From Candidatus Desantisbacteria bacterium CG1_02_38_46 (GTDB taxonomy: Bacteria > Desantisbacteria > UBA1551 > UBA1559): a stretch of DNA of 46,651 nucleotides. This document shows, piece after piece, positions 1 through 46,651 of the stretch. The first letter of the stretch is position 1; the number at the start of each line of letters is the position of its first letter. A program made the translations under genes and the position numbers. The DNA is taken from positions 1 through 46,651 of the forward strand of contig MNUO01000108.1 in the NCBI GenBank assembly GCA_001871015.1. The letters are read 5' to 3'. The notes under the pieces are model-generated. The model saw only the letters and a list, made by a program, of their open reading frames with translations. It was not told the origin of the DNA and made no database searches.

Positions 1-273
1 GAATAAGTGGTAATATGAAAGTAATGAGACTTTTCTATGATAAAACTTCTAAACTTGCCTATAAGTGGGTAAACAGAAGAAGTCAGAAGAAAAGTTATAC
101 CTTTGAAAGATTTTGTCGCTATTTAAAACATAATCCCTTGCCAGAACCGAAGATATATCATCAATTTTATGCTCTATCCTCGTAGTGAGGAAGCATAATT
201 GAAGAGCCGAATCTGGGAAATCTGGACGTTCGGTTCTGTGAGGGGCATTAAATACCAAATGGAGGTATAAAAG

Positions 274-903
274 ATGTCTACTCGACACATATTATTATCA
301 TTGGTAGCATTGGGCACTGCAATAGTTATGCATGAGTACATGCACGGCTGGACAGCAGAGAAATTTGGGGACCCGACTGCAAGACTTGCAGGCAGGCTTA
401 CACTAAATCCTCTTGCCCACATTGACCCTGTAGGTTCTGTGTTTCTGCCACTTATACTGATTTTTATCCGCTCACCATTTCTCATCGGATGGGCAAAACC
501 TGTGCCGGTTAATTTCCAGGCGCTTCGCAATCCAAAAAGAGACATGATATGGGTTGCACTTGCAGGTCCACTTACAAACATAGTCCTGGCATTAATAGCC
601 AGCATTTTGCTGCGCATCGGCATTGTTAGTCCCTCATCACTCCTGGAAAAACTGCTTTTGAATGTTATTATCATTAACTTAATCCTTGCAGTTTTTAACT
701 TAGTTCCAATTCCACCTCTTGATGGTTCTCGTATCCTGATGGGGATTTTGCCATCACATATTGCATATAGATATAGCAGGTTGGAGCCAATAGGTTTTTT
801 CATAGTGATTTTTTTGTTTTACTTAGGTTTTTTTAGCGCAATAGTTTTACCAATTGTTAGCTGGCTTTTCAATCTATTTCTTGGAAGAGGACTTGGTATT
901 TAG
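274..903 (+). CDS. Site-2 protease family (M50) membrane zinc metalloprotease
   Basis: HEYMH zinc motif, NLVPIPPLDG motif, hydrophobic helices; GGAGG RBS upstream. Confidence 0.93.
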   Translation: MSTRHILLSLVALGTAIVMHEYMHGWTAEKFGDPTARLAGRLTLNPLAHIDPVGSVFLPLILIFIRSPFLIGWAKPVPVNFQALRNPKRDMIWVALAGPLTNIVLALIASILLRIGIVSPSSLLEKLLLNVIIINLILAVFNLVPIPPLDGSRILMGILPSHIAYRYSRLEPIGFFIVIFLFYLGFFSAIVLPIVSWLFNLFLGRGLGI

Positions 904-914
904 AGAGGAGACAG

Positions 915-1949
915 ATGAAGAAAGGGCGTATTTTAAGCGGAATGAGGCCAACAGGTAAATTGCACCTTGGACATTTAATCGGGGCTCTGGATAACTGGGT
1001 TAAACTCCAGGATGAATACGAATGTTTCTATGAGGTTGCAATCTGGCACGCTCTCACCGACCATCTCGATACAAAAAATTTTCAAGAAGACATCTATGAT
1101 ATGGTGCGTGACTGGCTTGCTGCCGGGCTTGACCCAAAGAAAAGTGTGATGTTCATCCAGTCCGATGTGCCTGAACACGCAGAGTTGCATCTACTTCTTT
1201 CAATGCTCACTCCTGTTCCATGGCTTGAAAGGTGCACAACTTTTAAAGAAAAAATAAAAGATATGCACATTGGGAAAGGCGACGTTTCCTACGGGCTTCT
1301 TGGATATCCGGTTTTACAGGCAGCTGATATCCTTATATACAAGGCTAATGTTGTCCCAGTTGGGGAAGACCAGTTACCTCATTTAGAATTGACCAGAGAA
1401 ATTGCCCGCCGGTTCAATTATTACTACGGCCGAGTAGGTCTTCACGACCGAGTAGGTCTTCATGACAATATTTTCCCTGAACCACGGGCGCTTCTTACAA
1501 GCACTGCTAAGTTGCTGGGTCTGGACGGACGGACTAAAATGAGCAAGTCGTATGACAACTACATCAGTCTTGGCGATTCAGCAAAGGAGATTCAGAGTAA
1601 AGTGCAAACGATGTTCACTGACCCGAAAAGGATAAAACTTAAAGATTCGGGACATCCTGAATCCTGCAATGTTTATTCCTATCATAAAGTCTTTAGTTCC
1701 AATGAAATCTGTCCGACATTGATGGGAGATTGCAGGCAGGCCAGGATAGGTTGTACTGAATGTAAAAAGAATTTAGCAAAATATATTGAAAAGTTTCTTG
1801 CTCCTTTCCAGGAAAGACAGAGGAAATGGAAGAAGGACAGTATTAAGGTTATACTTGATGAGGGAGCACGCAAGGCAAGGGCAGTGGCACAGGCTACAAT
1901 GGAAGAAGTGCGGAAGGCAATGAAAATAAAAAAAGGGGACGATTTATAA
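915..1949 (+). CDS. trpS: Tryptophan--tRNA ligase
   Basis: SGMRPTGKLHLGH (HIGH), GYPVLQAADIL, VPVGEDQLPH, KMSKS motifs. Confidence 0.97.
   Translation: MKKGRILSGMRPTGKLHLGHLIGALDNWVKLQDEYECFYEVAIWHALTDHLDTKNFQEDIYDMVRDWLAAGLDPKKSVMFIQSDVPEHAELHLLLSMLTPVPWLERCTTFKEKIKDMHIGKGDVSYGLLGYPVLQAADILIYKANVVPVGEDQLPHLELTREIARRFNYYYGRVGLHDRVGLHDNIFPEPRALLTSTAKLLGLDGRTKMSKSYDNYISLGDSAKEIQSKVQTMFTDPKRIKLKDSGHPESCNVYSYHKVFSSNEICPTLMGDCRQARIGCTECKKNLAKYIEKFLAPFQERQRKWKKDSIKVILDEGARKARAVAQATMEEVRKAMKIKKGDDL
1430..1466 (+). repeat. 18-bp tandem duplication in frame inside trpS
   Basis: ccgagtaggtcttcacga / ccgagtaggtcttcatga, translated RVGLHD-RVGLHD. Confidence 0.85.
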
Positions 1950-1952
1950 GCG

Positions 1953-2663
1953 ATGACTTATAATGTAAAGACTGAGAATTTTGAAGGTCCTATTGAATTA
2001 CTGCTGGACCTTGTGAAGAAAAATGAGATAGATATATATCAGGTATGGATTAGTAAAGTTACCGCTGAATACCTCAAACATCTAGAAATTGTACAATCTT
2101 TAAATCTGGATGAGGCACTTGAATTTCTTATTATCGCCGCGAGTTTAGTTTATCTAAAGTCTCGCAGTCTCCTTCCACAGGAGACACTTGAACTGGTAGA
2201 AGAAGAGGAGCAGTTAAAGAGGTCTCTCGAGAGCTATGCCCAGGAATACGATAAATTCAGACAGGTTGCCGACCACCTTAAGGAAAAAGCAATAATTGCT
2301 GCCGACCACTTTACCCGTCCTGTACCTGAGGAATTAAAAAAAGAAGAGTATATTGAAGCAACTCTGTTTGACCTTGTTTCTGCTTTTAAGAATATACTTG
2401 CTGAATCAGAAAAGAGGGAATATGTTAGAGAGATAACTCCCGAGGTGGTTACTGTGGAGCAGAAAATGGAAGAGATTATAAGTTTATTACAGGGTGAAAA
2501 TGCGACGGTTCAATTTAGCCGAATTTTTAAAAATGCATTAACCCGGCTTGAAATAGTGGTGTCGTTCCTGGCATTGTTAGAATTGATAAGACTGAGAAAA
2601 GTCCGGGCTATACAGAAAAAATTATTTGCAGAAATCGAACTTGTTGGAGTCCCATCATCTTGA
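1953..2663 (+). CDS. scpA: Segregation and condensation protein A
   Basis: FEGPIELLLDLVKKNEIDI N-terminus; IVVSFLALLEL C-terminus; adjacent to scpB. Confidence 0.95.
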   Translation: MTYNVKTENFEGPIELLLDLVKKNEIDIYQVWISKVTAEYLKHLEIVQSLNLDEALEFLIIAASLVYLKSRSLLPQETLELVEEEEQLKRSLESYAQEYDKFRQVADHLKEKAIIAADHFTRPVPEELKKEEYIEATLFDLVSAFKNILAESEKREYVREITPEVVTVEQKMEEIISLLQGENATVQFSRIFKNALTRLEIVVSFLALLELIRLRKVRAIQKKLFAEIELVGVPSS

Positions 2664-2691
2664 TAGCTAAGGAAATTATACCAAAAGTGTT

Positions 2692-2830
2692 GTAACTCAA
2701 ACCTTTAGGTTTGATATCAGGACTAAAGTCCTGAGTTACAGCAGGTCAGGACTAAAGTCCTGAGTTACAGCAGGTCAGGACTAAAGTCCTGAGTTACGTA
2801 ACTCAGACCTTCAGGTCTGATTTTTCTTGA
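2692..2830. repeat. Cluster of GTAAC-palindrome REP-like repeats (family A)
   Basis: Three copies of tcaggactaaagtcctgagttac at 29-bp period, flanked by opposite-orientation gtaactca(a/g)acc-ttNa-ggt(t/c)tga copies. Confidence 0.9.
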
Positions 2831-2847
2831 AATAATGGAGAGAAGAA

Positions 2848-3375
2848 ATGGAGTCAGCTCAAAATTTACCTCCCAAGTCAATAATAGAATGCTTACTTTT
2901 TGTCTCAGATGTTCCTCTGAATCCTCAAAGACTTGCCCATCTTACCGGGTTATTAGAGGAAGAAGTCAAACGGATTCTAATGGAATTAACCCAGGAGTAT
3001 GAGAGGGATGGTCGCAGTTTCAAGATTGCTGAGATTGCTGATGGATTTTTGATGTGTACGCGGCATGAATTTGCGCCATGGATAAAACTACTGTACGCAT
3101 CTCGAAACAGAGCAAAATTGAGCAAAGCGTCTCTCGAAGTTCTGGCGATACTTGCCTATCGACAACCAATCACAAGAGCAGAGATAGAGGCAATTCGAGG
3201 CGTAGACTGTAGCGGGGTACTGCACACCATTCTGGAGAGAAGGTTGATTAAAATTTCAGGGCGCAAGAAAGTTCTTGGTCGTCCGCTCCTTTACCGCACA
3301 ACAGATGAATTTCTGATTTATTTCGGATTAAAAGATCTTTCAGAATTGCCCCGCGTGGAAGAATTGCGTTTATGA
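2848..3375 (+). CDS. scpB: SMC-Scp complex subunit ScpB
   Basis: LSKASLEVLAILAYRQPITRAEIEAIRGV and GRPLLYRTTDEFL motifs. Confidence 0.96.
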   Translation: MESAQNLPPKSIIECLLFVSDVPLNPQRLAHLTGLLEEEVKRILMELTQEYERDGRSFKIAEIADGFLMCTRHEFAPWIKLLYASRNRAKLSKASLEVLAILAYRQPITRAEIEAIRGVDCSGVLHTILERRLIKISGRKKVLGRPLLYRTTDEFLIYFGLKDLSELPRVEELRL

Positions 3376-4619
3376 AAATCAAGAAGTTAGGGGAATTTGG
3401 ATTAATTGAGCACATCCGCCGCCACTTTACATCTTACACCTCCTCACCTCGGGGAACCCACGTTCTGCGTGGGTCGGGCACCCGCCTTACACAGAATTTC
3501 ATTGGCATCGGTGATGACACCGCTGTCATTAAGATTTCGTCCAAAAAATATTTGCTATGGACAACAGATATTCTTATAGAAAGCATCCACTTTCTCCCTA
3601 AACATCTTTCACTTTTACCTTTTAGATTTCGGCTTTCACCTACTTTTATGCTGGGCTGGAAAGCACTTGCTGTAAATCTGAGTGACATCGCAGCAATGGG
3701 CGGGATACCCCAGTATGCTCTGGTTACCCTCGGATTGAAGGGAAATGAGGATGTAAAATTCGTTGATGAATTATACCGTGGAATGAAATCTTGTAGTGGC
3801 AGAGCTCGCTATGATTGTAGTGGCAGACCTTGGTCTGCCGAAAAGTCGAGTAAACTCGACCACTACAGTAGTGGCAGACCTTGGTCTGCCGTCAAAATCC
3901 TCGGTGGCGATACTACAAAGTCACCCATTTTAGTGATAGATGTTTCTGTTATTGGAGAAGTTGAGAAGAAAAATTTGGTGTTACGCAGGGGCGCATCCCC
4001 CGGCGATGTAATTTGCGTTACAGGTTTCTGCGGCGATTCTGCCGTGGGGCTTGCTATACTTCGTAGAGGCTCGATTCATCGAGCCCATTGTAGTGGTACG
4101 ACCCACCCTTCGGGTGGGTGCCCCGGCTCTGCAAATGAGAGACATCTTATTTGTCGTCATCTAATGCCCACTCCTCGTCTCAAAGAAGCAAGAATTATCG
4201 CAAAGAATCATCTTGCAACTTCTATGATTGATAATAGCGATGGTCTCCTCGCTTCAGTTAAATTTCTGTGTCAATCTTCTGGTGTTGGTGCAAAAATCTA
4301 CGAAGATAAAATTCCCATTTCTAAACAATTAATTAAGGGACTGTTCCACCCGCCTCGGGCTGAGGGACTGTCCTATTGCCGTAGTGGCAGAGTTCACTCT
4401 GCGATACAAAAATTTGCCCTCACCGGTGGCGAAGACTACGAACTCGTTTTTACAGTACCGCCCCAGAAATTAAATGATGTTTTGACTAAAATTCCTGAAT
4501 TAACCGGTACACCCGTGACCGCAATAGGGGAAGTTACAAAAAATAAAGGGATTTTTGTCTGCAATTCCAGTGGCAAGAGGAAAAATATAAAAAATATGGG
4601 TTTTGACCATTTTGTGTAG
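3372..4619 (+). CDS. thiL: Thiamine-monophosphate kinase with several in-frame palindromic insertions
   Basis: GEFGLI, IGDDTAV, VNLSDIAAMGG, GGDT, IDNSDGL, GGEDYEL motifs; 415 aa is longer than usual because of the inserts. Confidence 0.93.
   Translation: MKIKKLGEFGLIEHIRRHFTSYTSSPRGTHVLRGSGTRLTQNFIGIGDDTAVIKISSKKYLLWTTDILIESIHFLPKHLSLLPFRFRLSPTFMLGWKALAVNLSDIAAMGGIPQYALVTLGLKGNEDVKFVDELYRGMKSCSGRARYDCSGRPWSAEKSSKLDHYSSGRPWSAVKILGGDTTKSPILVIDVSVIGEVEKKNLVLRRGASPGDVICVTGFCGDSAVGLAILRRGSIHRAHCSGTTHPSGGCPGSANERHLICRHLMPTPRLKEARIIAKNHLATSMIDNSDGLLASVKFLCQSSGVGAKIYEDKIPISKQLIKGLFHPPRAEGLSYCRSGRVHSAIQKFALTGGEDYELVFTVPPQKLNDVLTKIPELTGTPVTAIGEVTKNKGIFVCNSSGKRKNIKNMGFDHFV
3793..3890. repeat. GTAG-class REP/REPIN cluster (family B) in frame inside thiL
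   Basis: gtagtggcagaccttggtctgcc paired with gtcgagtaaactcgaccactac; 51-bp unit nearly identical to the units in tsaB. Confidence 0.9.
4063..4132. repeat. GTAG-palindrome repeats with a nested hairpin, in frame inside thiL
   Basis: gtagaggctcgattcatcgagccc, then gtagtgg..[acccacccttcgggtgggt]..ctctgc. Confidence 0.8.
4381..4402 (+). repeat. Single family-B REP in frame inside thiL
   Basis: gtagtggcagagttcactctgc. Confidence 0.85.
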
Positions 4620-4756
4620 TGACTGTTCTTGAAGCATCACAATTTTAATAAAATACCGTTTCAAATTTGGATAAACTTTTTGGAGATACGTCTTGGATGC
4701 AAAAAGAAAACGATGAATTACTGAAATATTTTGTATAAAAAATTTTATGGAGGTTG

Positions 4757-5053
4757 ATGATGACAAAGGATGAAATTATTAATATTCTTAGCACTCAATT
4801 GCCTTTTATACAGAAGCAATTCTATGTAAAAGAAATAGGGGTATTCGGATCTTTTGTAAAGCAGGAGTACAGTGAGGAAAGCGACATAGATGTGCTTGTT
4901 GAACTTGATAATAGACATAATGACTTATTTAATTTTATCCGTCTCAAAGACTATCTTGAAGAATTGTTTCATAAAGAAGTTGACCTTGTGATGAAAGGAG
5001 CAATAAAACCAAGAATCAAGGACAAAATATTAAAGGAGGCGATTTATGTCTGA
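4757..5053 (+). CDS. Minimal nucleotidyltransferase (MNT/MntA-type antitoxin)
   Basis: GVFGSFVK...SDIDVLVE pol-beta motif, about 98 aa, overlaps a DUF86 gene. Confidence 0.92.
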   Translation: MMTKDEIINILSTQLPFIQKQFYVKEIGVFGSFVKQEYSEESDIDVLVELDNRHNDLFNFIRLKDYLEELFHKEVDLVMKGAIKPRIKDKILKEAIYV

Positions 5054-5402
5054 GAGAGATTATTTTTTGTTTATTGAAGATATACTAAATGCCATTCTGA
5101 AGATTGAAAAATATACTGAGAACGAAACGTTTGAAACTTTTTCAATAAATGATATGGCTGTTGATGCAGTAATCAGGAATTTTGAAATTATTGGAGAGGC
5201 GGCTAGCAATATCCCAAAAGAAATTCATGGAAAATATCCTTATGTAGAATGGAAGGAAATGACAGGATTCAGAAATGTTATCATTCATGATTATTTTGGA
5301 ATAAATCTTAGCACAGTCTGGAATACAGTAAAAAATAATATTCCTCTACTCAAAGAACACATTATAAAGATGAAAGAAGATTATGAGCAAGCAAACACTT
5401 GA
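5046..5402 (+). CDS. HEPN (DUF86/HepT-type) RNase toxin
   Basis: DAVIRNFEIIGEA and RNVIIHDY (Rx4H) motifs. Confidence 0.93.
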   Translation: MSERDYFLFIEDILNAILKIEKYTENETFETFSINDMAVDAVIRNFEIIGEAASNIPKEIHGKYPYVEWKEMTGFRNVIIHDYFGINLSTVWNTVKNNIPLLKEHIIKMKEDYEQANT

Positions 5403-5658
5403 ACCAGATTTTGTTTTATTCCTTGAAAAAAAGGATAACTGGCAGACCTTGTATTATCAAATATTTATTGAACCCAAGGGTGGACATTTATTAAAACAGG
5501 ATGAATGGAAAGAAAAATTTTTGAGGTCATTAAAAGATGATGCAAGCGCTATAATTCTTTGGCAAACAAGAAAATATATAATTTGGGGTATGCCTTTTTA
5601 TAATGAACAACTAAGAAAAACTGAGTTTGAGAAAGAGATTGATAAATTAGTTCAGTAG
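5383..5658 (+). pseudogene. C-terminal nuclease fragment of a type III restriction (Res) subunit
   Basis: EPDFVLFL...QIFIEPKGGHLLKQDEWKEKFL (PD-(D/E)xK-like); no helicase domains. Confidence 0.72.
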
Positions 5659-5776
5659 ATAGATATCAATTATATAACCGAGAAATAGGTTATACTTTAT
5701 TAATTTTACGAATCGCTATAGAGGGACTCAAGCCCCCTGGAAGTAGCCACGAAGTGGTTATTTTGTGTCATGATTT

Positions 5777-6199
5777 ATGAAAATCATAACAAATTCCACA
5801 TCTGAAACCAAAAAATCTGCCTTTCGTTTTGCAAAAAAACTCAAGAAAGGCGATATATTATGCCTTGTAGGTGACCTTGGAAGTGGCAAGACCACATTTG
5901 TCCAGGGATTAGCAAAAGGACTTGGAGTTAAAGATATACCCACCAGTCCGAGTTTCGTCCTGATGAATATCTACAAATGTAAACTGCCACTTTATCATTT
6001 TGATCTGTATCGCCTGGACAATACTGATGAAATCCGCAATCTGGGCCATGAAGAATTCTTTTATGGCGACGGTATTACCGTTGTGGAATGGGCAGAAAAA
6101 TTGAAAGAATTGCTGCCGAGTAAATATATTGAAGTAAAATTCAAAATTCTTGGCAAAAATAAAAGAGAGATATTAATTGTTAAAAAAGAAAAGGAATAA
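5777..6199 (+). other. tsaE: tRNA t6A biosynthesis ATPase TsaE
   Basis: GDLGSGKTTFVQG, SPSFVL, YHFDLYRL, VVEWAE. Confidence 0.96.
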
Positions 6200-7236
6200 T
6201 GTTTGAACCGAGATTTAGATATACAAATAAAATAGTTCAGTTACTAACCAAAATTTCTGCAGCAAGAGAGGCAATTCTCAATTCACCACTAATTCCAAAG
6301 TGGGAAGTTACTCTAAGGCGCGAGGCAATAATCCGCAGCGCCCATTCATCGACGAGTATTGAGGGAAATAGGTTATCTTTGGAACAGGTAAGTGATTTAG
6401 CACAGGGAAGAGAAGTGATGGCTACACGAAAGGATAAACGAGAAGTCTTGAATTATTTGAAAGTTTTGGAAAATATTGGAAATTTGATAAAAGGAAAGTC
6501 AATATATGAGAAAGATATTTTAAATATCCACCGTATGGTGACAAAAGACACCTTAGATAATCCAAATGATTGCGGGGTTTACCGCACCCGCTATGTTGTA
6601 GTGGGAAATAGACTTACAGGAGAAGTGTTTTTTAGGCCACCAAAAAACGAAGATGTGCCCAAGTTAATAAAAGGTTTATTTGAATGGATAAACTCTGAGG
6701 AAGCAAAAGAACTCGACGCCATTCTTGAAGCAGGAATAGTGCATTATGAATTTGTCAGAATCCATCCTTTTGTTGATGGGAATGGCAGAACTGCAAGAGT
6801 TCTGGCAACTTTGGTTCTTTATCTACGAGGATTTGACACCAAACAATTTTTTTGCCTTGATGATTATTATGATTCTGATAGACAGGCTTATTACAGAGTG
6901 TTGCAAAGTGTTGACAAAAAAACGTTGGATGTGACCAGATGGTTGGAATATTTTGTTGAAGGGGTGAATGTAAGCATAGAAGCTGTCAAGGAAAGAGTTA
7001 TAAAACTTAGCAGTGAAAGATTAAGAAAGTCAAAAAGAGGCCAGATTGCTTTAACCGAAAGGCAGATTAGGATTGTGGAATTTATAAATCAAAATGGTAA
7101 GATAACCAATAGGGATGTAAGAGAAATGTTTAAACTTTCAGATGAAGGAGCACTAAAGGAAATTAAAAAGTTGGTAAAGTTAGAAGTTATTAAGAGTGAA
7201 GGCAAAGGGAGATCTCTCTACTATATTCTTTGGTAG
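6199..7236 (+). CDS. Fic family protein with C-terminal HTH
   Basis: HPFVDGNGRTAR Fic motif; SSTSIEGN inhibitory-helix-like motif. Confidence 0.95.
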   Translation: MFEPRFRYTNKIVQLLTKISAAREAILNSPLIPKWEVTLRREAIIRSAHSSTSIEGNRLSLEQVSDLAQGREVMATRKDKREVLNYLKVLENIGNLIKGKSIYEKDILNIHRMVTKDTLDNPNDCGVYRTRYVVVGNRLTGEVFFRPPKNEDVPKLIKGLFEWINSEEAKELDAILEAGIVHYEFVRIHPFVDGNGRTARVLATLVLYLRGFDTKQFFCLDDYYDSDRQAYYRVLQSVDKKTLDVTRWLEYFVEGVNVSIEAVKERVIKLSSERLRKSKRGQIALTERQIRIVEFINQNGKITNRDVREMFKLSDEGALKEIKKLVKLEVIKSEGKGRSLYYILW

Positions 7237-7272
7237 GGTTGGCGATTAGGTTGGCGATTAGGTTGGCGATTA
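7237..7272 (+). repeat. 12-bp tandem repeat x3 immediately after the Fic stop
   Basis: ggttggcgatta x3. Confidence 0.9.
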
Positions 7273-7309
7273 GACAAAGTGTAAAAAGGTGTGGTGACGG
7301 GGTCAGGTC

Positions 7310-8257
7310 TTGACAAATGACAAATCATTGTTGATTCTGGGAATTGATACGAGCGGAGAGTATTGCAGTGTGGGGTTGGTGCAGGGTGAAAGAGTCCTTG
7401 GAGAAATAAGCGAAAGTGCTCCGCAGAAACACTCAGACCAGTTAATTCCATTTATTGATAAGATTTTGAAGGATAGCCACCTGAAAATACAGGATGTGGA
7501 TGGTATTGCCGTGTCACTGGGTCCGGGCAGTTTTACCGGATTGCGGGTAGGAGTGGCAACTGCGAAGGCACTGGCACAGGGGCTGGAGATTCCAATTGTG
7601 GGAGTCAGAACATTGGATATGATAGCATTAAATGCGGTTGAATATTGTAGTGGCAGACCTTGGTCTGTCGAAAAGTCGAGTAAACTCGACCACTACAGTA
7701 GTGGCAGACCTTGGTCTGTCGAAAAGTCGAGTAAACTCGACCACTACAGTAGTGGCAGAGTTTACTCTGCTATAGATAGTCGAGCGGGGTACCCGCCGAA
7801 GGCGGGTCGGACCACTACAATTTGTCCAATTGTGGATGCGAGGAAACAGCAGATTTATACGGCAGTCTATAAAATAAAGTCTAAGAGCCGAAGAACCGAA
7901 GAGCCGAAGTTAAAAAAAATGACAAAAGATTTAGTACTCACAATTGACGAGTTCTTTAAATTACTGATGACTTATAACTCACGACTTATGACGGTATTTA
8001 TAGGTAACGCAATTCCAGTTTACGGCGATGTAATAAAAGAGAAACTGTGTGGGTGTCCGCCAGGAGTGGGTGGGGGCGGGCAGGCGATTTTTGCAACTAA
8101 GGAATTATGGTATCCCCGCGCATCAAATATTGCACTGGCAGGACTGGAGAAATTGCAGCAAAATAAAAAAGGTGACAATCTTTTTAAATTGAAACCGATA
8201 TATTTGAGGGAGCCGGATATCAGGGCTAAAGCCCTGAGTTACATGGTTCAGGGCTAA
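7310..8257 (+). CDS. tsaB: tRNA t6A biosynthesis protein TsaB with large in-frame repeat insertions
   Basis: LGIDTS, GPGSFTGLRVG, DARKQQIY, LKPIYLR motifs; 315 aa because of the inserts; TTG start uncertain. Confidence 0.93.
   Translation: MTNDKSLLILGIDTSGEYCSVGLVQGERVLGEISESAPQKHSDQLIPFIDKILKDSHLKIQDVDGIAVSLGPGSFTGLRVGVATAKALAQGLEIPIVGVRTLDMIALNAVEYCSGRPWSVEKSSKLDHYSSGRPWSVEKSSKLDHYSSGRVYSAIDSRAGYPPKAGRTTTICPIVDARKQQIYTAVYKIKSKSRRTEEPKLKKMTKDLVLTIDEFFKLLMTYNSRLMTVFIGNAIPVYGDVIKEKLCGCPPGVGGGGQAIFATKELWYPRASNIALAGLEKLQQNKKGDNLFKLKPIYLREPDIRAKALSYMVQG
7647..7818. repeat. Tandem 51-bp REPIN units (family B) in frame inside tsaB
   Basis: GTAG starts at 7647, 7698 and 7749; translated (SGRPWSVEKSSKLDHYS)x2; last unit has a nested acccgccgaaggcgggt hairpin. 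Confidence 0.92.
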
Positions 8258-8270
8258 AGCCCTGAGTTAC
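8220..8270. repeat. Two family-A REP-like repeats overlapping the tsaB stop
   Basis: tcagggctaaagccctgagttac x2; compensatory stem change relative to the 2717 copies. Confidence 0.9.
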
Positions 8271-8293
8271 AAAACTGATTTTGGGAGGTGACC

Positions 8294-9919
8294 ATGCGTT
8301 CAGATACGATTAAAAAAGGTGTTGAGCGGGTGCCGCACAGGGGTTTGTTATATGCAACAGGTTTGTCAAAAGAAGATTTCAGGAAGCCATTTATCGGGAT
8401 AGCTTCAAGTTTTACAGATATTGTTCCCGGGCATACAGGAATGCGGGAACTGGAAAGATTTATTGAGCGTGGTATCTCTGCAGCAGGCGGAGTTCCTTTT
8501 ATCTTTGGCATACCGGCAATCTGCGACGGAATTGCAATGGGGCACAAAGGTATGAATTATTCCCTTCCTTTAAGAGAACTTATCGCTGACACTATTGAAT
8601 CTGTTGCAAATGCACATTGTTTTGACGGACTTGTTTTACTTACAAATTGTGACAAGATTACTCCTGGTTGCCTGATTGCTGCTGCACGTCTGAACATTCC
8701 AGCAATTATTATTACTGCAGGTCCGATGTTGTGCGGAAGATACAAAGGAACTGTAAGGCTTGATTTGGTTCACGATACTTTTGAAGCAGTAGGCAGGGCA
8801 AAGGCAGGCAAGATAACACAGGAGGAACTGGATACTCTTGAAATTGAAGCCTGTCCTGGTTTTGGCTCCTGTCAGGGATTATACACTGCAAATACGATGG
8901 CTTGCCTTACAGAGACTATGGGAATGTCTGTAACAGGTTGTGCTACTGCACTCGCTGTTTCTGCAAAGAAAAGGAGGATTGCATTTGAAAGCGGGAAAAA
9001 GGTTGTGGAATTAATTAAGAAAAAAGTCACTGCGAAAAAAATTCTGACAGAGAATGCTCTACTCAATGCAATTAGAGTTGATATGGCACTTGGAGGTTCT
9101 ACCAACACTATCCTTCATCTCACTCGCTTGGCAAGAGAATTAGAGATTGATTTACCTCTAAAACTTTTTGACATAATAAGTCGTTCTACACCGCACATTG
9201 TAAATCTACGCCCGGGCGGGGAATATTTTCTTGAGGATCTGGAGTATGCAGGTGGAATTCCAGCGATATTAAATGTTTTAAAGAACGACCTTAAATCTTC
9301 GTTGACTGTTAACGGAAAGAATATTCTGGAAATCGCAAAAGAAGGCGAGGTGTTTGATTCAGAAGTAATTCATAAAAAATCCAATCCATACCACAAAGAA
9401 GGCGGAGTTGCAATCCTTTTTGGGAATCTGGCACCCGGTGGAGCGGTTGTAAAACAAATAGCAGTAAGTCCGAAGATGCGCCGGTTTACCGGACGCGCAC
9501 ATATCTTTAATTCAGAAGAAGAAGCGATGAGAGGCGCTATGAACAAGAAAATTAAAAAGGGCGAAGTCATTGTTATCCGCTATGAAGGAGAAAAAGGTGC
9601 ACCAGGAATGCCAGAGATGCTTTCTTTAACTGCGTTTTTAACCGGGATGGGAATGGGAGAAAGTGTAGCATTGATTACAGACGGAAGATTTTCAGGTGGC
9701 ACCCGTGGTCCCTGTATAGGGCACATAGCACCTGAGGCAGCGGTTGGTGGGCCGATTGCAATTGTTAAAGATGGAGATATTATCCACATTGATATTGACA
9801 GGCGCAGGATTGAGTTGAAATTAAGTGATGCTGAAATCAAATTGCGACTTGCTAAATGGAAACCTCCTCTGCCCAGAGTAAAGACAGGCTACCTTGCAAA
9901 ATATGCTAAATTACTTTGA
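8294..9919 (+). CDS. ilvD: Dihydroxy-acid dehydratase
   Basis: [43 protein letters not shown] at 8294 after GGAGGTG. Confidence 0.97.
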
Positions 9920-10923
9920 AGACAGATAATTATATGAATAATTCGTTAATAAGAAAATTAAGAAAAGAAGTCAACAGAGAAATTATTACAACTATTAGAA
10001 GTTTTTGTGAAATTCCAATTGCCTCCCAGATGTTGGGCTACCAGATGGGTTTGCTGAAAAACGAAAGTAAAGAAACACAGGGCAAGCGTTTTCGCCCGAT
10101 TTTGTGCTTACTTTCAAGCCTTGCAATAAACGGTGATTACAAAATGGCATTACCAGCTGCTGCAGCGATTGAGTTAATTCATAATTTTTCCCTGATTCAC
10201 GATGATATTCAGGACGAGGATGAATGCAGACGCGGCAGGAAGACGGTCTGGAGGAAATGGGGTAATAATCAGGCAATTAACGCAGGGGATGCAATGCATA
10301 CTCTTGCGAATATCGCATTGCAGAGATTATTTAAAATGAATTTGTCCCCGAAAGTCATTGATTCTGTTTTTTTCATAATTAATAATGCCTGTTATCAAAT
10401 GTGCGAGGGGCAAATGCTGGATATAGGTTTTGAAAAAAAGTGGAACGTTAGACTTCCTCAGTATTTACAAATGATTCGCAAGAAAACCGCCACCCTCATC
10501 CAGAGTGCTCCATATTGTGGTGCATTAATTGCCACGCAGAATCGAAGCGTGATTAGACATTACAAAAATTTTGGAGCTAATGTTGGAATGGCATTTCAAA
10601 TTTTCAATGACCTTTCAGGATGTGACGGTTCGGCTGCGCAGTTCAATCATTTTTACAGTGATTTGATAAAGAAGAAAAAGACTCTGCCAGTAATTCTTGC
10701 TTTCAAAAGTTTGGAATCGGCACAGAAGAGAAAGATAAAAGAAAGAGAAATGCTCAGCCTGTTTAAAGAATCCGATGCCATTCAGCATTCTCGAAGAATT
10801 GGCGAGAACTATTTAGAGAATGCACTTCTTGAACTGAATAAAACAGGTATCAAGAATCCATCGCAGGAATTATTAAAAGAATATATAAAAAAGGGGACAG
10901 GCTACTTTTCCCAAGGAATCTGA
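9916..10923 (+). CDS. Trans-isoprenyl diphosphate synthase family protein (second Asp-rich motif degenerate)
   Basis: [30 protein letters not shown]; second motif reads FQIFNDLSG. Confidence 0.85.
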
Positions 10924-10955
10924 AATGTGTAGGTCTGACTACGTGCGGGGGTTTG

Positions 10956-11969
10956 ATGCGCATTGTTTTTATGGGAACACCTGAATTTGCTTTGCCGTCA
11001 TTAAATAAGTTGATTCAGACGCATAACATTTTGTGCGTGGTGACACAAACAGATAAACCAAAAGGCAGGGGAATGAAATTAACTCCTCCACCAATCAAAT
11101 TTCTTGCCCAGCAATTGAATATTCCTGTGGTTCAGCCAGGGAAAATTGGAGAAATTTCAGGATATTTAAAATCACTTTCTCCAGATGTAATTGTTGTGGT
11201 TGCTTATGGAGAAATTTTGTCAGAGGAAATTCTGAAAATTCCCAGATTTGGGTGTATTAACCTTCACGCTTCTCTTCTTCCAGAATTGCGGGGTCCAGAA
11301 CCCATTGCCTGGAGCGTTATTCTTGGCAAAGAAAAAACAGGGTTAACCACAATGTGGATGGATAAGGGAGTGGATACGGGTGACATAATTCTACAGAAGG
11401 AAATTGAAATTTTACCAGATGATACAAAAGGAAGTCTTGAGCAAAAAATGTCACTTACCGGCGCTGATTTTTTATGTGAGACACTAAAGATGGTTGAAAG
11501 CAGCAATGCCCCACGAAAAAAACAAGTCCGATGTCCCCCGATGGACATCGGGGGAATACGGACTCCGAACGCAAGCATCGGAGAGGGGAATCCAATTTAC
11601 GCTCCAATGATAAAAAAGTCAGATTGTCTGATTGACTGGTCAAAACCTGCATGGGAGATTCATAATCTCATCCGGGGATTAAATCCAGCGCCATCTGCAT
11701 ACACTTTCTTAGAAGGTAAACGTTTGAAAATTCACAGAACAGCCGTCAATGTAGGGCAAGAATGTAGCGGTGCAATGACTCCGAAAGGACGGAGTATACG
11801 GACTGTAGAGCAAGGCGAGATTATTGAAATCAAAGAAGATGAAATTCTCGTTGCTACTGGCGAAGGCATACTCTCTCTTCTTGAGATTCAACCTGAGGGC
11901 AAACGTGCAATGTCAGTGAAGGACTATTTACAAGGGCATTCTTTAAAAGAAAGAATGAAATTTGGATGA
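10956..11969 (+). CDS. fmt: Methionyl-tRNA formyltransferase with in-frame palindromic insertions
   Basis: MRIVFMGTPEFA, INLHASLLP, MDKGVDTGDI, IRGLNPAP, QPEGKRAM. Confidence 0.96.
   Translation: MRIVFMGTPEFALPSLNKLIQTHNILCVVTQTDKPKGRGMKLTPPPIKFLAQQLNIPVVQPGKIGEISGYLKSLSPDVIVVVAYGEILSEEILKIPRFGCINLHASLLPELRGPEPIAWSVILGKEKTGLTTMWMDKGVDTGDIILQKEIEILPDDTKGSLEQKMSLTGADFLCETLKMVESSNAPRKKQVRCPPMDIGGIRTPNASIGEGNPIYAPMIKKSDCLIDWSKPAWEIHNLIRGLNPAPSAYTFLEGKRLKIHRTAVNVGQECSGAMTPKGRSIRTVEQGEIIEIKEDEILVATGEGILSLLEIQPEGKRAMSVKDYLQGHSLKERMKFG
11526..11588. repeat. ccgatg-N-catcgg palindromes (family C) in frame inside fmt
   Basis: tcccccgatggacatcggggga inside a gtccg..cggac stem, then ctccgaacgcaagcatcggag; related palindromes at about 37563 and 42151. 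Confidence 0.8.
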
Positions 11970-11990
11970 AGACAGCGGAATAATAAATAA

Positions 11991-13241
11991 ATGAACCTAA
12001 AAAGCATGCTGATTTTTTTTGATTTTAAATTCAGAAAATACAAAAAGATAAAATATCTTGGAATGCCACTGATGACTGAAGTCGGTAAAGCTATTCCTAA
12101 AGAATTATTTCTTAAATCAGCAGAAGATTTGAGGATGGTAAGTAAGGATAATAAAATAATTACGGAAAATAAAGATGAAATTAGTTTTATCCTGGACAGG
12201 GCAATTCATGACGTTCCCTGGCCCGAACAGCGATGGATTGAATACATCTGCGAACACAAAATCCAGGACTATACGCAAGAGCAACAGTTTTTTCTTAAAG
12301 CACATTTACAACCTTTTATCTCACTGTATGAAGCCCTGAAAATAGATTATAGGAGGGGTGTCTATCTGCGTGATTTGTTTAATGGCAAGGAGTTATTTTT
12401 AATGGATATAGGTTTCGGGACAACGGCAAAGAAGGGTATGTTGTTAGCAACGAGGGTTATCACTTTTGAAGGGTTAAATTTCACTGCAGGTGCTCCCATA
12501 CTCTTTAGACAAGAAGATAAGAAACAATTGGTAGAAAATTTCACTTTCCTGTACGAGAAAAAGAAAAATGAAATGACATGGGAAAAAATGATGCGAAAAT
12601 ACGCTCCCTATTTTTTTATTGAATACAGAAAAAGAGACTATACTGTCTATTTTGCAAACGTGACAGAGGATTCGATAACTCCTTTCTCTCTTCTAACAGC
12701 CGCATGGGATTACGCAAGAAAGAAAAATCTTATTAAGCACTCAGATGACTTTCCTGTGGAGCAGTGTTTAATCAATTCAAATTGGCAGAAAACAGGATTA
12801 GCCAGCATGGTTATCACCAGAAGCCAAAAAGATGGCAAACTGATTGTAGGTGTTTTTTTAGTGGATATTTTCTGTTTAGGGCTGAAGGATACATTTTTCA
12901 ATGCTAACATACCAGCTGATCAGTTTGAAGATATTTTTTTGCGTAAATATTATCAGAACACAGAACCAGTAACAATTGGCATTAACTATGCTAAAGAAAT
13001 TATATTTGGAGCGATAGATTATGCCAGAAAATTAGGATTTGAACCTCAAAAAAATTTCAAATTATCAAAATATGTTTTGGGAACAGAAAAACTGACATAT
13101 CAGCATAACATTAAATTTGGAGGGCCTGAGGGGAAACCATTATATATTGCAGGGCCTTACGATGATTACAAAAAAATTGTTCGTCAGCTTACAGAACTTT
13201 TGGGAGAAGGCGGATTCCATTTTATCCTACCTTCAGAATAA
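11991..13241 (+). CDS. Hypothetical protein, probably two domains
   Basis: 416-aa AT-rich ORF; no motif recognised with confidence. Confidence 0.75.
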   Translation: MNLKSMLIFFDFKFRKYKKIKYLGMPLMTEVGKAIPKELFLKSAEDLRMVSKDNKIITENKDEISFILDRAIHDVPWPEQRWIEYICEHKIQDYTQEQQFFLKAHLQPFISLYEALKIDYRRGVYLRDLFNGKELFLMDIGFGTTAKKGMLLATRVITFEGLNFTAGAPILFRQEDKKQLVENFTFLYEKKKNEMTWEKMMRKYAPYFFIEYRKRDYTVYFANVTEDSITPFSLLTAAWDYARKKNLIKHSDDFPVEQCLINSNWQKTGLASMVITRSQKDGKLIVGVFLVDIFCLGLKDTFFNANIPADQFEDIFLRKYYQNTEPVTIGINYAKEIIFGAIDYARKLGFEPQKNFKLSKYVLGTEKLTYQHNIKFGGPEGKPLYIAGPYDDYKKIVRQLTELLGEGGFHFILPSE

Positions 13242-13331
13242 TCATATGTATCATCTTTTACTTCTAACGTGAAAGCATTAAGTAAATGTTAAATATTTAA
13301 CGTTTGTATTAAATACAAGGAGGTATAAAAA

Positions 13332-13808
13332 ATGTTTACTGGACAAAAAACAAGAATTTTTAAAAAAATGGTCGCTGTTACTATTTTTGGACTGGTGTGC
13401 TCAAACCTGATATTTGCGCAAGCAGTGCAGACAATTTATTCTAGCGGTACGGTATATCTTCCTGATGTATGTCCACAGAGTTGCATTGCAGTGCTAACTG
13501 TAAATGTTGTCTGGAAGGATTTCCCTGCCTCTCAGGGTGGCACTGGACGCAAAATAGTTGAGGAAGCAACCTTCACAGGAAAAGAAGGGGAGAGGGAAAT
13601 TAAATTTACAGGTGTCAGGATTACTCCATCTTTTTTCCGGGGAGAGATTTCACTGAATGTGCAGTGTGAAATTAAAAAAGGCGATATGGTGGTGGCAAGA
13701 TTTAAGATGGATGGAGAAGATGCAAACAGCCCGAAGCCGATGAGTTATAATGAGGCGGTTGCCGGTAATCTGCTGAATCTGAAATTGAAAATGAAAGCAG
13801 CAGAGTAA
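13332..13808 (+). CDS. Hypothetical exported protein
   Basis: AAGGAGG RBS; signal-peptide-like N-terminus ending IFA; stop codon lies within a family-B REP. Confidence 0.75.
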   Translation: MFTGQKTRIFKKMVAVTIFGLVCSNLIFAQAVQTIYSSGTVYLPDVCPQSCIAVLTVNVVWKDFPASQGGTGRKIVEEATFTGKEGEREIKFTGVRITPSFFRGEISLNVQCEIKKGDMVVARFKMDGEDANSPKPMSYNEAVAGNLLNLKLKMKAAE

Positions 13809-13855
13809 ACTCTGCCACTACATAATGAGCAGCAGAGTAAACTCTGCCACTACAT
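13796..13855 (-). repeat. Two family-B REPs, intergenic/overlapping a stop codon
   Basis: agcagcagagtaaactctgccactacat x2 (reverse complement gtagtggcagagtttactctgc). Confidence 0.9.
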
Positions 13856-13864
13856 TCCTCAATC

Positions 13865-13892
13865 TTGACTTTTTGCATTTTTATGATATACT
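13865..13892 (+). promoter_or_regulatory. Sigma70-type promoter of ilvBN
   Basis: TTGACT-N16-TATACT with TG extension. Confidence 0.65.
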
Positions 13893-13931
13893 GATTAGAT
13901 AATAATTACAAATTCATGATAGGAGTTCAAG

Positions 13932-15602
13932 ATGAAGAAGACAGGTGCTCAGATACTTATTGAAAGTTTAATTAAAGAAGGTGTGGAAATTATATTTGGA
14001 TACCCGGGTGGGGCTACGCTTTCTATATATGATGCGCTTTATGACGCACCGATAAAACATATCCTTGTGCGTCATGAACAGGGAGCAGCACATATGGCTG
14101 ATGGTTATGCCAGAGCTACAGGTAAAGTGGGTGTATGTATGGCTACTTCAGGACCCGGTGCGACAAATCTTGTTACCGGCATTGCTACTGCTTACATGGA
14201 TTCTGTTCCAATTATTGCCATTACCGGACAGGTTCCAACTCCGATGATTGGAAATGACGCTTTTCAGGAAGCAGATATAACAGGCATTACCCGTCCGATT
14301 ACCAAACACAATTATTTAGTGAAAGATGTTAAGGATTTAGCATATGTTGTAAAAGAAGCATTCTACATTGCTTTTTCAGGAAGGCCGGGTCCGGTGTTGA
14401 TTGATATTCCAAAGGATGTACAGGCAGCGTCTACTGAATATCACTATCCAGATAAAATCAGCCTGCGTAGTTACAACCCTACATACTACGGCCATCCTGG
14501 ACAAATCAAAAAGTTAGTTGAAGTAATCCAGAAATCAGAGCGTCCTGTCATTTATGCTGGGGGAGGAGTAATAATTGCAAATGCCAGTGAAGAATTAAAG
14601 AAATTCGCAGAGACTACTGGTATTCCGGTGACAACTACTCTCCTGGGGTTGGGTGGTTTTCCTGAAACTTCTAATTTATCCCTTGGGATGCTGGGTATGC
14701 ATGGAACAAGGTATGCAAATTATGCGGTTACGGAATCTGATTTGCTTATTGGTATAGGTGCGCGATTTGATGACCGTGTCACCGGCAAATTGAGTGATTT
14801 TGCACCAAAAGCAACAATTGTTCACATTGACATAGACCCCACGAGTATCAGCAAGAGCGTTGAGGTTGACATTCCTATTGTAGGAGATGTGAAGAATGTG
14901 CTTGTGGAGTTGAATAAATTAGTAAAGAAAAAAGATAATCTTAAACCCTGGCTGGACAAAATTGAAAAGTGGAAAAAAGAGTACCCGTTAGGTTATAAGC
15001 AGGGCAAGGAGATTAAACCTCAATTCGTAGTCCAAGAAATCAGTCGGATTACAAAGGGAAATGCAATCATCGCTACAGAGGTGGGCCAGAATCAGATGTG
15101 GTCAGCACAATTCTACAAGTTTGCTAAACCCCGCACCTTTCTTTCTTCGGGTGGATTAGGTACTATGGGTTATGGTTTTCCTGCTAGCATTGGAGCAAAG
15201 GTTGGCTGCCCTGACAAAATAGTATTTGATATTGCTGGAGATGGTAGTTTTCAGATGAATCTTCAGCAATTAGCAACTGCTGTACAATTTAAAATAGCGG
15301 TGAAAGTGGCAATTTTGAATAATGGTTTTTTAGGGATGGTGCGTCAATGGCAGGAATTGTTCTTCAACAAGCGGTATTCGCAAACCCCCATTGAAAACCC
15401 TGATTTTGTAAAAATTGCCCAGGCATATGGTGCAATGGGAATTAGAGTGACAAAACCAGAGGACGTGGGTCCTGCAATTTCTAAAGCAATTGAATCTCCC
15501 CTTCCTGTAGTTATTGACTTTCATGTGGCGCCAGAGGAGAATGTATTTCCGATGGTGCCAGTTGGTTCACCAATTTCAGAGATGATTGGAGGTCTTGCAT
15601 GA
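13932..15602 (+). CDS. ilvB: Acetolactate synthase large subunit
   Basis: [36 protein letters not shown]. Confidence 0.97.
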
Positions 15603-16075
15603 AACATACAATTTGTTGTCTTGTTGAAAATAAATTCGGGGTGCTTGCTCGCATTGCAGGATTGTTCAGTTCCCGTGGGTTCAACATTAATAGTCTTGCG
15701 GTTGGCGAAACTGAAGATGCCATGGTTTCCAGGATGACCATTGTGCTGGATGCCGACGAAAGAATACTTGAACAGGTTATTAAGCAGCTTCGTAAGCTCA
15801 TCGATGTTATTAAGGTGATTGACCTGACCGGTCAGGATTCAGTTGAAAGAGAGCTTATGCTAATAAAGGTTAACACTTCTGATACGGTTGCAAAGTCTGA
15901 GGCAATGCAGATTGTTGACATATTTCGCGCAAAGATTGTAGATGTGGGCGCAAAATCTCTGGTTGTGGAAATTACAGGAGATGAAAAGAAAGTTGAGACA
16001 CTATTAGAATTACTTCGTCCTTTTGGTATAAAAGAATTGGCTCGCACAGGAAAGATTGCTATGCTACGCAAGTAG
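15599..16075 (+). CDS. ilvN: Acetolactate synthase small (regulatory) subunit
   Basis: [30 protein letters not shown] domain; ELARTG. Confidence 0.96.
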
Positions 16076-16129
16076 GAAAAAGGGACGCTTCTAATCGTCC
16101 ACTTTTATGAGTTCAAGGAGGAATAACAG

Positions 16130-16891
16130 ATGAATGAAGATATGGCTGGCGAGGTTACAGGTAGGTTGGCAGAATATGGACAGAGGATTATCAGCACATT
16201 AGTTATAATACTGGTTGGAATTCTGGCGGCGAGGTTTCTCACAATGTTTATTGATAACATATTAAAGAGAACCAAGATGCCTGCTACGACCAGGGGTTTT
16301 GTGAACACTTTAATCTATATAGCCATTATAGTTATGACTGTGATTATGGCGCTTACTCCTTTTGAAATTGATATTGGCCCACTTGTGGTAGGCCTTGCTA
16401 TAATAGGTTTTATTGTCGGACTTGCCATTCAGGGAGCACTTTCTAATTTTGCAGCTGGAATTATGATTCTTGCGCAGAGACCATTCCATGTTGGAGATTT
16501 TGTAGATGTTGCTGGTGAAATAGGCGAGGTTAAAGAAATTACAATGACTTCAACTGTAATTGATACACCAGAAAATGTTAAGGTTGTTTTTCCCAATGCA
16601 AAAGTCCTTGCAGGCGAGATAAAAAATTACAGTGCTCACAAAATTCGCAGGATAATCATCCCGATAGAAGTGGATAGAAGTGTAAAAATTGACGATTTAA
16701 TTGAAAGTATAAATGCTATTTTATCCACACAGGAGAAAATTCTTAAGGACCCTCCACCCTCAGTGAAGATTTGTGGCATCTCCAGTTCAAAGGTTAACTT
16801 AAATATAAAAGTATGGTGTGATGCTGATGAAGTTGAGGAAGTCTCCCACTGTATTCTTTATAAAATCAAGAAAGAACAGGAGAAAATCTAA
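16130..16891 (+). CDS. mscS: Small-conductance mechanosensitive channel
   Basis: GLAIQGALSNFAAGIMIL, RPFHVGDFV, PNAKV. Confidence 0.9.
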   Translation: MNEDMAGEVTGRLAEYGQRIISTLVIILVGILAARFLTMFIDNILKRTKMPATTRGFVNTLIYIAIIVMTVIMALTPFEIDIGPLVVGLAIIGFIVGLAIQGALSNFAAGIMILAQRPFHVGDFVDVAGEIGEVKEITMTSTVIDTPENVKVVFPNAKVLAGEIKNYSAHKIRRIIIPIEVDRSVKIDDLIESINAILSTQEKILKDPPPSVKICGISSSKVNLNIKVWCDADEVEEVSHCILYKIKKEQEKI

Positions 16892-17508
16892 TGAAGATTC
16901 GTGAAATCTCGTGGTTTTATATTTTGATTGTTGTTTTTTTATGTTTTATTGCTGGATGTGCTCCGAGGATGGCAGTTAAACCGGGCTATGACTTTTCTAA
17001 AATTAAACGCATTGCAGTTTTGAATTTTGATGGAGAGAGGGGCAGTGCTGTTGCTGATATATTTATTCTTGAATTAATGAAGAAGGGTTTTGATGTGATG
17101 GAGCGTAAGAAACTAGAAAGTATACTGAAGGAGCAGGACCTCGGTGTTTCGGGTCGAGTTGAGCCCTCTACTGCTAAAGCCATAGGCAGAATATTTGGTG
17201 TTGATGCAATTTTGACAGGTTCTGTTATTCAATATTTGCCAGCACAGAAGAGAACAGTATTATTTTCTTTGGGAGATACAGTTGTTATTATACCGGGTTT
17301 ATATGTGGTGGAAAGAGGCGACAATTATATAATTTATCTGACAGATGCAGAAATTGGAATTAGTGCCAGGATGATAGATGTAGAGACCGGCAGTATCGTC
17401 TGGGTTGCATCTGAATCCTACAGGGGTTTTTCAACTGACAGCACTTTCCAGGGAGTAATACTCTCACTGGTGGATTCCCTCAGGAGTGTCTTTCCGAAGA
17501 AGAAATAG
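16891..17508 (+). CDS. CsgG/HfaB-like lipoprotein
   Basis: Lipobox FIAG-C; IAVLNF, VMERKKLESILKEQ, IGRIFGVDAILTGSV, RMIDVETGSIVW. Confidence 0.8.
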   Translation: MKIREISWFYILIVVFLCFIAGCAPRMAVKPGYDFSKIKRIAVLNFDGERGSAVADIFILELMKKGFDVMERKKLESILKEQDLGVSGRVEPSTAKAIGRIFGVDAILTGSVIQYLPAQKRTVLFSLGDTVVIIPGLYVVERGDNYIIYLTDAEIGISARMIDVETGSIVWVASESYRGFSTDSTFQGVILSLVDSLRSVFPKKK

Positions 17509-17526
17509 AGAAGAAAGGAGTTTTAG

Positions 17527-20274
17527 ATGGTAAAAAAGGCAAGGAGTAAAAAGTATGTTTATTTTTTTGGCGGCGGCAAAGCTGACGGCAATGCGAGCAT
17601 GAAGAATCTTCTGGGTGGCAAGGGTGCGAATCTTGCAGAGATGGCAGGGCATAAAGATTTGAAATTACCTGTTCCGCCTGGTTTTACAATTACAACAGAG
17701 GTATGCACTTATTATTATACAAATAAAAAAACTTATCCTGCCGGCTTAAGAGAAAATGTGCACAAAGCAATGGGAAAAATAGAAAATCTCATCGGCAGGA
17801 AATTCGGGGACACTGAAAATCCCCTTCTTGTTTCTGTTCGTTCTGGTGCAAGGCGTTCAATGCCGGGGATGATGGAGACCGTGCTGAATATAGGTTTGAC
17901 AACGAAAACCATTCCGGGTCTTATCAGACAAAGCCGCGGCAACCAGCGTTTTGTTTATGATGCATACAGAAGATTGATTATGATGTATTCTGATGTCGTT
18001 ATGGAAAAAGCAGCAGGCATTGAACCCAAAGACGATGAGGGAATCAGGAAACAACTTGAAAAAATTATGGGTAAAGTTAAAGAAGAAAAGAATTATAAAA
18101 CCGATACCGATTTAACCGCAAAAGACCTTAAAGAAATCTGCAATTTATTTAAAGCTAAAATAAAGGAAGTTTTGAAAAAAGAATTCCCTGATGAGCCGTT
18201 AGAGCAATTATGGGGCGGCATTGGTGCGGTATTTTCTTCCTGGAACGGCAAACGAGCGGTAAGTTATCGCAGAATTGAAAGCATTCCTGATGAGTGGGGG
18301 ACAGCAGTCAGCGTGCAGACAATGGTCTTCGGCAATACAGGGCAGGATTCAGCTACTGGAGTTGGTTTTACCCGAAATCCTGGAAACGGTGAAAATGGAT
18401 TTTATGGAGAATATCTTATCAATGCTCAAGGCGAAGATGTTGTTGCAGGCATCAGGACTCCGGCTCCTATAAACGGATATTCAAGCTCAGAGCACAACAA
18501 GGATTTGAGGACGCTGGAAAAAGCTATGCCTGAAATTTACAAAGAACTTTTTGAATACCAGAAACGGTTAGAAAAACATTACCGCGATATGCAGGACATT
18601 GAATTTACAATAGAAAAAGGAATATTGTTCATGCTTCAGTGCAGAGTTGGTAAGCGCAACGGTCCCGCGGCTGTTAGAATGGCAGTGGACATGGTTAAAG
18701 AAAATCTTATTAAAAAAGAAGAAGCAATTATGAGAGTAACCCCTGGTCAGCTGGATGAATTATTGCATCCAGCTATTGACCCGGCTGTAGAAAAAAACAG
18801 CAAGCCAATAGCAAAAGGATTGCCCGCAGGACCTGGAGGTGCTACTGGACAAGTTGTATTTTCAGCAAACGATGCGGTAGCATGGAAAAAGGAAGGCAAA
18901 AAAGTAATACTTGTCCGAGAGGAAACAAATCCTGAAGATGTTGATGGTATGCGTGTTGCTGAAGCAATTTTAACAGCAAGGGGCGGGATGACCTCTCATG
19001 CTGCATTGGTTGCCCGGGGATGGGGCAAATGTTGCATAGTAGGTTGCGCTGCCATAGAAGTTAATTATGCTAAAAAAGAAATTTCAGTTGCAGACAGGAT
19101 TTTCAAAGAAGGTGATTGGATATCACTGAATGGAACAAAAGGAAATGTTTATGAAGGAAAGCTTCCGATGTGCGTAGGTTTGGTTGAAAATAAAGCGTTC
19201 AATGAGTTTCTAAAAATTTGCCGTGATGTAAAGAGGCTTGGAGTCAGAGCAAATGCAGATACGCCTTCTGATGCAGCGCAGGCAAGACAGTTTGGCGCCG
19301 AGGGAATTGGATTGTTCAGGACAGAGCATATGTTTTATGGAAAGGGCTCAGATGAACCCCTGTTTGTTTTGAGAAAAATGATTGTTTCTAAAGATATAGA
19401 TGAAAGAAAGAAAGCCCTTGAAGAATTATTTCCTTATATGAAAAAGGATGTCAAGGCAACTCTTGAAGCGATGGATGGTTTGCCTGTTGTTATTCGTCTG
19501 CTTGACCCTCCGCTTCATGAGTTTATTCCACGCGAGCAATTGAAACTTGAGCAACTTGCTTCAGAGCTCAACATAGATATGGAAGAATTGAGGAGAAGAG
19601 CTGAATCACTGCATGAGTCAAATCCAATGATGGGGCATAGAGGAGTAAGATTGGGAATTACCTATCCAGAAGTTACTGAGACGCAAGTCCGCGCAATATT
19701 TGAAGCAGCAGCAGAATTGATTAAGGAAGGCAAAAAGCCCTATCCCGAGATAATGATTCCTGTTGTTTGCGATGCTGCAGAGTTAAGTAACCAGTATGAA
19801 ATTGTGAAGAAAGTTTACAGTGAGGTTTTGAAAAAATATGCTCTTAAAAAAATCAAGTATATGTTTGGGACGATGATTGAAATTCCCAGAGCTTCCCTGG
19901 TTGCGGACAAACTGGCAGAAACTTCAGAGTTTTTCTCTTTTGGAACCAATGATATGACCCAGATGGGGTTCGGTTTTTCCAGGGATGATATCGGAGCATT
20001 TCTGCCGGATTATATTAAGAAAAAGATTCTTGAGGGTGACCCGTTCCAGAGTATTGACAGGTCAGGTGTCGGTGAATTAGTAAAGATTGGTATAGAGAGA
20101 GGAAGGAAAACACGCAAGAATCTGGAAGTCGGCATATGCGGAGAGCATGGCGGTGACCCTGAATCTGTGAAATTCTGCCACAATGTTGGAATGGACTATG
20201 TCAGTTGTTCTGCGTTCCGCGTTCCGATTGCTACACTTGCATCAGCCCAGGCAGTAGTGGAAAATAAAAAATAA
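17527..20274 (+). CDS. ppdK: Pyruvate, phosphate dikinase
   Basis: LLGGKGANLAEM, SMPGMM, GGMTSHAALVARG (phospho-His), GICGEHGG. Confidence 0.98.
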   Translation: MVKKARSKKYVYFFGGGKADGNASMKNLLGGKGANLAEMAGHKDLKLPVPPGFTITTEVCTYYYTNKKTYPAGLRENVHKAMGKIENLIGRKFGDTENPLLVSVRSGARRSMPGMMETVLNIGLTTKTIPGLIRQSRGNQRFVYDAYRRLIMMYSDVVMEKAAGIEPKDDEGIRKQLEKIMGKVKEEKNYKTDTDLTAKDLKEICNLFKAKIKEVLKKEFPDEPLEQLWGGIGAVFSSWNGKRAVSYRRIESIPDEWGTAVSVQTMVFGNTGQDSATGVGFTRNPGNGENGFYGEYLINAQGEDVVAGIRTPAPINGYSSSEHNKDLRTLEKAMPEIYKELFEYQKRLEKHYRDMQDIEFTIEKGILFMLQCRVGKRNGPAAVRMAVDMVKENLIKKEEAIMRVTPGQLDELLHPAIDPAVEKNSKPIAKGLPAGPGGATGQVVFSANDAVAWKKEGKKVILVREETNPEDVDGMRVAEAILTARGGMTSHAALVARGWGKCCIVGCAAIEVNYAKKEISVADRIFKEGDWISLNGTKGNVYEGKLPMCVGLVENKAFNEFLKICRDVKRLGVRANADTPSDAAQARQFGAEGIGLFRTEHMFYGKGSDEPLFVLRKMIVSKDIDERKKALEELFPYMKKDVKATLEAMDGLPVVIRLLDPPLHEFIPREQLKLEQLASELNIDMEELRRRAESLHESNPMMGHRGVRLGITYPEVTETQVRAIFEAAAELIKEGKKPYPEIMIPVVCDAAELSNQYEIVKKVYSEVLKKYALKKIKYMFGTMIEIPRASLVADKLAETSEFFSFGTNDMTQMGFGFSRDDIGAFLPDYIKKKILEGDPFQSIDRSGVGELVKIGIERGRKTRKNLEVGICGEHGGDPESVKFCHNVGMDYVSCSAFRVPIATLASAQAVVENKK

Positions 20275-20340
20275 AGTAGGTGTCAGGTCTTGAGTAGTGA
20301 GTTTGTATGACACCCTAAAGTTTTAACGAGGAGGTTTCAG

Positions 20341-21195
20341 ATGCGAATCGGTTATCTGGCGCAGTACAGTGAGGAAGAAGTCAAATTCGCAGTCAAATAT
20401 GGGTTCAAGAGTATTGAATTGCTTGTTCCACCAGGTGCACCTCTTGACCCGATAAAGACTGACGAGAAAACAATCAGGGAGGCAAAGGAAAATTTAGCCA
20501 AGAATGACATTGAAATTTCAGCTATTGGACATTATCCGAACAATCTTGACCCGGATTTGAAAAAGAGAAGGGATAACAGCGATTATCTTTTGAAGTTGAT
20601 GGACCTGTGCAAAAAAATGGATGTGAAGGTGCTGTGTACTTTTGCCGGAAGAGAGCCGGACAAAGATATTCCAGACAACATTCCGGCTTTCAAAGAGGTT
20701 TTCACTCCGTTCGCAAAAAAAGCAGAGGACCTGGGATTGAAAATTGGATTTGAAAATTGTCCGATGTTTCACTGGTTTCCTTTTCGCGGAGTTAATATTG
20801 CGTATTCACCCAGAGCATGGGATTTAATGTTTGATGCAGTTCCGTCTCCGGCATTAGGATTAGAATATGACCCATCACATTTAGTATGTATGCTTATTGA
20901 TTATATTGAAATTATAAAGCGCTATGGCAGTAAAATAGTCCATGCGCACGCAAAGGATGCAGAACTGATTCATCCTCAAGTTGATATTTACGGAATTCTT
21001 GAGCCTGGCACTCTACGGCACAGAATTCCAGGATATGGAGAAGTGAATTGGGCAAAAGTTGTTTCTGCGCTTGTTGAAACAGGATACCGCGGAAATCTTG
21101 ATATTGAAGGAAGACACGACCCGGTTTTTAATGCGGACCTTGAACAGGCAGGGCTTGTTCTTGCACTTAAACACTTGCAGCAATTTGTATGGTGA
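20341..21195 (+). CDS. Sugar phosphate isomerase/epimerase (xylose-isomerase-like TIM barrel)
   Basis: GFENCPM, YDPSH, HAHAKD, PGYGEVNW. Confidence 0.88.
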   Translation: MRIGYLAQYSEEEVKFAVKYGFKSIELLVPPGAPLDPIKTDEKTIREAKENLAKNDIEISAIGHYPNNLDPDLKKRRDNSDYLLKLMDLCKKMDVKVLCTFAGREPDKDIPDNIPAFKEVFTPFAKKAEDLGLKIGFENCPMFHWFPFRGVNIAYSPRAWDLMFDAVPSPALGLEYDPSHLVCMLIDYIEIIKRYGSKIVHAHAKDAELIHPQVDIYGILEPGTLRHRIPGYGEVNWAKVVSALVETGYRGNLDIEGRHDPVFNADLEQAGLVLALKHLQQFVW

Positions 21196-21204
21196 TGTAT
21201 TACT

Positions 21205-22461
21205 ATGTTAAAAACAATTCTTCGGGCGCTTCGTTACAAAAATTACCGTCTTTTTTTCAGCGGGCAGTGCATTTCTTTAATTGGTACCTGGATGCAACTG
21301 GTTGCTATGAGCTGGCTGGTTTACCGGCTGACAAATTCTGCATTTTTACTGGGTGTTGTTGGATTTGCAGGTCAAATTCCAGCTTTTCTTTTAGTCCCTT
21401 TCGCAGGTGTTTTAATTGACAGATGGAACCGCCATCGAATTCTGGTTATTACTCAAATTCTTTCTATGATACAGGCATTTGTTCTGGCATTCCTTACTAT
21501 GACAGGTATTGTTACATTCGGGCATATTATATTTTTGGCTATATTTCTGGGTCTTGTGAACGCTTTTGATATGCCATCTCGCCACTCATTTGTCGTGGAT
21601 ATGGTTGAGAAAAAGGAAGATTTAGGAAATGCCATTGCTTTAAATTCCTCTCTGGTCAACGGTGCAAGATTAATAGGGCCACCTATTGCAGGAGTCCTTA
21701 TAGCTGCGGTGGGTGAAGGTATGTGTTTTCTTATCAATGCAATAAGTTTCCTTGCTGCAATTATTTCTTTATTATCTATGAAAATTACACCAGTAGAAAA
21801 AGAAACCCGGCGCAGGAATGTCTTACAAGAATTAAGAGAAGGACTTACTTATGCTTTTAGTTCCATACCCATTAGATACATTATCCTCTTTCTTGGTTTG
21901 TTCAGTTTAGTTGGAATGCCCTATACTATACTTATGCCTGTTTTTGCTAAAGAGATTCTTCATGGGGGTCCTTACACCCTCGGTCTTCTTATGGGATTTT
22001 CAGGTGGAGGGGCTTTGATAGGTGCAATTTATCTTGCCTCACGAAAAAGTGTGCGCGGTTTGGTAAGAAAGATTCCGATTGCTGCAAGCATCTTTGGCGT
22101 CGGACTTGTTGTCTTTTCCCTGTCTCGTATCCTGTGGCTTTCTCTGGCACTGATGTTAATTACGGGTTTCGGAATGATGGTACAGCTGGCATCGAGCAAC
22201 ACAGTTTTGCAGACTATTGTGGATGACGAGAAACGGGGACGAGTTATGAGTCTTTATGTAATGGCATTTATTGGAATGGCACCATTCGGTAGTTTATTAG
22301 CAGGTGGCTTGGCAAGTTTGATAGGCGCTCCTAATACTTTGTTGATATGCGGTGGTTTATGCATTTTAGGCTCAATTCTGTTCGTGAGAAAATTTCCTTT
22401 ATTGAGGAAGGCGATTCGCCCCATATATGTAAAAATGGGCATAATTCCGGGGACGTATTAA
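21205..22461 (+). CDS. MFS transporter
   Basis: About 12 hydrophobic segments; FAGVLIDRWNRHR, RGRVMS motifs. Confidence 0.93.
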   Translation: MLKTILRALRYKNYRLFFSGQCISLIGTWMQLVAMSWLVYRLTNSAFLLGVVGFAGQIPAFLLVPFAGVLIDRWNRHRILVITQILSMIQAFVLAFLTMTGIVTFGHIIFLAIFLGLVNAFDMPSRHSFVVDMVEKKEDLGNAIALNSSLVNGARLIGPPIAGVLIAAVGEGMCFLINAISFLAAIISLLSMKITPVEKETRRRNVLQELREGLTYAFSSIPIRYIILFLGLFSLVGMPYTILMPVFAKEILHGGPYTLGLLMGFSGGGALIGAIYLASRKSVRGLVRKIPIAASIFGVGLVVFSLSRILWLSLALMLITGFGMMVQLASSNTVLQTIVDDEKRGRVMSLYVMAFIGMAPFGSLLAGGLASLIGAPNTLLICGGLCILGSILFVRKFPLLRKAIRPIYVKMGIIPGTY

Positions 22462-22488
22462 TTTCTTTCAAAAGGTTTTGCTGCAGGG

Positions 22489-23337
22489 TTATCTTAGAAG
22501 TGATTTTATTTCGTTGAGATGGACCCGTGCAGATTTTTCTCCCAGGGCAATGCAGATTTTTGCAGTTCTGAAATCAGCCCAGGGAATTGGACCGAGTTCA
22601 GGGCGTATTACCACATCTGCTTTATCTAATTGAGGCTGAGCAAGATAATACTGCTGGATATCAATTACTCGTATATATGTCTCAAATCTATTTTTTGGAA
22701 TATTGGGACATCGCAAATCAGGACGCACATCCACTGCTATAACTTTCTCAGCGCCCAACTCTCTAACTACATCCACCGGTACATTATCCAGTGTTCCGCC
22801 ATCCATAAGGAACATTCCTTCGTATTCCAGTGCTGGCCATATACCTGGCACAGTAGAGCTTGCATCAATTGCCATCCTTAACGGTCCTTTTTTAAACACA
22901 ACTTCTTTGCCTGACAGAATATCGCAGGAAATTGCTGCAAATGGAATTTTTAAATTTTCTATGTTAACCTTAGGAAGGAGAGTTCCAAGTATTCCTTCCA
23001 TTCGCCGCAGGCTGAAGAAAGATTGAGCAAGAGAGGGTATGTTTACCAGGCTCTGCTCAAGAATTTCCAACAATCTACCTGGTTTTTTTCCCAGGGATTC
23101 TTCCCCAAATTGTTTAAAACCAATACTGCGAAAGTAGTCAAGGAATCTGGTTATCCATAATTCCACATTTGATTCAAGGGCATAAGCACTACCAACGAGC
23201 GCACCGATACTTGTACCTGCAATTGATGAGATGGGAATTCCTTCTTTTTCGAGAACCCTCAGAATTCCCAGATGCGCCATTCCCTTAGCTCCTCCACCTC
23301 CAAGTGCTAATCCGATTTTTTTCATTTTTGCTCCCAT
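22489..23337 (-). CDS. Patatin-like phospholipase
   Basis: LGGGGAKG, GTSIG nucleophile elbow, DGG. Confidence 0.93.
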   Translation of the reverse strand: MGAKMKKIGLALGGGGAKGMAHLGILRVLEKEGIPISSIAGTSIGALVGSAYALESNVELWITRFLDYFRSIGFKQFGEESLGKKPGRLLEILEQSLVNIPSLAQSFFSLRRMEGILGTLLPKVNIENLKIPFAAISCDILSGKEVVFKKGPLRMAIDASSTVPGIWPALEYEGMFLMDGGTLDNVPVDVVRELGAEKVIAVDVRPDLRCPNIPKNRFETYIRVIDIQQYYLAQPQLDKADVVIRPELGPIPWADFRTAKICIALGEKSARVHLNEIKSLLR

Positions 23338-23364
23338 ATATATAGGGTTATTTGAACCAATACA

Positions 23365-23392
23365 ATTATATCATAAAATTTTCCAATGTCAA
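23365..23392 (-). promoter_or_regulatory. Sigma70-type promoter of the patatin gene
   Basis: Minus strand TTGACA-N16-TATAAT with TG extension. Confidence 0.7.
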
Positions 23393-23421
23393 TTTATTTT
23401 GAAATAAAAAAGGTTTTGATA

Positions 23422-23477
23422 TCAGGACTAAAGTCCTGAGTTACGTAACTCAGACCTTCAGGTCTGATTTTTCTTGA
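23422..23477. repeat. Family-A REP-like doublet
   Basis: 56 bp identical to 2775-2830. Confidence 0.9.
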
Positions 23478-23501
23478 CTTTTATTTTTTTTGTGTTATAA
23501 T
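23474..23501 (+). promoter_or_regulatory. Sigma70-type promoter of nikR
   Basis: TTGACT-N16-TATAAT with TG extension. Confidence 0.7.
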
Positions 23502-23532
23502 TATTAAAAATGTAATATGGAGGTAGGTCCGA

Positions 23533-23946
23533 ATGCCAGAGTTGCAGCGTTTTAGCGTCTCGCTTGATAAAAATCTTATAATTAAATTTGATAAACACAT
23601 TAGAGAAAGAGATTATTCTACACGTTCAAAAGCAATTGGTGACTTGATTAGAGAAGATTTGGTCAAGAAAGAGTGGGTTGGCGGGAAAGAAGTTGCTGGC
23701 GCAGTTACATTAGTTTATAACCATCACAAAAGGGAATTGGTGAATAAGTTAATTAACATTCAACACGACTTTCACGATTTGGTTCTTTCCTCGCAACATC
23801 TTCACCTTGATGAAGAAAATTGTCTGGAAATTATAGCGGTAAAAGGGAATCCCAAAGAAGTGGAAAAACTGGCTCATATACTAAAAGCTACAAAAGGTGT
23901 AAAGTATGGTTCTGTAACTATGGCCACAACCGGAAAAGAAATATAG
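23533..23946 (+). CDS. nikR: Nickel-responsive transcriptional regulator NikR
   Basis: RFSVSL ribbon-helix-helix, RSKAIGDLIR, YNHH, QHD, QHLHL...CLE nickel ligands. Confidence 0.95.
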   Translation: MPELQRFSVSLDKNLIIKFDKHIRERDYSTRSKAIGDLIREDLVKKEWVGGKEVAGAVTLVYNHHKRELVNKLINIQHDFHDLVLSSQHLHLDEENCLEIIAVKGNPKEVEKLAHILKATKGVKYGSVTMATTGKEI

Positions 23947-23948
23947 CA

Positions 23949-23976
23949 GTATTATTTTTTTCTTCAATTGTAACAC
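23949..23976. promoter_or_regulatory. Putative NikR operator
   Basis: GTATTA-N16-TAACAC imperfect inverted repeat with the 6-16-6 geometry of the E. coli NikR box. Confidence 0.55.
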
Positions 23977-24196
23977 GAATTTTAAAAATATAATACAATA
24001 TGAGGTTTGAAACGAGAGGGGGTGATTCCAAAAAGAGATGAGATGTGAAGGTAAAAAAACAAGAAGGCAGCCCTGTCGGTAAACAAGAACTGCCTTCCTG
24101 ACGGTACCTGTGTTACACAAAGGTAAACCCAGGCCCGCTTATGACATATATAATATCATAAGTCGGGTCAAATGTCAATAAAAAGGAGGCTCGACG

Positions 24197-26209
24197 ATGG
24201 AAAAACAGCAAATGGTAAGAGTTAAGAGAGTTATATTGGCAGGAGTGCTGGTTTTTGGTTTGGCAAATCAGATTTGTGCCGAAGAATCAGCAACTTACGA
24301 ATTAGGGGAAATAGTGGTAACGGCAACGAAATTGGAGGAATGGACTAAGAATATTCCTGCAACTGTGAATGTAATTACTGCCGAGGAAATTGAGAAATCT
24401 CAGGCAAAAAGTATGACAGAAGTTTTGGAGGATGTTGCAGGAGTAAGTCTTTCTGCGTCAGACGCGAGTGGAAGGAATCCTGTGCTGACTCTGCGAGGTG
24501 TGTATGATTACAATTCCAGTCATGTGCTTGTGCTTGTGGATGGGGTACCGATTAATTCACCGGATACAGGAAAGCCCTATCTGAATGCAATTCCTTTAAA
24601 CAATATTGAAAAAATAGAAATTGTAAAAGGCGGCAATTCTGCGGTATGGGGCGGCTATGCAATGGGAGGCGTGGTAAATATTATTACTAAGAAAGGAAAG
24701 AGAACTGGTGCAAAAGCTTCTGTTAGTTTAGGGGAATGGAAAACAAATATTATGAATGTTTCAGGTGAAGCGGTTTTACCATGGGATATTGCTTTTAGTT
24801 TGAACGCGGGCTCAAAAACAAGTGACGGCTACAGACAATATTCCAATTATGATATGCAGAATTTCGGAGGTTCTCTTTCCAAAAATGATGAAAAACTGGG
24901 ATATAAGGCATCTTTGAGTTTTGGGTATTATAATGAGAGTTGTAAATATCCAGGAACTTTAACTGAGACGCAATGGGAGAACGGCCAGTATCAAGTCGGT
25001 GACCCAAATTACTGGTGCAGTGATGGCAGGCAGAATAATGCTTATCTAAGATTGGGATTTGAAAAACACTTGCCATTCAATCTTTGCGCAAAAGCGGATA
25101 TAAATTACCTGAAGAAGGGTTATACATTTTATTACCGCAAAAAAAATACACCAAATGTAGAAAAAGCAGATATAAATGATGTCTCTGTTCCTGGGGGAGG
25201 AGTGCAACTCAGCGGAGAAGTTTTAAAAAATGCATTTACCCTCGGATGGGAGATGAAAACAGGATATGTAGATAGCAGGAATCATCCTGCTAATTCTGCA
25301 ACACTGGAAATTAATAAAAGCACAATAAAAGACAAGTACAAGTATACAACTCTTAATTATAGTGCTGTTTATCTTCAGGATATGTGGAAGATTTTTGATT
25401 GGCTGAACATAAATATGGGGATAAGATATGATGCGCTTGCTCATAAAATTGAGGATAGAAAAGCAGGTAAAGAATATCTTCCAAAAACAGATGCATGGAG
25501 TCCGAATTTCGGCGTAATGTTCAGGCCAATTGCCCATGTTGGATTGTTTGCATCAATAAGCCAGGCATTCAGACTGCCAACAGAATCTCAGTTTTGCCAA
25601 ACACCAGAGTTAAGACCTGAAAAAGGCATTAATTATGAGGTTGGAACAAAAATTTCAACTCAAAGAGCTTCTGTTGATATAAGTGTCTATCAGATGGATG
25701 TGACTGACAAAATTGCATACGATACAGACCCTGCCGGTTGGAAGTATCGCAACATTGGTGCGGTCAAACATCAGGGTGTGGAACTTAGCAGCAGGGTGAA
25801 AATTTTTGAAGGTTTAAGTGCCAGGATTTCAGGGGATATGATAAAAACCGAGATTATCAGTGACCCCAAGAATCCGGAGACAATAGGGAAAAATTTTAAT
25901 CAGGTTCCACTTTGGAAGGTTTCTCTGGGATTGGAGTATGCAAGCAGGGAACCGGGTTTTGTAGCAAAAATAGATATGCGCAAGGTTGGAGAATGGTATA
26001 TGGACACAAAAAATGAAGTGACATACCCGGGTTATTTTGTTACAGATGTGAAACTTTCCTGGAAGAAGAACGGTCTGGGTTATTTTATCTCCTGCAACAA
26101 TGTGCTTGATGAAAAATATTGCCGCAAGGCGGATATCTCAGGAACAACAAAGCGTTATTCTCCTGCTCTTCCAAGAACATTTTCTGCAGGGATGAGCATA
26201 GAACTTTAA
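24197..26209 (+). CDS. TonB-dependent outer-membrane receptor
   Basis: Signal peptide, EIVVTAT TonB box, LVLVDGVPIN, IEKIEIVKG..SAVWG..AMGGVVNIITK, C-terminal PRTF. Confidence 0.94.
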   Translation: MEKQQMVRVKRVILAGVLVFGLANQICAEESATYELGEIVVTATKLEEWTKNIPATVNVITAEEIEKSQAKSMTEVLEDVAGVSLSASDASGRNPVLTLRGVYDYNSSHVLVLVDGVPINSPDTGKPYLNAIPLNNIEKIEIVKGGNSAVWGGYAMGGVVNIITKKGKRTGAKASVSLGEWKTNIMNVSGEAVLPWDIAFSLNAGSKTSDGYRQYSNYDMQNFGGSLSKNDEKLGYKASLSFGYYNESCKYPGTLTETQWENGQYQVGDPNYWCSDGRQNNAYLRLGFEKHLPFNLCAKADINYLKKGYTFYYRKKNTPNVEKADINDVSVPGGGVQLSGEVLKNAFTLGWEMKTGYVDSRNHPANSATLEINKSTIKDKYKYTTLNYSAVYLQDMWKIFDWLNINMGIRYDALAHKIEDRKAGKEYLPKTDAWSPNFGVMFRPIAHVGLFASISQAFRLPTESQFCQTPELRPEKGINYEVGTKISTQRASVDISVYQMDVTDKIAYDTDPAGWKYRNIGAVKHQGVELSSRVKIFEGLSARISGDMIKTEIISDPKNPETIGKNFNQVPLWKVSLGLEYASREPGFVAKIDMRKVGEWYMDTKNEVTYPGYFVTDVKLSWKKNGLGYFISCNNVLDEKYCRKADISGTTKRYSPALPRTFSAGMSIEL

Positions 26210-26224
26210 AGGACAGGTATTAAA

Positions 26225-27088
26225 ATGGACAGGAAGACATGGGCAGGGATAATGCTTTTGGTTATTTCTGCCCTGTGCATCAGCATTTTTTTGTCGGGGG
26301 ATAGAAAAGGGAGTAAGCCCGTAAAAGGACCTCCTTACCAGAGGATTGTTTCTCTTTCTTCTACCACAGAGATTCTCTGTGATTTGGGAGCAGTAGATAA
26401 AATAATAGGAATTGGCGGTGTAAGCAAAAAATCTCCTTATTATGAAATTCTTAAAGATAAACCACAGATTGGAGGTGGGTTTCACAACCTCAACATAGAG
26501 AGAATTTTGGGTCTTAAACCAGATTTAGTCTTCTGCTGGAAAGCGCATGCGGATGTTCTCAAATCAAGGGATTTGAATGTGTACCCCACAGGTCCTTATG
26601 ATATAGAGGGGATAATGGAGTTAATAAAGGATGTGGGCAAATTTGTTGGTAAAGAGAAAGAAGCAGAAAAAACTATTTTTGATATGAAAACGAAAATAAA
26701 TAAGATAGAAGAAAAATTAAAAAATGCCGGTAGCCAGCCACTTGTTTATTTTGAAGCAGGAACGTTAGGCAAGTCAAGGGCTAAAGGTTCGCTCACGCAT
26801 GATTTAATTACAAGGGCAGGGGGAATAAATCTTGCAAAGGATGAACCGGTTCCATTTCCTTTATTAAGTAGTGAATGTATAATTGAGAAAAATCCGGACA
26901 TTATTATTGTTGAGGAATATGGCGCTCCTGTTGAAGAGATAAAAGCTCGCAGGGCATGGCAGAATATAAAGGCAATAAAAAACAACAGGGTTTATCAAAG
27001 TCCTGTGTATTATACCAATTACACTCCAAGGTGTCTTGAGGGGTTGGAACAATACGCTAAATGGTTTCATCCCGAGGTTTTTAAATGA
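26225..27088 (+). CDS. Cobalamin/iron-chelate ABC transporter substrate-binding protein (BtuF-like)
   Basis: RIVSLS, NIERILGLKPDLV, AGGINLA, NPDIII. Confidence 0.9.
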   Translation: MDRKTWAGIMLLVISALCISIFLSGDRKGSKPVKGPPYQRIVSLSSTTEILCDLGAVDKIIGIGGVSKKSPYYEILKDKPQIGGGFHNLNIERILGLKPDLVFCWKAHADVLKSRDLNVYPTGPYDIEGIMELIKDVGKFVGKEKEAEKTIFDMKTKINKIEEKLKNAGSQPLVYFEAGTLGKSRAKGSLTHDLITRAGGINLAKDEPVPFPLLSSECIIEKNPDIIIVEEYGAPVEEIKARRAWQNIKAIKNNRVYQSPVYYTNYTPRCLEGLEQYAKWFHPEVFK

Positions 27089-28092
27089 AACAAAAAATAA
27101 TTCTTTCTGTTTTGTGCACTGTGCTTTTTCTAACTTTGCTTTCAACCCTGACGATTGGTCCGGTGCATATTCCGATAAAAACAGTTGCAAAAATTCTCCT
27201 GTCTAAGATTTATAATATCCAAGCAACATGGCCAGAGAATTTTCAATCAATAATACTTTTTGTCCGGTTTCCACGAATACTGTTAGGTATTCTTGTTGGT
27301 TGTGCTTTAAGTGTTTCCGGCTGTGCGATGCAGGGTATGTTCAGAAATCCTATGGCAGATTCTTATGTCTGTGGCATTGCATCAGGGGGAGCGTTTGGAG
27401 CTTCTCTGGTTATTATTTCCGGGATGGGGCGGGGCTTGATTATGCCTGTTGCATTTGGTTTTTCCCTGCTCGCAATATTTATCGTCTATTATCTTGCAAA
27501 GACAGGTAGGAAGGTTCCTGTTGAAACTCTGCTTCTTTCAGGTATAGCGATTTCTCTTTTCTTTTCAGCGCTTACTTCTTTTATCCATTACATTTCCGAA
27601 GAATGGCAGTGGCGCGAGATGATTTTCTGGATTATGGGAGGTTTATGGAAGAGTGACTGGAATAGAGTTGCAAGCAGTTCCCCGATTATTATTCTGGGCA
27701 CATTGGGGTTAATGTTTTTTAGCAGGGAATTGAATATTCTTTTAATAGGCGAAGAACAGGCACAGGACTTAGGGGTTGAAGTGGAGAAAACAAGAAAAAT
27801 TATCCTTGTTTTAAGTGCACTTGTAGCTTCTTCTGCGGTTGCTGTGTCAGGTATCATTGGTTTTGTAGGATTGATTATTCCTCACACGATGAGACTTATC
27901 ATAGGTCCTGACCATCGATTTCTTCTTCCGGCATCCTGTCTTGCCGGCGGCATATTCCTTGTCTGGGTTGATACAATTTCCCGCACTCTAATTTCTCCAA
28001 GCGAACTTCCAGTTGGTATTATTACTGCGTTGTTCGGGGTTCCGTTCTTCCTGTTCTTGTTGAGAAGAAGAAAGAAGATAATTGGATTTTAA
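27085..28092 (+). CDS. FecCD/BtuC-family ABC permease
   Basis: RFPRILL, QGMFRNPMAD, GIIGFVGLIIPH, ELPVGIITA. Confidence 0.93.
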   Translation: MKQKIILSVLCTVLFLTLLSTLTIGPVHIPIKTVAKILLSKIYNIQATWPENFQSIILFVRFPRILLGILVGCALSVSGCAMQGMFRNPMADSYVCGIASGGAFGASLVIISGMGRGLIMPVAFGFSLLAIFIVYYLAKTGRKVPVETLLLSGIAISLFFSALTSFIHYISEEWQWREMIFWIMGGLWKSDWNRVASSSPIIILGTLGLMFFSRELNILLIGEEQAQDLGVEVEKTRKIILVLSALVASSAVAVSGIIGFVGLIIPHTMRLIIGPDHRFLLPASCLAGGIFLVWVDTISRTLISPSELPVGIITALFGVPFFLFLLRRRKKIIGF

Positions 28093-28093
28093 G

Positions 28094-28879
28094 ATGAAAT
28101 TAAAGGTTTCCCATCTGAATTTTTCTTATGATGATGTTGAGGCGCTGGAAGATGTTTCTCTGGATGTGGAATCCACACAAATTCTGGGAATCATCGGACC
28201 GAATGGTTCCGGGAAAACAACACTTCTTAAATGCATAAACAGAAAGTTAAGACCCCGCTACGGGACAATATTGATTGACACTAAAAATATCTCTAATTTT
28301 TCGCGCAAAGAAATTGCAAGAAATATAGGTGTGGTTCCTCAGGTTTCCTCAATTTCTTTTTCATTTCTTGTATCTGACATAGTCTCAATGGGAAGATACG
28401 CGTATCTTTCAAGATTTGGCAGGGAAACAGAGAAGGACTTATCAGCAGTCAAAAGTTCATTAGAACTAACTGGAACCGCACATTTATCCAATAGGTTCAT
28501 TAATGAAATTTCAGGCGGGGAATATCAAAGAGTAATTATTGCCAGGGCATTAGCACAAGAGTCAAAAATTCTCCTTCTGGATGAACCAACATTACACCTG
28601 GATATCAATCACCAGATAGAAATCCTGGAATTAGTGCGTTCGCTTGCAAGAAAAAGAAATCTTGCAGTAATAATGGTTTTGCATGATTTAAACTTATCTG
28701 CCCGGTTTGCAGACAGGTTGCTCCTCTTGAATAAAGGCAGGGTTTACAAGGCCGGTTCTGTGGAAGAGGTGCTTCAACCAGAGAACATAGAGAAGGTTTT
28801 CCGGATAAAGGTCAAAATAATCCGTGATACTGAGACAAACATATTGAGTGTTCTCCCGGTTTCAGTAATGAAAGGATAA
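28094..28879 (+). CDS. Iron-chelate/cobalamin ABC transporter ATPase
   Basis: GPNGSGKTT, ISGGEYQR, LLLDEPTLHLD. Confidence 0.94.
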   Translation: MKLKVSHLNFSYDDVEALEDVSLDVESTQILGIIGPNGSGKTTLLKCINRKLRPRYGTILIDTKNISNFSRKEIARNIGVVPQVSSISFSFLVSDIVSMGRYAYLSRFGRETEKDLSAVKSSLELTGTAHLSNRFINEISGGEYQRVIIARALAQESKILLLDEPTLHLDINHQIEILELVRSLARKRNLAVIMVLHDLNLSARFADRLLLLNKGRVYKAGSVEEVLQPENIEKVFRIKVKIIRDTETNILSVLPVSVMKG

Positions 28880-28881
28880 AA

Positions 28882-31800
28882 ATGAAGAAAGAGCCATGGA
28901 TTGGGTTTTATCATCCGGGATGCAACAGTGTTTTTCAGCAAAAAGCTGATTATGTAAGGTGGTACGAAAAACAGCAGCCTCATTTAAAATACTGCGCTTC
29001 AAAAAAGGTTGGGATATTTTTCTCCCGTTCCCAGTGGATAAAAAAAGATATGAGGTTAGTTAATTTATTGCTTGAAGAACTTGAGAAAAGAAAAATTTTT
29101 CCTGTTGCTGTTTTTGCTCAAGCCAGGGAATACGGTGGTCCGGGATGTCCTGGCTTGGAGCCGGGCCTGAAATTGTTGAAGGGAGTTGATTTTATAATAA
29201 ATCTGCAATCATCTTTTCTTGTTCAATCTGCCATCGGGAAAGAATCATTGCCAGGTATTCTGGAAGATATAGGTGTTCCGATTATGCAGGCAGTGCATGA
29301 AAGCTCAAGGACAGAGACGGAATGGAAAGAAAATCCTCAAGGGTTAAGTCCATCTGTCCAGATTTACTGGGTGGCACAACCGGAATTCAATGGACTGATT
29401 GAACCCATTCTTGTTTCCGCAAAGGATGAAAGCAGAAAAAGCGAAGGGGGTTTTGGCGGTCCGAGGAAGCCGGTGAAAGAAAGGATAGACTTTCTCATAG
29501 AAAGAATCTCTGGCTGGTTAACATTATCCCGAATTCCGCCTCAAGAGAGACGGGTAACCTTCCTTTTGCATAACGCTCCCTGTGCAGGGGTAGAAGCTTC
29601 TGTAGGAGGAGGGGCCGGGCTGGATACGCTGGAAAGCGTTGTAAGAATAATGAAGCAGATGAAAGAAAGAGGATATAAAATAGAAAATTGTCCGAAAGAC
29701 GGCAGGGAATTGATTGATATAATTATGCACAGAAAGGCAGTCAGCGAATTTCGCTGGACAACCATAGACGAAATTGTCCAGAAAGGAGGGGTCAGGGAGT
29801 TTATCAGCGTAGAAAAATACAATCAATGGCTGGATGAATTAAGTCCTGCAACAAGAGAAAAAATGATTTCAGGATGGGGCAATCCTCCAGGGGAAGGAAT
29901 GGTTTATCAGGGGAAAATCGTTGTTACCGGAATTAAATTTGGCAATGTGAATGTGCTTGTTGAACCAAAAAGAGGCTGTTACGGGGCAAGGTGTGACGGA
30001 AAGGTGTGCAAGATTCTCCATGACCCTGGTATTGCCCCCACACATCAGTGCCTTGCTACCTATAAATGGGCAGAGGAAAATTCTGATGTAAAAATTTCCG
30101 TAGGAACTCATGGATACATAGAATTTCTGCCGGGTAAATCAGTTGGATTGAGCAGGGAATGCTTCCCGGAAATTATTACTGGCAAAAAACCGCATTTGTA
30201 TATTTATACGGTTGCCAATCCCGCAGAGGGAATACTTGCGAAGCGGCGCGCGTCCGCCACAATTATTGACCATATGACGCCAGTGATGAAGCCATCAGGA
30301 CTTTATGATAAATTAAACGAAATGGAAGAACTCTTAAAGCAGTGGACTCAAGCAAAAAGTCTGAACCAGGAAAGCCGGGCAAAAGTTATTCTAAAAGATA
30401 TTTTTTTTCTTGCTGAGAAGTCTAATCTTATTGAAAAAGGCAAAGAGGTGCCAGTAGAAAATTTAATTGAATATTTGCACGGGAAGTTAAATCTTTTTCG
30501 GGAAACGCAGATAAATGATGGAATGCATATTTTAAGTAAAATTCCTGACAGGAAAGGTATTGCGAACATAATTGTTTCTATTCTTCGCTTTGAAGGGACG
30601 TGGCCATCCATAAGAAGGTTAATTTTAGAGACAATAGGTTATAATTACGGCACAGACCATTCAGAGCTGCTGGATAGAACTACTGGGATTGCATTTGAAC
30701 TGGTAAAAACCGGGTTGAATATAAAACTGGATAAAGAGAGCAGGGTAATATCATCACAGAAATTGAAAAAGAAAATTTCTGAATTGATGGAGGTAAAGAA
30801 TAAGGATAAGGCAAAAGAATTAATCCGGCTTATTATGTGGGCAGCAGAAGTAATTTACCCGAAGTTAAAGATGGTTAAAGGAGAAATACCGCAGCTTTTA
30901 AGGGCTTTTGATAAGGAGTATATACGGCCTGGCGCCAGTGGCCACATAACTCGCGGGAAAATAGAAGTGTTACCCACAGGTAGAAATCTGTACAGTATGG
31001 ACACTCGCGCAATCCCCACAAAAGCCGCGTGGGAAGTGGGAATTAAAATGGCACAGGGCTTGCTGGATAAATATCGCAGAGACGATGGGAAATATCCGGA
31101 GAATATCGGAATGGTTTTGTGGAGTATTGACGCTTACCTTGCTGATGGAGAACAGATTTCCAAGATTTTATATCTGATAGGTGCAAGACCCGTCTGGATG
31201 GAGTCGGGGATTGTAAAGGGGACAGAGGTTATTCCTTTGAAGGAACTTGGAAGACCGCGTCTGGATGTGACCATAAGGACAAGCGGTATTTTCAGGGATA
31301 CCTTGCCTCATATAATAGAATTACTTGACGAAGCAATCTGTAAGATAGCAAATCTTGATGAGAGTGATGAAGATAATTTTGTAAAGAAACACGGGGCTGG
31401 CTATCGGATTTTCTGCGCACGGCCAGGCGGCTATGGCAACGGCGTAAGCTTAATGATTGCAGCCAGTGCATGGGAGAATATGAAGGATTTGGGAGAAATT
31501 TATATCGAAAGGGGTGGCTATGCCTACGGGAAAGGAGTTTACGGAAAGGCCTCGCATAATGAATACGCACATCGTCTGAGCAGTGTGGAGGTAGTTTTTC
31601 ACAAACTGCCTTCCGACGAATTTGACATTCTGTCCTGTTGTAGTTTTTTTGATTTTCAGGGGGGGATGTACTCGGCAGTCAAGTCTCTTTCAGGAAAAGA
31701 ACCCAGAATTTACTGGGGTGATACAAAAGACCCGCAGAGGCCAAAAATTAGAGACCTAAAGGATGAAATAGAAAAATCTGTGCGCACAAGACTTCTGAAT

Positions 31801-32250
31801 CCTGCTTGGATTGAAGGAATGAAAAGACATGGATATAAAGGAGCAGGTGATATTTCCAAAAGAATCGGGCATGTTTATGGTTGGGATGCATCTGCAGAAG
31901 TAGTGGCTGACTGGATATTTGATGACATTGCAAAAGCCTTTGTTTTGAATGATGAAAACAGGAAATTTTTTGAGGATAATAATCCCTGGGCGATGGAAGA
32001 AATTTCGCGCCGCTTACTGGAAGCAGAAAAACGCGGCATCTGGAAAGCAGACCCCGATGTTTTAAGGGAATTGAGAAACAAATACCTGGAAATCGAAGGG
32101 TGGATAGAAGAAAAAATGGGAGATGTCCAGGGAGAATTCCAGGGAGGAAACATTGATATAATAACAAAGAATGAGATTGAAGACTGGGCAAAGAAATCAA
32201 ATTTTGATTTGGAAGAGTTTTTAAAAACAGGAGGGAAGAATGCACCATAA
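28882..32250 (+). CDS. cobN: CobN/magnesium chelatase H-family subunit
   Basis: [54 protein letters not shown]; metal specificity unknown. Confidence 0.9.
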
Positions 32251-34204
32251 ATATGTTGTTTATCCATTTACTGCAATTGTGGGCCAGGAAAAAATGAAAA
32301 AGGCACTTATTCTTAATGCTATAGATTGGAAAATAAGCGGAGTTTTGATTCGCGGAGAAAAGGGAACTGCAAAATCTACTGCTGTCCGGGCACTTGCGGC
32401 CCTACTTCCAGAAATAGAGGTGGTTGCTGATTGTCCTTTCAGCTGTAACCCATATGAGCTGAGAGAGATGTGTAAATCCTGTCAGGAACGTAAAAAATCA
32501 AACCAGAAAATTTCGGTTAAAAAGAGGAGAATGCTTGTTGTGGACCTGCCAATCAATGCAACTGAGGACAGGGTTATCGGAACGTTGAACATAGAAAAGG
32601 CATTGAAGGAGGGAACCAAGGCCCTGGAGTCGGGCATACTCGCAGAAGCAAACAGAGGGATATTATACATAGACGAAGTAAATCTTTTGGATGACCACAT
32701 TGCCGACGTTCTTCTGGATGCTGCTGCAATGGGAGTGAACATTATAGAGAGAGAAGGCATATCTGTTTTTCATCCGGCCAAATTCATTCTTATTGGGACT
32801 ATGAATCCCGAAGAAGGGGAATTGAGGCCGCAGCTGCTGGACAGGTTCGGATTAAGCGTCCGTGTGGAAAAAATAGAAGATAGAGAAAGAAGGGTAGAAA
32901 TAATCAAACTAAGAGAAGAATTCGATGCCGATTCATTTTCTTTTGAGAAAAGGTTTGGCAAATTCCAAGATGGAATGCAGAAGAAAATAATTAAGGCAAG
33001 AGATATTCTGCCCAAAGTCAACATCCCGGAAGACCTTTTGTCGAAAATCAGCCAGACCTGTATAGAATTTGCAGTGGACGGATTGAGGGCAGATATTATT
33101 ACTGCAAAGACAGCAAAGGCAATTGCCGCTTACGATTGTAGAGAGAAAGTAAATGAAGCTGATATTCTTGAGGCGCTTGAATTTACGCTTGAACACCGTA
33201 TGAGAAAGAATCCTTTTGAGAAACCCGAGCTAGACAGAGAGAAATTAAGGCAGACAATGGAAAAGGCAGGTCAAAAAGAGAAAAAATCCCCACCACAGAA
33301 CGATAAGCAAAAAGATTCACCTCGGCAGGATAAAGAAAAATCCCGGGAAAACCCTTCTGCAAAACCAGGAATTCCGAAAGAAGAAATTTTCAAAATAGGG
33401 GATGGTATAAAAACAGATAAAATGTTTAATGTTAAAAAAGACAGAATCTATCGCAATTCCACGGGCAGGAGCGTAAAGACACTTACGAAGTCAAAACAGG
33501 GGAAGTACGTAAGAACAAAACTGCCGAAAGGAAAAATCAGAGACATTGCAATCGATGCCACCATCCGGGCAGCTGCCGTTAATAAAAAAAACGGTGGGTT
33601 TAAGATAAACATTGAGGACATCCGTGAGAAAATAAGGGTTGGGAAAGGAGCTTCACTTGTGGTGTTTGTAGTAGATGCCAGCGGTTCTATGGGGGCAACT
33701 GAGAGAATGAAGTCAGCAAAGGGAGCTATATTTTCCTTTCTTAACAGAGCATACCAGAAAAGAGACAGAGTGGCTATGATTGTCTTCAGAAATAAAGAGG
33801 CTTATACCTTGCTCCAGCCGACAAGAAGCATGGATCTGGCAATGAAAAAACTTGAGGAGATTCCTACAGGAGGAAAAACACCTCTGCCAGCAGGCATTTT
33901 GAAAGGGATGGAAACAATTAAAAGTGAACTTATTAAGAACGATAATTTGATTCCTGTGTTGGTATTAATAACTGACGGTAAAGGAAATGTGCCAATAGAA
34001 GAAAATGTTTTTAATGAACTTAAATATTGTGCCGATGAAATTAAGAAACGGAATCTGCGGACAATTGTAATAGATACAGAGTCCGGTTCTCTTAGATTCG
34101 GTCTCGCAAAAGAATTTGCAGAAGATTCAAAGGCAAAATATTATCATTTAAATGAAATAGAACCAGGGAAGATCGCGTCAATTGTTAGTTCAGAGGTGCG
34201 TTAG
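32240..34204 (+). CDS. ChlI/ChlD-type chelatase AAA+ ATPase with C-terminal vWA domain
   Basis: [43 protein letters not shown], charged linker, DASGSM MIDAS. Confidence 0.93.
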
Positions 34205-34544
34205 AGATATCACTTTCAATCATTCTATTTTGCAAAAATCAAATTTGGCTAACAGAGAAACTGCTGCAAACACGAAGTTGCAAGTGGCACTATAAATGGG
34301 GGCAGATCAGGACTGGCCAGCAACAATCCTCATGGTGATTATATAATAGCAGGTTTGTCATAAATGTCAAGTTCTCCAAGGATTTTTCTCCCAGAGGCTT
34401 TTTTTCTTTCCCAGGGAGGCATCTATATCGCGGGCAGGTATTTGTCCTTAACCAAGCCAGAAAAACGCCTCTATGGGCATTCATTGAGGGCTACTAGTTA
34501 ACTGTAAAAGTTTTCGGGTAACTTTTATAATTCAATGCGAATAC

Positions 34545-34572
34545 TTGACTTTTTGTAAGAATTCGCTATAAT
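34545..34572 (+). promoter_or_regulatory. Sigma70-type promoter upstream of the group II intron
   Basis: TTGACT-N16-TATAAT. Confidence 0.6.
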
Positions 34573-34712
34573 TATACATTGTAGGGGGGGAGGGAACGAA
34601 AAAAAGCGTCCCTTTGTATTTTTCTCCCATCAGAAGGAAAATCGTCCCCCTACATATTATATTCTATTTTCTCTAATTGTAAAGATCTTTTTCAAAAAAC
34701 TCACAACATAAT

Positions 34713-36606
34713 GCGTGCCAAGAAGTTCTTTGATTTCTAATTGACTGAAAGGTGTCAATCATCGTAATTGTCTGTTAGCGATGTAGTCTGAGATGCAATA
34801 TGTGGAGAAATCTGCAGTGTTGTAGCTATTTGACAAATTCCGCTTTAGGCGGGAGAGGCAAACAAGCAGACCGTAACAAAAGTGAACCTATATGTAGCCT
34901 CGTTAGGAGTAAATGGGAAAGGCGAGCCTGTGTTATGTGGGCGAAGCCAGTAATCTATCCCAAGAGACAGATAAAAGCAGGATAGATTTTCTCCGGGGTA
35001 ACAGGGACGGTATGCTTGGAAAGAACTCAAGGGAAACTTGGGAGAGCCTACCCTATCACTCGTAAGGAGTAAAACTTTTGCCTATAACCGAAAGGGAAGT
35101 GGCAATAAGGGTAGGGAGGTAGTCGGAGGAGTTCATAGTAGCGAAGAGAATAGGGACAACAAAACCCTATATGAGCGAAGGAACTCTGCTTTAACTAATG
35201 TTTTCAAAGAAAGGATGGATTTAGTAGATTGGACAATAACCTACCAACTACGGATAAAGTTCAGGAATTTCAGAGAAAACTATACCTTAAGGCAAAGTCA
35301 CAGCCAAACTTCCGCTTCTATGCTTTATACGACAAGATTTATCGAACAGATGTCCTTCAAAAAGCCTGGCAAAGAGTGAGATTAAATCACGGTTCGCCAG
35401 GCATAGATGGGAAAACCATCAAGGACATTGAAGAGGCAGGAGTGGAAGATTTTCTTAAAGGCATTCAGCAAGAGCTGAAAGCAAAGGAATATCAACCATC
35501 GCCAGCGAGGAGAGTTTATATCCCCAAGCCTGATGGCAGGTTAAGACCATTGAGCATACCTACTCTAAAAGATAGGGTTGTTCAGATGGCTTTAAAATTG
35601 GTAATTGAGCCTATTTTCGAAGCACACTTCGAGGATAACTCATATGGATATAGACCTCAAAGGAATGCCCAGCAGGTAGCTTTGGAAATCCGTAAATATC
35701 TTAATTACGGAATGACCGAAGTTATTGAGGCTGACCTTGAAGACTGTTTTGGTTCTATTCCTCACAGGGAACTTCTGGATATGATTGCCAGAAGAGTAGT
35801 TGATGGTAGGGTGCTACACTTAATAAAACTATTCCTGAAAACAGGAGTAATGGAGCAAGGAGGGAAAAGGATAGACGAGACAGGCACTCCACAGGGCGGG
35901 GTAATATCGCCATTATTGGCAAATATATACCTTGACCAGATGGATAAAGGCTGGAAGCCATTAAATGAAACTGCCCGTCTTTTAAGATATGCAGATGATT
36001 TGGTGATTATCACCAAATATAATGCAGAGAAATTTCTCTTTGAACTTCAGAAACTTACTACTAAATTGAAGTTAAAACTTAAGCCAGCAAAAACAAGAGT
36101 AGTAAATGCAGAAGAAGAAAGTTTTGACTTTTTGGGATATAGTTTTAGGAAAGCATTGAACCCACAGAAGACGAAGAAGGTAGCATATTTTTGGCCATCA
36201 CAGAAGGCAGAAAAGACAATAAAAGAGAAAGTGAGGAAGATTACAAATCCTGCTCGACCTGTAAAGGTAGGGCAAGTGATAAAAGAACTCAATCCAGTAA
36301 TTAGGGGATGGGTAAATTACTTTAGAATAGGCAACTCTACAAAGAAATTCGATAATCTTAAGTTGTGTGTAGCAGAGAAAATTAGGAAGTTTATGCGTAG
36401 ACGCAGGCAGAAGGCAGGATATGGATATAAGAAATATCCTGATGAATATCTATACAGCAAATTAGGTTTGTATAGAGACTATCATCTTGCGTGGACGAAA
36501 GCCTTAAGATGAGCGGTTATCGGAAAGCCGTGTGAGGGAAAACCTCACGCACGGTTTGATGAGGGGACGCTGAAAACCCTGTGAGGGCGTCAGTGTTCTA
36601 CTCTAC
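34713..36606 (+). mobile_element. Group II intron, apparently full length
   Basis: 5' GCGTG (variant of GUGYG); domain V gaaagccgtgtgagggaaaacctcacgcacggtttg; domain VI ending ctctAC; candidate EBS1 gttatgt (about 34932) pairs with upstream exon acataat. Confidence 0.88.
35229..36512 (+). CDS. ltrA: Group II intron reverse transcriptase/maturase without endonuclease domain
   Basis: PGIDG, RPLSIPTLKDRVVQ, GTPQGGVISPLLANIYL, RYADD, FDFLGY, LNPVIRGWVNYF; TTG start. Confidence 0.95.
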   Translation: MDNNLPTTDKVQEFQRKLYLKAKSQPNFRFYALYDKIYRTDVLQKAWQRVRLNHGSPGIDGKTIKDIEEAGVEDFLKGIQQELKAKEYQPSPARRVYIPKPDGRLRPLSIPTLKDRVVQMALKLVIEPIFEAHFEDNSYGYRPQRNAQQVALEIRKYLNYGMTEVIEADLEDCFGSIPHRELLDMIARRVVDGRVLHLIKLFLKTGVMEQGGKRIDETGTPQGGVISPLLANIYLDQMDKGWKPLNETARLLRYADDLVIITKYNAEKFLFELQKLTTKLKLKLKPAKTRVVNAEEESFDFLGYSFRKALNPQKTKKVAYFWPSQKAEKTIKEKVRKITNPARPVKVGQVIKELNPVIRGWVNYFRIGNSTKKFDNLKLCVAEKIRKFMRRRRQKAGYGYKKYPDEYLYSKLGLYRDYHLAWTKALR

Positions 36607-36640
36607 GTGGTATAATTAAAAATGAAAAAGGAGAGATAAA

Positions 36641-36853
36641 ATGTGCAAAAAAATGGATTATTTTTTGAAACACGGTAAAGAACTCGAGAAAAAATATGCA
36701 GGAAGATATATTGCTGTAATAGACAACAAAATGGTCGCCGTTGGTTCTAGTCGTGTCGAAGTTTATCAGAAAGCAATAAAATCCATTCCTCCAGATAAAG
36801 ATTTAGGGATATTTTATTTACCATTAAAAAAAGAGGTTTTGACTGCTTTATGA
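36641..36853 (+). CDS. Small DUF5678-like protein
   Basis: LEKKYAGRYIAV pattern; AAGGAG RBS; coupled to the downstream aspartyl protease. Confidence 0.7.
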   Translation: MCKKMDYFLKHGKELEKKYAGRYIAVIDNKMVAVGSSRVEVYQKAIKSIPPDKDLGIFYLPLKKEVLTAL

Positions 36854-37242
36854 AATTTCCTTATTTAGAAGTTAGTAAAGACAATTTTGTTCCTATAATC
36901 ACTTTTGAGATTTGTGCAGGCCAGAGATGGATTAGACTGGAGGCCTATATCGATTCTGGTGCTACTTATAGTATTTTTCATGTGGATACTGCTGGATTGT
37001 TAGATATAGACTATCAAGAAGGGAAAAAGATATTGATTACAGTAGGAGATGGGGGAGTTATTCCTGTATATCTTCATAAATTACCCGTCAGATTTGCTGG
37101 GCTTGAATTTGATGCCATAGTAGGATTTTCGAAAAGTTTAGGTGTTGGGTTCAATCTTTTAGGTAGAGCTGGATTTTTTGAGAAATTTAGAATCTGTTTT
37201 AACGACAGAGATAAAATTGTTGAGGCAACAAAACTTATTTAA
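36850..37242 (+). CDS. Retropepsin-like aspartyl protease
   Basis: AYIDSGA catalytic motif; NLLGR. Confidence 0.8.
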   Translation: MKFPYLEVSKDNFVPIITFEICAGQRWIRLEAYIDSGATYSIFHVDTAGLLDIDYQEGKKILITVGDGGVIPVYLHKLPVRFAGLEFDAIVGFSKSLGVGFNLLGRAGFFEKFRICFNDRDKIVEATKLI

Positions 37243-37388
37243 GAAATAAATTTGTTCTTGAAGTTACTTTGGTCGACTTCCTATATGAGGGGTGGCCATA
37301 TTTCTTCTGATCTAACTACTGCAGGTGTATTACTCTGGCAGTAGTTTTTTTATTTTTAACCTACTCACACAGTTTTTATCTCTTTTAT

Positions 37389-37417
37389 TTGACTTTTTCT
37401 ATTATATAAGTTATAAT
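37389..37417 (+). promoter_or_regulatory. Sigma70-type promoter upstream of the tRNA-Arg fragment
   Basis: TTGACT-N17-TATAAT. Confidence 0.6.
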
Positions 37418-37541
37418 ATATTATACTTTCTGTTATGAAGGGGAGAGCAACGGTATTCTGTGAAAGTGTTCATCATGTTGCAGGAAGTAGGCACAATTTG
37501 GTCCCAAGGGGAGAATTTTAGGAAAAAGTAAATAGAGTTAA

Positions 37542-37600
37542 AGGGACAGACACATTCTACCCCCCGATGTCACATCGGGACGGTAAATGTGTCAGTCCCT
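37542..37600. repeat. Inverted repeat with a nested family-C palindrome
   Basis: agggacagacacatt ... aatgtgtcagtccct enclosing cccgatgtcacatcggg. Confidence 0.75.
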
Positions 37601-37608
37601 ACATACGT

Positions 37609-37650
37609 GCGCCTGTAGCTCAGGAGGATAGAGCAACGGTTTCCTAAACC
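37609..37650 (+). tRNA. 5' half of tRNA-Arg(CCT), truncated; att-like fragment 1
   Basis: GCGCCTG-TA-GCTC-AGGAGGATA-GAGC-A-ACGGT-TTCCTAA-ACC, then no T arm or 3' acceptor strand. Confidence 0.85.
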
Positions 37651-37843
37651 TGTTGTCGCGACTGAAATAAGTGCTGTCAAATCAATGCTTTTTGAGTTCT
37701 GCCACCAAAGTTCGATTTTCATTAGTTTTCATAGACTTTCACGGACTTTCATTTTCTGCGACCACGGTGTTTTGAATCTCTAATTAAAAATGGAACGATT
37801 TTTGTAAAGTTATAAAATATTTAGAAAGTCAGATAAGAGATTT

Positions 37844-39622
37844 ATGAATATGAGAAAAAGTAAAGATTTGTGGGACATAACCGATAAGCCGTCTACTAGA
37901 ACAAAACTTAAAATATTGAGAAAGTGTTTTGATATATGGCTTACAATTTGGAATAAGCAAGGCTGGATAGACAATGAATGGTATATTATGGATCTTTTTG
38001 CAGGAAGAGGTAAATATTCTAGTGACAAGGACACAGTAAGTGGTTCTCCGCTTATTTTTCTTGAAACAATTGCCAGTAAGAAAAAGGATTTGGAAAAGAA
38101 AAATCGTAAGATAAATCTTTTTCTTGTTGAACAAAAGAAAAGAAATTACAAATATCTTAAAAATAACATTGATGGGTTTATGGCGAGCAACAAAGGTTTA
38201 GAAAATGTTGTTGCGATAATAGACTTTAAGAACGATTGTAATAAAATCATAAATAAAATTATAGATTCAATAGAAAATACAAACAAGCACCCTCTTTTTG
38301 TTTTAATAGATCCCTCAGGTATACAGATAAAAGAATCTACAATGGAAATGATTGTGAATTTGAAAAATCCAAAAGAGATATTGTTGAATTATATGTTAGA
38401 AGGAGTTAGAAGGACTAGCGGAATATTGAAGAAGGGACATCGTGGCGAAACTTTAACTATAAAAGAATTAAAAACAGTAGAAACCTTAAAAGCATTTATT
38501 GGTAAGAATGTTAATATAATTAATGTAAGTGACAGGAAAATTTTAGAAGATTATGTAAGCATATTCACTTCACAAGGATTAAAAGTAATTGGATATGATA
38601 TGAAATATCCAGATAGAGATGACATATTATATTACCTTTTATTTGCCTCCAGAAAATTATCAATTACGAACATCGTAAAAGACATCTATGGCAGCCAAAA
38701 AGAAGAAGACCTAGGTTCCACTCTGTTTGGTGGGAAAGATTTTTATAAAAAGGAGATTTTTAGCTTAAATTCAGGATTAGGAAAAACAGAAAGAAAATCT
38801 CTTTTATATAGAACTAAAGTAGAATATGGGAATTGGACAATTAATCACGTTACTGGATGTATGCATGGATGCAAATTTCCTTGCTATGCTATGATGATGG
38901 CAAAAAAATTTGGATGGATTAAAAATTATGAAGACTGGAGAAGTCCCAAAATTGCCACAAATGCATTGGAAATTCTGGAAAAAGAGATTCCTAAATATAA
39001 AGATGAAATTGATTTTGTTCATCTTTGTTTTATGTCTGATCCGTTTATGTACAACTCTGAAAAAGAGGATTTAATTCCCGAGATAAAAAGTTTAACTTTA
39101 AATATAATTGAGAGATTAAATGCAGAGGGAATAAAAGTGACTACCTTAACAAAAGGGATTTATCCTGATGAAATTTTAGATACCAGAAAGTTTTTGCAGT
39201 TCAACGAGTACGGTATAACTTTAGTTTCTCTAAACAAAGATTTTAAAAAGGATTTTGAGCCATTTTCAGCACCTTATGAAAAAAGAATAGAGTCTTTACA
39301 AAAATTAGCTAAAAAAGGATTAAACACTTGGGTAAGTATGGAACCTTATCCTACCCCAGAACTGGATAATACATCAGCAAATATTGAAAAAATCTTACAG
39401 GGCATTTCATTCGTTAAGAAAATAATATTTGGCAAATTAAATTATCACAGAATTGCTTATTGTAACGGCAATAGTGTCCACATATGGAAAAATAATGAAG
39501 ATTTTTATAAAGAAATGGCTAAAAGAGTAATAGATTTTTGTAGTAAGAATGACATAAAGTATCACATTAAATTTGGCACACCGTTAAGTAAAAGAAATAC
39601 AATAAATATTTTTAAGAAGTGA
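37844..39622 (+). CDS. Fusion of a TcmP-like (three-Cys-motif partner) domain and a radical-SAM-like domain
   Basis: N-half: TKLKIL, MDLFAGRG, GSPL, LIDPSG, YYLLFASR; C-half: NHVTGCMHGCKFPCYA, CFMSDPF, TWVSMEPYP. Confidence 0.8.
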   Translation: MNMRKSKDLWDITDKPSTRTKLKILRKCFDIWLTIWNKQGWIDNEWYIMDLFAGRGKYSSDKDTVSGSPLIFLETIASKKKDLEKKNRKINLFLVEQKKRNYKYLKNNIDGFMASNKGLENVVAIIDFKNDCNKIINKIIDSIENTNKHPLFVLIDPSGIQIKESTMEMIVNLKNPKEILLNYMLEGVRRTSGILKKGHRGETLTIKELKTVETLKAFIGKNVNIINVSDRKILEDYVSIFTSQGLKVIGYDMKYPDRDDILYYLLFASRKLSITNIVKDIYGSQKEEDLGSTLFGGKDFYKKEIFSLNSGLGKTERKSLLYRTKVEYGNWTINHVTGCMHGCKFPCYAMMMAKKFGWIKNYEDWRSPKIATNALEILEKEIPKYKDEIDFVHLCFMSDPFMYNSEKEDLIPEIKSLTLNIIERLNAEGIKVTTLTKGIYPDEILDTRKFLQFNEYGITLVSLNKDFKKDFEPFSAPYEKRIESLQKLAKKGLNTWVSMEPYPTPELDNTSANIEKILQGISFVKKIIFGKLNYHRIAYCNGNSVHIWKNNEDFYKEMAKRVIDFCSKNDIKYHIKFGTPLSKRNTINIFKK

Positions 39623-39723
39623 GGCAACATAACATAATCGAACGTAGCAAGAGATTTTGAAAGAATTATTCATGAAAATGCAGATAAGATATTAAGTTAA
39701 TCCGTAGAAAAAGGAGTGATAGA

Positions 39724-40302
39724 ATGCAAAATCTTTTTAATGAATTAAAGACTCTTTTGGAAAAAGACAATAGATTGGTAATCGAAGGCAAACTTTTAAA
39801 AAACAAAGTTATTGAACTGGCACTGAAATTAGATTCAGAATTGTTGAAACTACTTCTTAAGAATGAAAGTATAAAGAAACATTTCTTTCAGGAAGTCGAG
39901 GGAGCACTTGTTTTTGATAAAATAAAATTCCAAAAATTTGTCAGCAATAAGGCATTTTTACCTGATAGTTATACTTCGTTTAAAAATAAAATAGGACTTG
40001 TAACTGAAAATGAAGAATATCTCTCTGAAAGTAAAGAGGTTGTTTTAACCTGGCCATATAAGGACTGTGTGCTTGAAGGTGGTATGGAAAAAGAGGACGA
40101 GAAACGAGCTGAAATATTTTACAATGAAATACTTGCTCCAGATGAAATTGACCGCTTACTTGAACCGAAAGTTTTAACTAACTTCAAAAGAATAGATAAA
40201 GACGGAGAACATAAAGTAAAAGAAAAAATTATTTTTCTGGATTTCTTGCGTATGGTTCTGCGTTATTCCTTTTGTGCTTTTTGCAGAAGAGGTTCATCTT
40301 AA
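39724..40302 (+). pseudogene. N-terminal fragment of a type III R-M Mod methyltransferase
   Basis: LLKNKVIELAL, FLPDSYTSFKNKIGL, WPYKDCVLEGG, EIFYNEILAPDEIDRLLEPK; similarity ends near 40220, with no DPPY or FxGxG motif. Confidence 0.8.
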
Positions 40303-40915
40303 AGATGGTAAAATAATCCCTGGAACCATTGTGTCTTCTGACACTGATTCAGTTAATCTGAAGACAGAGTATGGGGAAATTCGGATAGAACGAAAAGATA
40401 TAAATAAAGTGGAATACGCAAAGCCAATCGAAAGAAAAAAATTAAGAAAATTTGCAGTTGGGTTTGAAATGAACCCCTATTCTTATTACACTTCTGCAAT
40501 ACCCTTATGGGCGTTCGGCATTTCTTATTTACCTTCACCTAAAGTTGCAATTCAGGCAATGGGAAGTTATTTTTCCTTGTGGGGTAGGAGTGTTTCAAGC
40601 ATCTACTTTTTTTATGGATATCCAATTAAAGTGGCAGAAAATCCAGAGATTAGCTTATTCATTAACGCCGGATGTGCTTATCAACATGCCCATTATGAAG
40701 CAACTTATTACTCATCTTCTTATGATTATGATGCCTGGTCTGCCTTAGTAGGCCTTACCCTCGAGTCCCACCCTCTTTCTTATTTGCCTAATTTTGGATA
40801 TTCGGTCCGGGGCGGAATTAGTTATTCTTGGTTTCCCAACCTGACTTCTTATTCATACGCTGGAAATGCTATGTGGTACTATTTGAGCGCAGGTCTTTTT
40901 TATTATTTGTTCTAA
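40220..40915 (+). CDS. Probable outer-membrane beta-barrel protein that has lost its start codon
   Basis: Frame reads KKKLFFWISCVWFCVIPFVLFA-EE (signal peptide) directly after an in-frame TAA; aromatic-rich; ends YYLF; ORF track starts it at 40274. Confidence 0.6.
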   Translation, partial: KKKLFFWISCVWFCVIPFVLFAEEVHLKDGKIIPGTIVSSDTDSVNLKTEYGEIRIERKDINKVEYAKPIERKKLRKFAVGFEMNPYSYYTSAIPLWAFGISYLPSPKVAIQAMGSYFSLWGRSVSSIYFFYGYPIKVAENPEISLFINAGCAYQHAHYEATYYSSSYDYDAWSALVGLTLESHPLSYLPNFGYSVRGGISYSWFPNLTSYSYAGNAMWYYLSAGLFYYLF

Positions 40916-41021
40916 GAATACAGCATAGAAAAATAAATACTACCAAAATTAATGATACAATAACACAATTGGGCTATAGACCTTTTTCCTAAAGGGAATA
41001 AATGGTTTATATAGATTCGGC

Positions 41022-41086
41022 TTGACAGACAAAGATTTTTATGGTATAATGTCTATAAAATCAGACAATTGTCTATAAAATAAGAC
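41022..41086 (+). promoter_or_regulatory. Sigma70 promoter with tandem palindromic operators
   Basis: TTGACA-N17-TATAAT (TG-extended), followed by gtctataaaatcagac and gtctataaaataagac at 20-bp spacing. Confidence 0.75.
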
Positions 41087-41097
41087 AAAGGAGAAAA

Positions 41098-41715
41098 ATG
41101 GAGTATCAGAAAGTTTTAGATAAAATTCTTGGTCAAAAAACAAAAGTAAAGATTCTTCGTTACATGATAAGTTCTCATAATGAGCAAAGTGGCCGCCAGA
41201 TTGCGCAGGAGTCTGGAGTAAACCACGAACAGTGTCATCGTGTCTTGCAGGAACTCTATCGGGAAGGATTATTGAACATGCACCATGCTGGCAATGCATA
41301 CTTGTTCAGTCTGCGAAAGGAACACTACATAGTTAATAAGGCAATTATTCCCCTCTTTCAAACAGAATTAAGATTGCTACAGACTTTAATTGAAGAAATC
41401 AAACACATTAAAAATGCCAAAATTTCTTCCCTGGTACTTTTTGGCAGTATTGCCAAGGGGAAGGGGCGACCCCATAGCGACATTGATGTTCTGGTAGTGG
41501 TCAGAAACAAAGTGAATAAAGAAAAAATATCTGATGAGATTCACAGGAAAAATGATTATTTTCTCTCGCGCTATGGAAATGCTCTATCACCCTACGTAGT
41601 CAGCGAAGAGGAATTTATAAGACGATATAAAAAGGGAGACAAACTTATCAAGGAAATTGTCAGGTGTGGAAAAGTTGTTTCTGGTAAAACACCGGGAGAA
41701 CTTATTACAAAATGA
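41098..41715 (+). CDS. wHTH-fused nucleotidyltransferase (MNT antitoxin)
   Basis: SGRQIAQESGV HTH; VLFGSIAKG..SDIDVLVV. Confidence 0.88.
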   Translation: MEYQKVLDKILGQKTKVKILRYMISSHNEQSGRQIAQESGVNHEQCHRVLQELYREGLLNMHHAGNAYLFSLRKEHYIVNKAIIPLFQTELRLLQTLIEEIKHIKNAKISSLVLFGSIAKGKGRPHSDIDVLVVVRNKVNKEKISDEIHRKNDYFLSRYGNALSPYVVSEEEFIRRYKKGDKLIKEIVRCGKVVSGKTPGELITK

Positions 41716-42128
41716 ATCCCAAAAAGATACCTTTCCAAAAAATTGAACATTCAAGATTTGCCATTTATCTAAAGAAAGCGAAAGATTTTTATCAATCAAT
41801 GCTGAGGGCATACAGCGATAACAATTGGCATTCCGTTGGGTTAGAGGCAGTCCATTGCGCTATTTCGGCTACTGATGCTCTTTTGGTTTATCGGGCAGGG
41901 ATAAGGTGCACAAGTCAGAGACATCTTGATATAGTTGATGTTTTAGTTGACCAGATAAAGACAGAAAAGTCCCAAGAAAATATCAGAACTCTGATTAAAA
42001 TTTTAGAAATGAAAAACTTAGTTGAATATGAAGATAGATTGTTCACTCAAAAAGAGGCATCCGAAATACTCAAGCGCACAGAAAGATACTTTAGCTGGGT
42101 AAAAAATCAATTGCCATCGGATGTTTGA
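41712..42128 (+). CDS. HEPN-domain protein (putative toxin)
   Basis: YLKKAKDF, AVHCAISATDA, H, KNLVEY pattern; coupled to the MNT gene. Confidence 0.82.
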   Translation: MNPKKIPFQKIEHSRFAIYLKKAKDFYQSMLRAYSDNNWHSVGLEAVHCAISATDALLVYRAGIRCTSQRHLDIVDVLVDQIKTEKSQENIRTLIKILEMKNLVEYEDRLFTQKEASEILKRTERYFSWVKNQLPSDV

Positions 42129-42348
42129 ATTTGTGCGCTTGTAAGAACCCTCCGATTAGCATCGGAGGAACCTTGTTGTTCGGGAGTAGCGTCGGTAAAA
42201 TGTCACAATATGCTTCCCCCCTGCTTTTTTTCAAAAGCAAGACGGGGGGACGAGCAGTAACCTTCGCTCCAGGATAGTATGTATTAATAGAATTTGTTTT
42301 TTTGTGTTAAACTTTGACACTCTGATACTTTGACACTGTTTTTATTGT

Positions 42349-42390
42349 GCGCCTGTAGCTCAGGAGGATAGAGCAGCGGTTTCCTAAACC
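42349..42390 (+). tRNA. 5' half of tRNA-Arg(CCT), truncated; att-like fragment 2
   Basis: Identical to 37609-37650 except for one base; truncated at the same point. Confidence 0.85.
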
Positions 42391-42653
42391 TGTATTCACA
42401 ATTAAAATAAGTCTAGCCAAATCAATTGTTTTTGAGTTCTGCCAGCGAAGGTCGGTTTTTACGGAGTTTCATTTTTGCAACCACATTAACCCAGACATGG
42501 AGAGCAAGTGAGGTAAATATTATGATAGCAGAAATAGGTTTTCGTGGTGAATAATATGAGCCTACTCGGAAGGAAGTAGACTTTTTATTTTTGGATTAAA
42601 ATCAACTTAAAAAGTGTTATAACAAATAGGGATAGGTCATATAGGAATAATTT

Positions 42654-44708
42654 ATGAAAAAATTTGTGATGCTTACATTATTAATTTCTACTTTGATTCC
42701 CTCGTTAAGTTTTTGTATGCTTGGAAATGATGAAATAAAAACATATATTCGAAATCTTAAATTTGGGACTCCTGATGATAAAAAGGATGCTGCTTATAGA
42801 TTAGGTAATAGTGGTGATACAATGGTAGTGCCTTTTCTAGTTGAAGCATTAAAAGATGAAAACGCTGACGTAAGAGCTTGGGTTGCAATGGCACTGGGTT
42901 ATGCAGAGGATAGATCCGCAGTTCCTGCTCTTGTAGAAGCATTAAAAGATAATGAGGTGGGCGTTCGAGTAAGTGTGGCCATGGCGCTTGGTGAAATAAA
43001 AGACCCGCAAGCAGTTGAACCTCTTATAGCGGCTTTGAAGGATAAAAATGAAAGAGTTAGGCAAAATGCAGCAGCAGCACTTGGTCAAATAAAAGACAAA
43101 AGGGCAGTAAAACCCTTGATGGAAGCTTTAAAGGATAGTGATCCAACGGTAAGGGAATTTGCTGCGGGATCTTTAGGATACATAAAAGACACTGCAGCTG
43201 TTGAAGCCATAGTAGATATTATCAACAGTGATATTAATGACCGTGTCCGGTGGATTGCTTCAGAGGCTTTGGGAAATTTAAAAGATTCTAGAGCCGTGAA
43301 ATCTTTAATTATAGCTTTAAATGATAAGAACTCGAGTGTTCGAACGGGGGCGGCCTATGCTCTTGGCGAGATAAAAGACCCTCAAGCAGTAGCACCTCTT
43401 ATTAAAGCATTAAATAATCCAGATTGTCGAGCAGAGGCAGCAAGAGCTCTTGGAAAGATAGGAGATGTTGAAGCAGTGGAGCCTCTCATTACTTTTTTAA
43501 AAGATGAAAACCGTTATGTCCGGCAGTTTACAGCAGAGGCTTTAGGAAAAATAGGAGATAATCGAGCTATAGAATTCCTTATTGGAGCTTTGGATGATAC
43601 AGATTGGGAGGTTCGTGAAAACGTAGTGTGTGCTTTAGGGAAGATAGAAGACCCTAAAATTATAAAACCTTTAATTGCTGCTTTAAAAGATGAAGACAAT
43701 CGTGTTCGCGAGAAGATAATTGCTGTGTTAATAGAAATGAAAGAACAGCCCGTAAAATCCTTAATTGCATCTTCAAAAGATAAAAATTGCAATGTAAGAG
43801 AAGGGGTGATTAAAATTCTGGGAGAAATAAAAGAAACACAAACTTTAGAATATCTGATTGAGGCTTCAAAAGACAAAGATTGGAATGTTCAATATTCAGC
43901 CGTACAAGGTTTAACTAAAATGGGAAAATTGGCAGTTAAACCCCTGATTGCTTTACTGGAGGACAAGAAATTAGATTCCGAAATAAAAAGATTCGTGATT
44001 AGCGGTTTAGGTGAAATAGGAGGTAATGAAATTACAAAATACCTTATCGCTACTTTGAAAGATAGAAATCCTGCTATTAGGGCTGGTGCGGGATATACTC
44101 TTGGCAGAATGAAAGAAACAAAAGCGATAAAATCCTTGATCGCTCTTTTAAAAGATAATACAGTGTTTGAGCATGAAGAAGGCAAAACTGTTGGTATGAT
44201 GGCTTCAGAGGCATTAGCAGAAATAGGTAAAGAAGCTATCAAACCGCTTGTTTCCTGTCTTCATGATACAAACCCATTAATAAGAGCTGGAGCTGTTTAC
44301 GCTTTTGGAGAAATAGGTGATACTCAATTTATAGATTCGCTTATTGAAGCATTAAAAGATAAAGATGAAAGAGTTAGAATCAACGCAGTAAGAGCTCTTG
44401 ATAACATGCATGATATAAGAGCATCTGAACCATTAACTAAAGTTTTGAACGATAAAAGCTCTGAGGTTAGATGGCAGGCAGCATCTATTCTGGGAGATTT
44501 AAAATATAAGGGAGCCATTAATTCATTATTAAAACTTGCTTCTGAAGACGAAGATCAATTTGTACGTTGGACTTCGGTAATTGCTCTAAAATATATTGGA
44601 GATCCCAAGGTGTTGCCGTATCTTAAAAATTTATTAACAAAAGAGAAAGACGAAGAAGTAAAAGAAGAACTTCAGCAAGCGATAGAAGATTTGTCTGAGC
44701 AGCAATAG
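42654..44708 (+). CDS. Exported HEAT/PBS-lyase repeat protein
   Basis: Signal-peptide-like N-terminus; many ~31-aa repeats (AVEPLIAALKD..VR..AA.ALG.I). Confidence 0.92.
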   Translation: MKKFVMLTLLISTLIPSLSFCMLGNDEIKTYIRNLKFGTPDDKKDAAYRLGNSGDTMVVPFLVEALKDENADVRAWVAMALGYAEDRSAVPALVEALKDNEVGVRVSVAMALGEIKDPQAVEPLIAALKDKNERVRQNAAAALGQIKDKRAVKPLMEALKDSDPTVREFAAGSLGYIKDTAAVEAIVDIINSDINDRVRWIASEALGNLKDSRAVKSLIIALNDKNSSVRTGAAYALGEIKDPQAVAPLIKALNNPDCRAEAARALGKIGDVEAVEPLITFLKDENRYVRQFTAEALGKIGDNRAIEFLIGALDDTDWEVRENVVCALGKIEDPKIIKPLIAALKDEDNRVREKIIAVLIEMKEQPVKSLIASSKDKNCNVREGVIKILGEIKETQTLEYLIEASKDKDWNVQYSAVQGLTKMGKLAVKPLIALLEDKKLDSEIKRFVISGLGEIGGNEITKYLIATLKDRNPAIRAGAGYTLGRMKETKAIKSLIALLKDNTVFEHEEGKTVGMMASEALAEIGKEAIKPLVSCLHDTNPLIRAGAVYAFGEIGDTQFIDSLIEALKDKDERVRINAVRALDNMHDIRASEPLTKVLNDKSSEVRWQAASILGDLKYKGAINSLLKLASEDEDQFVRWTSVIALKYIGDPKVLPYLKNLLTKEKDEEVKEELQQAIEDLSEQQ

Positions 44709-44866
44709 ATGAGATACGACAATTTACTTAACCTCCAAAACTAACCCAATCTTGAAAGTCTGACATCCACTTAAAAAGTGGTACAACAAATGGGGGTCAG
44801 GTCACCTACGCTAAAGCTTCGGCGGGCAGGCACGCGAGCAGGAGAAGGGATGGCAATCGTTAAAAA

Positions 44867-45189
44867 CAGGAAGTCCGTCCACCTTATTCTCGCTGTCCCG
44901 AGGAGAAAAATTTTACTAAAAAATGCAAACTCTAAAAGTTGACATTAGTCTTTTTCGGAAATCTACATTGTAATCTTATCTCCAGCCAGTAGATTGCTAA
45001 GGGTAGTAAAGTAGTATTACCACAAAAGTTGTTTAGGGGAATCCTTCTCGATAAAATAAGTTGCACTGTAAAATTTTGAGTTTTAGTTGTCTATTTTTTT
45101 CAAACGCCAGAAAGTCCTGAATTGAAAAGTACCAGGACACTATGTCAAGTTTTAAAATTTACATTAATGCTTAGAGGACGGACTTCCTG
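44867..45189. mobile_element. MITE-like element / internally deleted IS, 323 bp
   Basis: Perfect 14-bp terminal inverted repeats caggaagtccgtcc / ggacggacttcctg, plus an imperfect subterminal inverted repeat; no transposase. Confidence 0.72.
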
Positions 45190-45200
45190 AGAAAGGAAAG

Positions 45201-46651
45201 ATGATGAAAAAAATAAAATTTATTTTAGGTTTAGTAGTAATGGGAAGTTTAATTAGTGGAATTACTTTTGCAGGTATAACTAATTTCGCTTCTGTTGAAT
45301 ATATGAATTTAGCCGGAGAAGATACAACCACAAGCTTCTCTAATTTTGTAATTGCTTATTTTCAACCGGGGATAAGCAATGTAAGTGGAAACCCTCCTGA
45401 TTTTAAATTTAGCCCTAATAATGATGCAAACAAAGATACCTTAACAATTAATTTTACTATTGTTGATACTGATAGCATTGCGGAAACAATCGCTGTCTAT
45501 ATTTACGATAAAGTAATGAATCTTGTTAAGACCATCAAGTATGACACCGAAGTCCCACTCACGTATTGTCCAGAAACAGGTGAAACAAAAGTAGATTGTG
45601 TAGCAACCTGGAATGGGGACAGCGGTGGACTAATTGTTCCTTCGGATACTTATATTTATAAAATTGAAGTAAGAGATCCTGAGGGTTCGGAAGCGATTCC
45701 GAACACCGGAACAATTGTGCTCGATATAACACCGCCCTTTGGTGCACTCCTTATTAATAATGGCAATATCTATACAAATATTCTAAATGTAACCTTGAAT
45801 ATTTCTGCTTCTGATACTCATACTTTTCCAGAAAAGATGTTTTTAAGTTATGTTTCAGATTTTTCCACTGGCGGTACTCTCTCCTATTCTTTAACATATC
45901 CCTGGACATTGTTGGAGGAAGGAGTAAACACTGTTTATATTAAGTTTATTGATTATGTGGGAAATATTTCTGAAGGTTATTCTGATGCAATTATTTATGA
46001 TCCTAATTTTCCTACCGGTTCTGTTTCTATTAACAGTGATGCTACCTACACAGATACCACAGGTGTTGTTTTGTATTTTACAGCGATTAACACCCACACT
46101 GATTTTGATAGTGTGGTGGTGAGTAATACTTCTACTTTTGTTGCAGACCAAATTGAGACCCATACTTACAGCAATACTTTGCCTTGGGGATTGACTGGCG
46201 ATGGAGAAAAAATTGTTTATGTAAAATTTATTGATAAGGAAGGAAATATTTCTCTTACTGTCTACTCCAATTCCATCATTGTTGACCTTACTCCTCCTGA
46301 TACTGGTTTAATCTCTATTAATAATAAGGATACCTTTACTAATTCCAATACTGTTACTTTACAAATCTCTGCTGGTGACACTTTGTCCGGTGTTGCCAAG
46401 ATGGTCATTGATAATACCAGTGCTTTCAACTCTGACAAGGTTAATACTTATACCTTTAATAATACTACTTCTTATAATACCGAAGTGGCGCAATGGGTAT
46501 TAGAATCTGGAGACAATACCAAGACTGTTTATGTGAAATTTATTGATGCAGTAGGGAATGTTTCCTCTGTCTACTCTGATTCCATCATTGTTGACCTTAC
46601 TTCTCCTGATACTGGTTTAATCTCTATTAATAATAAGGATACCTTTACTAA
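45201..46651 (+). CDS. Large secreted/surface protein with FlgD-Ig-like domain and tandem Ig-like repeats (runs off the window; absent from the ORF track)
   Basis: Hand translation: MMKKIKFILGLVVMGSLISGITFA signal, FSPNND..TWNG, repeated DxTPP..I.IN..YTN..VTL.ISA.D units; AAAGGA RBS. Confidence 0.85.
   Translation, partial: MMKKIKFILGLVVMGSLISGITFAGITNFASVEYMNLAGEDTTTSFSNFVIAYFQPGISNVSGNPPDFKFSPNNDANKDTLTINFTIVDTDSIAETIAVYIYDKVMNLVKTIKYDTEVPLTYCPETGETKVDCVATWNGDSGGLIVPSDTYIYKIEVRDPEGSEAIPNTGTIVLDITPPFGALLINNGNIYTNILNVTLNISASDTHTFPEKMFLSYVSDFSTGGTLSYSLTYPWTLLEEGVNTVYIKFIDYVGNISEGYSDAIIYDPNFPTGSVSINSDATYTDTTGVVLYFTAINTHTDFDSVVVSNTSTFVADQIETHTYSNTLPWGLTGDGEKIVYVKFIDKEGNISLTVYSNSIIVDLTPPDTGLISINNKDTFTNSNTVTLQISAGDTLSGVAKMVIDNTSAFNSDKVNTYTFNNTTSYNTEVAQWVLESGDNTKTVYVKFIDAVGNVSSVYSDSIIVDLTSPDTGLISINNKDTFT

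What the first reader, a model, noticed from the sequence alone, without database searches (positions are those of the whole stretch)
23533..34204. NikR-linked TonB/ABC importer plus CobN-ChlI/D chelatase: candidate nickel-tetrapyrrole scavenging system
Seen: nikR, a GTATTA-N16-TAACAC site, then a tightly coupled operon of TonB receptor, BtuF/C/D-like ABC, CobN-like subunit and AAA+/vWA ATPase. No recognisable cobalamin riboswitch and no corrin or chlorophyll synthesis genes are nearby. Established: class I chelatases insert Co or Mg, and CobN-like proteins in Bacteroidetes hmu/btu uptake loci are linked to metal removal from imported tetrapyrroles. Inference: under nickel limitation the operon imports a metallo-tetrapyrrole (for example F430 or a Ni-porphyrin) and dechelates it, or acts as an ATP-dependent Ni chelatase.
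Basis: partly seen in the sequence, partly recalled or inferred. Interest (0 to 1): 0.78.

Follow-up and report, generated by a model that had tools for sequence, protein, structure and literature searches.

The report
Nickel-regulated importer with headless CobN chelatase
A nickel-sensing repressor gene sits in front of an operon that couples an outer-membrane receptor and an ABC importer to an unusual CobN-type chelatase with its ATPase partner, and the same link recurs in unrelated anaerobes, which points to an undescribed way of scavenging nickel from a large organic chelate.

Summary
nikR (23533-23946) is followed by a NikR-type operator and a translationally coupled operon: TonB-dependent receptor, BtuF/C/D-like ABC importer, CobN-like protein and a fused ChlI/ChlD ATPase (24197-34204). 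No cobalamin riboswitch is present here, although the same genome has one in front of a second, canonical btuB/btuFCD set.

The nickel link is more than adjacency:
- nikR lies inside homologous TBDR-ABC-CobN-ChlI/D clusters in six further loci.
- Operators with 0-2 mismatches to the published consensus precede three further homologous operons.

The genome is 88% complete. HemB, HemC, CbiC, CobS, NikM/CbiM and NiCoT were not found in it. It does encode a Ni-CODH and a group-4 [NiFe] hydrogenase. The CobN therefore cannot serve B12 or chlorophyll synthesis and must act on imported cargo.

This CobN belongs to a monophyletic clade that lacks the N-terminal head domain. The cobalt-ligand Asp of Brucella CobN is replaced by an invariant Cys.

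Best reading (about 0.5): a NikR-repressed nickel-scavenging system whose CobN/ChlID machine strips nickel from an imported tetrapyrrole-like chelate. The ligand and the direction of the reaction are untested. It is a new variant of known kinds (Helicobacter nickel uptake, Bacteroidota HmuS).

The parts
23474..23501 (+). Promoter-like site for nikR (TTGACT-16-TATAAT, with TG)
   Evidence: Consensus scan, 11 of 12 positions. A consensus match only.
23492..23518 (.). Weak candidate NikR box (GTGTTAT-N13-GTAATAT, 3 mismatches) overlapping the -10 of the nikR promoter. Possible autoregulation.
   Evidence: Sites with 3 mismatches are common in the background (27 of 2903 windows of 420 nt), so this one is weak on its own.
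23533..23946 (+). nikR: ribbon-helix-helix plus NikR_C nickel-responsive regulator, 137 aa
   Evidence: The best solved relative is Pyrococcus horikoshii NikR 2bj1 (7e-39). The alignment shows the H-x-H-x5-C stretch and the upstream His of the IQH motif. That these are the high-affinity nickel ligands is recalled. It is the only NikR in the genome.
23949..23976 (.). Candidate NikR operator (GTATTAT-N14-GTAACAC), 2 mismatches to the published consensus.
   Evidence: Orthologous operons carry boxes with 0, 1 and 2 mismatches.
23970..23999 (+). Promoter-like site for the operon (GTAACA-18-TACAAT). It overlaps the GTAACAC half-site and a third half-site, ATAATAC (23990-23996), which is the reverse complement of the first.
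   Evidence: 9 of 12 positions. Half-sites were read. They start at 23949, 23970 and 23990, spaced 21 and 20 nt. The same GTAACACGA... arrangement occurs upstream of the L018 operon.
24040..24145 (-). Candidate small antisense RNA inside the operon leader: two hairpins, the second (24064-24099) followed by a U run on the minus strand
   Evidence: The minus strand folds at -39.4 kcal/mol, z -4.58, with 0 of 200 shuffles as good. The plus-strand leader gives z -1.12. No RNA run holds the window, so expression is untested.
24150..24178 (-). Strong promoter-like site on the minus strand (TTGACA-17-TATTAT, with TG) that would drive the candidate antisense RNA
   Evidence: 11 of 12 positions.
24197..26209 (+). 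TonB-dependent outer-membrane receptor, 670 aa, with a signal peptide and a TonB-box-like ELGEIVVTA
   Evidence: It is below every NCBIfam cut-off. The nearest families are haem (203 bits, cut-off 317) and B12 (172 bits, cut-off 600).
26225..27088 (+). Class III (Peripla_BP_2) substrate-binding protein with an N-terminal anchor or signal
   Evidence: Solved relatives are a B12-binding protein 5ysc (3e-21), E. coli BtuF (about 1e-11), a haem binder 2r7a (1e-10) and 4ino, deposited as a nickel(II)/iron(III) ABC-transporter periplasmic binding protein (1e-9).
27085..28092 (+). FecCD-family permease, BtuC-like
   Evidence: Best is NF007081 BtuC at 330 bits, cut-off 461. Multiple hydrophobic segments.
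28082..28879 (+). ABC ATPase
   Evidence: Corrinoid ATPase 268 bits (cut-off 537). Haem ATPase 260.4 bits (cut-off 261).
28882..32250 (+). Headless CobN-family protein, 1122 aa, soluble. It lacks the 131-171 N-terminal residues that longer relatives have. It keeps GTHG His410 and Glu449, has Cys919/Cys920 where Brucella CobN has Ser1099/Asp1100, and carries a Cys cluster C366/C371/C376/C390.
32240..34204 (+). Single ChlI/ChlD-type subunit: an AAA+ module (Walker A GEKGTAKS, Walker B ILYIDE) plus a vWA domain with MIDAS motif DASGS

Best explanation
This is a NikR-repressed nickel-scavenging operon.

Proposed mechanism:
1. When nickel is plentiful, Ni-NikR binds the array of half-sites at 23949-23996. 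The array covers the -35 and -10 of the operon promoter, so the operon is shut off. NikR may also repress its own gene.
2. When nickel is scarce, the receptor takes up a nickel complex too large for porins, most likely a tetrapyrrole-like chelate.
3. The BtuFCD-like ABC system moves the complex into the cytoplasm.
4. The soluble, headless CobN with its single ChlI/D AAA+/vWA motor acts on the cargo. The most likely action is to run the class I chelatase reaction backwards with ATP and release Ni(II) for CO dehydrogenase and [NiFe] hydrogenase.

Shown here: gene content, coupling, absence of a B12 riboswitch, recurrence of nikR and NikR boxes at homologous operons, absence of tetrapyrrole and corrin synthesis markers, and the active-site substitutions.

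Inferred: NikR actually binds the site, the cargo contains nickel and is a tetrapyrrole, and the reaction runs towards metal removal.
For: 1. nikR is adjacent and has the conserved nickel-ligand pattern in the alignment.

2. The operator has 2 mismatches and is the only intergenic, non-repeat site of that quality in the genome.

3. Among 20 non-redundant operon upstream regions of the same CobN clade, 3 carry a box with at most 2 mismatches (window 2, L029 0, L049 1). None of 2903 background windows of 420 nt do.

4. nikR lies inside the homologous cluster in:
- L018.
- The Elusimicrobiota contig L185 plus L030, where it heads a cluster that also holds a CbiM/NikM-type gene.
- 4 of 11 loci of the sister long-CobN clade: L189, L196, L197, L198.
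L196 has a perfect box before a CbiM operon and a 2-mismatch box before the tonB-TBDR...CobN...nikR operon.

5. NikR was intact in 5 of the 24 genomes carrying a short-clade CobN locus that were tested. In 3 of those 5 it sits in this cluster.

6. The genome has its own riboswitch-controlled btuB and btuFCD on contig C52. No B12 riboswitch occurs in 26 related loci totalling 398,107 bases.

7. HemB, HemC, CbiC and CobS were not found, so the substrate must be imported.

8. There is nickel demand. CooS scores 409 bits on a partial protein. A group-4 [NiFe] hydrogenase large subunit has both Cys motif pairs. NikM/CbiM and NiCoT were not found.

9. The CobN clade is almost always next to the importer: 21 of 23 genome-collection loci with an upstream flank have the ABC genes directly upstream.

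10. The Co(II) ligand D1100 of Brucella CobN aligns with invariant Cys920, while H554 and E593 are kept as H410 and E449 (preprint 10.64898/2026.07.21.739949, passages).

11. HmuS proves that a CobN homologue can dechelate (PMC12583661).
Against: - No binding, expression or activity data exist. No RNA run holds the window.
- The operator alone is at chance level genome-wide.
- Most members of the clade show neither nikR nor a good box. 17 of 20 upstream regions have 4 or more mismatches.
- NikR was not found in 18 of 24 genomes carrying a short-clade CobN locus; one more (G043) has only a frameshifted remnant.
- NikR was not found in the genome of L029, which has the perfect box. That genome is 1.4 Mb and its completeness is unknown.
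- HmuS dechelation needs NADH and not ATP, and HmuS is membrane-anchored (PMC12583661). The analogy is therefore loose.
- An Opp/Nik-family binding protein exists on C113. At 193 bits it is below the NikA cut-off of 393, but another nickel route cannot be excluded.
- The genome is 87.8% complete, so 'not found' is not 'absent'.
Confidence: 0.5

Rival explanations
1. Forward nickel chelatase. The operon imports a metal-free or otherwise metallated macrocycle, and CobN/ChlID uses ATP to insert Ni(II). This would make a nickel cofactor or a tight nickel store when nickel is scarce.
For: Every characterised ATP-coupled member of the family with an I/D-type motor inserts metal (PMC12583661 and the preprint). 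The motor motifs are intact. The thiolate at the metal site would suit Ni(II). CobN homologues were once proposed as F430 nickel chelatases in methanogens (PMC3087415, passage).
Against: No tetrapyrrole pathway markers and no downstream modifying genes are in the genome or the operon. No nickel-tetrapyrrole enzyme is known in such bacteria. From recall, F430 nickel insertion is done by the class II chelatase CfbA. Spending nickel on a macrocycle during nickel starvation is hard to justify.
Confidence: 0.15
2. Cobalt or corrinoid salvage. The system imports cobalt-free or incomplete corrinoids, or a cobalt chelate, and CobN/ChlID inserts or removes cobalt. NikR would respond to cobalt or cross-regulate.
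For: The best NCBIfam matches are CobN, BtuC and a corrinoid ABC ATPase. The nearest solved binding protein binds B12. A CbiM-family gene accompanies the Elusimicrobiota cluster.
Against: All those matches are below their curated cut-offs. No B12 riboswitch occurs here or in 26 related loci, although this genome uses one for its other btuB. CobS and CbiC were not found, so a repaired corrinoid could not be completed. The regulator carries the conserved NikR nickel-ligand pattern.
Confidence: 0.1
3. Hmu-like haem or iron acquisition. Haem is imported and CobN removes the iron. The nikR neighbourhood would be secondary.
For: The receptor's best NCBIfam family is the haem/haemoglobin receptor family, and the ATPase nearly reaches the haem ATPase cut-off. 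A Fur-family gene follows the L029 operon. HmuS is a precedent.
Against: The HmuS family motif LSLDHxxEFMGG, the head-neck haem site and the membrane anchors are all missing. The recurrence of nikR in 7 loci and of NikR boxes is not explained.
Confidence: 0.08
4. No functional link. nikR only regulates itself or distant genes, and the operon is controlled by something else, for example the leader or antisense element. Its metal would then be unknown.
For: The box alone is at chance level genome-wide. Many homologous operons lack nikR and boxes and instead carry a conserved hairpin leader.
Against: Independent co-localisation occurs in seven loci of two CobN clades and several phyla. Perfect or near-perfect boxes sit exactly at the operon promoters in L029, L049 and L196.
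Confidence: 0.1

Closest known systems
Helicobacter nickel uptake: NikR-repressed TonB-dependent receptors FrpB4/FecA3 with ExbB/ExbD/TonB, and the CeuE-FecDE type ABC system
   Same: A nickel-responsive NikR controls a TonB-dependent receptor, and a class III binding-protein ABC importer carries a chelated nickel species. PDB entry 4ino, deposited as a nickel(II) ABC-transporter periplasmic nickel-binding protein, is a detectable relative of the window's binding protein at 1e-9 (its identity as H. pylori CeuE is recalled). Literature was seen as passages in PMC7689651 and PMC11247825.
   Different: There is no CobN or ChlI/D component in Helicobacter. The cargo there is thought to be a small nickel complex. 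Orthology of the receptors was not tested.
Bacteroidota Hmu system with the HmuS haem dechelatase (PDB 9d26)
   Same: A TonB-dependent receptor is coupled to a CobN-superfamily protein that removes metal from an imported tetrapyrrole. The superfamily His of the (T/A)HG motif is conserved as His410.
   Different: HmuS is membrane-anchored. It has head and neck domains with a haem site, a Met-rich insertion and the LSLDHxxEFMGG motif. It uses NADH and not ATP, and it serves iron (PMC12583661). The window protein is soluble and headless, has CC(S/C) at that motif, and is paired with an intact AAA+/vWA motor.
Class I cobaltochelatase CobN-CobS-CobT of aerobic B12 synthesis (PDB 7c6o, 9uk9)
   Same: Same family and body domains. 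His and Glu metal ligands are conserved. It has an AAA+/vWA partner.
   Different: It is below every CobN equivalog cut-off. The head domain is absent. Ligand Asp1100 is replaced by Cys. There are no cob genes nearby, and no corrin pathway markers were found in the genome. It is linked to an importer and to NikR.
Pseudomonas aeruginosa Zur-regulated PA1922-PA1925 (TonB-dependent receptor plus CobN-like PA1923)
   Same: A metal-starvation regulator controls a TonB-dependent receptor operon that holds a CobN-like gene of unknown role (PMC8531726, one passage).
   Different: The regulator is Zur and the signal is zinc. From recall and the search listing, the partners are ExbB/MotA-like and DUF2149 proteins rather than ChlI/D and an ABC importer.
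BtuB-BtuFCD cobalamin importer
   Same: The architecture of receptor plus class III ABC importer is the same. The permease and binding protein are nearest to BtuC and BtuF-like proteins.
   Different: There is no cobalamin riboswitch. All scores are below the equivalog cut-offs. The genome has a separate riboswitch-controlled set on C52, 25-47% identical.

Membership tests
NikR regulon (nickel-responsive repression) | Regulator with ribbon-helix-helix and NikR_C domains and the high-affinity nickel ligands | tested here: met
   NF003381 scores 171 bits (cut-off 105). The H-x-H-x5-C stretch and the upstream His align with P. horikoshii and H. pylori NikR. Ligand identity is recalled.
NikR regulon (nickel-responsive repression) | Inverted-repeat operator at the target promoter | tested here: met
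   2 mismatches to GTGTTAC-N13/14-GTAACAC, overlapping the promoter-like site. It is the only intergenic, non-repeat site of that quality in the genome. Orthologous operons have boxes with 0, 1 and 2 mismatches. The site alone is at chance level genome-wide.
NikR regulon (nickel-responsive repression) | Nickel-dependent binding and repression | not testable with these tools
   Needs a gel-shift or footprint assay, or a reporter. No RNA run holds the window.
Class I cobaltochelatase CobN (aerobic B12 pathway) | Score above a curated CobN equivalog cut-off | tested here: not met
   Best is NF004646 at 1303 bits (cut-off 1468). TIGR02257 scores 793.5 (cut-off 822).
Class I cobaltochelatase CobN (aerobic B12 pathway) | Metal ligands His, Glu and Asp of Brucella CobN (H554, E593, D1100) | tested here: not met
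   His410 and Glu449 are kept, but D1100 aligns with Cys920, which is invariant in 23 clade members (preprint passages).
Class I cobaltochelatase CobN (aerobic B12 pathway) | Occurs with corrin ring synthesis genes | tested here: not met
   None in the window. CbiC, CobS, HemB and HemC were not found in the 87.8%-complete genome.
HmuS haem dechelatase family | Family motif LSLDHxxEFMGG with His-1209 and Glu-1212 | tested here: not met
   The window has [12 protein letters not shown] at the aligned place. The motif is taken from PMC12583661 section 14.
HmuS haem dechelatase family | Head and neck domains with the Met-79/His-254 haem site, a Met-rich insertion and membrane anchors | tested here: not met
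   The protein starts 131-171 residues later than longer relatives and has no hydrophobic 19-mer. HmuS itself was not aligned over its N-terminus.
HmuS haem dechelatase family | Superfamily-wide catalytic His of the HFG(T/A)HG motif | tested here: met
   VGTHG with His410.
BtuBFCD cobalamin importer | Cobalamin riboswitch control and equivalog-level scores | tested here: not met
   No riboswitch. BtuB scores 172 (cut-off 600), BtuF 72 (cut-off 234) and BtuC 330 (cut-off 461). The canonical set is elsewhere in the genome.
Mg-chelatase ChlH/BchH with ChlI/ChlD | Equivalog-level score and a (bacterio)chlorophyll pathway context | tested here: not met
   BchH scores 734 (cut-off 829). BchD scores 462 (cut-off 500). 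BchI scores 448 (cut-off 467). There are no pigment genes nearby.
AAA+/vWA chelatase motor (I/D type) | Walker A, Walker B and MIDAS motifs | tested here: met
   [14 protein letters not shown] and DASGS. TIGR02442 scores 776.4 (cut-off 779.45).

The most novel reading that the evidence does not exclude
The headless, thiolate-site CobN proteins of anaerobes, together with their I/D motors, are ATP-driven nickel dechelatases. With a dedicated TonB/ABC import route under NikR control, they would let bacteria pirate nickel from environmental nickel tetrapyrroles, such as F430 and its breakdown products from methanogens and alkane-oxidising archaea, or nickel geoporphyrins. This would give a function to the large group of orphan 'CobN' genes in anaerobes that make neither B12 by the aerobic route nor chlorophyll.
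Probability: 0.25. Interest if true: 0.88.

Novelty: new variant of a known kind. Interest (0 to 1): 0.66.

Why it matters
CobN homologues in anaerobes and archaea that lack the aerobic B12 pathway are a long-standing annotation puzzle. The 2025 HmuS paper states that their functions are unclear (PMC12583661 section 23).

A repeated genomic link to the nickel sensor NikR, to a TonB/ABC importer and to a Cys-for-Asp change at the metal site turns that puzzle into a testable hypothesis. It proposes a nickel-acquisition route that uses a chelatase-type machine.

If the hypothesis is right, it adds a new mode of trace-metal scavenging in anoxic groundwater and sediments. Nickel there limits hydrogenase, CO dehydrogenase and methane-cycle enzymes. 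It would also correct many 'cobaltochelatase' annotations.

Tried and rejected
- **Rodionov et al. 2006 (J Bacteriol).** This nickel/cobalt transporter paper is not held. What I say of it is recall only.
- **Literature searches.** Searches for a NikR-CobN link found no paper describing it: (nikr, cobn, tonb). Most subscription journals are not searched, and supplements are closed. Additional file 19 of PMC2667541 (NikR tree with neighbours) and Dataset EV4 of PMC12583661 (superfamily map) might bear on the claim.
- **Expression.** No RNA holder is listed for the window. Only groundwater and aquifer DNA runs hold it.
- **Close relatives.** Only 1 of 40 sampled genomes is in the same order, and none carries the clade.
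- **Syntrophia-like class.** In 200 genomes of the class of G195, no further genome carried a short-clade CobN (matches of 50% identity or more). The other 13 matching genomes carry the long form or more distant relatives.
- **The leader as a riboswitch.** I examined whether the operon leader is a known or new riboswitch.
  - Rfam gave nothing.
  - A covariance model (R1) built from 13 homologous leaders found 49 instances.
  - R1 scored the window at only 9.1 bits, which is not significant.
  - R1 turned out to precede TonB receptors in general: 0 of 20 further instances had a CobN within about 12 kb. It therefore says nothing about nickel.
  - I first read R1 as a plus-strand riboswitch. I then found that its 3' part is the reverse complement of an extended -10 promoter. 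Stem P1 has 24 A-C against 8 G-U cells on the plus strand. The strand question stays open.
- **Structure tools.** Structure prediction, fold search and complex prediction were not run. They would not have decided the ligand or the direction of the reaction.

Full report
**What is there**

The window is a whole 46.6-kb contig of a 1.73-Mb, 87.8%-complete groundwater MAG. Its lineage has almost no sampled relatives: 1 of 40 sampled genomes is in the same order.

They are nikR, a TonB-dependent receptor, a class III binding protein, a FecCD permease, an ABC ATPase, a 1122-aa CobN-family protein and a 654-aa ChlI/ChlD-type AAA+/vWA protein. The six operon genes overlap or lie at most 15 nt apart.

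The flanks hold a patatin-like gene, an MFS transporter, housekeeping genes and a group II intron. There are no corrin or pigment genes.

**The operator**

Against the published delta-proteobacterial NikR consensus GTGTTAC-N13/14-GTAACAC (PMC545781, passages) it has 2 mismatches.

On its own this is weak. The genome has 7 such sites where composition predicts about 12.7. Of the other six, five are inside genes and one is in a repeat.

Reading the sequence shows three half-sites starting at 23949, 23970 and 23990. The third is the exact reverse complement of the first. They lie over a promoter-like -35/-10 pair. A weaker box (3 mismatches) overlaps the -10 of the nikR promoter.

In the alignment to solved NikRs the H-x-H-x5-C stretch and the upstream His are conserved. 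That these are the nickel ligands is recall.

**Is the nickel link conserved?**

The CobN has close relatives (50-69% identity, about 1125-1150 aa) in MAGs of Caldisericota, Elusimicrobiota, Hydrogenedentota and Thermodesulfobacteriota. I fetched 26 genome loci and 80 metagenome loci, which give 43 non-redundant groups of the close clade.

The module is conserved: receptor, binding protein, permease, ATPase, CobN, then ChlI plus ChlD or a fused form. 21 of 23 genome loci with an upstream flank have the ABC genes directly upstream of CobN.

Of 20 non-redundant operon upstream regions, 3 have a box with at most 2 mismatches:
- the window, with 2;
- L029, with a perfect box 40 nt before the receptor start;
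- L049, with 1 mismatch next to a TTGACA.

None of 2903 background windows reach that quality.

nikR itself lies in the cluster in these loci:
- L018, after ChlD.
- The Elusimicrobiota contig of L030. There nikR and a 3-mismatch box head a long co-directional cluster: a CbiM/NikM-family gene, DUF2162, a MotA/ExbB-like gene, DUF2149, a second CobN paralogue, then the whole module plus ExbB-ExbD-TonB.
- G043, where a frameshifted nikR remnant sits just upstream of another receptor gene.

In the sister clade of long CobN proteins (41-44% identity), 8 of the 11 fetched loci show the complete operon from receptor to ChlD. The other three are cut by a contig end (L193, L197) or lack only the receptor (L199). 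4 of the 11 have nikR adjacent (L189, L196, L197, L198). L196 has a perfect box before a divergent CbiM operon and a 2-mismatch box before the tonB-receptor...CobN...nikR operon. L198 has a 3-mismatch box ending 1 nt before the nikR start codon, with nikR as the first gene.

Evidence against must also be stated. Most clade members show neither nikR nor a good box. NikR was not found in 18 of 24 genomes carrying a short-clade CobN locus, and a further genome (G043) has only a frameshifted remnant. The genomes without NikR include that of L029.

**What the system is not**

No cobalamin riboswitch is in the window or in the 26 genome loci, which total 398,107 bases.

The same genome does use that riboswitch. 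Two copies sit directly before a second receptor on contig C52, next to a second binding protein, permease and ATPase. Cobalamin uptake is therefore served elsewhere.

HemB, HemC, CbiC and CobS were not found. The cell apparently makes no tetrapyrroles, so the CobN cannot be a biosynthetic cobalt or magnesium chelatase. Whatever it acts on must be imported.

**Nickel economy**

The genome encodes an anaerobic CO dehydrogenase catalytic subunit (a partial protein at a contig end; TIGR01702, 409 bits). It also encodes a group-4 [NiFe] hydrogenase large subunit with both Cys motif pairs.

NikM/CbiM and NiCoT were not found. One Opp/Nik-family binding protein scores below the NikA cut-off.

**The CobN protein**

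A tree of 48 proteins places the 35 short proteins in one clade (SH-aLRT 100). The clade is nested among long CobN-like proteins of anaerobes, such as a Thermoanaerobacter kivui protein and Methanothrix MAG proteins. The window groups with L029 and L030 (support 83).

Compared with its longer relatives the clade lacks 131-171 N-terminal residues, which I take to be the head domain. The protein has no hydrophobic segment.

It keeps the superfamily His (GTHG, His410) and Glu449. Alignment to Brucella CobN (9uk9) puts invariant Cys920 at Asp1100, a Co(II) ligand in that structure. Cys919 lies beside it (preprint passages). The HmuS family motif is absent.

A Cys cluster (C366, C371, C376, C390) is shared with the long anaerobe-type proteins. 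It may bind an Fe-S cluster or a metal. From recall, a similar motif binds an Fe-S cluster in BchH.

The partner protein has intact Walker A, Walker B and MIDAS motifs.

**Most likely mechanism**

NikR represses the operon when nickel is replete. Under nickel limitation a nickel complex is imported, and the CobN/ChlID machine acts on it in the cytoplasm.

I favour ATP-driven removal of nickel from a tetrapyrrole-like chelate, for three reasons:
- the ABC parts resemble corrinoid and haem importers;
- HmuS shows that the fold can dechelate;
- a nickel-starved cell gains from releasing nickel, not from burying it.

Several loci come from hydrocarbon-seep, hydrothermal and tar habitats, judging by their record titles. 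Nickel tetrapyrroles are plausible there, but this is anecdote. The direction of the reaction and the ligand are not shown.

**Comparison and novelty**

The nearest known systems are:
- Helicobacter nickel uptake (NikR, TonB receptor, class III ABC), which has no chelatase;
- Bacteroidota Hmu/HmuS, which serves iron, is membrane-bound, uses NADH and is not under NikR;
- the Zur-regulated PA1922-PA1925 of Pseudomonas aeruginosa.

My searches found no paper linking NikR with CobN. I rate this a new variant of known kinds.

**The leader**

Between operator and receptor the window has a strong hairpin at 24064-24099. It also has a strong minus-strand promoter-like site at 24178-24150 and a U run after the hairpin on the minus strand. 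The minus-strand RNA folds far better than shuffles (z -4.58), while the plus-strand leader gives z -1.12.

Many homologous operons carry a related conserved element, described under Noticed in passing. The window's copy does not score significantly against that model.

Noticed in passing
L011, L012, L014, L017, L025, L026, L031, L035, L036, L044, L052, L054 and L125-L159 (e.g. L026:4540-4666, L135:1501-1631): A conserved element of about 125 nt (my model R1) absent from Rfam 15 lies just upstream of TonB-dependent receptor genes. I collected 49 instances. Matches occur in 29 of 151 genomes of one Desulfobacteria-like class, with up to 5 copies per genome.

Stem P1 (GGAAGGCAGCC...GGCUGCCUUCC) is 91% paired, and all 11 pairs show compensatory changes. 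A second stem and a long-range helix of up to 14 bp alternate with a local hairpin.

The 3' part (UAnCA-N16-GUCAA) is the reverse complement of an extended -10 promoter, and P1 has 24 A-C against 8 G-U cells on the plus strand. It may therefore be a divergent antisense small-RNA gene, a leader switch, or both. It is not specific to CobN operons: 0 of 20 further instances had a CobN..
   Followed up: partly
window 24040-24178, minus strand: Candidate antisense small RNA within the operon leader. The signals are a promoter-like TTGACA-17-TATTAT with TG, two hairpins, and a terminator-like hairpin followed by U7. Fold z-score is -4.58. Expression is untested.
   Followed up: partly
L189, L191, L192, L195, L196 (upstream of the receptor gene, e.g. 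L192:about 1120-1250): A second, related leader type occurs in Syntrophia-like genomes. It has a hairpin GAGGCAGGG...CCCUGCCCC followed by the conserved CAGAAAGGGGGUGGAAUGUAAAC just before the receptor start. In L189, L190 and L196 it lies downstream of a co-directional tonB-like gene.
   Followed up: no
G000 contig C52:432-7253: The same genome holds a canonical cobalamin uptake set. It comprises a binding protein, permease and ATPase, then two tandem cobalamin riboswitch matches (55 and 30 bits), then a second TonB-dependent receptor.
   Followed up: yes
L185 (reverse strand) joined to L030: An Elusimicrobiota supercluster. The order is nikR, a CbiM-family gene, an 88-aa ORF, DUF2162, a MotA/ExbB-like gene, DUF2149, a long CobN paralogue (30% identity), then the receptor-ABC-CobN-ChlID module and ExbB-ExbD-TonB. 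All are on one strand.
   Followed up: partly
L161 (G043:C1:about 138360-138600, minus strand): A frameshifted nikR remnant. The C-terminal domain is readable in two frames. It lies directly upstream of two R1 elements and a receptor gene.
   Followed up: partly
e.g. L026:13399-14385, L020:9030-9986: A conserved membrane protein of about 324 aa is inserted before or after CobN in 17 related loci but is absent from the window and from L029. It has a weak Pfam Gate domain in one copy and no NCBIfam match.
   Followed up: partly
window 34746-36606 and 202-286: A group II intron with its reverse transcriptase/maturase ORF (35229-36512) lies about 540 nt after the operon. A second group II intron domain match sits at the contig start.
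   Followed up: no
window 23424-23445; G000 C89 about 8590-8710: A short palindromic repeat (GGACTAAAGTCCTGAGTTAC) lies between the patatin gene and nikR. It recurs in several tandem copies on contig C89, where it produces a chance NikR-box match.
   Followed up: no
window 28882-32250, residues 366-390: A Cys cluster C-x4-C-x4-C-x13-C with His380 and His388 is invariant in the clade. Its first three Cys are shared with the long CobN-like proteins of a Thermoanaerobacter kivui protein and Methanothrix MAG proteins. It is deleted in gut-metagenome relatives. It is a possible Fe-S or metal site.
   Followed up: partly
window 39724-42128: A fragment of a type III restriction-modification methylase is followed by a nucleotidyltransferase/HEPN gene pair. 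A 684-aa HEAT-repeat protein lies at 42654-44708.
   Followed up: no
L029:11907-12395: A Fur-family regulator gene directly follows the ChlID gene in the closest orthologous operon, the one with the perfect NikR box.
   Followed up: no

What the first reader, a model, noticed from the sequence alone, without database searches (positions are those of the whole stretch)
37607..42484. Two orphan 5' halves of tRNA-Arg(CCT), each followed by the same arm sequence: tandem islands that may replace the tRNA 5' end
Seen: 37609-37650 and 42349-42390 (4740 bp apart) both stop at TTCCTAAACC. Both continue into a homologous ~95-115-bp non-tRNA tract (tgt..aaataagt..caaatcaat..tttttgagttctgcca..acgga.tttcatttt..accac). 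No 3' half and no integrase is in the window. Established: most tRNA-targeting integrases leave a 3' fragment. Inference: elements crossing over at the anticodon loop and carrying the 5' half, stacked in tandem and now integrase-less or mobilised in trans. Alternatives are a tRNA-derived SINE-like repeat or an expressed tRNA-half RNA.
Basis: partly seen in the sequence, partly recalled or inferred. Interest (0 to 1): 0.8.

Follow-up and report, generated by a model that had tools for sequence, protein, structure and literature searches.

The report
Stacked integrase-less islands in tRNA genes
Two leftover front halves of an arginine tRNA gene mark the left edges of small acquired gene packets stacked in that gene by a site-specific recombinase that swaps the front rather than the usual back of the tRNA; this layout is rare but already known.

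Summary
Positions 37609-37650 and 42349-42390 are 41/42-identical 5' parts (tRNA positions 1-41) of tRNA-Arg(CCT). Each is followed by a homologous ~105-125-nt non-coding arm.

The key new result is that the same arm family also follows two orphan 5' halves of a different tRNA, Ser(TGA), on contig C91. The intact tRNA-Ser lies at the end of a third contig, C95. A further Ser 5' half ends a 1.95-kb insert at a non-tRNA site on C67. The arms carry conserved blocks and 2-5 TTYCAY repeats at an exact 10-bp period, and show no conserved RNA fold.

Best reading (about 0.7): these are attL and attP-like junctions of tandem islands. They were made by an anticodon-loop tyrosine integrase whose elements carry the tRNA 5' half. 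This reversed orientation is a known minority, 159 of 3919 Islander islands.

All three complete units (4740, 1744 and about 1950 bp) lack a recombinase and carry defence or toxin-antitoxin-type cargo. Neither the integrase nor the intact tRNA-Arg(CCT) is in this 88%-complete groundwater MAG, and no excision product was seen.

This scan has noted similar integrase-less stacks at tRNAs in other genomes. I class it as a new member of a known kind, of moderate interest.

The parts
37609..37650 (+). Orphan 5' part of tRNA-Arg(CCT), copy A (tRNA positions 1-41: acceptor 5' strand, D arm, anticodon stem-loop up to ACC)
   Evidence: It is the leftmost copy, so under the model it is the displaced host half (attL).
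37651..37775 (+). Arm A. The first 11 nt (TGTTGTCGCGA) still resemble the tRNA variable region (8/11 to G001's GTTTGTCGGGA). Conserved block at 37665-37695. Four TTYCAY repeats at 37717, 37727, 37737 and 37747. It ends in TGCGACCACGG.
37651..42390 (+). Island 1, a 4740-bp unit running from arm A to the end of half B. It has no recombinase gene.
   Evidence: GC is 0.29-0.36 against about 0.41 in the core.
37844..39622 (+). Cargo: 592-aa fusion of a TcmP-like N-terminal part and a radical SAM domain
   Evidence: TIGR04474 2.5e-31 and PF04055 8e-11; PADLOC PDC-M30A 3e-29
39724..40302 (+). Cargo: stump of a type III restriction-modification methylase. Its best stretch matches profile positions 4-128 of the 708-position PADLOC model.
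   Evidence: PF12564 2.5e-26; PADLOC MTase_III 6.5e-45
40274..40915 (+). Cargo: 213-aa ORF of unknown function
   Evidence: No Pfam family; only weak N-terminal NCBIfam domain matches below their cut-offs
41098..42128 (+). Cargo: wHTH-nucleotidyltransferase (41098-41715) plus HEPN protein (41712-42128), a MNT/HEPN-type toxin-antitoxin-like pair
   Evidence: PF01909, PF18765 and PF05168; PADLOC PDC-M05A 1e-19
42349..42390 (+). Orphan 5' part of tRNA-Arg(CCT), copy B (A27 changed to G). Under the model it is the 5' half brought by island 1, now joined to the arm of island 2 (an attP-like junction).
   Evidence: Bridged by contigs in 4 of 4 runs.
42391..42495 (+). Arm B. Conserved block at 42405-42435. 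One TTYCAY repeat at 42467, with a TTTTAC variant that I read 10 bp upstream of it. It ends in TGCAACCAC.
42654..44708 (+). Island 2 cargo: 684-aa HEAT-repeat protein
   Evidence: PF13646 7e-133
45201..46649 (+). Island 2 cargo: repeat-rich protein that runs off the contig. Its internal 282-312-bp repeats are the likely cause of the contig end.
   Evidence: families D4-D6; joint 'goes back 309'
37439..37459 (+). Possible third, decayed tRNA-Arg fragment (17/21 to tRNA positions ~17-37). Low confidence.
   Evidence: family D8. By my own estimate an 11-mer match here is about what chance gives.

Best explanation
The two half-tRNAs are recombination scars of a family of integrative elements that enter tRNA genes at the anticodon stem-loop in the reversed orientation.

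Each element's attP consists of its own upstream region, tRNA positions 1 to ~43, and a ~110-nt arm. The arm has a short stretch resembling the tRNA's next bases, a conserved 31-nt block, and 2-5 TTYCAY sites phased at 10 bp.

A tyrosine-type integrase (not seen here) would exchange strands in the 7-nt anticodon loop. The element's 5' half would then join the host's 3' half as the working gene. The host's old 5' half would be left at the far left, fused to the arm.

A second integration into the rebuilt gene gives the tandem layout seen: half A + arm A + island 1 + half B + arm B + island 2 ..., followed by the intact tRNA beyond the contig end.

The complete units are small and have no recombinase. 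They are either decayed remnants or units that a related element's integrase can move in trans.

Shown: the halves, the arms, their phased repeats, the tandem order, the same arm at two tRNA species, the intact tRNA-Ser on a separate contig, and the foreign composition and cargo.

Inferred: the type of recombinase, the crossover point, the order of events, and any present-day mobility.
For: 1. The arm follows 5' halves of two different tRNAs and occurs nowhere else in the MAG: 4 of 4 arm copies lie directly after a tRNA 5' half.

2. The halves are 41/42 (Arg) and 44/44 (Ser, 4 copies) identical. The arms are only 69-80% alike over the first 70 alignment columns and do not group by tRNA: ArgA-ArgB 51/67, ArgA-Ser1 52/65, Ser1-Ser2 50/68. 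This fits separate insertions by diverged relatives, not local duplication.

3. Identity to the tRNA ends on the 3' side of the anticodon stem. Partial likeness runs on for ~10 nt, as expected if the attP core site mimics the attB core site.

4. TTYCAY repeats start 65-67 nt after the core at exact 10-bp steps. There are 4, 1, 3 and 4 strict copies per arm, against 0.14 expected in 60 bp.

5. The intact tRNA-Ser(TGA) has core genes downstream and lies 106 bp from a contig end. Its upstream 32 nt match those of the C67 element-borne half at 18/32, including a 12-mer (shuffle p ~0.005). They match the leftmost Ser half's upstream at only 9/32.

6. C67 shows a 5' half with no 3' half at the right end of a restriction-modification insert inside the ybeY-dgkA cluster.

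7. Island GC is 0.29-0.38 against about 0.41 in the core. The cargo is of defence or toxin-antitoxin type.

8. The arms show no conserved RNA fold: 7 predicted pairs, 0 covarying, -1.7 kcal/mol.

9. Islands with 5' fragments and anticodon-centred sites are on record: 159 of 3919 and 2083 of 3919 islands (PMC4383910 Table 1). PMC6563490 states that 5'-distal recombination is 'considerably less frequent'.
Against: No integrase is linked to any of the five halves. The MAG's PF00589 hits are XerD, a XerC-like gene and a Xer-like trio, and its one serine recombinase is on another contig. PF14659 and PF13356 give nothing.

No intact tRNA-Arg(CCT) or orphan 3' half is in the MAG, so the right end of the Arg array is unseen. 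The order of C91 and C95 is also unproven.

The contigs of four metagenome runs show no joint that skips exactly 4740 bp and no circle junction. Contigs drop rare variants, so this is weak evidence.

The arm was found in no other organism: 0 hits in genome contigs (two patterns), 0 in viral contigs, and only this organism's own contig in metagenome contigs. There is therefore no comparative proof of mobility.

The right ends of the islands share little sequence, apart from C95 with C67.

The left junction on C67 has an unexplained 30-nt insert inside the anticodon.
Confidence: 0.7

Rival explanations
1. A cassette system that never carries its own recombinase. Small promoter-plus-tRNA-half-plus-arm units would be shuffled in trans, between at least two tRNA genes, by one recombinase encoded elsewhere. 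Candidates are a gene in the unassembled 12% of the genome, the Xer-like trio on C15, or the host Xer proteins. This would be analogous to integron cassettes or Xer-dependent elements.
For: 3 of 3 complete units (4740, 1744 and ~1950 bp) lack any recombinase. The only part shared by all units is the non-coding arm. The orphan halves are still perfect or near-perfect. Both target anticodon arms share GGTNTNNNAAACC, which only 4 of 41 predicted tRNAs of the MAG carry (the motif was defined after the fact). This scan's earlier notes describe similar integrase-less stacks in other phyla (unchecked AI notes, not independent evidence).
Against: No recombinase has been tied to the sites. No excision or circle joint was seen. 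One cargo gene is a stump (type III methylase; type II endonuclease on C67), which looks like decay. Perfect halves are equally expected after recent burial. The arm is not dif-like by eye.
Confidence: 0.17
2. A tRNA-derived, SINE-like retro-repeat or template-switch product made by the group II intron reverse transcriptases present in this genome.
For: Group II intron pieces lie in the window at 34746-36606 and 202-286, with an RT-maturase ORF at 35229-36512. The repeat begins with a tRNA-derived part followed by an unrelated part.
Against: There are only four arm copies, all in two tandem arrays and all in the tRNA's orientation. The tRNA parts are exact and end at the anticodon stem rather than covering the whole tRNA. 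Two different tRNAs carry the same arm. Kilobases of cargo lie between copies. An intact tRNA-Ser has the same 5' half. I saw no poly-A or intron-like tail in the arm sequences.
Confidence: 0.04
3. An expressed RNA gene: a tRNA half fused to a functional non-coding RNA, or a split tRNA gene whose 3' half is encoded elsewhere.
For: The halves begin exactly at tRNA position 1. A promoter-like site (TTGACT-17-TATAAT, 11/12 matches) lies at 37389-37417.
Against: There is no Rfam match and no conserved fold or covariation in the arm. No 3' half of tRNA-Arg(CCT) is anywhere in the MAG. tRNA-Ser(TGA) exists as a normal intact gene. Promoter-like sites in the region are no more frequent than in shuffles: 17 found against 21.4 expected.
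Confidence: 0.04
4. An assembly or binning artefact, or an ordinary segmental duplication.
For: The genome is a 133-contig MAG. Contigs break inside copy A.
Against: Copy B with both flanks is bridged by independent contigs in 4 of 4 runs with 0 differing letters. A JGI metagenome contig reproduces the Ser array exactly. The arms are only ~76% alike while the halves are ~98-100% alike, which a duplication would not give.
Confidence: 0.03

Closest known systems
Genomic islands in tRNA genes with a displaced 5' fragment ('reversed target orientation'; Zhao & Williams 2002, J Bacteriol 184:859; counted in Islander)
   Same: A displaced tRNA 5' fragment lies upstream in the gene's orientation, the site is centred on the anticodon, and tandem stacking occurs. 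Islander Table 1 lists 159 of 3919 islands with a 5' fragment, 2083 with anticodon-centred sites and 125 tandems of two or more (PMC4383910, passages read).
   Different: Islander requires an integrase in each island, and none is present here. Two of the three complete units are under its 2-kb lower limit. The intact tRNA-Arg is unseen. The Zhao & Williams paper itself is not held; I saw only its citation and one sentence about it in PMC6563490.
CIMEs (cis-mobilizable elements) and tandem accretion with ICEs in Streptococcus thermophilus (recalled from memory; no paper read here)
   Same: Short units bounded by attachment sites that lack their own integrase, lie in tandem at the integration site, and could be moved by a related element's integrase.
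   Different: CIMEs lie at the 3' end of a protein gene (fda), not in a tRNA. A helper ICE is known there and none is known here.
Tycheposons of Prochlorococcus (bioRxiv 10.1101/2020.12.28.424599; passages read)
   Same: tRNA genes, Ser(TGA) among them, serve as landing sites. Elements sit side by side separated only by a partial tRNA. Degenerate remnants and further partial tRNAs are scattered in the islands, and the elements carry cargo.
   Different: Tycheposons are defined by hallmark genes, including their own deep-branching tyrosine recombinase, and none of these was found here. I did not check which tRNA half they displace. There is no sequence relation.
Phage lambda attP, P' arm (recalled from memory)
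   Same: A run of direct, helically phased short repeats lies some 60-100 bp from the crossover, with an A/T-rich block between that resembles an IHF-type site (CAAATCAATnnTTTTTGA against WATCAANNNNTTR).
   Different: The resemblance is only architectural. No binding protein is known, and the integrase gene is not next to the arm as it is in lambda.
Integron cassettes and Xer-dependent integrative elements (recalled from memory)
   Same: Recombinase-less units are stacked head to tail at one site.
   Different: There is no attC-like imperfect palindrome, no IntI and no dif-like site. The repeat unit here is a tRNA half plus an arm.

Membership tests
tRNA-integrated genomic island (Islander definition, PMC4383910) | Displaced fragment of the tRNA gene, an end fragment in the same orientation as the gene | tested here: met
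   The halves start at tRNA position 1 and end at 41 (Arg) or 43-44 (Ser), all in one orientation per locus.
tRNA-integrated genomic island (Islander definition, PMC4383910) | Intact cognate tRNA gene at the other end, with 5' fragments lying upstream of it | tested here: inconclusive
   Arg: there is no intact Arg(CCT) in the 87.8%-complete MAG, and the window is a whole contig. Loose contig ends in run X2 read like a tRNA-Arg 3' part, but this is weak. Ser: the intact gene is on C95, 106 bp from the contig end, and its linkage to C91 is unproven.
tRNA-integrated genomic island (Islander definition, PMC4383910) | Tyrosine integrase gene inside each island | tested here: not met
   0 of 3 complete units and 0 of 2 incomplete ones hold PF00589 or PF00239.
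tRNA-integrated genomic island (Islander definition, PMC4383910) | Length 2-200 kb | tested here: inconclusive
   The 4740-bp unit passes. The 1744-bp and ~1950-bp units fall below the limit.
CIME-like integrase-less unit bounded by att sites | Bounded on both sides by attachment sites of one integrase family, with no recombination or transfer genes | tested here: met
   Island 1 lies between half A + arm A and half B. The Ser unit lies between two half+arm copies. Neither contains a recombinase.
CIME-like integrase-less unit bounded by att sites | Excision or transfer when a related integrase-bearing element is present | not testable with these tools
   No helper was found. Contigs of 4 runs show no exact excision joint, and contigs cannot show rare forms.
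Tycheposon | Hallmark genes, including the family's own tyrosine recombinase | tested here: not met
   The islands contain no recombinase. I found no replication-type family among their Pfam, NCBIfam and PADLOC matches.
Integron gene cassette | attC imperfect inverted repeat and an IntI integrase with attI | tested here: not met
   The arm has no conserved hairpin. The integron-integrase models score far below their cut-offs on all five tyrosine recombinases.
Split tRNA gene (Nanoarchaeota type) | Separate 3'-half gene, with a leader complementary to the sequence after the 5' half | tested here: not met
   No 3' half of Arg(CCT) is in the MAG. Ser(TGA) is an intact gene. The same arm follows two different tRNAs.
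Known RNA family (Rfam 15) | Match at or above the gathering score | tested here: not met
   Only group II intron models match in the window, at 202-286, 34746-34881 and 36523-36606.

The most novel reading that the evidence does not exclude
The units may never have been autonomous. They could be cassettes of an integron-like system whose docking site is 'own promoter + tRNA 5' half + phased-repeat arm'. A single unlinked or host recombinase would move them among several tRNA genes that share the anticodon-arm motif GGTNTNNNAAACC. Each insertion would re-equip the tRNA gene with a new promoter and leave the previous one facing the cargo.
Probability: 0.15. Interest if true: 0.7.

Novelty: new member of a known kind. 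Interest (0 to 1): 0.38.

Why it matters
It documents the rare reversed mode of tRNA-gene integration, in which the 5' half and therefore the promoter of the tRNA is replaced. The host is a groundwater bacterium from a phylum with only two species genomes among those held here. One arm family serves two different tRNA genes.

It also adds a case to a pattern this scan keeps meeting: small recombinase-less packets of defence-type genes stacked at tRNA genes. If these packets are moved in trans, tRNA genes would act as cassette docks much as integrons do. That idea can be tested with long reads from the source samples.

Tried and rejected
Search for the intact tRNA-Arg(CCT) or a 3' half:
- ARAGORN on all 133 contigs, BLAST with G001's tRNA and a search for the acceptor 3' strand found none.
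- Synteny with G001's tRNA-Arg locus gave no right-hand junction. One gene matched the start of C109, but no tRNA is there.

Search for the arm elsewhere:
- Phylum search: 2 genomes, found in the window's own genome only.
- Metagenome contigs: 1 contig, 100% identical to C91.
- Genome contigs with two patterns: 0 hits.
- Viral contigs: 0 hits.
- Viral contigs with the Arg half plus TGT: 0 hits.
- Viral contigs with the Ser anticodon arm: 4 contigs, all ordinary intact tRNA-Ser genes of other organisms.

Read laying:
- No joint skips exactly 4740 bp.
- A joint 37510->42348 (one contig, depth 2, side 22) is too weak to count.
- Parts without cover and shares of words say nothing about absence.

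Search for integrase fragments: PF14659 and PF13356 gave none.

Right-end comparison:
- No shared sequence among the island right ends, apart from C95 with C67.
- A likeness between 42150-42275 and repeats upstream of G001's tRNA-Arg turned out to involve short repeats and a hairpin that also occur on other contigs.

Empty-site check for C67: dgkA was not found in G001 with this query.

Rejected ideas:
- Tn7/CAST-type homing. It inserts downstream of tRNAs and duplicates only a few bases.
- IS91-type end capture. No Rep gene is present.
- Arm as a dif-like Xer site. No such symmetry by eye.

Orientation of cargo: all 7 island ORFs in the window lie on the + strand like the halves. I drew no inference, because 40 of the window's 42 called ORFs are on the + strand anyway.

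Literature tool: searches failed on term format and were re-sent in a valid form. PMC139527 is not held.

Full report
**Observation**

The window is one whole contig (C76) of a 133-contig MAG of 1.73 Mb, 87.8% complete and 38.5% GC.

Positions 37609-37650 and 42349-42390 are the same 42 nt apart from one A/G difference. They correspond to positions 1-41 of a tRNA-Arg(CCT). The only same-order genome held, G001, has the intact gene with one mismatch in this part.

After ...TTCCTAAACC both copies leave the tRNA and enter a homologous tract. The repeat finder gives 126 nt at 82% identity with a spacing of 4740 bp.

ARAGORN finds no tRNA in the window. Rfam finds only group II intron pieces, and these lie elsewhere. 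None of the 41 ORFs scanned against Pfam is a recombinase.

Independent Logan contigs from four groundwater runs bridge copy B and both of its flanks without a single differing letter. The duplication is therefore real.

**What else carries the arm**

BLAST and a profile of the arm find exactly four copies in the MAG, at E 5e-26 to 1e-36, with the next hit at E 0.31.

The other two copies lie on contig C91, 1744 bp apart on the minus strand. Each directly follows a 44-nt 5' half of a different tRNA, Ser(TGA).

The intact tRNA-Ser(TGA) has the identical 44 nt. It sits 106 bp from the end of contig C95, with core genes downstream.

A fifth orphan half, again Ser(TGA) positions 1-44, lies on C67. 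It forms the right end of a ~1.95-kb insert between ybeY and dgkA that holds a type II methylase and an endonuclease stump. No 3' half follows it. The left junction of that insert has a partial, interrupted Ser-like stretch and a diverged arm start. This junction is unexplained.

**Anatomy of the arm**

The first ~10 nt still resemble the bases that follow in the real tRNA. For Arg copy A this is 8 of 11 against G001.

Next comes an invariant-rich block, AAATAAGT-N5-CAAATCAAT-NN-TTTTTGA.

TTYCAY repeats begin 65-67 nt from the end of tRNA identity, at exact 10-bp steps. There are 4, 1, 3 and 4 strict copies per arm, plus variants in register that I read in the arm sequences. Chance would give 0.14 copies in 60 bp.

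The four arms are 69-80% alike over the first 70 columns and do not group by tRNA. The halves are 98-100% alike. There is no conserved RNA fold: 0 of 7 predicted pairs covary.

A short core-like stretch, an A/T-rich block and helically phased direct repeats make up the layout of the arm of a tyrosine-integrase attP. The comparison with lambda's P' arm is from memory.

**Islands**

GC falls from about 0.41 in the core to 0.29-0.38 after 38 kb.

- Island 1 (37651-42390) carries a TcmP-radical SAM fusion, a stump of a type III methylase, an unknown ORF and a nucleotidyltransferase/HEPN pair.
- Island 2 carries a HEAT-repeat protein and a repeat-rich protein that runs off the contig.
- The Ser units carry unknown ORFs, a MntA-like nucleotidyltransferase, a NucS-like protein and an IS.

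None of the three complete units holds a recombinase.

The MAG's tyrosine recombinases are XerD, a XerC-like protein and a Xer-like trio. Its one large serine recombinase is on another contig. No integrase N-terminal domains were found.

**Mechanism**

The simplest account is site-specific integration at the anticodon stem-loop by elements that carry the tRNA's 5' half.

attP would be the element's upstream region, tRNA positions 1-43 and the arm. After crossover in the loop, the element's 5' half and promoter serve the rebuilt gene. The host's old 5' half ends up at the left, fused to the arm. Repeated integration stacks the units.

Four results fit this account:
- the tandem order at two loci;
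- the position of the intact tRNA-Ser;
- the C67 insert, in which the 5' half has travelled with foreign DNA;
- the upstream 32 nt of the working tRNA-Ser, which match the C67 element-borne copy (18/32 with a 12-mer, p ~0.005) but not the leftmost Ser half (9/32).

Both targets share GGTNTNNNAAACC in the anticodon arm. Only 4 of 41 predicted tRNAs have this motif, but I defined it after seeing the targets.

**What is not shown**

Three things are unseen: the integrase, the intact tRNA-Arg(CCT), and any excision or circle.

- Two contigs in run X2 continue from 37658 into a sequence that reads like a tRNA-Arg T arm and acceptor end. They may come from a relative.
- The arm occurs in no other genome or contig searched, so mobility cannot be shown by comparison.

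**Known or new**

Recombination with the 5'-distal part of tRNA genes is described as much less frequent than with the 3' part (PMC6563490, passage read, which cites Zhao & Williams 2002; that paper is not held).

Islander counted 159 islands with a 5' fragment among 3919, 2083 with anticodon-centred sites and 125 tandems (PMC4383910, Table 1, read).

Side-by-side elements separated by partial tRNAs, and decayed remnants, are described for tycheposons (preprint passages).

Integrase-less units between att sites recall CIMEs (from memory). Earlier notes of this scan report similar integrase-less stacks at tRNAs in other phyla. These notes are unchecked and are not evidence here.

**Verdict**

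The element type is a new family of a known, uncommon kind.

The open and more interesting question is whether such recombinase-less packets are only wreckage or are moved in trans. I put the trans-mobilised cassette reading at about 0.15-0.17.

Noticed in passing
window 34746-36606 and 202-286: Group II intron pieces. D1-D4 matches at 34746-34881, domains V-VI at 36523-36606 and an RT-maturase ORF at 35229-36512, just after the cobalt chelatase genes. A second intron 3' end lies at the contig start. The bins at 36110-36953 have 8-25 times the local depth in metagenome contigs, so these pieces are multi-copy in the community.
   Followed up: partly
window 36639/40301 and 40453/34106: In runs X2, X5 and X9, contigs at 2-3 times the local depth join 36639 to 40301 and 40453 to 34106, with 29 and 39 foreign letters between. 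This is another arrangement, probably in another genome, that links an intron copy with a homologue of ORF 40274-40915.
   Followed up: no
G000 contig C67 (L022) 2224-4177: A ~1.95-kb insert inside the conserved ybeY-dgkA cluster. It holds a type II methylase fused to an SNase domain and a 119-aa endonuclease stump. At its left end are three 24-bp tandem repeats (GTAGTGGTCGAGATTGCTCGAYTT) and a tRNA-Ser-like stretch broken by 30 nt inside the anticodon.
   Followed up: partly
L004 1565-1582 and 1786-1803 (G001): In the same-order genome, the last ~12 nt of tRNA-Arg(CCT) plus a T run recur 221 bp downstream. This looks like a small att-type repeat of the usual 3' kind beside the same tRNA.
   Followed up: no
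G000 contigs C123 (13787-13805, 14221-14240) and C126 (3740-3758): Exact 19-20-nt copies of the 3' ends of tRNA-Lys(CTT), tRNA-Gly and tRNA-Val(TAC) lie roughly 130-170 bp downstream of their genes. These are short 3'-type direct repeats of the ordinary orientation.
   Followed up: no
G000 C91 5331-5906 and G001 C115 1914-2489 (L021): A zeta-toxin-like kinase gene, 82% identical between the two genomes, lies just upstream of the leftmost tRNA-Ser half in G000 and just upstream of the intact tRNA-Arg(CCT) in G001.
   Followed up: partly
window 45900-46651: The last ORF has 282-312-bp internal repeats, the last pair 96% alike. Contigs of two runs 'go back 309' here. This repeat, not an att site, is the likely reason the contig ends.
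   Followed up: partly
G000 contig C15 2018-5326: Three Xer-like tyrosine recombinase genes lie head to tail (347, 340 and 423 aa). The layout is that of a recombinase trio and is unlinked to the tRNA halves.
   Followed up: partly
G000 C109 1-330 and C67 2440-2500: Both share a short repeat (..CAGAGTAAACTCTGCACTTCC..AGAGTGCCTAC..TTTTGGCCACTACA..) ahead of genes. Its nature is unknown.
   Followed up: no
window 4754-5402 and 41098-42128: The contig holds two nucleotidyltransferase/HEPN-type pairs, one in the core part and one in island 1. A third MntA-like gene lies in the Ser unit on C91.
   Followed up: no

Follow-up and report, generated by a model that had tools for sequence, protein, structure and literature searches.

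The gene at positions 37844..39622 (plus strand) of the window, that is, the whole stretch of 46,651 nucleotides of Candidatus Desantisbacteria DNA analyzed here, encodes a protein of 592 amino acids without internal stop, in which a TcmP domain and a radical-SAM domain form one chain; the fusion is real. Judged from sequence and predicted structure, the protein may be a two-step DNA-base-modifying enzyme, likely acting as a self-standing phage-defense module in restriction-modification (R-M) operons, a reading that we favor tentatively and to which we give somewhat less than an even chance. The RlmJ-like TcmP domain would first place a methyl group on an exocyclic amine (N6 of adenine being the likeliest), after which the domain related to spore photoproduct lyase (SPL), with a predicted [4Fe-4S]/SAM radical, would remodel the methylated base.

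The open reading frame, which has a second in-frame ATG at 37850, was identical in two further assemblies. Of four sequencing runs, which may come from the same sampling campaign as the source assembly, two had the whole gene within single contigs with 0 differences, and the remaining two covered it piecewise with no listed difference inside. There were 286 matches to the fused protein, and the 120 relatives listed covered 96–100% of the query at 59–100% identity. A sequencing error, which the preliminary description had named as a possible origin of the fusion, was thus ruled out by the difference-free run contigs and the recurrence of near-full-length relatives across the family. Among 24 runs, no RNA run containing the gene was listed. 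The AT-rich setting described earlier was confirmed, with 29.5% GC in the gene vs. 38.5% in the genome; as low a GC was found in 0.4% of 1,718 equal-sized windows of the genome. As a sequence feature the gene is not unique, since it belongs to a family of hundreds and the NCBI name TcmP already exists.

The N-half contains a TcmP domain with RlmJ-like Rossmann methyltransferase fold (37892..38692, plus strand). It passed the cut-off of NCBIfam TIGR04474 TcmP (109.6 bits, cut-off 53), with residues 17–283 matching positions 2–260 of the 263 in the model, and the DLFAGRG on which the TcmP/methyltransferase-like assignment had originally been based lies at residues 50–56 (37991–38011). The closest structures to the predicted model of this half were those of the RlmJ family, 2oo3 and 6qe5 (Z 15.7 and 15.2, rmsd 3.4 and 3.7, 217 and 220 residues aligned, respectively), followed by Trm1 (Z 14.2); Foldseek agreed with the RlmJ-like fold, and the Atlas similarity to RlmJ was 0.79–0.80 (a lead only). 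In a profile alignment with E. coli RlmJ (probability 52%, E 1.4e-4), S68, E96, D131, and D156-P157 were paired with S100, E118, D143, and D164-P165, which are SAM-binding and catalytic residues of RlmJ, an enzyme whose substrate is RNA and not single-stranded DNA (PMC3814359). Among 62 TcmPs sharing less than 60% identity, K21, D50, and D156 were invariant (62/62) and position 96 was always acidic (E/D, 62/62). Motif IV in these proteins was D-P-x-G (D in 62/62, P in 61/62, then Y/T/W/F/S, then G), here DPSG, in contrast with the DPP(Y/F) of RlmJ, so that the reaction on the base may be other than m6A formation. The match of K21, located in the first helix, to RlmJ K18 was positional only, the structural alignment beginning at residues 7 and 4, respectively; hhalign left K21/K18 unpaired, with the N-terminal part of the alignment visibly out of register, and global-mode hhalign to RlmJ was unsuccessful. 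The fused protein had no match to PF04378 (RlmJ family) at E ≤ 0.1, and PDB sequence searches with the fused protein and with the profiles of its family and of TcmP returned nothing credible.

The C-half (38783..39598, plus strand), a partial TIM barrel in the predicted model (pLDDT 88.5), passed the cut-off of Pfam Radical_SAM PF04055 (42.8 bits, cut-off 29.5). Its cluster motif, C339-x3-C343-x-aromatic-Pro-C347 followed by Y348, lies exactly where C-MHG-C-KFP-C had been reported (38858..38884, plus strand), and the three cysteines were invariant in the 120 relatives listed (120/120) and in a second set (46/46). Cx3Cx3C is the canonical motif with one Pro inserted ahead of the third Cys; the insertion occurred in 66/86 distant representatives and the plain Cx3Cx2C in 20/86. 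The unusual spacing is present as claimed, but it alternates with the canonical one inside one subfamily, and was discarded as a mark of non-canonical chemistry. The closest fold was SPL 4fhc (Z 20.1, rmsd 3.5, 257 aligned residues), the next radical-SAM entry having Z 14.6 and viperin 14.1, and the profile match to SPL reached E 1.5e-5. The SPL residues that contact SAM, Y96, Y98, K174, and S195 (PMC3467042), aligned to F345, Y348, K437, and T459, the offset between the two numberings having been derived manually; of these four, all but F345 were invariant in the 120 relatives listed.

An identity as plain SPL was rejected, in line with what had been supposed, as PF20903 (SPL family) gave no match at E ≤ 0.1, a profile on which other TcmP partners score 54–58 bits, and C140 was not kept in register. 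This H-donor, whose replacement in C140S impairs SPL (PMC3467042), aligned to F396, though the register may be shifted by one residue; the neighboring C395 was Cys in 60/86 and Ser in 24/86 representatives. The C-terminal beta-hairpin by which SPL flips the lesion lay outside the profile alignment, and no two-strand hairpin was called in the predicted model, yet residues 535–547 have pLDDT < 50. The preliminary description had rightly seen a three-Cys radical-SAM domain, but its comparison with DUF5131/Gp37-Gp68 did not hold. The C-half scored 21.8 bits against DUF5131 PF07505 (cut-off 28.9), over the N-terminal 85 positions only, and 26.9 bits against PDC-M41B, for which a true DUF5131 member gives 384.8 bits; the Cx6Cx2C motif of the DUF5131 partners was absent, and the fused subfamily and DUF5131 formed separate clades (SH-aLRT 100) in a quick version of the radical-SAM tree with modest support within the subfamily. 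The C-half thus classifies as a subfamily of SPL-related radical-SAM proteins, sister to DUF5131 and itself neither SPL nor DUF5131, with predicted [4Fe-4S]/SAM radical chemistry. Per-half profile and fold comparisons of the kind proposed at the outset therefore gave a TcmP/RlmJ-like N-half and a Radical_SAM/SPL-like C-half.

The Rosetta-stone character of the fusion was supported by split forms, in which adjacent genes encode a TcmP and a radical-SAM protein of 252–301 aa (L002, L084–L088, L096); in five of these pairs (L002, L084, L085, L086, and L088) the radical half was 47–60% identical to that of the fused protein and the TcmP 14–24%. Stand-alone radical-SAM relatives are about 255 aa long and begin at the start point of the SPL barrel. 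TcmP was also found fused with a second SPL-related subfamily (PF20903-type, a separate clade). Among 29 TcmP loci that scored above the cut-off and were inspected in two phylum samples, all identified enzyme partners, adjoining or fused, were SPL-related radical-SAM proteins (DUF5131, PF20903-type, or the fused-protein subfamily), some loci having no partner in view. Split TcmPs carry wHTH domains; the fused protein had none (no PF22560 match). One phylum sample had TcmP in 3/401 genomes, and another had it in 28/272 with scores above the cut-off; the phylum of this bacterium comprised two genomes, the second without TcmP match, and a scan of genome contigs with one protein as query returned only two loci. 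With the thresholds applied, matches were found in 3/50,697 phage records and 0/72,556 records of plasmids, and six viral loci were obtained as against 286 metagenome matches. On viral contigs, split pairs adjoin terminase or integrase genes (L085–L087), and a radical-SAM gene 72% identical to the fused one (L083) had no TcmP beside it; Atlas clusters nearest to the radical half include phage members.

An R-M context, as had been suggested, was found in 35/53 loci of relatives, and in 29 of them the R-M gene was adjacent; it lay no more than 50 bp upstream in 26/48, and seven relatives sat between type III mod and res. In the other 18/53 loci no R-M gene occurred in the DNA fetched, many stretches being short. 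Since relatives are not independent, these locus counts, like the family counts above, overstate. Neighboring methylases with a detected motif were all of the amino type (DPPF in 12, NPPY in 7; none detected in 9). TcmP loci of other types were mostly without adjacent R-M genes. In the parts of the Payne preprint available, backup systems are described as often embedded in R-M operons, such embedding as possibly reflecting a genomic sink, and PDCs as predicted candidates chosen by embedding in R-M-type systems.

The fused gene is indeed the first cargo of an island, as stated in the preliminary description, but this island is a cassette of 4.74 kb delimited by tRNA-Arg(CCT) half-gene repeats at 37608 and 42348. 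At the left junction, the 5′ half of tRNA-Arg(CCT) (37608..37650, plus strand), with its break in the anticodon stem (3′ arm), agreed with the intact tRNA-Arg(CCT) of a relative (G001) and was followed by an att-like arm of about 100 bp (37651..37752, plus strand) common to 42387–42495 and present also at two tRNA-Ser half-gene junctions on another contig (C91). The second 5′ half with its arm (42348..42495, plus strand) forms the right boundary and the start of the next cassette. The fused gene is accordingly mobile at a tRNA att site. No integrase was found among the ORFs scanned. Excision was considered and set aside, as cassette-skipping joints were seen in single contigs of low depth whose sides were short. 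A Sigma-70-like promoter (37389..37417, plus strand; 11/12 consensus matches, in a scan whose sites overall were not above shuffles, 15 vs. 21) is probably the old tRNA promoter and may drive the cassette.

Downstream, the type III mod 5′ remnant reported earlier (39724..40302, plus strand; PF12564, PADLOC MTase_III) begins 101 bp 3′ of the fused gene and has 192 codons; its homology stops near residue 167, and its match to another mod gene of the same genome was confined to residues 1–167. No res gene was present in the cassette, the 14 ResIII matches of the genome lying on other contigs, and the locus thus lacked the intact mod and res of a type III R-M operon. The remaining cargo comprised a 213-aa ORF of unassigned function (40274..40915, plus strand) and a wHTH-nucleotidyltransferase and HEPN pair (41098..42128, plus strand), MNT-HEPN toxin-antitoxin-like and PDC-M05A-like, with a promoter at 41022–41050 (12/12 consensus matches).

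Many TcmP tails carry a sliding-clamp-like QxxLF motif that is degenerate in the fused protein. QxxL/M/F-F/L was found in the tails of 21/62 sequences, compared with 2.6 in shuffled tails (maximum 9 in 2,000) and 5/271 inner windows; in the consensus of clamp motifs, positions 1, 4, and 5 matter most (PMC3919608). At this position the fused protein has G-S-T-L-F (residues 291–295; 38714..38728, plus strand), the Gln being missing, and its clade is dominated by G-x-T/S-L-F. Complex prediction for residues 272–312 with the beta clamp of the same genome gave a score of 0.17 (mark 0.32), which speaks neither for nor against docking. A sliding-clamp-docked cellular writer, which would amino-methylate freshly replicated DNA by its RlmJ-derived domain and through the radical step yield a new nucleoside or a lesion on replicating phage DNA, is rather unlikely.

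DNA as the substrate of the base-modifying enzyme is suggested by the kinship with SPL and RlmJ, the wHTH domains on split TcmPs, the clamp-like tails, and the R-M neighbors. TcmP would act first and the radical domain second, since the rapid divergence of TcmP is what one would expect of a target selector, and the conservation of the radical domain suggests that the group it acts on stays chemically the same. A precedent is gp53 of phage M6, a radical-SAM enzyme of SPL-like type by which a DNA base is remodeled after a transferase step (PMC8989533). The resulting mark, in the defense role that we propose for the fused gene, would either shield host DNA or damage replicating invader DNA. No cognate nuclease travels with the TcmP/radical-SAM module, which leaves unexplained what would read a host mark.

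The main rival to base modification is fork-coupled DNA repair or damage tolerance, in which TcmP would sense or tag a lesion that the SPL-like domain reverses or processes; we regard this reading as unlikely. In the PDB, SPL is the only sequence match that is credible, and it is also the closest fold; the equivalent of SPL Y98 (Y348) is retained, clamp-like tails fit repair proteins, one TcmP-DUF5131 pair (L164) lies directly behind Y-family polymerase and DnaE genes, and some SOS operons contain SplB-like enzymes (PMC3765255). Set against this are the lack of a PF20903 match, F396 at the place of C140 with Ser at 395 in 24/86 representatives while C140S impairs SPL, the patchy, low-GC, mobile nature of a gene tied to R-M genes, and a conserved catalytic-type methyltransferase site for which repair has no need. 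The genome holds recA and two lexA-like genes, with no shared palindrome found upstream of them. Quite unlikely is an anti-phage effector acting off DNA, through a toxic nucleotide or RNA/tRNA modification on infection (cf. proposals for viperins/Ophion): viperin falls far under SPL in Z, the wHTH domains and clamp-like tails of split TcmPs point to duplex DNA, and no recurring kinase or PRTase partner was present among the neighbor clusters scanned, even if radical-SAM defense systems are known, RlmJ and Trm1 are RNA methyltransferases, and R-M operons, in the available parts of the Payne preprint, often host backup systems.

The position of 26/48 relatives no more than 50 bp behind an R-M gene, the seven cases between mod and res, and the amino-type motifs of the neighboring methylases would suit an R-M accessory, which would either hypermodify the m6A made by the type III/IIG methylase nearby or protect the R-M system in question. 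This is very unlikely, given that the partners are of unrelated R-M types and positions, that the gene is intact here beside a mod remnant with res absent, that other TcmP loci mostly have no adjacent R-M genes, and that TcmP retains catalytic-type residues of its own. A selfish or counter-defense cargo shielding the DNA of its own mobile element from host nucleases, to which the viral split pairs by terminase/integrase genes and the phage members of the Atlas clusters could point, seems highly improbable in view of the few viral loci and phage or plasmid records, and defense cargo is also carried by prophages.

TcmPs with three-Cys partners are already annotated and listed among phage-defense candidates. 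In the literature searched, from which subscription journals were largely missing, TcmP, DUF5131, GMT-wHTH, and PDC-M30/M41 appeared in table mentions only, with no functional study, and the searches did not turn up where the Pfam name GMT-wHTH comes from. The natural single-chain form makes the question of function addressable with one gene, and from the residue mapping one would expect DNA to undergo amino-methylation-type chemistry first and a radical step second. Known DNA-acting radical-SAM enzymes are very few, namely SPL and phage M6 gp53 (PMC8989533); the base-modification reading, if true, would mean a novel chemistry of DNA modification and probably a mechanism of defense that is also new, and a clamp-docked writer would mean a radical-SAM-made DNA base in bacteria, or a radical lesion on phage DNA as a defense class of its own.

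Among known systems, the fused gene classifies as a variant of the PADLOC candidates PDC-M30/M41 (TcmP + DUF5131), with which it shares a TcmP above the family cut-off, an SPL-related three-Cys partner, and mobility; it differs in being a single chain, in a partner of another subfamily and clade with Cx3Cx2-3C instead of Cx6Cx2C, and in lacking the C-terminal wHTH of PDC-M30A-type TcmPs. With SPL (SplB, 4fhc, PF20903) it has in common the fold, the profile match, the SAM-contacting residues, and a Tyr directly following the third Cys, whereas the PF20903 match is missing, C140 is out of register, and a methyltransferase fold is attached. RlmJ (23S rRNA m6A2030, PF04378) shares the N-half fold, GSP, the acidic motif II, the motif III Asp, and the motif IV Asp-Pro, but it has DPPY in place of DPxG, a PF04378 identity that the fused protein does not match, no radical-SAM fusion, and a housekeeping role, in contrast with a patchy, mobile gene. 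Ophion and the prokaryotic viperins likewise place a radical-SAM enzyme in a defense context, with another radical-SAM subfamily (viperin Z 14.1 vs. SPL 20.1) and other partners (PHP, PRTase). The described logic of phage M6 gp51/gp53, group transfer followed by SPL-like radical remodeling of a DNA base, is the same as that proposed here; that system is viral and employs 5-hmdU-derived bases and amino-acid transferases (PMC8989533), whereas the first step of the fused protein would rely on a SAM-binding Rossmann domain in cellular defense loci.

The fusion gene (37844-39622, forward strand) is a stop-free ORF of 592 aa, with the DLFAGRG site at residues 50-56 and the Cys motif, C339-x3-C343-x3-C347, at 38858-38884, both as located in the preliminary description. 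Its AT-rich character was borne out, GC content being 29.5% vs. 38.5% for the genome (among the lowest 0.4% of 1,718 windows). Single contigs spanned the gene without any difference in two of four other public groundwater runs. A protein search gave 286 matches, the query itself ranking first; among the 120 best of these matches listed, query coverage was 96-100% and identity 59-100%. C-x3-C-x-aromatic-Pro-C-Y was present in 121/121 sequences checked (query counted twice). The intact ORF, the difference-free contigs, the near-full-length relatives and the common Cys motif taken together establish that the one-ORF fusion is genuine and conserved.

The N-half scored 109.6 bits against the TcmP model TIGR04474 (cut-off 53), thus confirming the TcmP-like nature claimed for it, and also matched PADLOC PDC-M30A. 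In the AlphaFold model of the protein (mean pLDDT 88.5, pTM 0.61), the structures closest to this half belonged to the RlmJ family (Z 15.7 and 15.2), which also occupied Foldseek ranks 1-9. A 62-sequence TcmP profile matched E. coli RlmJ with modest confidence (probability 52%, E 1.4e-4; only 7.7% probability with 26 sequences instead) and paired S68, E96, D131 and D156-P157 of TcmP with S100, E118, D143 and D164-P165 of RlmJ, residues that bind SAM in the latter, where K18 and D164 are essential (PMC3814359). A set of 244 full-length domains yielded 62 TcmPs at <60% identity; in all 62, K21, D50 and D156 were invariant and position 96 was Glu or Asp. The residue pairing and this invariance point to a predicted working SAM-dependent site of the amino-methyltransferase type. 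However, TcmP motif IV reads D-P-x-G, RlmJ K18 and TcmP K21 match by position only, and the RlmJ substrate is RNA, all of which count against plain RlmJ identity.

Alignment placed QLSLF-, QMSLF- and QRSLF-type motifs just past the domain end in stand-alone TcmPs; the beta-clamp consensus is QL[S/D]LF, positions 1, 4 and 5 weighing most (PMC3919608). A relaxed clamp pattern occurred in 21/62 TcmP tails; over 2,000 shuffles the mean was 2.6, and 5/271 inner windows carried the pattern. Since the pattern was defined after data inspection and the 62 TcmPs are related to one another, this enrichment is support, not proof, for a putative clamp-like motif. The fusion protein reads G-S-T-L-F at this site, and Gln at that spacing is gone from most of the fused clade.

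The C-half passed Radical_SAM and barely touched DUF5131; in an NCBIfam scan its nearest models (Rv2578c, PA0069 and mobile pair protein B) were all far under cut-offs. Spore photoproduct lyase (SPL) was the best structural match (Z 20.1, rmsd 3.5, 257 aligned) and the sole credible PDB sequence match for a 46-sequence C-half profile (E 1.5e-5). In the profile alignment (27-residue offset), the SPL SAM contacts Y96, Y98, K174 and S195 (PMC3467042) align to F345, Y348, K437 and T459, whereas the H-donor C140 of SPL becomes F396. Motifs were counted in 86 representatives out of 150 relatives listed: C395, adjoining F396, was conserved as Cys in 60 and replaced by Ser in 24; Cx3Cx3C occurred in 66, Pro always present, and canonical Cx3Cx2C in 20. 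The departure of Cx3Cx3C from the canonical spacing amounts to a Pro insertion; both forms occurring within one subfamily, this half has, judged from sequence, an ordinary radical-SAM cluster site carrying an insertion. Membership of SPL or DUF5131 was rejected, the C-half forming a separate subfamily in a quick tree of 67 rows; at RadicalSAM.org, SPL, MJ0683-like and DUF5131 share one megacluster (PMC9477430). Distant SPL-like radical-SAM genes with Cx3Cx2C, unlinked to TcmP, lie on source-genome contigs C51 (16532-17215) and C101 (13498-14109).

Both split and fused forms were found. The radical domain is a separate 252-301 aa gene directly behind TcmP in L002, L084-L088 and L096; split pairs (n = 5) shared 47-60% identity with the fusion protein in the radical half and 14-24% in TcmP. 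In a one-phylum sample, TcmP exceeded the cut-off in 28/272 genomes, the partners seen being DUF5131, a PF20903-positive SPL type (separate, or fused with TcmP in 673-704 aa proteins) or the fusion's own subfamily. In P0124 (634 aa), that subfamily is fused to a longer TcmP; the quick tree separates this protein from the 592-aa clade, though support is modest. TcmP thus repeatedly pairs, and fuses, with SPL-related enzymes. As a counter-example, a viral contig (L083, 5567-8825) carries a lone radical-SAM gene that shares 72% identity with the C-half and has no TcmP near it; 13 bp upstream lies a DUF5906/DUF6371 protein.

Other architectures were also recorded. The PF20903-positive enzymes of L115, L116, L117, L098 and L118 carry canonical Cx3Cx2C and are fused to or adjoin TcmP; at the L115 locus (L168), GmrSD-HNH follows downstream and a mod-res operon runs divergently. 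A 1002-aa protein (P0133), a putative fusion that may be a read-through, bears the fusion gene's radical-SAM subfamily at its C-terminus, its N-terminal part being methyltransferase-like by eye and without match in a Pfam scan. In L164 (289-6289), TcmP and DUF5131 lie directly 3' of Y-family polymerase and DnaE genes, a mutagenesis-cassette-like arrangement.

The fusion gene starts about 190 bp past a tRNA-Arg(CCT) 5' half (37608-37650), which is followed by a 100-bp arm. This arm is common to four junctions: two with tRNA-Arg-CCT 5' halves in the window (37608-37752 and 42348-42495) and two with tRNA-Ser-TGA 5' halves on the minus strand of source-genome contig C91 (3140-3285 and 4883-5030). 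Its repeated TTTCA-type motifs are presumably integrase sites. The relative G001 carries tRNA-Arg(CCT) intact; no intact copy was found in the source assembly (88% complete). We infer that these are att junctions from the tandem addition of cassettes, apparently by one element family that uses two tRNAs and leaves their 5' halves behind. Besides the fusion gene, the 4.74-kb cassette carries a mod remnant, an unknown 213-aa ORF and an MNT-HEPN-like pair (41098-42128), which we take to be an MNT-HEPN toxin-antitoxin. No integrase was found inside it or in the other tRNA-half cassettes seen; the five tyrosine recombinase matches in the genome are all on contigs other than the window's.

Between the tRNA-Ser halves (C91, ~3400-4850, minus), two ORFs, one of 198 aa showing a nucleotidyltransferase-like motif by eye and one of 130 aa, echo the pair at window 41098-42128. 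The first cargo past the second tRNA-Arg half is a 684-aa HEAT/PBS-lyase-repeat protein (42654-44708). Upstream, an operon ending in CobN/Mg-chelatase and ChlI/D-like genes (23533-34204) precedes a group II intron encoding a 427-aa reverse transcriptase/maturase (34746-36606); just past it, a DUF5678 protein (70 aa) overlaps a 130-aa aspartyl-protease-like ORF (36641-37242). The 3' end of a second intron lies near the window start (202-286). An 18-bp REP-like or operator-like palindrome (37562-37579) has near-copies on contigs C60, C57, C6, C41, C22 and C3.

Context was compared in the top 80 of the 286 metagenome matches plus one genome locus, reduced to 56 loci at 90% identity, 53 with a neighbour ORF. 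In keeping with the defence-island setting raised in the preliminary description, an R-M gene lay within the fetched DNA in 35/53 loci and directly adjacent in 29 (raw counts); of the 48 relatives with an upstream ORF, 26 had a gene of type IIG, mod or res-like kind ≤50 bp upstream. Relatives sat between type III mod and res in seven loci and between a ResIII-domain helicase and mod in two, and the two closest loci (L009 and L079) have mod immediately 3', as in the window. Further neighbours were PLD-SNF2 helicases, GmrSD, Shedu, a Schlafen helicase and PDC-S06-like ATPases. R-M genes were less frequent and seldom adjacent in DUF5131-type loci (nine loci with wider flanks). Independent defence modules typically occur embedded in R-M operons, PDCs being predicted systems (bioRxiv 10.1101/2024.01.29.577857); M30 and M41 are unnamed in the main text of that source, whose supplements may bear on this.

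The top-ranked reading, to which we give slightly less than an even chance, is that the TcmP domain would methylate the amine of a DNA base, which the radical domain would then remodel, the output being defence through a protective mark or damage to invader DNA. A putative DNA-repair role, to which the likeness to SPL and the tie of SplB-like enzymes to SOS operons (PMC3765255) are relevant, seems unlikely beside the frequent R-M neighbours. Rather less probable is an effector acting off DNA, as proposed for Ophion (bioRxiv 10.1101/2025.09.30.679545).

An obligate R-M accessory, which the R-M adjacency might suggest, is improbable: every family-invariant residue is retained by the fusion protein although mod is broken and res absent, so that a self-standing module is favoured. 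Least probable, and quite doubtful, is a counter-defence role.

The favoured order of methylation and then remodelling resembles that of phage M6 gp53, where radical remodelling likewise follows a transferase step (PMC8989533). In the literature searched, TcmP was present in tables only (PMC12445080, PMC12429752), and the consulted portion of PMC10853773 does not mention it. What is known is an uncharacterised TcmP gene pair, whereas the fusion is new in being a single chain, with a different radical-SAM subfamily and without wHTH.
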